IMG/VR virus record: IMGVR_UViG_3300048080_000333
Reading direction: 5' to 3' (one strand)
DNA length: 22,499 nucleotides
From: a virus
Shown here one piece after another: positions 1 to 22,499 of the stretch. The notes under the pieces are model-generated. The model was not told where the DNA came from and did not search any database. It saw only the letters and a program-made list of their open reading frames with translations. The stretch's first letter is position 1, and every line of letters starts with the position of its first letter. The translations under genes were made by a program, and so were the position numbers.

Positions 1-55
1 ATACACAGAACACCGAAGGTACCCTGCCTCTCCCCAGGATATGCACCCTGACTAG

Positions 56-516
56 TGGGAAGATACCTTCCCTCTAACGATCAGGAGCCCCAAAGTTACA
101 GTAAAACTGATGAAAACCTCCTTAGAGATGACTTTCAGATGACTGGGAACCTCCCGCGATCTTCCGCGGGGTACTCCCTTTTCCAGAGCGTAGCCATTGG
201 GATCCCCGAGGCCGTTCCTGTTCCTCCCGAACCCGATCCGACTCGTGGCACCACTCTACCAAGGGCTGGGATGATCCCTGGGATCGGGTGGGACACGTCC
301 CAGTGACCTCTTGGTACCGTCTCGAAGTCGCAGAGATAGCCTGCGACAAGCCGCTGGGACAACCCTGGTATTGAGTGGGATCGTCGTAGCAGCGAGTTAT
401 AGGGCTGGGATACCCTTAGAGAACCTAGAGTATCCCACCTCACCCAAAGGGAGAGGGGTCCTCGAACAGCCCCTCTCTATCTCCCTCCAAAAATTGTCCC
501 GACTCGGTTCGTCCCA
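56..516. repeat. Cluster of 12 TGGGA/TCCCA pentamers (iteron-like)
   Basis: TGGGA at 56, 144, 198, 267, 279, 289, 355, 376, 406; TCCCA at 298, 433, 512; AGGGCTGGGAT twice (262, 401); no credible CDS here. Confidence 0.6.
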
Positions 517-532
517 GACCCCCAACGGGGTC

Positions 533-561
533 TTGACAAGCCACCTCGAAGCATCTACGAT
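533..561 (+). promoter_or_regulatory. sigma70-type promoter, probably leaderless
   Basis: TTGACA(533-538)-N17-TACGAT(556-561); ATG 569 falls at the expected +1. Confidence 0.8.
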
Positions 562-568
562 AGGAGGC

Positions 569-1102
569 ATGGACCAGGTGCTTCAGCAACAGTTGCTCGG
601 GGATGCAAGGGCAACCGACCTCTACTCGCTTCCCCTACCCAGTGTCAACTGGGCCAAAGCGGTCGTCGACGAGATCGTGGCTCGGTTCCGGCCAGACCTC
701 GATGTGGTAGTCAGATACACTCCCCGGCGCCCGGCCGGCACGGCCAAGTCCCTTCGGTGTCGCGGCCTGGCAGGGTACCTGTTGGTCGGGCACCACATCC
801 CGTTCCGCGGCGGGTGCCGAATCAACCTTTACTCGGGTGGTCGCGATGTCGGGACGCTCGCCCACGAACTCGCGCATGCCGTGTCGAACAGAGACCACGG
901 GTATGCCTTCAAGTTGGCCCATTCGCAAATACTCGATCTTCTCGAACAGTTGCCAGAGGTTGCCAAAGGCAACGAGGCAACGGGTTGCCTTTTGGCAACG
1001 CGGGGGTGCGAAGGTTCGATGCTGTCCAAAACCCCCTCGTGGGATGGTTCAGCAGACACGGGTTCGAGTCCCGTCACCTCCACCACCCCGGATCGGGCTT
1101 GA
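569..1102 (+). CDS. Zincin-like metalloprotease (SprT/WLM-like HExxH)
   Basis: TLAHELAH...HGYAF motif; start moved from 311 to ATG 569 on promoter position; last ~50 codons overlap repeats and an RNA gene. Confidence 0.7.
   Translation: MDQVLQQQLLGDARATDLYSLPLPSVNWAKAVVDEIVARFRPDLDVVVRYTPRRPAGTAKSLRCRGLAGYLLVGHHIPFRGGCRINLYSGGRDVGTLAHELAHAVSNRDHGYAFKLAHSQILDLLEQLPEVAKGNEATGCLLATRGCEGSMLSKTPSWDGSADTGSSPVTSTTPDRA
949..999. repeat. Six GTTGCC/GGCAAC half-sites forming nested inverted repeats
   Basis: GTTGCC at 949, 959, 984; GGCAAC at 968, 976, 994. Confidence 0.8.
1002..1085 (+). ncRNA. ssrA-like: Miniature tmRNA: tRNA-like domain only, no tag reading frame
   Basis: Acceptor GGGGGTG/CACCTCC with G3.U70, A73 and CCA; stemless D-loop CGAAGGTTCGA; P2 TGCTG/CAGCA followed by GAC; T-arm ACGGG-TTCGAGT-CCCGT; only 25 nt inside P2. 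Confidence 0.85.
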
Positions 1103-1128
1103 CAAACCGTGGACTCGTGAGGTAAACT
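1099..1128 (+). promoter_or_regulatory. sigma70-type promoter
   Basis: TTGACA(1099-1104)-N18-TAAACT(1123-1128). Confidence 0.7.
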
Positions 1129-1170
1129 ACTCGTAAGAATAGCCTGATTCCGTTGAAGAGGGAGTAGACC

Positions 1171-1365
1171 ATGGACCGTGAGAACTTGCTGACCCAACTG
1201 ATGCAAGACAGTCTTACAGACGCCGCGTCGGTTGCTCGGCACGAATGGGGTGCCCGGGCCGACCAGACCGCAGTAGTCATTCTCGCCGCGGCTCTCTTCT
1301 CCGAACGGGCTCGGGTAGGCACGGAGGCCCTCGAACGCGCCGTGTTCGGTCGAAAGGCTACCTGA
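1171..1365 (+). CDS. Hypothetical protein, 64 aa
   Basis: SD GAGGGAG; helical-looking sequence; TGATG coupling to next ORF. Confidence 0.7.
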   Translation: MDRENLLTQLMQDSLTDAASVARHEWGARADQTAVVILAAALFSERARVGTEALERAVFGRKAT

Positions 1366-1592
1366 TGGGCGCGCAACGCTGTTCGCGTCCATCCCGCCCC
1401 CGGCACGACCGCTGCGCCGGTTTCGGATGTCGCCGCCAACTGCCCAAACTGGCCCTGCGGTACCAGGACCGTTTTTGCTCGACTCGGTGCGCCCGAATCG
1501 CCTATGGCACCTGGCGCCCTATCGGAATGAAGGGGATCCCTGAGCGGTCGAGCCTATTCTTGTCTTTGTTGAGTTGCGGAGGCGAGCCATGA
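1365..1592 (+). CDS. Small Cys4 zinc-finger protein, 75 aa
   Basis: CAGFGC...RFCSTRC (treble-clef/TRASH-like); TGATG and ATGA overlaps at the two ends. Confidence 0.65.
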   Translation: MGAQRCSRPSRPRHDRCAGFGCRRQLPKLALRYQDRFCSTRCARIAYGTWRPIGMKGIPERSSLFLSLLSCGGEP

Positions 1593-1777
1593 GCAAAAAG
1601 TATCCGGCGCAAAGTAGCGACGAGGCCAAGAAACATGTCCCACGCTGGTTCCGTCGCGGTGCGTTGCATCGGTCCGGAGTAGTAAAGTTGTACCACAAGT
1701 TCCGCCGGGCCGTACGCCGGAATCCGAAGGCCGTCGCGCGACGGTTAGCCGTGCTACAGCAGTCCCCAAAGAGGTGA
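1589..1777 (+). CDS. Basic hypothetical protein, 62 aa
   Basis: SD GGAGG; ATGA overlap. Confidence 0.6.
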   Translation: MSKKYPAQSSDEAKKHVPRWFRRGALHRSGVVKLYHKFRRAVRRNPKAVARRLAVLQQSPKR

Positions 1778-1782
1778 TAACA

Positions 1783-2172
1783 ATGGCCACGCGATTGAAG
1801 ACTGCACGACAGATCCTGAATCTGTTGGACCGATGGTTCGTTGCACAGAAACAAGACGTTCGGGGTGCCGACGAAGGTCAAAAACTGTGGGATGTTCTCA
1901 CGGCCCTACGCGGTCCCGATATGCGTAAGTCATACAATTTGAAAAACACGACTACTTCAAGGATTCGGACAGCGGCGTTTCCTCGTTTGGCTACCAGGGG
2001 GGTGGGTGCTTTTGGGGCATCGTTTTCACAAGGAAAAATGATTCGTGTGCCTGCAGTGCTAACGACGGACCACATGCATTTTATCAAACACGTAAAAGGT
2101 GCTACGCGCGCCCTTGGACTTCGGATTCGAAAGATGAAGGCTCCGGCTTCGAAACCGGATGGGCCGTTCTAG
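1783..2172 (+). CDS. Phage hypothetical protein
   Basis: SD GAGGTG; globular-looking LWDVLTALRGPD...IRTAAFP core. Confidence 0.75.
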   Translation: MATRLKTARQILNLLDRWFVAQKQDVRGADEGQKLWDVLTALRGPDMRKSYNLKNTTTSRIRTAAFPRLATRGVGAFGASFSQGKMIRVPAVLTTDHMHFIKHVKGATRALGLRIRKMKAPASKPDGPF

Positions 2173-2642
2173 TGCCCCGGTTCGCTGTCGGTGATATCTG
2201 GCAGGAAATCGGGAAGGCCGGGGCCATCCTGGTCACCTCGAACTCCTATGTCAACTCGGCTGGGTGTCTGGTTATGGGGAGGGGTGCGGCCCGAGAGGCT
2301 GCTCTTCGCTGGCCCGCGTTGCCCCGGATCCTGGGGGACTACATCCGACAGTTTGGGGGACACCTCGGAGAGTACGGTGTCTTGTTCGTTAGCAAAAACG
2401 TCTTGGAGACCTCCAGCGACATTGGAGTCTTCCAGGTGAAGCGGCACTTCAGGGATCAGGCCTATCCGAGGCTTATCACAGCGTCGGTGTACAACCTTCG
2501 GGATTACGCCCACCGCTACGAGCGAATCGCCTTGAACTACCCCGGTATCGGAAACGGCCGGCTTCGCGAAGAGGACGTGCGTCCCCTCCTAGAGCCCTTG
2601 CCTGACAACGTTGTGATTTACAAGAAGGAGGTGGACGCCTAA
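2172..2642 (+). CDS. Macrodomain protein (DarG/TARG1-like ADP-ribosyl hydrolase family)
   Basis: GDIW, VTSN, LVMGRGAA, FQVKRHF and IALNYPGIGNGRL motifs. Confidence 0.85.
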   Translation: MPRFAVGDIWQEIGKAGAILVTSNSYVNSAGCLVMGRGAAREAALRWPALPRILGDYIRQFGGHLGEYGVLFVSKNVLETSSDIGVFQVKRHFRDQAYPRLITASVYNLRDYAHRYERIALNYPGIGNGRLREEDVRPLLEPLPDNVVIYKKEVDA

Positions 2643-2643
2643 C

Positions 2644-2781
2644 ATGGACAAAGTTGAATTCTGGATGTGGGCCGTGCTGTTCATTGTGGTGGTAATGGTC
2701 ATCGCGGCTATTCTATACACGCTCCTTCCAGTTGCCTATGTCCTTCTTATCCTCTCGGCTATGCATACGGTTCTGCGATGA
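2644..2781 (+). CDS. Small membrane protein, 45 aa (absent from ORF track)
   Basis: SD AAGGAGGT; MDKVEFWMWAVLFIVVVMVIAAILYTLLPVAYVLLILSAMHTVLR; ATGA overlap with next ORF. Confidence 0.7.
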   Translation: MDKVEFWMWAVLFIVVVMVIAAILYTLLPVAYVLLILSAMHTVLR

Positions 2782-3020
2782 GTCGCCTCACAAAGGCCGA
2801 GCGGGCGGAGATCGAAGCACAGGCGAGGACTATACAGGCCGGATTCGGAGACGTACCCGAGCCGACTAAATCGTACCTCGCTGCTAATGTGTTGCGTCTT
2901 CTCGCCTCCATCGAGTCTCTGGAGATCGTGGCGGAGGAAGCGGAAAACTTCTTACGTTCGAATAGTCATCCACAGGCCGCGTATTTCGCCGACCGTCTTC
3001 GAACAATCTTCGGGGAGTAG
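2778..3020 (+). CDS. Hypothetical helical protein, 80 aa
   Basis: ATGA-coupled start MSRLTKAERAE. Confidence 0.7.
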   Translation: MSRLTKAERAEIEAQARTIQAGFGDVPEPTKSYLAANVLRLLASIESLEIVAEEAENFLRSNSHPQAAYFADRLRTIFGE

Positions 3021-3023
3021 AGA

Positions 3024-3053
3024 TTGACAACCCCGGCGAACGTGTGGTAAGGT
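3024..3053 (+). promoter_or_regulatory. sigma70-type promoter with extended -10, probably leaderless
   Basis: TTGACA(3024-3029)-N18-TAAGGT(3048-3053) with TGTG extension; GTG 3061 at the expected +1. Confidence 0.75.
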
Positions 3054-3060
3054 TGTGGGG

Positions 3061-3384
3061 GTGACAGATCCTGCGTGGTACATCGTTACCGTCCTCGGCG
3101 TGCCGGTCGCTGGTCCCTACCATGGTGAGGATGACGCCATCACGGAATGTTGGAGGCTCCGCCGCGAAACAACGGTCGCCGGCGGGTCAGTGGACCTTCG
3201 GCGGTTTCGAGTCGTCAAACTGCTTCACGGGAAGATTGCATCCCTAGAAACATATCTCCGTGATCCGAAAGCCAAAGTGTATCGGCAAGGCGAAGTCCCG
3301 GATCACGAAGCGTTCGTCGCGCAGCAAGAAGGTCTGTGCATCGTGGTGCGGCACGAGGACGGCACGTTGGAGGTGTGTGCATGA
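3061..3384 (+). CDS. Hypothetical protein
   Basis: Open frame after promoter; ATGA overlap with next ORF. Confidence 0.7.
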   Translation: MTDPAWYIVTVLGVPVAGPYHGEDDAITECWRLRRETTVAGGSVDLRRFRVVKLLHGKIASLETYLRDPKAKVYRQGEVPDHEAFVAQQEGLCIVVRHEDGTLEVCA

Positions 3385-3842
3385 TACTACCGCCGGAGGA
3401 GCGCCAGCGCATCGCGGAGCGGGCCGAGAGAGTCGTGCGGTTAGTGGAGAAGGCACGAAGTGCAGACCCGCTGGTCGGCGGTTGGAATTGGCTGAATGAC
3501 GAGGAGTTGACGTTTCTTCATGCGACCGTACCTATGGTGGCCCAAGCATATCTCGACGTGTTGGCCTCCTTCGCGGCGGTTGAGCAGGAGCGGGATGAGG
3601 CGATTCTGGCTCATGGATATCTCGACAAAGGATTCTCTCGCGCCATATCAAGACTAGACCGCGCGACGGACGAACTCGTGCTGCTCCGTCCGATTGCGGA
3701 GGCGGCAAAGAAGCACAGGGATTCACGCCGTGGCCTTCGTGGACACGCCGACAAGGGGACGTTGAGTATGAAAGAATGGCACGGCGAGATACTAGACAAG
3801 GCGTTGGAGACGTGGCAGCAGGCCCAGGAGGACCGGACGTGA
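3381..3842 (+). CDS. Hypothetical coiled-coil protein
   Basis: SD GGAGGTG; ATGA and GTGA overlaps. Confidence 0.75.
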   Translation: MILPPEERQRIAERAERVVRLVEKARSADPLVGGWNWLNDEELTFLHATVPMVAQAYLDVLASFAAVEQERDEAILAHGYLDKGFSRAISRLDRATDELVLLRPIAEAAKKHRDSRRGLRGHADKGTLSMKEWHGEILDKALETWQQAQEDRT

Positions 3843-4330
3843 GCACGCAAGGGCCGATCAGTATAGGCATGTTCGTGCCGCCTAATCGAATCAAGATCGT
3901 ATTCAGTGAGCCGGAAACATTTGTCATAGTACATCCAGACGGGACGTTGGAGTACGGACCGGGATATACACCAGACGCTGCGGCGAAAGCGTTCTGGGAA
4001 GCCATCGTTGAGCCGCTGAGGTCTGCCCACACCGCCCTAGAGGACGCCCGCGCCCGGGTGGCGGTGCTGGAAGAAACAGGGATGGAGTTTATTGCGGCTG
4101 GAATGTTGTCAAATCCCCGGTTAGTGCAAGAAAGACGAGCGCCGTTTAGGATGGCGTTACAAGCCTCCTCCTCCCCCACTCCCGGCGAGGCGTGGAGGGC
4201 GATGGTGAAAGCCCTGGAACTCGTGAAACAAGCCATCACTCGCGCGAGCAGCGGTCTCTATGAAACGGGCGAATCACTCCAGTCCATTGAAGCCGCCCTC
4301 GCGCTGGCCCGACAGGTGACGGGGCGATGA
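3839..4330 (+). CDS. Phage hypothetical protein
   Basis: SD AGGAGG; GTGA overlap; VHPDGTLEYGPGYTPDAAAKAFWEA followed by helical region. Confidence 0.75.
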   Translation: MSTQGPISIGMFVPPNRIKIVFSEPETFVIVHPDGTLEYGPGYTPDAAAKAFWEAIVEPLRSAHTALEDARARVAVLEETGMEFIAAGMLSNPRLVQERRAPFRMALQASSSPTPGEAWRAMVKALELVKQAITRASSGLYETGESLQSIEAALALARQVTGR

Positions 4331-4512
4331 CAATTGCGAAGCGATACGAACACGATATGAAATTGTTCGTGACGGGCAGGCTGACTTTAAAAGAGTACGC
4401 ACGGATAGACGACGCTATTACGGAGGCGGTTCGGCGTACTATACGAAACCGGAAAAGGAAATGGGTTCTCTTTGGCCTTGCTTTTCGGGGAGTGCCGAGG
4501 CCCGACAGGTGA
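4327..4512 (+). CDS. Hypothetical protein, 61 aa
   Basis: ATGA overlap with upstream gene. Confidence 0.55.
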   Translation: MTIAKRYEHDMKLFVTGRLTLKEYARIDDAITEAVRRTIRNRKRKWVLFGLAFRGVPRPDR

Positions 4513-4548
4513 TGGGGTGATGACAGTGACCCCGGAGGTGAGCATACG

Positions 4549-4740
4549 ATGGGTATGAAACAACTAGAGGCGGCGATTCTGGTTGGCGCAAAGATTGTGT
4601 TCCACAACAGCAAGTTGCGCCAGAAGGACATCCGCGAGTGGTCAACGGGCAAGGTAAAACCACAGGATGGCGAGGTTGTTGCTCACATCCCAGACCCTGA
4701 AGTCTACGTCGCGATTCTCAAAGAACACGACAAGCGATGA
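4549..4740 (+). CDS. Hypothetical protein, 63 aa
   Basis: SD GGAGGTG. Confidence 0.7.
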   Translation: MGMKQLEAAILVGAKIVFHNSKLRQKDIREWSTGKVKPQDGEVVAHIPDPEVYVAILKEHDKR

Positions 4741-4780
4741 TCGGATGAAAATGGTCCTAGCAGTGTAGCAAACTACCTAC

Positions 4781-5107
4781 TTGACGACACACATGCGCTG
4801 GAGCATACAACCATGGATTCTACGCTTGTGGGGCCGCCCGATTCCGTCCCCCGAAGACTGGCTCGACACCCCCGAACTGATCGAAGCCGTCCGCGTGCTC
4901 TCGGAGCGCGAGCGCGCCGTCCTCTATCTTCGCATGGTTCAGGGACTGTCCCAAGTAGAGACCGCTCAAGTCCTGGGCATCGAAACCGCGCAATACGGAG
5001 ACAAGACGCAAGGGCGACAAGTGTTGGTCAGTCGGGCCGAAGTCAGCGCCCGAAAAAAACTGAAGATCCGCTTGTCCACGAGTACCGTCGGAACATCGAA
5101 AAACTGA
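4781..5107 (+). CDS. Stand-alone sigma70 region-4 HTH protein
   Basis: LIEAVRVLSERERAVLYLRMVQGLSQVETAQVLGI...VSRAEVSARKKLK; start TTG 4781 or ATG 4793 uncertain. Confidence 0.8.
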   Translation: MTTHMRWSIQPWILRLWGRPIPSPEDWLDTPELIEAVRVLSERERAVLYLRMVQGLSQVETAQVLGIETAQYGDKTQGRQVLVSRAEVSARKKLKIRLSTSTVGTSKN

Positions 5108-5355
5108 CGGCCCGCATCATGCGTGCCGAGGCTCTCCTTGTCAAGGCGAAGTCCCAGGGGGACACGACGGCGGCCCGTCGTCTACGGAAGAGGCTCAATA
5201 CCCTATATCGTGGTCGGGGCCAGTTGCGGCAAATTCTGAGTTACCTACTGTCTCCGTATGACCGACTACGGATTCCCAATCGGTGGTTGCGGGAAACCAC
5301 AGGTAATCGCTTGCGGATATTGGCGGCCAGTAGCGAGGGTCTCTCTGTATTGTAG
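4813..5355 (+). CDS. Hypothetical basic helical protein overlapping the sigma4 gene; true start uncertain
   Basis: C-terminal ~95 aa protein-like and fills the gap 5107-5355; ATG 4813 has GGAG 9 nt upstream; A7 slippery run at 5053-5059. Confidence 0.55.
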   Translation: MDSTLVGPPDSVPRRLARHPRTDRSRPRALGARARRPLSSHGSGTVPSRDRSSPGHRNRAIRRQDARATSVGQSGRSQRPKKTEDPLVHEYRRNIEKLTARIMRAEALLVKAKSQGDTTAARRLRKRLNTLYRGRGQLRQILSYLLSPYDRLRIPNRWLRETTGNRLRILAASSEGLSVL

Positions 5356-5388
5356 AACAGGCCCGCTGATAATCACTTTCCTTTGGAG
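5350..5388 (+). promoter_or_regulatory. Candidate phage-specific promoter, copy 1
   Basis: TTGTAGAA-N14-ATCACTTTCCTTTGGAG; same motif and spacing at 14594. Confidence 0.6.
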
Positions 5389-5397
5389 TCCTCTCTT

Positions 5398-5664
5398 ATG
5401 TTGTCCGACGTGTCAGAACGCGCTGTTCGCCAAGCCATCCAACGGATGGGGAAGAAGAACTGGCTTCCATCCACGTTGGAACTCGATGACTTGCGGCAGG
5501 AGGCCTACGTTGCAGTTCTAGAAGCCCAGGCATCTGGGATAATTGATCCGACGGATTTGCAACGACTCGCCGAGACTTGTCTACGGCGACTCATCGCTCA
5601 GGAGAAACGGTATACAGATCGTGAAGAAAGTGCCGGTCTTCTGAACGCTGACGACGATCTCTAG
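5398..5664 (+). CDS. Stand-alone sigma70 region-2-like protein, 88 aa
   Basis: AVRQAIQRM...ELDDLRQEAYVAVLEA...IDP...LRRLIAQEKR matches the region 2.1-2.4 pattern; SD GGAG. Confidence 0.7.
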   Translation: MLSDVSERAVRQAIQRMGKKNWLPSTLELDDLRQEAYVAVLEAQASGIIDPTDLQRLAETCLRRLIAQEKRYTDREESAGLLNADDDL

Positions 5665-5743
5665 AGGCCCACGGCGGCGGGCTCCTATTCCGGCCGGGAA
5701 TCACTCGCCCTACTCTCCTCGGGGGCGAGGCCCGTCGCCAATC

Positions 5744-5772
5744 TTGACAAGAGTTTGAAATCGTGGTAGGCT
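5744..5772 (+). promoter_or_regulatory. sigma70-type promoter overlapping the tRNA-Ser 5' end
   Basis: TTGACA(5744-5749)-N17-TAGGCT(5767-5772) with TG extension. Confidence 0.55.
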
Positions 5773-5852
5773 GACAGAGCGGGAATGTAGCGGTCTCGAA
5801 AACCGACGTCGGCCTCGCGGCCGTGGGGGTTCGAATCCTCCGCCTATCGCCA
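5765..5852 (+). tRNA. tRNA-Ser(CGA)
   Basis: Cloverleaf, long variable arm, G73, CCA. Confidence 0.9.
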
Positions 5853-5857
5853 AGTAG

Positions 5858-5933
5858 GGACCCGTGGCGCAACTGGTAGCGCAGCCGCCTTTTAAGCGGA
5901 CGGGTGCAGGATCGTACCCTGCCGGGTCCCCCA
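5858..5933 (+). tRNA. tRNA-Lys(TTT)
   Basis: Cloverleaf; T-loop ATCGTAC (A54/U58 swap); CCA. Confidence 0.85.
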
Positions 5934-5956
5934 AAAACTACTCGGAGGCGTGACGC

Positions 5957-6121
5957 ATGAAGTTCAACTTGGTCAAGTTCATCACGGCGAACCGAGACGT
6001 GGCCATCGCGGCGGCTGTGTTCGTCCTTGTAGCCCTGGTGAATCCATTCAAGTCGTACGGAATCATCCCGCTGGCTCTCGCCGTCGGTGCGTTCTTCGCA
6101 GCGAAGCGGTACATCAAGTAG
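5957..6121 (+). CDS. Small two-TM membrane protein, 54 aa (absent from ORF track)
   Basis: SD GGAGG; MKFNLVKFITANRDVAIAAAVFVLVALVNPFKSYGIIPLALAVGAFFAAKRYIK. Confidence 0.75.
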   Translation: MKFNLVKFITANRDVAIAAAVFVLVALVNPFKSYGIIPLALAVGAFFAAKRYIK

Positions 6122-6147
6122 CGCGGCTTGTCGAGAGGTGTAGGGAT

Positions 6148-6297
6148 ATGCGCCGAGCACTCTATAGGATGGCACGGTGGACAATCTACGCGGTCGGGCG
6201 GAAATGGACACCGGAACGGCGCTTGTCGCTTCTCGGGCACGTTTCCCGTGTTCTGTATCCCGAACTCGGGCCGTTTTCGAAAATCAAGACCGCGTAG
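6148..6297 (+). CDS. Hypothetical protein, 49 aa
   Basis: SD GAGGTG; stop abuts tRNA-Val. Confidence 0.45.
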   Translation: MRRALYRMARWTIYAVGRKWTPERRLSLLGHVSRVLYPELGPFSKIKTA

Positions 6298-6371
6298 GCT
6301 CTTAGCCCAGTTAGTAGAGCACCTGCTCGACACGCAGGAGGTCGGGGGTGCAATTCCCTCAGAGCCTACCA
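6296..6371 (+). tRNA. tRNA-Val(GAC)
   Basis: Cloverleaf; C33; A18/G55; CCA. Confidence 0.85.
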
Positions 6372-6509
6372 GATGTGTCGCCGAAGTGGCACTAGTCCCG
6401 TGCAGTAGCCCGAGCGACCGGGTTGCGGGACGCCAAGAACACCGCAGCACGAATGGTCGGGGTGAGGATGCCTATGGGGTCCTTGCCCCGACGTAACAGG
6501 AGTGGAGAC

Positions 6510-6677
6510 GTGACGAAGCCAAAGGTTCGGTCGCCAATCGCTCCACCCGCGACCGTTGTCGTTCCCAAAAAGATGGCGAAGATCGCTGGCGTATCGCGTC
6601 GGCAAATCTTGCCCTTCGTGTCGGTTCAGGTGATTGGGCCGACGGGTAAGCGGAGAATGGAGAAGCGACCGAAATGA
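6510..6677 (+). CDS. Small basic protein, 55 aa
   Basis: SD AGGAGTGGAG; GTG start; ATGA overlap with next ORF. Confidence 0.55.
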   Translation: MTKPKVRSPIAPPATVVVPKKMAKIAGVSRRQILPFVSVQVIGPTGKRRMEKRPK

Positions 6678-6820
6678 ACAACAACAAAGTTTACAAGAAG
6701 AAAATCATTGGATGGAAGATCGGACGCGCGGGAGGCGGGGGAACTGCAATCGGACAGGGCACTCTTGGTGGAGTAACCGACCCTGGAATTTTCGGCGCGT
6801 GGATCCGCAAAAATTCATAG
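6674..6820 (+). CDS. Small Lys/Gly-rich protein, 48 aa (absent from ORF track)
   Basis: ATGA coupling; MNNNKVYKKKIIGWKIGRAGGGGTAIGQGTLGGVTDPGIFGAWIRKNS; stop abuts tRNA. Confidence 0.5.
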   Translation: MNNNKVYKKKIIGWKIGRAGGGGTAIGQGTLGGVTDPGIFGAWIRKNS

Positions 6821-6893
6821 GCCCTTAGCGCAACAGTAGAGCGCCTGTCTTACACACAGGAGGTTGCAGGGGCGGAACCTGCAGGGCCTACCA
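6819..6893 (+). tRNA. tRNA-Val(TAC)
   Basis: Cloverleaf; T-loop GGCGGAA; CCA. Confidence 0.8.
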
Positions 6894-6966
6894 GATGTAT
6901 CGGGGCGAAACGACCGAGGGTGGCGGGCTTGAAGGCCCGGAGAGTAGGCGGTGCCCCGGAGATTTG

Positions 6967-7042
6967 AGCCACGAGGAGAGGCAGTTCTTCTCGCCGATCT
7001 TATACATCGGAATCGCTGGCGCAACTCCAGCCGTGGCCACCA
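6967..7042 (+). tRNA. tRNA-Ile(TAT), divergent
   Basis: CCGAT-CT TAT AC-ATCGG; D stem GAGA/TCTC; A1.C72 mismatch; A8; CCA. Confidence 0.75.
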
Positions 7043-7046
7043 AACT

Positions 7047-7122
7047 GAACCCGTAGCCCAGGAGACAGAGCGCCGGCCTGCGAAGCCGGAGGTCGGGCGT
7101 GCGAATCGCCCCGGGTTCCCCA
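7047..7122 (+). tRNA. tRNA-Arg(GCG)
   Basis: Cloverleaf; A18/G55; A20; CCA. Confidence 0.85.
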
Positions 7123-7132
7123 AAGTGTACGA

Positions 7133-7208
7133 GGGCTCGTAACTCAGTGGACAGAGTGGCTGGCTTCGAACCAGTCGGGCGGGAGTTCAAATCTCTCCGA
7201 GCCCTCCA
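7133..7208 (+). tRNA. tRNA-Arg(TCG)
   Basis: Canonical cloverleaf; CCA. Confidence 0.92.
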
Positions 7209-7215
7209 GTTTCGT

Positions 7216-7289
7216 ACCTGCCTGGTCTAAGGGTCGGACGCCTGCCTGAAGAGCAGGAGGTCGCCGTTCAACTCGGCGGACAGGTACCA
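7216..7289 (+). tRNA. tRNA-Phe(GAA)
   Basis: Cloverleaf; one acceptor mismatch; CCA. Confidence 0.85.
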
Positions 7290-7478
7290 TGTTTCGAAGC
7301 ATCGGGGCGACGTCGACGGAGTCGAGGGCTTGCCTTTACAAAAGGCGCGGTCTAGTGGTTCCCCGATAGTGGGCGTGACGGCACGGTCGGCCGACCGTTG
7401 AGGTGCCGTCGCCAAGGGTGTGCAGGGGTCGGGGCCGCCCATTTGTACTGACAATGTAGGGACATGTCAATATCTATT

Positions 7479-7508
7479 TTGACAATGTACCGACAGTGTG
7501 GGTACAAT
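7479..7508 (+). promoter_or_regulatory. sigma70-type promoter inside the tRNA array, with overlapping GACA(A/G)TGT repeats
   Basis: TTGACA(7479-7484)-N18-TACAAT(7503-7508); TGACAATGTA at 7449 and 7480. Confidence 0.8.
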
Positions 7509-7527
7509 AAACACATCGAAAACGTTT

Positions 7528-7603
7528 CGGCCCGTAGTTCAGCAGAAAGAACGGCGCGTTCCTAACGCGCATGTCGGGTGTGCAAATCACCCCGGGCCGT
7601 CCA
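7528..7603 (+). tRNA. tRNA-Arg(CCT)
   Basis: Cloverleaf; A18/G55; CCA. Confidence 0.88.
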
Positions 7604-7611
7604 AGTTTCAA

Positions 7612-7687
7612 GGACCTCTGGCGCAACGAGTGGCGCAGGTGCCTCTTAAGCACAAGGATCCGGGTGCGAATCCCGGGAGGTCCTCCA
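7612..7687 (+). tRNA. tRNA-Lys(CTT)
   Basis: Cloverleaf; A18/G55; CCA. Confidence 0.88.
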
Positions 7688-7691
7688 GACG

Positions 7692-7767
7692 CGCGGGTGT
7701 AGTGGACCAGTACCATTCTAGGCTCATACCCTAGAGGTAGGCCGTGCAATTCGGCCCCCCGCAACCA
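7692..7767 (+). tRNA. tRNA-Met(CAT), initiator-like
   Basis: CGCGGG.../...CCCGCA A CCA with C1.A72 mismatch; only two of the three G-C anticodon-stem pairs. Confidence 0.75.
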
Positions 7768-7772
7768 AATAC

Positions 7773-7859
7773 GGAAAGATGCCGGAGAGGCTGAACGGGC
7801 CGTCCTGCTAAGACGGTGGCCGATGAGGCTCGCAGGTTCGAATCCTGCTCTTTCCGCCA
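7773..7859 (+). tRNA. tRNA-Ser(GCT)
   Basis: Cloverleaf, long variable arm, G73, CCA. Confidence 0.92.
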
Positions 7860-8080
7860 AATGTGGGGGTTGGGAGACGCTCCGCGCCTCCGCTCCCATA
7901 CGTCCGCACTCGGGAGTCCTGCTCGGGGCGCGCGCCCCTGCTACTAGAGACGGACGATTGAGGCCACCACCGAAGGCAGGATCACCGCGGATGGGTGGTG
8001 GCCATTTCCTTCATCGAGTATATAACTAGATTTCGTCTCGGTTATATACTGATCTCTTAGGTTGCCTTGGAACGTTACGC

Positions 8081-8156
8081 AGGGGCGTCGTTCAGTGGCC
8101 CAGGATGCTGGCCTCCAAACCCAGCGACGTGGGTTCGAATCCCACCGACCCTGCCA
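8081..8156 (+). tRNA. tRNA-Trp(CCA)
   Basis: Cloverleaf; G73; CCA. Confidence 0.9.
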
Positions 8157-8163
8157 AGATTTC

Positions 8164-8239
8164 TGCCCCGTGGCGCAATTAGCGGCGCGGCTCCTTCATA
8201 CGGAGATGGTTGTCGGTGCAAAGCCGACCGGGGCGACCA
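8164..8239 (+). tRNA. tRNA-Met(CAT), elongator-like (Ile2 not excluded)
   Basis: Cloverleaf; A18/G55; CCA. Confidence 0.8.
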
Positions 8240-8244
8240 AACAT

Positions 8245-8315
8245 GCCGTCGTCCCCCGTGGGGAATCCGAGCCTGTACCTCGGATGGTCGCGTTAGACTC
8301 GCGGAGGCGGCTCCA
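8245..8315 (+). tRNA. Non-canonical tRNA-Thr(TGT) with minimal D-arm and 7-bp anticodon stem
   Basis: GCCGTC/GGCGGC-T-CCA; ATCCGAG-CC TGT AC-CTCGGAT; T-arm TCGCG-TTAGACT-CGCGG. Confidence 0.6.
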
Positions 8316-8355
8316 GATTTGTCCGAAGAATGTAGTAAACTTCGGACAAAAGCAT

Positions 8356-8430
8356 CGGGGAGTGGCGCAGTAGGAGCGCAAGCGCCTTGGAAGCGCGAGG
8401 TCCCAGGTGCAAATCCTGGTTCCCCGACCA
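8356..8430 (+). tRNA. tRNA-Pro(TGG)
   Basis: Cloverleaf; C1-G72; A37; A18/G55; CCA. Confidence 0.88.
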
Positions 8431-8439
8431 ATAGAACGA

Positions 8440-8514
8440 GCCGGCGTAGTTCAGCAACAGAACGCCGCCCCCGTAAGGCGGATGTCCCTGGTGTGAGTCC
8501 AGGCGTCGGCTCCA
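8440..8514 (+). tRNA. tRNA-Thr(CGT)
   Basis: Cloverleaf; C33; A18A19 with G55U56; CCA. Confidence 0.82.
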
Positions 8515-8658
8515 AGTGCGCTTACCCTTCGGGGAATAGCGCAGGAGCCTCGGTTTCGGCCGAGGCCGTCGGGAACTCGTCTTGCGCCTTTGGCGCCAGG
8601 GGACGGGTAGGAAGCGAAGTGGGCGGGCCGCTTTCACTCTTGACCACAGGAGGCGGTA

Positions 8659-8760
8659 ATGACATGGGTAGACGTAGCCTTCTGGCAGGGACTGGCCCAG
8701 GACGCCGTTACGCTAGTGGTGGCGGTGTGGTACTTGGTCCAGCGTCGACGACATAAATAA
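8659..8760 (+). CDS. 33-aa single-TM peptide, type I toxin-like (absent from ORF track)
   Basis: SD AGGAGG; MTWVDVAFWQGLAQDAVTLVVAVWYLVQRRRHK. Confidence 0.6.
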   Translation: MTWVDVAFWQGLAQDAVTLVVAVWYLVQRRRHK

Positions 8761-8842
8761 TTGGACAGAGATGCAGGATGGATCGGGTTAAGAGAATCCC
8801 GGCTGGTGTGACATAGGCGTCTGCCACCCTGCTCAGTTTCGA

Positions 8843-8917
8843 GCCTCTGTAGTTCAGTGGCAGAACGCTCCCTCGGTAGGGGAGATGTCGGGCGTTCGAT
8901 TCGTCCCTGGGGCTCCA
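8843..8917 (+). tRNA. tRNA-Thr(GGT)
   Basis: Cloverleaf; C33; G38; CCA. Confidence 0.88.
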
Positions 8918-8925
8918 GATGACGT

Positions 8926-9000
8926 GGGCTGGTAGCGTAGTGGGAACGCGCCACGATGGCATCGTGGAAATCGCGGGTTCGAATCCCGCCCGGTCCACCA
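8926..9000 (+). tRNA. tRNA-Ala(GGC)
   Basis: Cloverleaf; G3.U70; CCA. Confidence 0.93.
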
Positions 9001-9307
9001 GAAACATCCGACAAGCATCCGAGGATGTGGTTGAAATGGGGAGTTGCTCATCGTCGCCTTCTGTGCTATCCTTGTGTGGTGGATATTGTCGGACGCGAAG
9101 ATCAGATTTCGATAGGTAGCAATAGGAGGGGCGGTTTGCGCTCGCGGCCTCTACCGCTACCTCAATGGCGGAATCCCTGGGGTTACGCCGCAGATTAGGG
9201 ACGCCCTCCTATTTTCGTCTTCGGCCACGTAACCGGGTAACCGGAGGGCGAGCCGATTACTCTCCGCATTCACCGGCTAACCGGAAAGAGGCGGAGGGGA
9301 TTTGCGT

Positions 9308-9384
9308 CTGGGCGTGGTGCAGCCTAGCAGCACGCACGCTTCGGGAGCGTGAGGTCGCAGGTGCGAATCCTGCCGCCCAGACCA
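9308..9384 (+). tRNA. tRNA-Pro(CGG)
   Basis: Cloverleaf; A18/G55; CCA. Confidence 0.9.
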
Positions 9385-9490
9385 GTGTGATCTCCCCCGC
9401 AACGGGTAGGGACGCCTCCCGTTGGTCGAGGGTTCTGGCCACCTACTCGGTCAGGTAAAAGGCGGCTCGGAATGGTCGGGCCGCAAATGT

Positions 9491-9566
9491 TGGGCCGTGG
9501 CGCAGTTGGTAGCGCGCCGGCATGGGGTGCCGGAGGTCGCCGGTTCGAGACCGGCTGGCCCAACCA
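9491..9566 (+). tRNA. tRNA-Pro(GGG)
   Basis: Canonical cloverleaf; CCA. Confidence 0.92.
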
Positions 9567-9573
9567 GTTTCGT

Positions 9574-9649
9574 TCCGGGAAGGTGTAACGGGTTGCACGC
9601 GCGGCTGTTACCCGCGAGGCGGCAGGTTCGAGACCTGCTCTCGGAGCCA
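9574..9649 (+). tRNA. tRNA-Asn(GTT)
   Basis: Cloverleaf; U1-A72; G73; CCA. Confidence 0.88.
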
Positions 9650-9920
9650 GTTTGAAAAACATGGGGCGATCTGCCAGAGACAGCGCGCGCCAGCGCGACT
9701 AGTCTGAGACGGCGACTCAGCCCCAGCAGAGGTAGGCCCGAGATTCGCAATCTGGGCCGAGGGCCGCCGTAGGGCCAAACTGGGCGCGGCGCGTAGGGGC
9801 GCAGGGTGGGAGCGTCCCCTTTAGAGTAGATCGGCAGATCGAGGGCGCACCGTCTCGGGGACGGTGTATTGGGACGGGATGGTGGGGCCTGTTCCTCGAC
9901 AAAAACTTAACAGCATTCGC

Positions 9921-9994
9921 GGGCTCATAGTTTAGTGACAAAACGCTGGCCTGTCACGCCAGGGTCGGGAGTTTGATTCTCCCTGGGCTCGCCA
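9921..9994 (+). tRNA. tRNA-Asp(GTC)
   Basis: Cloverleaf; A19-U56; G73; CCA. Confidence 0.88.
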
Positions 9995-9997
9995 AAT

Positions 9998-10083
9998 GTG
10001 GGCGTAGTGTAGCGGAGGCGCGAGCCAGCGCACGGAAGGCTGTGGCCCTTCCAGGTCGAGTTCAACTCTCGACGCTCACCCCA
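9998..10083 (+). tRNA. tRNA-His(GTG) with extra hairpin in the D-loop
   Basis: GAAGG-CT GTG GC-CCTTC; C73; 19-nt D-loop; CCA. Confidence 0.82.
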
Positions 10084-10090
10084 TATTCGA

Positions 10091-10164
10091 GCGGGCGTGG
10101 TGTAACAGTAGCATGAGGGCCTTCCAAGCCCTGGGCGAGGGCGCAAATCCCTCCGCTCGCTCCA
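10091..10164 (+). tRNA. tRNA-Gly(TCC)
   Basis: Cloverleaf; U73; T-loop CGCAAAT; CCA. Confidence 0.88.
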
Positions 10165-10169
10165 AGACT

Positions 10170-10243
10170 GCGGTTGTCGTCTAATAGTAGGATCGGACCT
10201 TGCCAAGGTTCGGATGACGGTGCGAATCCGTCCGGCCGCTCCA
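10170..10243 (+). tRNA. tRNA-Gly(GCC)
   Basis: Cloverleaf; U73; A18/G55; CCA. Confidence 0.88.
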
Positions 10244-10248
10244 GATAT

Positions 10249-10324
10249 GGCGTCGTAGCCCAACAGCAGAGGCACCGGCCCCAAAACCCGGACAGTGCGG
10301 GTGCAACTCCCGCAGGCGCCACCA
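10249..10324 (+). tRNA. tRNA-Leu(CAA), short variable loop
   Basis: Cloverleaf; C33; A18/G55; A73; CCA. Confidence 0.8.
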
Positions 10325-10329
10325 AGCAT

Positions 10330-10401
10330 GCCGAGATCGGGAGAGACGCCGCGTCGAAGCGACGGAACACCGTGAAATCCCCGATGCGATACTCGGCTCC
10401 A
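10330..10401 (+). ncRNA. CCA-ended, tRNA-sized structured RNA without a cloverleaf
   Basis: GCCGAG/CTCGGC-T-CCA terminal stem; ATCGGG/CCCGAT second stem; spaced like a tRNA between two tRNA-Leu genes. Confidence 0.55.
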
Positions 10402-10407
10402 ATTTGT

Positions 10408-10484
10408 GCAGGCGTGGCCCAATTGGCAGAGGCACACGCTTGAGGGGCGTGATGGTAGGAGTTCGAATCTCCTCGCCTGCACCA
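10408..10484 (+). tRNA. tRNA-Leu(GAG), short variable loop
   Basis: Cloverleaf; CCA. Confidence 0.9.
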
Positions 10485-10533
10485 GGCATACCACATGGTA
10501 TGACAAACAAGTTTGTCATACCAAAAAGATTGT

Positions 10534-10610
10534 GCCCGCGTAGCCCAATTGGTAGAGGCCGACGCCTCAGAAGCGTCGTAGTGGGAGTTCGAATCTCCCC
10601 GCCGGCACCA
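10534..10610 (+). tRNA. tRNA-Leu(CAG), short variable loop
   Basis: Cloverleaf; A37; CCA. Confidence 0.9.
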
Positions 10611-10616
10611 AGTTGT

Positions 10617-10690
10617 GCCCCCATCGTCTAGTAGCAGGATGCCACCCTCTCAAGGTGAGGACCCGGGTGCGATTCCCGGTGGGAGCACCA
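10617..10690 (+). tRNA. tRNA-Glu(CTC)
   Basis: Cloverleaf; A18/G55; CCA. Confidence 0.88.
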
Positions 10691-10751
10691 ACAAGGAAAG
10701 GATAGCCTCGATCCTGTCCTTGTGAGTGCGAGTAGGAAAGGATACGCGCGT

Positions 10752-10829
10752 GGGGTCGGTAGTTCAACTTGGGAGAACGCCTCGTTCGCACCGAGGAGGT
10801 TGCGGGTTCGAGTCCCGTCCACTCCACCA
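10752..10829 (+). tRNA. tRNA-Ala(CGC)
   Basis: G3.U70; bulged C in acceptor stem; CCA; followed by T9. Confidence 0.88.
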
Positions 10830-10853
10830 ACACTTTTTTTTTGGAGACGCACC

Positions 10854-11300
10854 ATGAAGGCTGCAGCGTGGGTTGTTTCGGCACTCGTGCTGGTATTGGC
10901 TCTCGTCATCCTGGGGTCCCGGAGCGGTGGGAGTCTGGAATCGTTCGTTGCTCGTCTCCCAGTCATCGGGAAGCCCGTGATGCCTGATGTCACGGGGGCC
11001 GTGATTGTGGAACTCTACGAGAACCCGTGCGGGGATGGACGGAATGGAGCCGTCAAAGTTCTGTCGCGGGCAGGGAAGCGCCCCCTCGTTGGTTTTTATC
11101 TGTCGGACGACCCAGAACATCCTTTTGCGGTACAAGATCGAGAAACACGTACGCTTTATCTTGACCTCAATCGGGACGGACGAGTTGACGAGATAGGAGA
11201 CGGCGCACGTACGATCTGTGATGATGTTCGCCGTGTCCCTCATCGAACGAGTCGTGCTCCAGTGATTCTTCCGGATCGGAGCCGAAAAGTCGTACTGTAA
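10854..11300 (+). CDS. Membrane-anchored or secreted protein, 148 aa
   Basis: SD GGAG; N-terminal hydrophobic helix; DLNRDGRVDE Ca-binding-like loop. Confidence 0.75.
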   Translation: MKAAAWVVSALVLVLALVILGSRSGGSLESFVARLPVIGKPVMPDVTGAVIVELYENPCGDGRNGAVKVLSRAGKRPLVGFYLSDDPEHPFAVQDRETRTLYLDLNRDGRVDEIGDGARTICDDVRRVPHRTSRAPVILPDRSRKVVL

Positions 11301-11305
11301 AGCAT

Positions 11306-11380
11306 GGCCCCGTCGTCTAGCGCCAAGGATTCTCGGCCTTCACCCGAGGGAGCAGAGTTGGATTCTCTGCGGGGCTACCA
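11306..11380 (+). tRNA. tRNA-Glu(TTC)
   Basis: Cloverleaf; C33; C19-G56; CCA. Confidence 0.82.
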
Positions 11381-11383
11381 TAT

Positions 11384-11457
11384 TGGGGAGTCGTTCAACG
11401 GCAGGATGCCGGGCTCTGAACCCGGTGATGGAAGTTCGAATCTTCCCGCCCCAACCA
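11384..11457 (+). tRNA. tRNA-Gln(CTG)
   Basis: Cloverleaf; U1-A72; CCA. Confidence 0.92.
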
Positions 11458-11474
11458 CTTTTTAAGGATTGAAT

Positions 11475-11762
11475 ATGGACATCGAGCGGATCGTTGAGCA
11501 GTTGCAAGAAGATATCTCGGAGATGCGAGTGAACGTGGCGGTGATTCGTGCAGACCTGGACAACCACGTCACGACGCTCGCCTCCGACCTCCGGTGTGTG
11601 AAGACCGACGTTCGGGGCGTTCGAGATGTCGTCGAGCGAATGGCTGGCGCGATGTCGAAGCCCGAACGAAGCAACGGTTGGCGGGCGACTTCTCTAGTGG
11701 TGTCTGGGTGGGCAGTCGGCCTCCTGATGCTGGTGTTGCAGTACCTGCTCAATAGTAAGTAG
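11475..11762 (+). CDS. Coiled-coil protein with C-terminal TM helix (XhlA-like architecture)
   Basis: SD TAAGGA; heptad pattern followed by SLVVSGWAVGLLMLVLQYLL. Confidence 0.7.
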   Translation: MDIERIVEQLQEDISEMRVNVAVIRADLDNHVTTLASDLRCVKTDVRGVRDVVERMAGAMSKPERSNGWRATSLVVSGWAVGLLMLVLQYLLNSK

Positions 11763-11766
11763 TTGT

Positions 11767-11840
11767 TGGGGTGTCGTTCAACGGCAGGACAGCAGGCTTT
11801 GAACCTGCGAATGTGGGTTCGATCCCTACCACCCCATCCA
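11767..11840 (+). tRNA. tRNA-Gln(TTG)
   Basis: Cloverleaf; U1-A72; CCA. Confidence 0.92.
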
Positions 11841-11872
11841 TCAATTCACTGTACCAGCGAATAGTAAACATT

Positions 11873-11948
11873 CCCCGGGTCGTCTAGCAGTCAGGACGCC
11901 ACTCTGATAAAGTGGAGGCCGGTGGTGCAAATCCACCCCTGGGGTCCA
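11873..11948 (+). tRNA. tRNA-Ile(GAT)
   Basis: Cloverleaf; A18/G55; U73; CCA. Confidence 0.85.
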
Positions 11949-11955
11949 GTGTCAA

Positions 11956-12033
11956 CCGTCCGTGGCCGAGTCGGAACGAGGCAGCGGGTTTCTACCCCGC
12001 CGGATGCAGGTTCAAGTCCTGCCGGACGGTCCA
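11956..12033 (+). tRNA. tRNA-Arg(TCT)
   Basis: GCGGG-TT TCT AC-CCCGC; CCA. Confidence 0.88.
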
Positions 12034-12038
12034 AACAT

Positions 12039-12112
12039 GACGACGTGGCCGAGAGGCGAGGCGGGGGTCTGCAAAGCCCTTGATGCCAGTTCGATTCTGG
12101 CCGTCGTCTCCA
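12039..12112 (+). tRNA. tRNA-Cys(GCA)
   Basis: Cloverleaf; U73; CCA. Confidence 0.9.
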
Positions 12113-12120
12113 AACTGTGT

Positions 12121-12209
12121 GGGTAGGTGCCGGAGTGGGCGAATGGGCCGGGCTGTAGACTCGGCGTCCTTCGGGGCCATCGGTGGTTCAAATCCATCCC
12201 TGCCCACCA
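12121..12209 (+). tRNA. tRNA-Tyr(GTA)
   Basis: Cloverleaf, long variable arm, CCA. Confidence 0.92.
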
Positions 12210-12258
12210 AGTTTTCATTCGATGCGCCCACTCTACTGAACGGTGGTGTTAAGACGTA

Positions 12259-13002
12259 GTGTCAGAACGCAACGACGCTCCTCCTGTACCCTTGCCAGTG
12301 CCCCCAGACGGCGCTGATCCTCGGATATGGCGCCGGTATATGAGCGAACAGAATTTGAAGGGCAACGAACACCAGTCCTACGACGAGTTTCTGCAGAAGG
12401 ATGAGGAAAAGCGGCGGCGGCGCGACGAAGAGGTGGAGGCCAAGAAGGCGGCGAAAGAGGCCGCGGACGTGGCCAGAGCCACTAAGAAATCGTATGCGCC
12501 CGCGAATCTTTTCGAGGGACTCGATCTTGGTGCCGTCACGGACCTCGCATCGAGCCTGCCGCTAGAATGGCAGCGCGAGTTCCGGCGCGAAGTGGCGCGC
12601 ACGAAGGCGTATATCGCCAAGTTCGCGGACGCCGAGCCGGTCGTCCTTCTTATCGAAGAGTACGTCTATCTGGGATTCGTCGTCCGGGCGGTGTCCGTCG
12701 GCATTACGGCCGGGCAGTTCGACAAGAAAACCGCCGAGACTGCTGACATTCTTCTTCGGCGCCGCACCGAGATGGCGAGTGCGCTCGAACTTACGCCCGA
12801 AGCGAAGCGCAAGCGCGGCGGCCCGACCGAAGCGACCATCGCGGACGCCCTTGAGGCGTCCCAGAAGGCCGTTGCGGTCGCGCGTTCGGGTCGGCTCGAC
12901 CGCCGGACCCGGATGGCACAGATGCTGGCTGACAAGACGAACGACGCCGTGCGATCCCTGAAGCCCGCAGAGGACGCCACCACGGAAAACGCTGATGACT
13001 AA
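12259..13002 (+). CDS. terS: Probable terminase small subunit
   Basis: Overlaps the TerL start; helical; ALELTPEAKRK resembles the LGLTPxxR motif of P27-type TerS; start uncertain. Confidence 0.6.
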   Translation: MSERNDAPPVPLPVPPDGADPRIWRRYMSEQNLKGNEHQSYDEFLQKDEEKRRRRDEEVEAKKAAKEAADVARATKKSYAPANLFEGLDLGAVTDLASSLPLEWQREFRREVARTKAYIAKFADAEPVVLLIEEYVYLGFVVRAVSVGITAGQFDKKTAETADILLRRRTEMASALELTPEAKRKRGGPTEATIADALEASQKAVAVARSGRLDRRTRMAQMLADKTNDAVRSLKPAEDATTENADD

Positions 13003-14599
13003 GGCGCTCGACGGGGTTCTTCGGGAGGTCGTGGGCGACCTCTACCTTCGGGACGGCCGGCTGTCCATCGACGCTCTGCTTGATCTCGTGCAGTTCATCT
13101 GGCCCGATATCAGTCTGTACCCCCATCAGGAACTGATCGTCGAGGAGGCGTTTGTTCACCCCGAATTGTTCATCGAGATGTCCCGGGGCGGCGGGAAGTC
13201 GTGGCTCATGGGCCTGATCGCCATACTGAAAAAGGTCCTGTGGCGAGGCCGTCGCGTCATCTTCTCCGGGCCGTCCTACCGCCAGTCCCTGCACCCTTTC
13301 CACTACGAGCGGGAACTGATCGAGGCGAGCCCGTATCTCCCCGCGGTCGTCGAGATGACGGGTGCTCGGAAGATAGGGAAGGAAAGTTCGCTCATCGCTG
13401 AAATTCGCTTCACGAACGGCTCGTCGAGCACTGCCCTGCCCGCCAGCGACGTGAAGATCGTCGGCGAGCGCGGCAGCGACATCGTGGTCACCGAGGCGTT
13501 CATTTACTCGAAGCAGATGCTGACGGAGACCGTGACGCCCATGCTGGCGGGAGCGAAGCGGTATCCCGGCATGCCTCGGTCAATCATTTACGAGACGACG
13601 GCTGGCTATCAGCATCAGGAAATGTACGCGATCCGGAATCACATCGTCGAGCAGGTCGCGGCCGGGAACCCCGAATATGGATTCGTGTCGCTGAACATCG
13701 ACGACCTCAAGTCGTCCGGATACTTCCCCCCGGACGCGCTCAAGCGCATCGAGGCGCAGCGCCTCATCGACGAGCGTCGCTATCAGAACCAATACGGAAC
13801 GGTATGGCTGACCAGCGCGGGCACGTTTTACAGCCTTGTGTTGCTGACGCGGCTGGATCTCCACCGGGCCGAAATCCACTTCCTCGCCGAGCCGGGGTGG
13901 ATGTATGTGGCGGGGTTGGACGTCGGATGGGGCGAGAGTGAGACGGCGGCCGACTCGGCGTTTGCCGTGTGGCGCATCAGGTTGGTCGGTGGCGTCCCCG
14001 ACATCGCGTATCCCCCTGAACTCGTCTACGTCGATGCGTGGCACGGGAACGGCACGAAGGACCTCGCGCGCGACTTGGCGGGGATGCTCAAGCGATTCGA
14101 CGTGTCGATGCTGGTTGTGGACGCCCAGGGCGCGGGTATCAACGTGGTGAGGGAACTCCGCGAGGTCCACGGATTCGTCGAGACGAACGACGGCGTCTAC
14201 CAGGGACGGCGTATCGTTGTGAGGTACCCGCACACCGCACAGGTCATCAACGAGGATCACAACTCGTTCAAGGGGCGGGTCATCGACGGTTCTGTGTCGT
14301 TTCCCGCGTATCCGGCGGGCGGTGAGGCCTTGCGGGTATACGACCTTATTCAGACCGGGCTTCAGCAGTTCGCCGATCTGAAGCACAAGGAACTGCCGAG
14401 CGGCTGGTCGCACTTTTTTGTTCCATCTGGGCACAAGAAAGACATCGCGTACGCGATTCTCTACGGTTGGCATGCCGCGATGGAGAAGTTGCGCCCACCG
14501 GATCGACCGGCACCACGCCCTTCCGGATCCCCGGTTATAGCGGCTTCGGAGTTTGCGAAGTCGATGGGTTTGGGTTTGGACCCATTCGATCTGTTGTAG
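12995..14599 (+). CDS. terL: Terminase large subunit
   Basis: LYPHQ adenine-binding motif; Walker A SRGGGKS; Walker B-like DIVVTE; motif C ETTAG; nuclease AGLDVG...DSA...VVD...KKD. Confidence 0.93.
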   Translation: MTKALDGVLREVVGDLYLRDGRLSIDALLDLVQFIWPDISLYPHQELIVEEAFVHPELFIEMSRGGGKSWLMGLIAILKKVLWRGRRVIFSGPSYRQSLHPFHYERELIEASPYLPAVVEMTGARKIGKESSLIAEIRFTNGSSSTALPASDVKIVGERGSDIVVTEAFIYSKQMLTETVTPMLAGAKRYPGMPRSIIYETTAGYQHQEMYAIRNHIVEQVAAGNPEYGFVSLNIDDLKSSGYFPPDALKRIEAQRLIDERRYQNQYGTVWLTSAGTFYSLVLLTRLDLHRAEIHFLAEPGWMYVAGLDVGWGESETAADSAFAVWRIRLVGGVPDIAYPPELVYVDAWHGNGTKDLARDLAGMLKRFDVSMLVVDAQGAGINVVRELREVHGFVETNDGVYQGRRIVVRYPHTAQVINEDHNSFKGRVIDGSVSFPAYPAGGEALRVYDLIQTGLQQFADLKHKELPSGWSHFFVPSGHKKDIAYAILYGWHAAMEKLRPPDRPAPRPSGSPVIAASEFAKSMGLGLDPFDLL

Positions 14600-14632
14600 A
14601 ATTACCATCTGGACTATCACTTTCCCTTGGAG
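14594..14632 (+). promoter_or_regulatory. Candidate phage-specific (late) promoter, copy 2
   Basis: TTGTAGAA-N14-ATCACTTTCCCTTGGAG in front of the portal/head genes. Confidence 0.6.
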
Positions 14633-14638
14633 GCAGAC

Positions 14639-16450
14639 GTGGCCCGGCGAAAGCCCGTTACGACACCAACTGAGCAGGCCTTCGCCGCCGTCATCGACAC
14701 CGTGACTGGCGGTGTTGGCCTTGTGGAGCAGGGTTCGGGGCTATTCAACAAACTCGCACATGCCCTGTTGACCCCAATGCTTTACGAGCGCGCACAGGCC
14801 TCCCACGGGAATCGGCGCATGGACGCCGTCCCGTCTTCCCCATATACGCGGGGATCCGGTGGGAAGGCCAGCACGACAGCGTATCAGTGGCTCACTGGCA
14901 CGATTATGCCGAGCCTTCGTATGCGGCTCGTGCCCGCCGAGGATGATTTCACGGCTATCGTCGGCCGCGTGGATTTCTACCGCAAGCATATTCCATGGGT
15001 GAACCGCGGACTCGTCCTACGGGCGGGTCTCAACGCCAGCGAGTTTCGGATCGACGCCCCGGGTTTGCCAGAGCAGGCCGAATGGATGCTCGATTTGAAG
15101 CGGGGTCTGCGCCTGTTCTCGCTGATGCGTGAGTTCTTCTGGGAACTCCGTGCCTACGGTCAGGTCGTCGTGCTCTGGAAGACACTCCCTGCCAATCAGG
15201 CAGTGGCGGCGGAAGGTCGAAAGCCTCTTTCCATCGAGTGTGCGAATCCACTTGTTTACCAACCTCGGTTCAATCCGAAGTCAGGTATGGAACCGCGGAT
15301 CGTTGTGGTCCCGGCGAACGATTCAGAACTGGTGAAACTGGTCGGTGAGGCCCAAAGCGGCGACGACGCCACGAAGACCCGTGCCCAGGCACGGTTGAAT
15401 GCTTATCCAAAGCCGTTCCGTGACGCCGTTGGTGGAGGGGTGGCCAGTCTGACGAAGGCTGAGATCCCCGTCGAGGACCTGGAAAAGTACGGTTACCACT
15501 TCGAGTACGCCGCACTCGACCGAAGGCACTGGGAAAACTGGGCCTTCCCTGGTATGTACAGCATCTTCCCCTACTTGGAGATGCTGATGCTGGCAGACGA
15601 CGCGGACATCAATGTGCTGCACCACTACAAAGCCGGTATTCTGCTGGTGAGGCTGGGGCCTCCCGAGCCGAAGGCCGGTGATGAAGGTCTGATCGCAGGC
15701 GAGCCCGAACTCAAGGCCATCGACAAGAAACTCGCCGAGATGGTCAAGATGCGGCTCCCAGCCTGGGCGGCCCGCGGTGACCTGCGAATCGACTGGATCG
15801 TCCCGCCCGACCACCTGATGAACCCTCAGAAGGTCGCCTCCGCCAAGGAGAAAACGCTCGACTGGCTTGGCTTCCCGAAGATCGCGTGGCCAGGGCAAGA
15901 TGTGGGCGGAGCGTTCGCTACGATGCAGTCCGCGCTGAAGTTCCTTCAGGTGGAAAGCAACGACGAGCGTGCTATCGCGAAGGAACTGTTCGAAGCGATG
16001 TTTTACGGCTGGTCGAAGGCGTCGAACAAATTCAAAGCAGCCGTATGGCCCCGAGCGCGGTTCGACCCGAACGCATTAATGGAGCCTCGGACGCTTCTCG
16101 AACTTGCTCGGCTCTACCAATCGCTCGGCGGCGCCGATGAGCAGACCATCGCGGAGATGTTCGGTTACGACTCCGAGGTTTGGCTCGCCCGGCGTATCGA
16201 GACTGCCGCATGGAAGAAAAAGTACAAGACGGATTTCTCGCCCGAGTTTGTGCCGGCGCGCAGTTCGCCCGCCGCAGGTCAACCAACTGGGCGCCCCGTA
16301 ACAACGAATCAACCGACTCCTGAAAGGGACGCGGATCAGCAGCCCAGACCGTCGCTGGAAGTCGCCGTTGAAGTAGCGGCGCGGGAATACGGAATCAACC
16401 CGGACGAGTTTCGTGCGGCTGTTGAAGCCGAGGTCGTTCTAGCCGAGTAG
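14639..16450 (+). CDS. Portal protein
   Basis: Follows TerL; ~600 aa; FFWELRAYGQVVV, ILLVRLG and WLGFP segments; C-terminal GRP tail; SD GGAGG before GTG 14639. Confidence 0.8.
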   Translation: MARRKPVTTPTEQAFAAVIDTVTGGVGLVEQGSGLFNKLAHALLTPMLYERAQASHGNRRMDAVPSSPYTRGSGGKASTTAYQWLTGTIMPSLRMRLVPAEDDFTAIVGRVDFYRKHIPWVNRGLVLRAGLNASEFRIDAPGLPEQAEWMLDLKRGLRLFSLMREFFWELRAYGQVVVLWKTLPANQAVAAEGRKPLSIECANPLVYQPRFNPKSGMEPRIVVVPANDSELVKLVGEAQSGDDATKTRAQARLNAYPKPFRDAVGGGVASLTKAEIPVEDLEKYGYHFEYAALDRRHWENWAFPGMYSIFPYLEMLMLADDADINVLHHYKAGILLVRLGPPEPKAGDEGLIAGEPELKAIDKKLAEMVKMRLPAWAARGDLRIDWIVPPDHLMNPQKVASAKEKTLDWLGFPKIAWPGQDVGGAFATMQSALKFLQVESNDERAIAKELFEAMFYGWSKASNKFKAAVWPRARFDPNALMEPRTLLELARLYQSLGGADEQTIAEMFGYDSEVWLARRIETAAWKKKYKTDFSPEFVPARSSPAAGQPTGRPVTTNQPTPERDADQQPRPSLEVAVEVAAREYGINPDEFRAAVEAEVVLAE

Positions 16451-16454
16451 TTGA

Positions 16455-18092
16455 ATGCCCTACAAGCAGAAGGCCGACGGGTCCATAGGGTCGGTACCCG
16501 TCCCGGTCGAAAGGCTTCGTCTGCTCGACCACGCTGAGGCTCTCGCGTTGCCCTCCGCGACGCCAACAAAAGTTTTCGCGGAATTCCGCCTGCTGCAGTT
16601 CAACGTTCCGAACGCGAACGGAGATGCGTTCCGCCCAGAAGACATCACGGACGACATTGTGGCGGCCTTCGCGGGTGGAACGCCGGTTTACCTCGACGAT
16701 GACCTCGATGAGCACCCTGACCAGAAGGGGCGCGCGACGACGCGAGCCCGATTCCAGGGGGGCTCGGTCGTAGCGGCGGAGAAGCGAGAGGACGGGCTCT
16801 ACGGTATCGGCGCGTTTCAGCGCGAAGTGCTGGAGGACCGAGGAATCAAAGCGGCCTTACTGACCAACTACTCGGTCAGCATGGAAGTCATCTTCGACCG
16901 TACGAAGGCGTTCTACCTCAAGGGGACCGAGACCTACGATTACGGGACGGCGCTCGATAAGGGCATCGCGTCTCCGGTCGGGACGCCTGACGACCGGACG
17001 AAATACGACGCCCGGTACCTCCCCCCGATGGAATTTCACGCGCTGGCACTCCTGACAAGGGGTCGCAACGCGGACAAGAGCGCCGATGTGCTCCGCGCCG
17101 CGGCGAGTCAGCAGGAGGGTCTGATGGAAAACCTGATCGCCTGGGCGGAAGCGGACGCCGCGCACTACGAGGCTTTCATGGCCCGAGTCGTGGACGAAGC
17201 GACCGCCGCCGAACTGACCTCGAAGGTCCGCAAGGGACTCAAGAAGAGCCAGTTCGCCTACGTTGACGAGGATGGCGAGGGGCATCTGCCGATTCACGAC
17301 GCGATGCATGTCAAGAACGCCCTCGCCCGCCTGAACCAAACCGACATTTCCGAGTCCGCCAAGCGGTCTGCCCTGAAGAAAATCCGGAAGGCGGCAAAGC
17401 GGTTCGGTGTCGAGGTAGACAAGAAGAGTGATGTCGTCAAGCAGTACGGCGACATGCACGACGACTCGATGGAAGAGCACATGTCGGCGATTCGGGACGC
17501 TTTCTACAAGAAATTCTCGCAGAACAGCCCGGACGTCTATCCCTACATCGTCAAGACGTACGATGACTACATCGTCGCCGAAGTCGGCGACAAGACCTAC
17601 CGCGTGGACTACAAGCAGGCCGACGACGGCGTTGAGTTCGGTGACAAGGTCGAAGTCGAGGTCCGCTACGTCCCCGTAAAGGACAAGGAGAAAGCCGCCG
17701 TGGAAGAGACCCCGAAGGGCAAGATCGACGCGCCAGTCGTTGTGGCGCCGCAGGCAGATACCCTGACGCCTGAGAAGCGTCTGGAGATCGAGCAGGCGGC
17801 CGTCGAGGCGTACAAGGCCAAGGAGAAGCAGGCCGCCGACCGTGTCAAGGAACTCGGCGAGATTCTCCCTGTCGCCGATGACGAGCGCGAGGTCGTTGAG
17901 AAGACGGCCCGAGAGGCCGACGACAAGGCCTACGCGGACTACAAGATCGAGCGACTCAAGAGGGCGCTGGAGGCCATTCGCAAGGACAAGGCCACGGCGA
18001 CGAAGGGTGACGAAATCCCGATCACGCTTTCTGGCGGAAAGCAGCCCAACACGGCACCCGCCAATCCGTTCTACGTGGCGCCGCCTCAGTAG
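16455..18092 (+). CDS. Prohead protease/scaffold fusion with an inserted DUF6582-like domain
   Basis: PNANGDAF, H, SVSME and FHALALL protease-like N-domain; SQFAY...LPIHDAMHVKNALAR insert; acidic coiled-coil C-terminus; lies between portal and capsid. Confidence 0.75.
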   Translation: MPYKQKADGSIGSVPVPVERLRLLDHAEALALPSATPTKVFAEFRLLQFNVPNANGDAFRPEDITDDIVAAFAGGTPVYLDDDLDEHPDQKGRATTRARFQGGSVVAAEKREDGLYGIGAFQREVLEDRGIKAALLTNYSVSMEVIFDRTKAFYLKGTETYDYGTALDKGIASPVGTPDDRTKYDARYLPPMEFHALALLTRGRNADKSADVLRAAASQQEGLMENLIAWAEADAAHYEAFMARVVDEATAAELTSKVRKGLKKSQFAYVDEDGEGHLPIHDAMHVKNALARLNQTDISESAKRSALKKIRKAAKRFGVEVDKKSDVVKQYGDMHDDSMEEHMSAIRDAFYKKFSQNSPDVYPYIVKTYDDYIVAEVGDKTYRVDYKQADDGVEFGDKVEVEVRYVPVKDKEKAAVEETPKGKIDAPVVVAPQADTLTPEKRLEIEQAAVEAYKAKEKQAADRVKELGEILPVADDEREVVEKTAREADDKAYADYKIERLKRALEAIRKDKATATKGDEIPITLSGGKQPNTAPANPFYVAPPQ

Positions 18093-18124
18093 GCGCCTAG
18101 ACTAACTGAGAGAGGGATACGAGC

Positions 18125-18604
18125 ATGGCGCTGAAAGGTTTCTCGGAGAGTCTTGGCGCTCGCGGCGTTATGGGCGACCTGAAGGTCGTCGCTGCGGCGT
18201 CGGCCGGCGTACTCTACATGATCGGCTCCGGCGAGAACTATGTTCAACTCGCTTCGCAGGCCGTCGCATTCGTCCTGGACTGGGACGTGACCGCGGCTGG
18301 TGTCGAGGCGACGGATGTCCTGCTGGGCACCGAGGTCCAGGAAACCAAGGTGGATTCGCAGGCGCGGCTTCGCCCGCTTGCACCCGGCGACACGATCCGC
18401 ACGAATCAACTTGCCTCGGGTTCGGACACGGGAGCCATCAGCGGAACCACGGCCTTGAACGCGGCCCTGGGTATCGACCCGGCGACCGGCAAGTTGCGAG
18501 CCAAGCAGGCTACGGACGTGGAACTGTTCCGAGTCGCGTCCGACGGCGGCAATCTCTTCGACACCGACGGCTCGATCTGGGCCGAGGTTGTGGCCCTGAA
18601 GTAA
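18125..18604 (+). CDS. Probable head decoration/cement protein
   Basis: 159 aa, Gly/Ala-rich, immediately upstream of the major capsid gene; SD GAGGG. Confidence 0.6.
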   Translation: MALKGFSESLGARGVMGDLKVVAAASAGVLYMIGSGENYVQLASQAVAFVLDWDVTAAGVEATDVLLGTEVQETKVDSQARLRPLAPGDTIRTNQLASGSDTGAISGTTALNAALGIDPATGKLRAKQATDVELFRVASDGGNLFDTDGSIWAEVVALK

Positions 18605-18635
18605 GGGCTACCTGGAACAGGAGGATATAACTCAA

Positions 18636-19760
18636 ATGAGCGACCGTAACTCCCTGCTTCTGGGTCGGCCCCTCCGGCCCGTCGAAGCGATGTTGGACGA
18701 GAACGTGGAGGCCATGAAGGCCCGCCGCGCCCAGGCGATGATCCGTAAGACTTCGCAGGGTGAGGGCACACTCATCGGCCAGGTCGAGACGGCCCTCGCG
18801 GCCGAGGATGTGGCCCGGGCGGCCGGCCAGCCCGGCTTGTTGAACCAACAGCGCCCGAACTACATCACGGAGGAGTCCCTGGTTCGATCCTTCGTGACCA
18901 GTTTCGCAGAACTCGCGCTGGAGGGCGAGGGGGACCAGATCCCGGAATTCACGTTCCTGGAGCAGGACACCCCGAAGATCCTCACGGTGGCGTTCTCGCT
19001 CGCGCACGCGGGCGTGCGTCGCCGCGCCGTCTACACCGTCGCCGAGAGCCAGACGACGGGTGGTTGGAAGGAGATCCAGACCGAGCCGGTCGAGATCCCC
19101 TTCATCAACCCCTACTTCCCGCGCAAGCGGGCTATCGTCGAGACGATGGCCAACGACAAGTTGGCGTACGTTATGACGAAGGAACTCGATAACCTTGTCT
19201 TCACCACGCTGACGGCGAGTCTCAAGTCGACCTTTGCCGCCGCCGACAAGGTCTGGACGTATAAGGACGCCGACGTGGTCGGACGCCCGACGGGCAACTC
19301 GAAGACGTCCAGCAAGGGCTTCTGGCCGACGCTCCGTGAAGTCGTGATCCCCTACTTCCAGGGGGCCAGCAAGGCCGACCGCGTCATCAACATCCACGTT
19401 CTGCACACCGACCTGCAGTACATCTATGCGGTCGCCGGCATCGGCACCCAGTCCCTGGGCCAGTACACCGAGCACCAGCAAAAGGTGTACGAGGGCAACA
19501 TTCAGGACATCAACATCTACGGCCACCGCTTCCGTATCATTCCCGAGAACTGGAAGATCGCCTCGGGCGAAATGTTCTGCCGGGTCGGCCCCGTCGCCAA
19601 GATGTGGCTGCCGCCCCAGGGAAGCGTGACGCAGAACGTCATCCGTGAGGACGGGTCGAGCGTCCGGACGCTCCACAGGGTCTACGAGATCCTGAGTCCT
19701 GCGACGTACTGGACGAACGTGCTCAAGAGCACTTGGTCCAAGACCGACTTCTCGGCGTAA
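18636..19760 (+). CDS. Major capsid protein (HK97-type inferred)
   Basis: 374 aa; SD AGGAGG; strong C/G third-position bias; position in module; KELDNLVF helix; downstream hairpin. Confidence 0.8.
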   Translation: MSDRNSLLLGRPLRPVEAMLDENVEAMKARRAQAMIRKTSQGEGTLIGQVETALAAEDVARAAGQPGLLNQQRPNYITEESLVRSFVTSFAELALEGEGDQIPEFTFLEQDTPKILTVAFSLAHAGVRRRAVYTVAESQTTGGWKEIQTEPVEIPFINPYFPRKRAIVETMANDKLAYVMTKELDNLVFTTLTASLKSTFAAADKVWTYKDADVVGRPTGNSKTSSKGFWPTLREVVIPYFQGASKADRVINIHVLHTDLQYIYAVAGIGTQSLGQYTEHQQKVYEGNIQDINIYGHRFRIIPENWKIASGEMFCRVGPVAKMWLPPQGSVTQNVIREDGSSVRTLHRVYEILSPATYWTNVLKSTWSKTDFSA

Positions 19761-19779
19761 GCCTAGCCTACTCTGTGTG

Positions 19780-19802
19780 GGGGTCGCCCTTGTGGCGACC
19801 CC
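19780..19802 (+). terminator. GC-rich hairpin after the capsid gene (terminator or 3' stabiliser; no U-tract)
   Basis: GGGGTCGCC-CTTGT-GGCGACCCC. Confidence 0.6.
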
Positions 19803-19823
19803 TTCACGCCTAACGGAGGTTAG

Positions 19824-20363
19824 GTGGACACGATGTCGATGGATCGACGAGAATTGGATCGCGCCGCTCCGTTGGGCTGGTACTGGGAGGTTGAGTATAT
19901 CCCTGGGCCTGCCAGCAGGGCCGCCGGACGGCTGTATAGTAAAGAGACCATTCACAATGTTCTGACGGACGAGGGTGAGCGGAACCTGCTCGACACCTAC
20001 TTCCGGAACAACAACGTTCCGCCGGCTTTCTTCGTCGGCCTGCACTCAGGCGATTTGAGCGACACGTCGACGCTGGCGAACGTCACCGAGCCATCGCAGG
20101 CAGGCTATGCCCGGAAGACCTTGGCTCGAAACACAACGGACTGGGGTGCTCCCGCGCTCGACGCCGGAGACTACCAGACCACGGGTTTGACGGTCGTGTT
20201 CACATCGGCCTTCACCTCTTGGACGCCGGTCAACAAGATGTTCTTGGCCAGCCAGGCCACTGGAGCGGTTGGCGCGATTCTGCTCGAAGCATCGCTCCAG
20301 GTCACCCGAATCCTGGCGAGCGAGGACGTTCTGAACGTAACACCGAAGGCCAAGGCCCAGTAA
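19824..20363 (+). CDS. Virion structural protein (tail-fibre-associated type)
   Basis: HNVLTDEG...FVGL...EPSQAGYAR...VVF...W pattern; start may be ATG 19833. Confidence 0.7.
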   Translation: MDTMSMDRRELDRAAPLGWYWEVEYIPGPASRAAGRLYSKETIHNVLTDEGERNLLDTYFRNNNVPPAFFVGLHSGDLSDTSTLANVTEPSQAGYARKTLARNTTDWGAPALDAGDYQTTGLTVVFTSAFTSWTPVNKMFLASQATGAVGAILLEASLQVTRILASEDVLNVTPKAKAQ

Positions 20364-20393
20364 CACGGGCTAACATCGAACTCGCTACTCAAC

Positions 20394-20446
20394 GGGGCCG
20401 AGTCCCTGGAGTCCTGCGACTCCGCGGGGCTTGGCCCCTCTAGTTT
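20394..20446 (+). terminator. Long intergenic hairpin with distal T-run
   Basis: GGGGCCGAGTCCC/GGGGCTTGGCCCC plus GGAGTC/GACTCC, then TCTAGTTTT. Confidence 0.55.
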
Positions 20447-20458
20447 TCCGGAGACTGC

Positions 20459-22499
20459 ATGAAGATTCTTGTCCAGTGGACTCGTGGTGCGCCCCGCGAC
20501 TGGGAGGAGCATGACAGCCGCGACTGGGCCTCTTTGTCTAAGAAGCCAGAGCCCCAGGGCAACGAACCCATGGACCAGTCCCCGGGTTGGGTGCGGTGCC
20601 TGAACGTCCAGGGTGTTCTTTTCACGTCGGATCACTACGTCGTCGAGGACCTGCCTGGCGCCGGCGCCCGCGTGACGATTTGGGACGACCGCAAGCCCGA
20701 GGGTTGGAAGCACGCCCGCGTGTGGACCTTTCTCCCGCTCGCACCCGATGCGAGGCTGGGCGGGGCTTGGAACACGAGGCAATCACAGGTTGTTTATGGT
20801 CAAGCCGACTTCTTGGCCGTCGCAACGGCCGATGGTCCACTGGAGAACACCGAGTTTCGGCCATGGGCAGATTTTGTTCCGCCTCCCGAATCCGTTACGA
20901 GGCATGGTCGTTGGACTGATTCCGACCTAGAGGATCGCCACGTTCGTCAAGCAGCGGTACGAGGTTGGCACGAGTGGACGGACGGTGTCCCTGCCAATCA
21001 GATCGGTCCGGACGGTATGCTCCGGTCGCAGCGCCCGCAGGGTCGGTACAACAAGCCCTTCGGCACGAAGACCGTTTTTGGTCTCCACGACAACCTTGCC
21101 ACGGGCCTGCACGCCGCCCAGGCGGCCGCAGACGAGAACGCCTTCGGTTCCACCGCTGGTGGAAGCACGACCGATGCTTCAGGTAACTTCGCTGGTGGCG
21201 CGAGCGGGTTTGCATTCATCCACACCAGCGCGGCCGGGTTCCCGAACGACGCCGCTTGGCCCACGGGAACGTACCGATGTCAATACGACGTTACGGCGGC
21301 GGGCGCCGGTATGTCCTATGGTCTCAGGACAGCCGGTACTGCGGTCGGGCACTTTGCTCGTGTTGCCAGCGACCTCTCGTCTGAACTGGAGACCAAGCAA
21401 GATGCCCAGCCGCTTTTTACTGGCACTGGCACGAAACTGGCGACTACGGGAAGCGTATCGTGGTCTGCCGGTGCGGTGGGTGACCGCTTCGAGTGTGCCC
21501 TCGCTGCGACCCGTGCGGCTTCTTCTGGCAACCAGACCGTCACGTTGCGTGACTCCTCCGATTTCTTTGCCGACGGGCCATGGCTGGCCTTCAAGACGTA
21601 CGATGAAACAGTAGTTATCACGGCGGTCATTACTCCAACGGTCCAAGACGTTAGATTGTTGAGCGAGATTCTGCAGGCTGTACCTATCGTTCTATCGCCT
21701 GCAGTCGCGGATCAGCGGATTCTTACAGAAGTGGTCCAGGCCGTCCTAACGGTCCGGGCCAACTTCGCTAAAATTGCAGCGAGCGATCCCTTTATCCGGG
21801 CGAATAGCGACACGCTTGGTGTCCCATGGGTCGAAAAAGAAACCGACGGGGATCCGGGTAACACCTTCAAGATTCAGGGCAACGCTGTTTTCATTACGAC
21901 AGGTTCCGGTATTTTCGGGTTTGCGTACTACAACCAGACGTTCCTTCCCGATCACTTTGCTCAACTCACTTGGAAGGCGCGGACGAACAATCCGTTGACG
22001 GGGCCGGCCGTTCGTGTTGATTCGGCGGGCACGACCAGTAGCGCAACGTTTTACGTCGCGCTCTACGACAAATTCAACAATCGCGTCGAGTTGCGGAAGT
22101 ACGTCGCGCAGAACGTTACTGGTGTCGGGACGACTTTGGGGGTACCATTTTCTGTTACACTGGTCGATGGTGATATCGTTCGAATCGAAGTCCACGGCAG
22201 TACGCTTCGAGTGCTTGTGAACGGTATCGAGCGCATCACGGCTGTCGATCAGGCTATTGCATCCGGCAGGCCAGGACTCGCGTCCGTCGATAGCGGATTC
22301 GGTGGAGATAACACCTGGAACAATTGGGTGGCTGGGGAATTTGATGCTGTTCAGGACGTAGCGGTTTTTGTGGATAAGCAGCAGGTCGGTATCATCGTCG
22401 TTGTCCCCACAGTGACAGATACGTTCATCGGTGCTGGTGGTGGAGAGGTCTTCAACGAGACCGTCACCGTTATTTCGGAAATCATCGCTTCGGTCCTCG
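20459..22499 (+). CDS. Large virion protein with ConA/LamG-like lectin domain, 3'-partial (absent from ORF track)
   Basis: SD GGAG; MKILVQWTRGAPRDW... open to the window end (at least 680 codons); DPFIRANS...GPAVRV...GDIVRIEVHGSTLRVLVNG...ASGRPGL. Confidence 0.8.
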   Translation, partial: MKILVQWTRGAPRDWEEHDSRDWASLSKKPEPQGNEPMDQSPGWVRCLNVQGVLFTSDHYVVEDLPGAGARVTIWDDRKPEGWKHARVWTFLPLAPDARLGGAWNTRQSQVVYGQADFLAVATADGPLENTEFRPWADFVPPPESVTRHGRWTDSDLEDRHVRQAAVRGWHEWTDGVPANQIGPDGMLRSQRPQGRYNKPFGTKTVFGLHDNLATGLHAAQAAADENAFGSTAGGSTTDASGNFAGGASGFAFIHTSAAGFPNDAAWPTGTYRCQYDVTAAGAGMSYGLRTAGTAVGHFARVASDLSSELETKQDAQPLFTGTGTKLATTGSVSWSAGAVGDRFECALAATRAASSGNQTVTLRDSSDFFADGPWLAFKTYDETVVITAVITPTVQDVRLLSEILQAVPIVLSPAVADQRILTEVVQAVLTVRANFAKIAASDPFIRANSDTLGVPWVEKETDGDPGNTFKIQGNAVFITTGSGIFGFAYYNQTFLPDHFAQLTWKARTNNPLTGPAVRVDSAGTTSSATFYVALYDKFNNRVELRKYVAQNVTGVGTTLGVPFSVTLVDGDIVRIEVHGSTLRVLVNGIERITAVDQAIASGRPGLASVDSGFGGDNTWNNWVAGEFDAVQDVAVFVDKQQVGIIVVVPTVTDTFIGAGGGEVFNETVTVISEIIASVL

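Follow-up and report, generated by a model that had tools for sequence, protein, structure and literature searches.

In bacteria, ribosome rescue and quality control proceed mainly through trans-translation. Within a stretch of phage DNA of 22,499 nucleotides (IMG/VR record IMGVR_UViG_3300048080_000333; hereafter referred to as the window), a first-pass annotation had marked positions 1002–1085 as a tmRNA that retains the complete tRNA-like domain (TLD) and little else. The locus raises the question of whether an RNA so reduced is a real gene and, if so, what it might do in an infected cell.

The tRNA-like element at positions 1002–1085

The element lies on the plus strand and is recognized by the Rfam tmRNA model RF00023 with 54.1 bits (gathering score, 47; E = 6.5e-19 for the whole window and 1.1e-20 for a 401-nt sub-region). 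The alignment spans model positions 1–374, of which 292 are represented by 6 nt in the window copy. Missing are the mRNA-like domain with resume codon, tag frame and stop, and also the pseudoknots PK1–PK4; a 35-nt P2 hairpin is present instead. The 84 nt are free of TAA, TAG and TGA in all frames, so that a tag frame is lacking and translation cannot be terminated on this RNA as a template. The central statements of the first-pass annotation, namely that the hallmarks of a TLD are complete, that the mRNA and pseudoknot domain is missing and that there is no tag ORF, are thereby borne out. It had also suggested ARAGORN, the Rfam tmRNA model and a TLD-only covariance model as checks. ARAGORN called neither a tRNA nor a tmRNA at this position and RF00023 gave the score cited above, while a TLD-only model of the family described below (R1), from whose construction the window was left out, scored the element with 64.7 bits (E ~2e-12), likewise end to end (positions 1–82). 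The runners-up for R1 in the window are two tRNA-Ala genes with 34.7 and 32.8 bits.

Reading of the sequence and the cmscan alignment place every part of a tRNA-like domain. The 5′ strand of the 7-bp acceptor stem (GGGGGUG, 1002–1008) pairs with 1075–1081 and includes the G3.U70 wobble; the complementary strand CACCUCC is followed by the discriminator A73 and an encoded CCA (1075–1085). Positions 1009–1019 form the stemless D-loop analogue CGAAGGUUCGA, which aligns to the tmRNA consensus GAucuGGaUUCGAC and whose GG is predicted to meet the T loop. Constrained folding and alignment to R1 resolve the P2 hairpin (1020–1054) into P2a (1020–1028 with 1045–1054), an AAA bulge (1029–1031), a P2b-like stem of 3 bp (1032–1034 with 1041–1043) and a closing loop of 6 nt (1035–1040). 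In the consensus structure of Rfam, this hairpin has its counterpart in P2a, the GAA bulge and P2b; the window copy displays an AAA(A) bulge, a CCC/GGG stem and an A on the 3′ side. A GAC linker (1055–1057) connects P2 to the T arm (ACGGG/UUCGAGU/CCCGU, 1058–1074), which is also found in the RF00023 alignment.

Two other identities were considered and rejected. A tRNA-Ala would require an anticodon arm, which is absent; ARAGORN is silent, and the Rfam tRNA match scores lower and is suppressed under the tmRNA match. The model for permuted two-piece tmRNAs (RF04321) matches only partially, with 27.6 bits against a cut-off of 47, and both ends stand in the standard order, in agreement with the earlier statement that the gene is not permuted. 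The single-sequence fold energy is unexceptional (z = −1.0), and support for the element therefore comes from homology and from covariation within the family, not from thermodynamics. Judged by these sequence comparisons, the presence of a real 84-nt gene for the tRNA-like end of tmRNA alone (hereafter mini-tmRNA) is confirmed. It does not represent a new kind of RNA because the TLD-only class has been published and is found by the Rfam tmRNA model.

The locus of the insertion

A large terminase gene at 12995–14599 (phrog_2, E 1e-21) followed by large head-region ORFs identifies the window, whose G+C content is about 60%, as part of a phage. It contains a same-strand array of some 38 tRNA genes at 5765–12209, and ARAGORN alone counts 34 tRNAs in the window. 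The mini-tmRNA is located 4.7 kb upstream of this array. Close relatives of the phage were found neither in INPHARED (megablast with window positions 1–5000) nor by a search of IMG/VR with the window terminase, and this terminase is missing from the five phages that bear the most similar mini-tmRNAs. A window-specific pattern yielded no match in metagenomes. As no close sibling of the mini-tmRNA was thus present in the collections searched (INPHARED, IMG/VR and metagenomes), conservation of the window copy rests on its fit to the family model. The window copy comes from a phage lineage and a context that are new for a mini-tmRNA.

The mini-tmRNA is embedded in the 3′ end of a protein gene (plus strand, approximately 569–1102) whose product contains HELAH, a zinc-protease motif of the HExxH type. 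Neither a palindrome cassette nor any part of the mini-tmRNA interrupts the reading frame, which ends with a TGA codon at 1100–1102. Two metagenomic homologs of the HExxH protein (65% identity, 128 and 149 aa) cover only the first 72% of the ORF. When aligned with related contigs (alignment A7), the window displays an insertion of 150 nt (949–1098) that consists of the cassette (949–1001), the mini-tmRNA directly downstream of it and the sequence CCCCGGATCGGGC. The cassette is made up of inverted and direct GTTGCC/GGCAAC repeats, a motif found nowhere else in the window, and it is missing from the related contigs L252 and L253. In the relatives, the conserved end of the gene runs directly into a TTGACA box, with the TGA stop at the same place. 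This box is the −35 element of a σ70-like promoter of the next gene (1099–1128; TTGACA-18-TAAACT, 10/12) which holds the stop codon of the upstream ORF, an arrangement that the relatives share. A second σ70-like promoter (533–561; TTGACA-17-TACGAT, 10/12), predicted by its match to the consensus, probably gives rise to the transcript of which the mini-tmRNA is a part.

The first-pass annotation had named a full-length tmRNA in relatives as an observation that would speak against its reading. Instead, the contigs of the two homologs with 65% identity do not contain any tmRNA-like sequence (best R1 score 10 bits with filters off). According to the sequence comparison, a small cassette with the mini-tmRNA was either acquired here or lost from the relatives. 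The length of the insertion is a multiple of three and its sequence is stop-free in frame, which could be due to chance; a given frame is free of stops in about 22% of shuffles with matched composition.

A family of TLD-only RNAs in phages

Further members were sought with a pattern that consists of the 5′ half of the TLD, 25–55 nt and the 3′ half of the TLD, and which full-length tmRNA is unable to match. It is found in 119 IMG/VR viral contigs, including that of Mycobacterium phage DS6A; all share the plan of the window copy. The matches comprise about 100 unique sequences (97 with a fully paired acceptor stem), and their lengths peak sharply at 80–83 nt. Residues G1–G4, G7, GG, GUUCGA and A73 (in the first scan also G3.U70, and AC of the linker) were imposed by the patterns, and their invariance is not evidence. 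The covariance model R1 was built from 52 IMG/VR members. Constrained folding gives the same layout for all of them: a D-loop that is unpaired and about 12 nt long, a P2 of 6–8 bp, an A-rich bulge of 4 nt, a hairpin of 3–4 bp, a bulge of 1–2 nt, an RAC linker and the T arm. With its 84 nt, its P2a, the AAA bulge and the CCC/GGG stem, the window copy fits this family in size and plan.

A subclass pattern detected ten further members in JGI metagenomes, none of them related to the window phage. When the family pattern was applied to bacterial genomes, 102 of 120 loci turned out to belong to tRNA-Tyr genes or to the 3′ portion of complete tmRNA genes, and only about nine, all in MAG contigs, are plausible mini-tmRNAs; no host assignment was obtained from this search. 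BLAST matches to Enterococcus phages had to be discarded because they are ordinary, unannotated full-length tmRNAs; in Enterococcus Schiekvirus phages they measure 351 nt.

The pairing of the family is well supported. In structure alignment A4, which was fitted to the structure of the model and is biased towards it, 94.2% of the paired cells of 100 sequences are indeed paired, compared with 41–57% after sliding of the partner column. For covariation, a score of 0.604 was obtained versus 0.141 after shuffling, and none of 500 shuffles reaches the former value. Compensatory changes occur in all seven P2 pairs, with six pair types each. The T-stem cells are paired without exception and three T-stem pairs covary; all seven acceptor pairs hold, with positions 5 and 6 covarying (5–6 pair types). 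An alignment made by MAFFT without any fit to structure already displays the covariation of the T stem and the acceptor stem, and in this alignment P2 pairing is found in 36–44 of 52 sequences as compared with mostly 14–32 for slid columns.

When positions 3 and 70 were left free, G3.U70 was present in each of the 92 unique sequences among the matches listed whose acceptor stem is intact at the other positions. A single transition would convert the wobble, yet it was kept while neighboring pairs turned over often; this indicates that G3.U70 is under selection for alanine identity. Other features that the pattern did not impose are conserved as well. They include UCGA in the D-loop (62–85%), the bulge (A 92%, A 86%, then a purine 95%), the closure of the hairpin (86–99% on the C side, 70–99% on the G side) and the G of the linker (73%). 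ACCA is encoded by only 31 of 103 unique family sequences. We dismissed the idea that UAA of the bulge serves as a built-in stop throughout the family because roughly half of the members do not have U as the first base of the bulge, AAAA being present in the window.

The conserved bulge and closure correspond to P2a, the 3-nt GAA bulge, the first pairs of P2b and the 1-nt bulge on the returning strand of the Rfam consensus structure. From the conservation of this P2a-bulge-P2b boundary it follows that all members of the family are truncated at the same point. This has a bearing on the possibility that the window copy is a decayed remnant, or an assembly deletion, of a full-length phage tmRNA gene. 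Such genes do exist, as exemplified by the 351-nt RNA mentioned above and by the Bxz1 group (PMC4131195). However, about 100 independent members have their deletion boundaries at the same positions, closure of P2 is intact, all helices are fully paired and related contigs are devoid of a tmRNA at the locus; we therefore regard decay or misassembly as very improbable.

Mini-tmRNA genes are mostly found inside head operons. Their neighbors are close and on the same strand. Among 51 downstream ORFs there are 16 portal genes and about 9–13 genes for major head proteins, and the 57 upstream ORFs include about 14 large terminase and about 8 head protease genes, which results in arrangements such as terminase–mini-tmRNA–portal and protease–mini-tmRNA–capsid. 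No tRNA gene is present in the available stretch at 103 of 116 loci, which makes the tRNA array of the window atypical for the family. Upstream stop codons precede G1 by 1–4 nt or overlap with it, G1 being the last base of the stop codon at 7 of 97 loci; such an overlap occurs in a sub-lineage that follows an exonuclease gene. A recurrent partner protein was looked for and not obtained: the neighbors are ordinary head, packaging and exonuclease genes that differ by sub-lineage, and none of them is shared with the window.

This tight packing between same-strand cistrons, with stop codons abutting or overlapping G1, would also be expected if the tRNA-like fold merely marked a site for RNase P and 3′ trimming between cistrons and had no role in trans-translation. 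The position of the window copy at the 3′ end of a gene and in front of a promoter is compatible with such a punctuation function. Nevertheless we consider it improbable because RNase P requires only an acceptor/T minihelix, and because punctuation fails to explain the invariant G3.U70, the tmRNA-type D-loop and the P2a-bulge-P2b module of fixed length.

Gene neighborhoods also bear on the idea that the element mimics host ssrA as an attP site for integration. Integration into tmRNA genes is common, and the 3′ ends of these genes are found in phages (PMC4131195). Against this stands, first of all, the presence of the 5′ half. Moreover, the 30-nt 3′ half does not have a single exact match in 185,579 species genomes. 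The first-pass annotation had already argued that the element is not a bare attP fragment, and this view holds. An integrase is encoded by only one of the 51 immediate downstream neighbors of the family and by none of the window genes whose proteins were tested, and in DS6A the integrase gene is located about 10 kb from the mini-tmRNA. An attP site is thus extremely improbable, and both this reading and that of a remnant are close to excluded.

No SmpB (PF01668) was detected in five phage records with a mini-tmRNA, including DS6A and two that are rated 100% complete by CheckV, nor was it found among 20 ORFs scanned in the 22.5-kb window. We infer that the mini-tmRNA-bearing phages checked depend on SmpB of their hosts.

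Possible functions and known systems

The first-pass annotation had proposed two functions, a decoy for SmpB and the untemplated addition of alanine, and these are the two that find support in the literature. SmpB binds the TLD and enhances its charging, and the TLD-SmpB complex mimics a tRNA in the A site (PMC3929946). An entry 'Mycobacterium phage DS6A (TLD only)' is included in the list by Hudson, Lau and Williams (2014; PMC4131195). According to the accounts in PMC4131195 and PMC11915505 of the work by Mao et al. (2009), the endogenous tmRNA of E. coli is strongly inhibited by a molecule of the DS6A type, perhaps because SmpB is titrated; as cited in PMC4131195, this inhibition does not depend on a chargeable RNA. 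The DS6A entry recurs in the 2025 tmRNA database paper, together with plastid forms of about 65 bp that are CDS-less (PMC11915505). Our literature searches did not yield any description of a broader TLD-only family in phages, DS6A being the sole phage example named.

Based on these reports and on the sequence features described above, we think that the window probably carries a functional, tag-less mini-tmRNA gene of a DS6A-type phage family which reduces trans-translation of the host. The mini-tmRNA would be co-transcribed from the promoter near position 533, excised from the transcript by RNase P and 3′ trimming, and charged with alanine by the host AlaRS. Host SmpB would then bind the RNA and EF-Tu would deliver it, so that host tmRNA may face its competition for SmpB as well as for stalled ribosomes. 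The expected result is less trans-translation and less degradation tagging by ssrA during infection. Action on the ribosome seems more likely than pure titration of SmpB because natural copies invariably have G3.U70 even though inhibition reportedly does not require charging.

If the mini-tmRNA acts on ribosomes, rescue without a tag comes into consideration: an alanine-charged mini-tmRNA together with host SmpB might accept the nascent chain on stalled ribosomes, adding one or several alanines. Ribosomes would thereby be freed without an ssrA degron, and another factor would complete release. This proposal overlaps with a reduction of host trans-translation and differs from it in the selected effect. 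It draws support from the conservation of G3.U70 in all of the 92 listed sequences referred to above, although transitions easily remove the pair, and from titration-type inhibition that reportedly does without charging (PMC4131195). Also in its favor, a TLD fragment plus SmpB directs template-free synthesis of polyalanine in vitro (Shimizu and Ueda 2006, as summarized in PMC3929946), and jakobid mitochondria keep a tmRNA without mRNA domain that has G3.U70 and A73 and whose role is thought to be limited to freeing ribosomes (PMC3590771). The location of the family in heavily translated head operons is likewise compatible with rescue. By contrast, nothing ends translation on the window RNA, which is free of stop codons in all frames, host tmRNA already frees ribosomes, and inhibition of tmRNA is the sole in vivo result reported for the class. 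Tag-less rescue as the selected function is thus a tentative alternative to the reduction of host trans-translation that we favor.

The in-frame, stop-free insertion invites a more far-reaching speculation, namely that a charged, ribosome-active RNA forms a self-referential circuit with the HExxH gene and that the family, from its place in head operons, re-programs ribosome rescue in late expression. Because the insertion is in frame and stop-free, excision of the mini-tmRNA would turn the HExxH mRNA into a non-stop mRNA. The excised RNA might then itself set the fate of the HExxH product, which could be tagged and degraded, spared, or provided with an alanine tail. We judge such a circuit to be unlikely.

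Should a reduction of host trans-translation by the mini-tmRNA hold true, a widespread phage RNA of 80 nt would mean that phages routinely manipulate this pathway, and it would represent a compact natural inhibitor or probe of SmpB-tmRNA. Trans-translation has been proposed as an antibiotic target (PMC8778911). Beyond the literature searched, our analysis contributes a family of more than 100 diverse members with a fixed truncation point and a conserved bulge, the invariance of G3.U70 with its positions left free among the matches listed, the location in head operons and the in-frame insertion of the window. It also makes a question testable, that is, whether the RNA is a sponge, for which charging is dispensable, or acts on the ribosome, for which charging is required. 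For genome annotation it is relevant that ARAGORN overlooks most mini-tmRNAs (106 of 116, or about 90%) and that the current Rfam tmRNA model recovers most of them (18 of 20 sampled copies above the cut-off in Rfam 15).

Standard SsrA (RF00023) has a TLD that is homologous to that of the window copy, with the G3.U70 acceptor and A73, the D-loop, the T arm, P2a, a GAA-type bulge and the start of P2b. Unlike the window copy, from which 292 of 374 model positions are missing, it also has a resume codon, a tag frame, a stop and four pseudoknots. The full-length tmRNAs of Bxz1-group mycobacteriophages, Bacillus phage G and Enterococcus Schiekvirus, and the two-piece form of Melnitz, are phage homologs of ssrA and are often located near tRNA genes (PMC4131195); they differ from the mini-tmRNAs in that tag frame and pseudoknots are retained. 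Engineered TLD fragments from structural and in vitro studies (for example 25 nt from the 5′ and 34 nt from the 3′ end of T. thermophilus tmRNA joined by UUCG; PMC3929946) share with the phage RNAs the TLD and a P2a closed by a loop. They can be charged, interact with SmpB and permit polyalanine to be made without a template (PMC3929946). They are, however, artificial, about 20 nt shorter and without the A-rich bulge and P2b stub of the phage family.

Natural TLD-reduced tmRNAs that keep the alanine identity elements are known from jakobid mitochondria (Jacob et al. 2004; PMC3590771) and from plastids of Mallomonadaceae (about 65 bp; PMC11915505). These RNAs are organellar and mostly two-piece or permuted. 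They occur alongside a dedicated SmpB and replace the resident tmRNA, whereas the window copy is added by a virus beside the tmRNA of its host.

The closest counterpart is the element of DS6A (tmRNA Website tmID 11587/Phage__Mycobacterium.9; JN698994, positions 28478–28560), which is not annotated in the record. The two phages are unrelated, and identity to the window copy is limited to about half of the aligned positions. The DS6A element lies between gp33 and a DNA polymerase III gene, whereas the window copy is part of the insertion at the end of the HExxH gene. The former ends with ACUA and, with 43.2 bits for RF00023, fails the Rfam cut-off; the latter encodes CCA and passes it. The architecture is nonetheless the same: with 83 and 84 nt, respectively, both match RF00023 and R1 end to end (68.2 bits with R1 for the DS6A element). 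DS6A, which encodes no SmpB, thus has a phage-borne RNA that, like the window copy, possesses G3.U70, a stemless D-loop and a P2 whose A-rich bulge is followed by a short closing hairpin, and has no tag frame.

The 3' end of the HExxH gene and its in-frame insertion

The mini-tmRNA at 1002-1085 (+) lies within the reading frame of a gene for an HExxH (HELAH) protein at 569-1102, whose first in-frame stop is the TGA at 1100-1102. The final ~50 codons of this gene consist of a 150-nt insertion that comprises a palindrome cassette and the mini-tmRNA, and this insertion is absent from homologous contigs. The TGA itself falls within the -35 box of the next predicted promoter, and this layout, with TGA embedded in TTGACA, is kept in the relatives too. 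If the mini-tmRNA were excised from the transcript, the HExxH mRNA would thus be left without a stop codon.

The palindrome cassette (949-1001) contains four GTTGCC and four GGCAAC hexamers in dense packing, which can form alternative hairpins, and it directly abuts the 5' end of the mini-tmRNA on the upstream side. This palindrome motif does not recur in the rest of the 22.5-kb window, and the relatives lack it. Among the possibilities, the cassette may form a structure in the leader, offer a binding site to a protein, or be the scar of an insertion.

In seven of the 97 unique mini loci (L005, L011, L031 and L086 among them), the last base of the upstream stop codon is G1 of the mini-tmRNA; in four of these seven the upstream gene encodes an exonuclease (phrog_284). 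Because stop codon and mini-tmRNA overlap by one base, RNase P cleavage would take away part of the stop.

RNA-repair genes and ribozyme matches

RNA-repair genes were found repeatedly in mini-bearing or related phages. At four mini loci (alignment A6), the neighbouring gene on the upstream side encodes a polynucleotide kinase (phrog_415). L252, a contig related to the window, carries an RNA ligase gene (PF09414; 1657-2319), and the window itself contains a phosphatase-like ORF (phrog_335) at 2172-2642. In mycobacteriophage DS6A, gp76 is an RtcB-like ligase. Type II hammerhead ribozymes were matched above the Rfam cut-off of 37 bits in two related viral contigs, L007 (974-1038, (-), 44.1 bits) and L049 (8191-8263, (+), 38.6 bits), at a distance of about 1.2-1.4 kb from the mini-tmRNA.

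Further tRNA and tmRNA loci

Within the window, the Rfam tRNA model adds four tRNA genes to the ARAGORN list (6819-6890, 9574-9646, 10091-10161 and 10249-10321). ARAGORN's minus-strand tRNA-Ser at 7148-7224, which overlaps two tRNAs on the plus strand, is probably a false call.

Plausible mini-tmRNAs are also present in MAG contigs (L133, L134, L159, L170, L183, L190, L214, L244 and L249, all from genome_contigs), to which Aquaspirillum, Gammaproteobacteria, Halanaerobiales, Gemmatimonadota, Lentisphaerae, Chloroflexota and other taxa were assigned. These contigs may represent prophages or mis-binned viral contigs.

A full-length tmRNA gene of 351 nt (RF00023, 149.5 bits) is located at 1181-1531 of L003, corresponding to about 103548-103898 of the Enterococcus phage vB_OCPT_Ben (MN027503), where it lies intergenically among tRNA genes at a position with no annotated feature. 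A 28-nt match to its 3' end is shared by five other Schiekvirus records.

What the first reader, a model, noticed from the sequence alone, without database searches (positions are those of the whole stretch)
569..1102. Mini-tmRNA nested in the protease ORF: maturation would leave a non-stop mRNA
Seen: the HExxH ORF has no stop until TGA 1100-1102, which lies inside the next -35 box. It therefore reads through the repeat cassette and the whole TLD on the same strand, and its last ~50 aa look non-globular. Inference: RNase P cleavage at 1002 would leave a stop-less protease mRNA, the natural substrate of tmRNA-SmpB. Protease level would then depend on trans-translation status, which the co-produced TLD could alter. 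This parallels the established arfA/brfA non-stop regulatory logic.
Basis: partly seen in the sequence, partly recalled or inferred. Interest (0 to 1): 0.72.

Follow-up and report, generated by a model that had tools for sequence, protein, structure and literature searches.

The report
Phage mini-tmRNA inserted inside a gene
An uncultured phage carries a tiny, tag-less version of the ribosome-rescue RNA (tmRNA) inserted into the last codons of a small metalloprotease-like gene; the overlap is real, but it looks like a by-product of the insertion and not an evolved control circuit.

Summary
ORF 569-1102 has no in-frame stop until TGA 1100-1102, which lies inside the next TTGACA box. It reads through a hairpin cassette (949-1001) and an 84-nt tRNA-like-domain-only tmRNA (1002-1085; Rfam 54.1 bits, cut-off 47).

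The regulatory reading is not supported.
- All five aligned homologues lose similarity at residue about 127.
- The only related locus I could fetch (L009) ends the gene at the same stop in the same -35 box, with no TLD. A second homologue's tail also implies no TLD.
- So hairpins plus TLD form a 147-nt (49-codon) in-frame block absent from relatives.
- The 50-codon tail has no coding periodicity and no relative in 5.8 billion proteins.
- All three forward frames are stop-free here. A 49-codon open stretch has P about 0.38 in this window.

TLD-only phage tmRNA (mycobacteriophage DS6A) and non-stop mRNAs from CDS/t(m)RNA overlap (Carsonella smpB) are both in print. Elsewhere, 55 of 79 phage mini-tmRNA contexts have the upstream ORF stop before the RNA, no different from tRNA controls (p 0.22).

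If RNase P cuts at 1001/1002, a stop-less mRNA does follow; this is untested.

In passing: 66 distinct mini-tmRNAs in IMG/VR, none found in 185,579 genomes.

The parts
533..561 (+). Promoter-like site P1 (TTGACA, 17 nt, TACGAT). Its -10 ends 7 nt before ATG 569, so the mRNA is probably leaderless.
   Evidence: 10 of 12 consensus matches. The same layout is seen in L009. The leaderless start is inferred from spacing only.
569..1102 (+). Full ORF of 177 codons plus the stop TGA 1100-1102.
   Evidence: The start is shared with P0001 and P0002.
569..949 (+). Conserved part of the ORF: a small zincin-like HExxH...H domain (residues 1-127).
   Evidence: H99, E100, H103 and H110 are invariant in 6 of 6 aligned sequences. 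The profile weakly matches astacin/BMP1 (E 0.008-0.03) and Spartan SprT (E 0.1) in the PDB. Pfam SprT-like and eCIS_core score below cut-off. GC by codon position is 0.70/0.43/0.74.
947..1093 (+). 147-nt (49-codon) in-frame block that is absent from the syntenic relative L009.
   Evidence: Comparison and the alignment. L009 goes from the CTCGAA codons straight to CGGGCTTGACA.
949..1001 (+). Hairpin cassette: three GTTGCC and three GGCAAC units that can form two or three stem-loops, ending at the predicted RNase P site.
   Evidence: -28.5 kcal/mol, z -4.2. These motifs cluster nowhere else in the window. No T-run terminator follows on the + strand.
1002..1085 (+). TLD-only mini-tmRNA. It has a 7-bp acceptor stem with G3:U70, a GG-UU-CGA D-loop analogue, helix P2, a small inner hairpin, a T arm and an encoded ACCA end. 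It has no tag frame and no pseudoknots.
   Evidence: Rfam RF00023 scores 54.1 bits (cut-off 47), E 3.4e-20, with 292 model positions replaced by 6 nt. It fits a covarying set of 47 such RNAs. ARAGORN reports no tmRNA.
1086..1098 (+). 3' trailer holding a 4-bp mini-hairpin (CCCG-GAT-CGGG, 1087-1097), with no T-run.
   Evidence: Read directly. No terminator-like site is reported here.
1099..1128 (+). Promoter-like site P2 (TTGACA, 18 nt, TAAACT). Its -35 box holds the ORF's stop TGA 1100-1102.
   Evidence: The same GGCTTGACA box with an in-frame TGA ends the gene in L009.

Best explanation
The window is part of an uncultured tailed phage. It carries a terminase, a head protein and an array of more than 30 tRNA genes. 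Near its left end lies a small, probably leaderless, zincin-like gene whose stop codon sits inside the -35 box of the next promoter, so there is no intergenic space.

In this lineage a 147-nt block sits two codons before that stop. The block is a hairpin cassette plus an 84-nt tRNA-like-domain-only tmRNA of the kind known from mycobacteriophage DS6A. The block has no stop codon in any frame and is a multiple of three. The ORF therefore reads through it to the old stop and gains a 50-residue tail with no sign of selection.

The nesting is most likely a by-product of inserting an RNA gene where no spare DNA was available.

Inferred steps, not shown:
- The TLD is made from the P1 transcript by RNase P at 1001/1002 plus 3' trimming.
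- It is charged with alanine and binds SmpB.
- As reported for a TLD-like molecule in E. coli, it interferes with or replaces host trans-translation without tagging.
- As a side effect, processed transcripts become stop-less protease mRNAs ending after codon 144.
For: TLD identity:
- Rfam gives 54.1 bits against a cut-off of 47.
- In an alignment of 47 TLD-only RNAs that includes the window, 96.2% of cells pair. With slid partners the figure is 46-55%. All 6 P2 pairs, which were not part of my search pattern, show two-sided changes.

The block is lineage-specific:
- L009 is syntenic from the contig start through P1, the gene and the GGCTTGACA box. It has no tmRNA match at E 0.01.
- The tail of P0002 matches the L009 promoter and 5'UTR in shifted frames.
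- Together that is 0 of 2 close homologues with a TLD.

Domain end and tail:
- In 5 of 5 aligned homologues similarity ends at residue about 127.
- Tail GC by codon position is 0.54/0.68/0.64, against 0.70/0.43/0.74 in the domain.
- No protein of 97-310 aa resembles the tail.

Chance:
- All three frames are open here, and P(49 open codons) is 0.38.

Other phage mini-tmRNAs:
- The DS6A TLD starts 10 nt after the gp33 stop.
- In 55 of 79 IMG/VR contexts the upstream ORF of at least 60 codons stops before the TLD. In 12 the stop touches or lies inside it, in 3 the ORF spans it, and 9 have none.
- Among first-of-array tRNAs in the same loci the counts are 37, 3, 2 and 7 of 49. Fisher p is 0.22.

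Literature (passages seen):
- DS6A is listed as 'TLD only', and a similar molecule strongly inhibits tmRNA (PMC4131195, PMC11915505).
Against: - Only one related locus and two close homologues exist, so polarity (insertion here or deletion in the relatives) is not resolved.
- The block is exactly in frame (a 1 in 3 chance) and stop-free in all three frames (4.8% of 147-nt windows). Only 7 of 89 other mini-tmRNAs are stop-free in all three frames. Mild selection for translatability cannot be excluded.
- Several other phages have real-looking upstream ORFs whose stop lies at or inside the TLD 5' end. Examples are a conserved 71-codon ORF in L023 and L042 (90 codons as called in L067), and a TAG sharing G1 in L061, L094, L096 and L099. 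Overlap is therefore recurrent, if not enriched.
- There are no expression data of any kind.
Confidence: 0.7

Rival explanations
1. Evolved non-stop control. RNase P release of the TLD turns the protease mRNA into a stop-less message. Host tmRNA-SmpB then tags and destroys the product. As the co-produced TLD titrates SmpB, tagging falls and a truncated 144-residue protease accumulates. Protease level would thus report trans-translation status, as for arfA.
For: - The geometry allows it. The stop is 3' of the TLD, and there is no promoter-like or terminator-like site on the + strand between the gene and the TLD.
- A stable hairpin sits right at the would-be 3' end.
- The block is in frame and free of stops in all three frames.
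- A published precedent exists for the idea: Carsonella smpB/ssrA overlap, and 379 same-orientation CDS/t(m)RNA overlaps, 23 of them spanning (PMC4131195 passages).
- Some other phage TLDs are overlapped by upstream ORFs.
Against: - The arrangement is absent in 2 of 2 close homologues.
- The tail has no coding signature and no relatives.
- An open frame is expected by chance, P 0.38.
- Overlap is no more frequent for TLDs than for tRNAs in the same contigs, 15 of 79 against 5 of 49, p 0.22.
- The CDS has no known link to ribosome rescue.
Confidence: 0.15
2. The TLD is an inactive relic (a decayed phage tmRNA or a recombination scar) that is never processed. The gene simply makes a 177-residue protein with a harmless disordered tail.
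For: - ARAGORN does not call it.
- Its D-loop analogue is one base shorter than in the other 45 IMG/VR members and DS6A, except L111.
- The MFE z-score of the RNA alone is only -1.0.
- Six IMG/VR phages with the identical 31-nt 3' end carry full-length tmRNAs of 397-410 nt.
Against: - Every hallmark is intact: the 7-bp acceptor stem, G3:U70, the T arm and the encoded ACCA. It scores above the Rfam cut-off.
- It has the same P2, AAAA and inner-hairpin layout as the covarying 76-89-nt class.
- The full-length RNAs differ from it through the D-loop and P2 region, so it is not a simple internal deletion of them.
Confidence: 0.08
3. The polarity is reversed. The nested cassette is ancestral and the relatives lost it by a clean deletion, so the nesting could be an old, tolerated or useful state.
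For: - The junctions are clean and in frame, and the same stop is used in both forms.
- With only three lineages, parsimony cannot decide.
Against: - More distant homologues (P0003, P0005) also end within 2-5 residues of the domain end.
- The tail lacks coding periodicity.
Confidence: 0.07

Closest known systems
TLD-only (CDS-less) tmRNA of mycobacteriophage DS6A (Mao et al. 2009, known here only through citing passages; Hudson, Lau and Williams 2014, PMC4131195; PMC11915505)
   Same: - Size: about 83-84 nt.
- Acceptor stem with G3:U70, D-loop analogue, short P2 and T arm, with no tag frame.
- Phage-borne, and co-oriented directly behind a protein gene.
   Different: - The DS6A RNA starts 10 nt after the stop of gp33. 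Here the CDS spans the whole RNA.
- DS6A scores below the Rfam cut-off (43.2 bits) and ends in CTA, not CCA.
- There is no sequence kinship beyond the shared tmRNA core.
Carsonella smpB/ssrA overlap and other CDS/t(m)RNA overlaps predicted to give non-stop mRNAs (PMC4131195, passages seen)
   Same: A same-strand CDS runs into or across a t(m)RNA gene, so RNA maturation should remove the stop codon. The extension beyond the conserved domain is an apparently random sequence.
   Different: - In Carsonella the CDS is smpB itself, which gives a feedback loop, and the tmRNA is full length.
- Here the CDS is an unrelated zincin-like gene, the RNA is TLD-only, and the setting is a phage.
- The authors found CDS overlap with ssrA nowhere else but Carsonella.
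arfA non-stop regulation in E. coli (abstract of PMC10107115 seen in a search listing; RNase III site cited in PMC4131195; brfA is recalled only)
   Same: Proposed logic only: an mRNA cut inside the CDS, with the product's fate set by trans-translation.
   Different: - arfA's arrangement is conserved, its product is a rescue factor, and the cut is made by RNase III at a hairpin.
- None of these is shown here, and conservation was tested and not met.
Jakobid mitochondrial and Mallomonadaceae plastid tmRNAs without an mRNA-like region (Jacob et al. 2004 seen as a reference entry; PMC11915505 passage)
   Same: A tmRNA reduced to its tRNA-like domain.
   Different: Those are organellar, vertically inherited and partnered with an imported SmpB. 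This one is on a phage.

Membership tests
tmRNA, TLD-only form (DS6A type) | Score at or above the Rfam RF00023 gathering score, with both model ends matched | tested here: met
   54.1 bits against 47, model positions 1-374, E 3.4e-20. The match also passes in the whole-window gathering run.
tmRNA, TLD-only form (DS6A type) | 7-bp acceptor stem with G3:U70, and an encoded ACCA end | tested here: met
   Read. G3:U70 is present in 47 of 47 aligned TLD-only RNAs, including the window.
tmRNA, TLD-only form (DS6A type) | D-loop analogue GGnUUCGA, and a T arm with a GGUUCRAnUCC loop region | tested here: met
   The T arm is canonical. The D-loop analogue is GG-UU-CGA, one base shorter than the usual form.
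tmRNA, TLD-only form (DS6A type) | Helix P2 closes directly over a short insert, with no pseudoknots and no tag reading frame | tested here: met
   292 model positions are replaced by 6 nt. P2 pairs 21-25 with 55-59 form in the window row. Across the class, 6 of 6 P2 pairs covary and 96.5% of cells pair. ARAGORN finds no tag.
tmRNA, TLD-only form (DS6A type) | Alanylation by AlaRS, SmpB binding, and an effect on trans-translation | not testable with these tools
   This needs biochemistry. The only data are those cited for a TLD-like molecule in E. coli (PMC4131195 passage).
Non-stop-regulated genes (arfA type) | The in-CDS cleavage arrangement is conserved among homologues | tested here: not met
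   0 of 2 close homologues carry the TLD. In 5 of 5 aligned homologues similarity ends at residue about 127.
Non-stop-regulated genes (arfA type) | The transcript is really cleaved upstream of the stop, and the product is controlled by tmRNA-SmpB | not testable with these tools
   No RNA or protein data exist. Only the geometry is known.
CDS spanning a t(m)RNA gene (the class counted by Hudson et al. 2014) | A real, homologue-supported CDS on the same strand, with its stop beyond the RNA gene | tested here: met
   ORF 569-1102 spans 1002-1085. The CDS is supported by P0001 and P0002 at 65% identity.
Zincin metallopeptidases (astacin/SprT-like) | HExxH plus a third zinc ligand, and a family-level profile match | tested here: inconclusive
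   H99, E100, H103 and H110 are invariant in 6 of 6 sequences. Pfam SprT-like (14.8 bits against 25.6) and eCIS_core (15 against 22) are below cut-off. PDB profile hits to astacin have E 0.008.

The most novel reading that the evidence does not exclude
The nesting is a working timer. Each TLD released from the early P1 transcript leaves one stop-less protease mRNA, capped by a hairpin. While host tmRNA-SmpB is active, the protease is tagged and destroyed. Once the accumulating phage TLD has soaked up SmpB, an untagged truncated protease appears. Protease activity would thus switch on only after host ribosome rescue has been disabled.

More broadly, the many phage mini-tmRNAs that abut or overlap an upstream stop codon would couple gene expression to trans-translation in the same way.
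Probability: 0.12. Interest if true: 0.7.

Novelty: new member of a known kind. Interest (0 to 1): 0.35.

Why it matters
If the nesting were functional, it would be the first case of a phage wiring a gene's output to the host's ribosome-rescue system through its own tmRNA mimic.

The evidence points the other way. Both ingredients are already described: a TLD-only phage tmRNA, and non-stop mRNAs from CDS/t(m)RNA overlap. The combination here is confined to one lineage and shows no sign of selection.

The more useful result is a by-product. Tag-less mini-tmRNAs are common in uncultured phages: 66 distinct sequences in IMG/VR with one strict pattern. They are structurally conserved, ARAGORN does not call them, and the same type of pattern found none in 185,579 cellular genomes. 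Their role is unknown. It could be blocking host trans-translation or tag-free rescue, and it is open to simple experiments.

Tried and rejected
Searches for relatives
- DNA relatives among cultured phages: none for window 300-1400. The protease domain by tblastn found none. For the TLD, 70 records matched but only over the T-arm and 3' end, and 0 covered at least 80%.
- Protease relatives in IMG/VR: 296 pattern matches, 0 confirmed.
- Protease relatives in JGI/ENA metagenome contigs: 422 pattern matches, 1 locus, L009.
- The contig of P0002 could not be fetched. Its lack of a TLD is inferred from the protein tail only.

Host inference
- The window's 28-nt TLD 3' end has 0 matches in genome contigs. 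No whole genome is held for this window.

Pattern caveat
- The patterns require three bases between GG and CGA. The window has two, so these scans could not have found close copies of the window's own TLD.
- The variant pattern was run only on viral contigs. It gave 1 hit, L111, which is unrelated and has its upstream CDS ending about 100 nt before the RNA.
- The zero in cellular genomes therefore holds for the common form only.

Rows left out
- Of the 6 proteins, P0004 (352 aa) and P0007 (1112 aa) were left out of alignment A2. They match only short pieces of the query (residues 14-55 and 80-109).
- In one search, contexts with less than 400 nt upstream, and duplicates of the RNA plus its 300 upstream bases, were dropped. 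tRNAs with another tRNA within 250 nt upstream were also dropped.
- ORFs there are mechanical calls of at least 60 codons, not gene predictions. Contexts are not phylogenetically independent.

Ideas rejected
- An internal promoter for the TLD: no -10-like hexamer lies at the right distance from the TTGCCA-like units, and one search lists none.
- The cassette as an intrinsic terminator: no T-run on the + strand.
- A bare attP fragment: both ends of the TLD are present in normal order.
- Origin by internal deletion of the full-length phage tmRNAs that share its 3' end: the D-loop and P2 regions differ.

Pfam on nine ORFs that overlap other TLDs gave only one weak CHC2 zinc-finger hit.

Literature
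- Searches found no paper in the held library on widespread TLD-only tmRNAs in phages beyond DS6A, and none on a CDS spanning one.
- 'mini-tmRNA' gave 0 papers.
- Mao et al. 2009 is not held.
- I did not ask for supplementary tables. Those of PMC11915505 and PMC9004378 may list more phage tmRNA forms.

Full report
WHAT IS THERE

The window carries a terminase large subunit and a head protein, and ARAGORN tRNA genes. Rfam finds 33 tRNA matches plus one tmRNA match at gathering scores. It is therefore part of a tailed phage. No whole genome is held for it.

At 1002-1085 on the + strand, Rfam's tmRNA model scores 54.1 bits (cut-off 47, E 3.4e-20). Both model ends match, and 292 central positions are replaced by 6 nt. 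This is a tRNA-like domain (TLD) without pseudoknots or a tag frame. ARAGORN reports no tmRNA.

The frame opened at ATG 569 has no stop until TGA 1100-1102. That TGA lies in the TTGACA box of promoter-like site 1099-1128. The gene's own promoter-like site is at 533-561. Between the conserved coding part and the TLD lie three GTTGCC and three GGCAAC units (949-1001). They fold into stable hairpins (-28.5 kcal/mol, z -4.2).

THE GENE

Two close homologues exist among 5.8 billion clustered proteins: P0001 (128 aa) and P0002 (149 aa), both at 65% identity. An exhaustive search of 1.84 billion representatives added four weak ones. I aligned three of them and left out two long proteins that match only short pieces.

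H99, E100, H103 and H110 are invariant in 6 of 6 sequences. The profile weakly matches astacin/BMP1 and Spartan SprT in the PDB. Pfam SprT-like and eCIS_core stay below cut-off. The protein is best called a small zincin-like protein; peptidase activity is inferred. In every aligned homologue similarity ends at query residue about 127.

THE RELATIVE WITHOUT THE TLD

The only locus recovered by the metagenome scan is L009, a 2,289-bp groundwater contig encoding P0001. It starts with nearly the same bases as the window. It has the same P1, gene and GGCTTGACA box. Its gene ends with Arg-Ala-stop, with the TGA in the -35 box, exactly as in the window. It has no tmRNA match at E 0.01.

Relative to L009, the window holds an extra 147 nt (947-1093): hairpins, TLD and eight trailer bases. 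That is 49 codons, in frame.

The 22-residue tail of P0002 matches the L009 promoter and 5'UTR read in shifted frames. That phage too goes from the domain straight into the promoter. So 0 of 2 close homologues have the TLD.

IS THE READ-THROUGH MORE THAN CHANCE?

No.
- All three forward frames are free of stops from 837 to 1099.
- 38% of 49-codon stretches on this strand are open in a given phase.
- 4.8% of 147-nt windows are open in all three frames.
- GC by codon position is 0.70/0.43/0.74 in the domain but 0.54/0.68/0.64 in the tail.
- The tail is 58% G/S/T/P/A.
- No protein of 97-310 aa resembles the tail.

Because the stop sits inside the next promoter, any RNA gene added downstream of the domain but upstream of P2 had to land inside the ORF.

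THE TLD IS A REAL MEMBER OF A CLASS

A strict pattern for short TLDs found 99 stretches in IMG/VR, which are 66 distinct sequences of 62-89 nt, all with G3:U70. Two of them were scored by Rfam at 63-72 bits.

I aligned the window, DS6A and the 45 distinct sequences of 76-89 nt, one of which (L111) came. In that alignment 96.2% of cells pair in the acceptor, P2 and T helices, against 46-55% with slid partners. All six P2 pairs, which were not in the pattern, show two-sided changes. Parts of the acceptor and T stems were fixed by my pattern, so only P2 and the variable stem positions are independent evidence. The window shares the layout of P2, an A-rich stretch and an inner hairpin.

The same type of pattern found nothing in one genome for each of 185,579 species. 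That pattern cannot match the window's one-base-shorter D-loop. The variant pattern found one unrelated viral hit.

Six IMG/VR contigs share the window's last 31 nt but carry full-length tmRNAs of 397-410 nt. Their D-loop and P2 regions differ.

IS NESTING TYPICAL OF PHAGE MINI-tmRNAs?

No.
- The DS6A TLD (28478-28560, 43.2 bits) begins 10 nt after the gp33 stop.
- Of 79 distinct IMG/VR contexts with at least 400 nt upstream, a same-strand ORF of at least 60 codons stops before the TLD in 55. Its stop touches or lies inside the TLD in 12, it spans the TLD in 3, and 9 have no such ORF.
- For 49 first-of-array tRNAs in the same loci the counts are 37, 3, 2 and 7. Overlap is 15 of 79 against 5 of 49, p 0.22.
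- Some overlaps look real in AT-rich contigs. A conserved 71-codon ORF ends 33 nt into the TLD in L023 and L042; in L067 the same ORF is called at 90 codons from an upstream GTG. A TAG shares the TLD's G1 in L061, L094, L096 and L099. Only one of nine such ORFs had even a weak Pfam hit.

MECHANISM

Shown: the anatomy, the class membership of the RNA, and the absence of the cassette in relatives.

Inferred:
- The TLD is co-transcribed from P1, since no promoter-like or terminator-like site lies between on the + strand.
- RNase P cuts at 1001/1002.
- The upstream fragment then ends one base into codon 145 with a hairpin at its 3' end and is a non-stop mRNA.

The released TLD may act like the TLD-like molecule reported to inhibit tmRNA strongly in E. 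coli, perhaps by titrating SmpB (PMC4131195 and PMC11915505, passages seen; the primary paper is not held).

The non-stop consequence is plausible. Nothing indicates that it was selected.

WHAT IS KNOWN

These are in print:
- TLD-only tmRNAs in phage DS6A, jakobid mitochondria and some plastids.
- Non-stop mRNAs arising from CDS overlap with t(m)RNA genes, including Carsonella smpB/ssrA, with 23 spanning cases among 115,660 t(m)RNA genes.

My searches found no report of a CDS spanning a TLD-only tmRNA. They also found no report that such RNAs are common in uncultured phages. Supplements were not consulted.

VERDICT

This is a new member of a known kind. Interest is modest for the nesting and higher for the class-level by-product.

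Noticed in passing
IMG/VR loci L007, L008, L014-L111 (for example L008:296-377, L025:321-402): One strict pattern finds 99 stretches, which are 66 distinct TLD-only mini-tmRNAs of 62-89 nt, all with G3:U70. They fall into size classes of about 66-68 nt and about 78-83 nt. P2 covaries. ARAGORN called none in the two loci I tested. The same type of pattern has 0 hits in 185,579 representative genomes. The papers I could search report only DS6A.
   Followed up: partly
L067:9075-9344(-), L023:54-266(+), L042:5867-6079(-); L099, L094, L061, L096: In AT-rich phage contigs, a conserved 71-codon ORF (called at 90 codons from an upstream GTG in L067) ends 33 nt inside the mini-tmRNA. In another group a 66-130-codon ORF with a weak CHC2 zinc-finger hit ends in a TAG whose G is the RNA's first base. 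RNase P cleavage would remove the stop in these cases too.
   Followed up: partly
window 1-20 and L009 1-25; window about 200-420 and L009 about 250-420: The window and the related contig begin with nearly the same bases, which may mark a physical genome end. Both then carry several TGGGAC/TGGGAT-type repeats upstream of P1. This was seen by eye.
   Followed up: no
window 556-571; L009 559-574: The -10 hexamer of P1 ends only 7 nt before the ATG of the zincin-like gene in both phages. The mRNA is probably leaderless, a trait common in Actinobacteria (the latter recalled, not tested).
   Followed up: no
L010 1581-1870 (- strand), just upstream of the mini-tmRNA of L007/L010: A GC-rich stretch of about 280 nt ends in a second T-arm-like and CCA-like element (GGTTCAATTCC ... 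CACCA) only 4 nt before the mini-tmRNA. No Rfam family matches at E 0.1. It may be an undescribed structured RNA.
   Followed up: partly
L001-L006: Six IMG/VR contigs carry full-length phage tmRNAs (397-410 nt) with the same 31-nt 3' end as the window's TLD. In 4 of the 6 a GOLLD RNA lies about 2 kb away, and tRNA genes are present in 3 of those 4 loci.
   Followed up: no
Alignment A3, columns 5-6 with 81-82: 11 of the 47 TLD-only RNAs (those beginning GGGGTGG and ending CACCTCCACCA) have two non-pairing positions in the middle of the acceptor stem. This could be a register shift or a distinct subclass.
   Followed up: no
L009 1024-1190: The relative has an extra small ORF between P2 and the homologue of window gene 1171-1365. 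This early region is therefore variable in gene content. The ORF was not searched.
   Followed up: no
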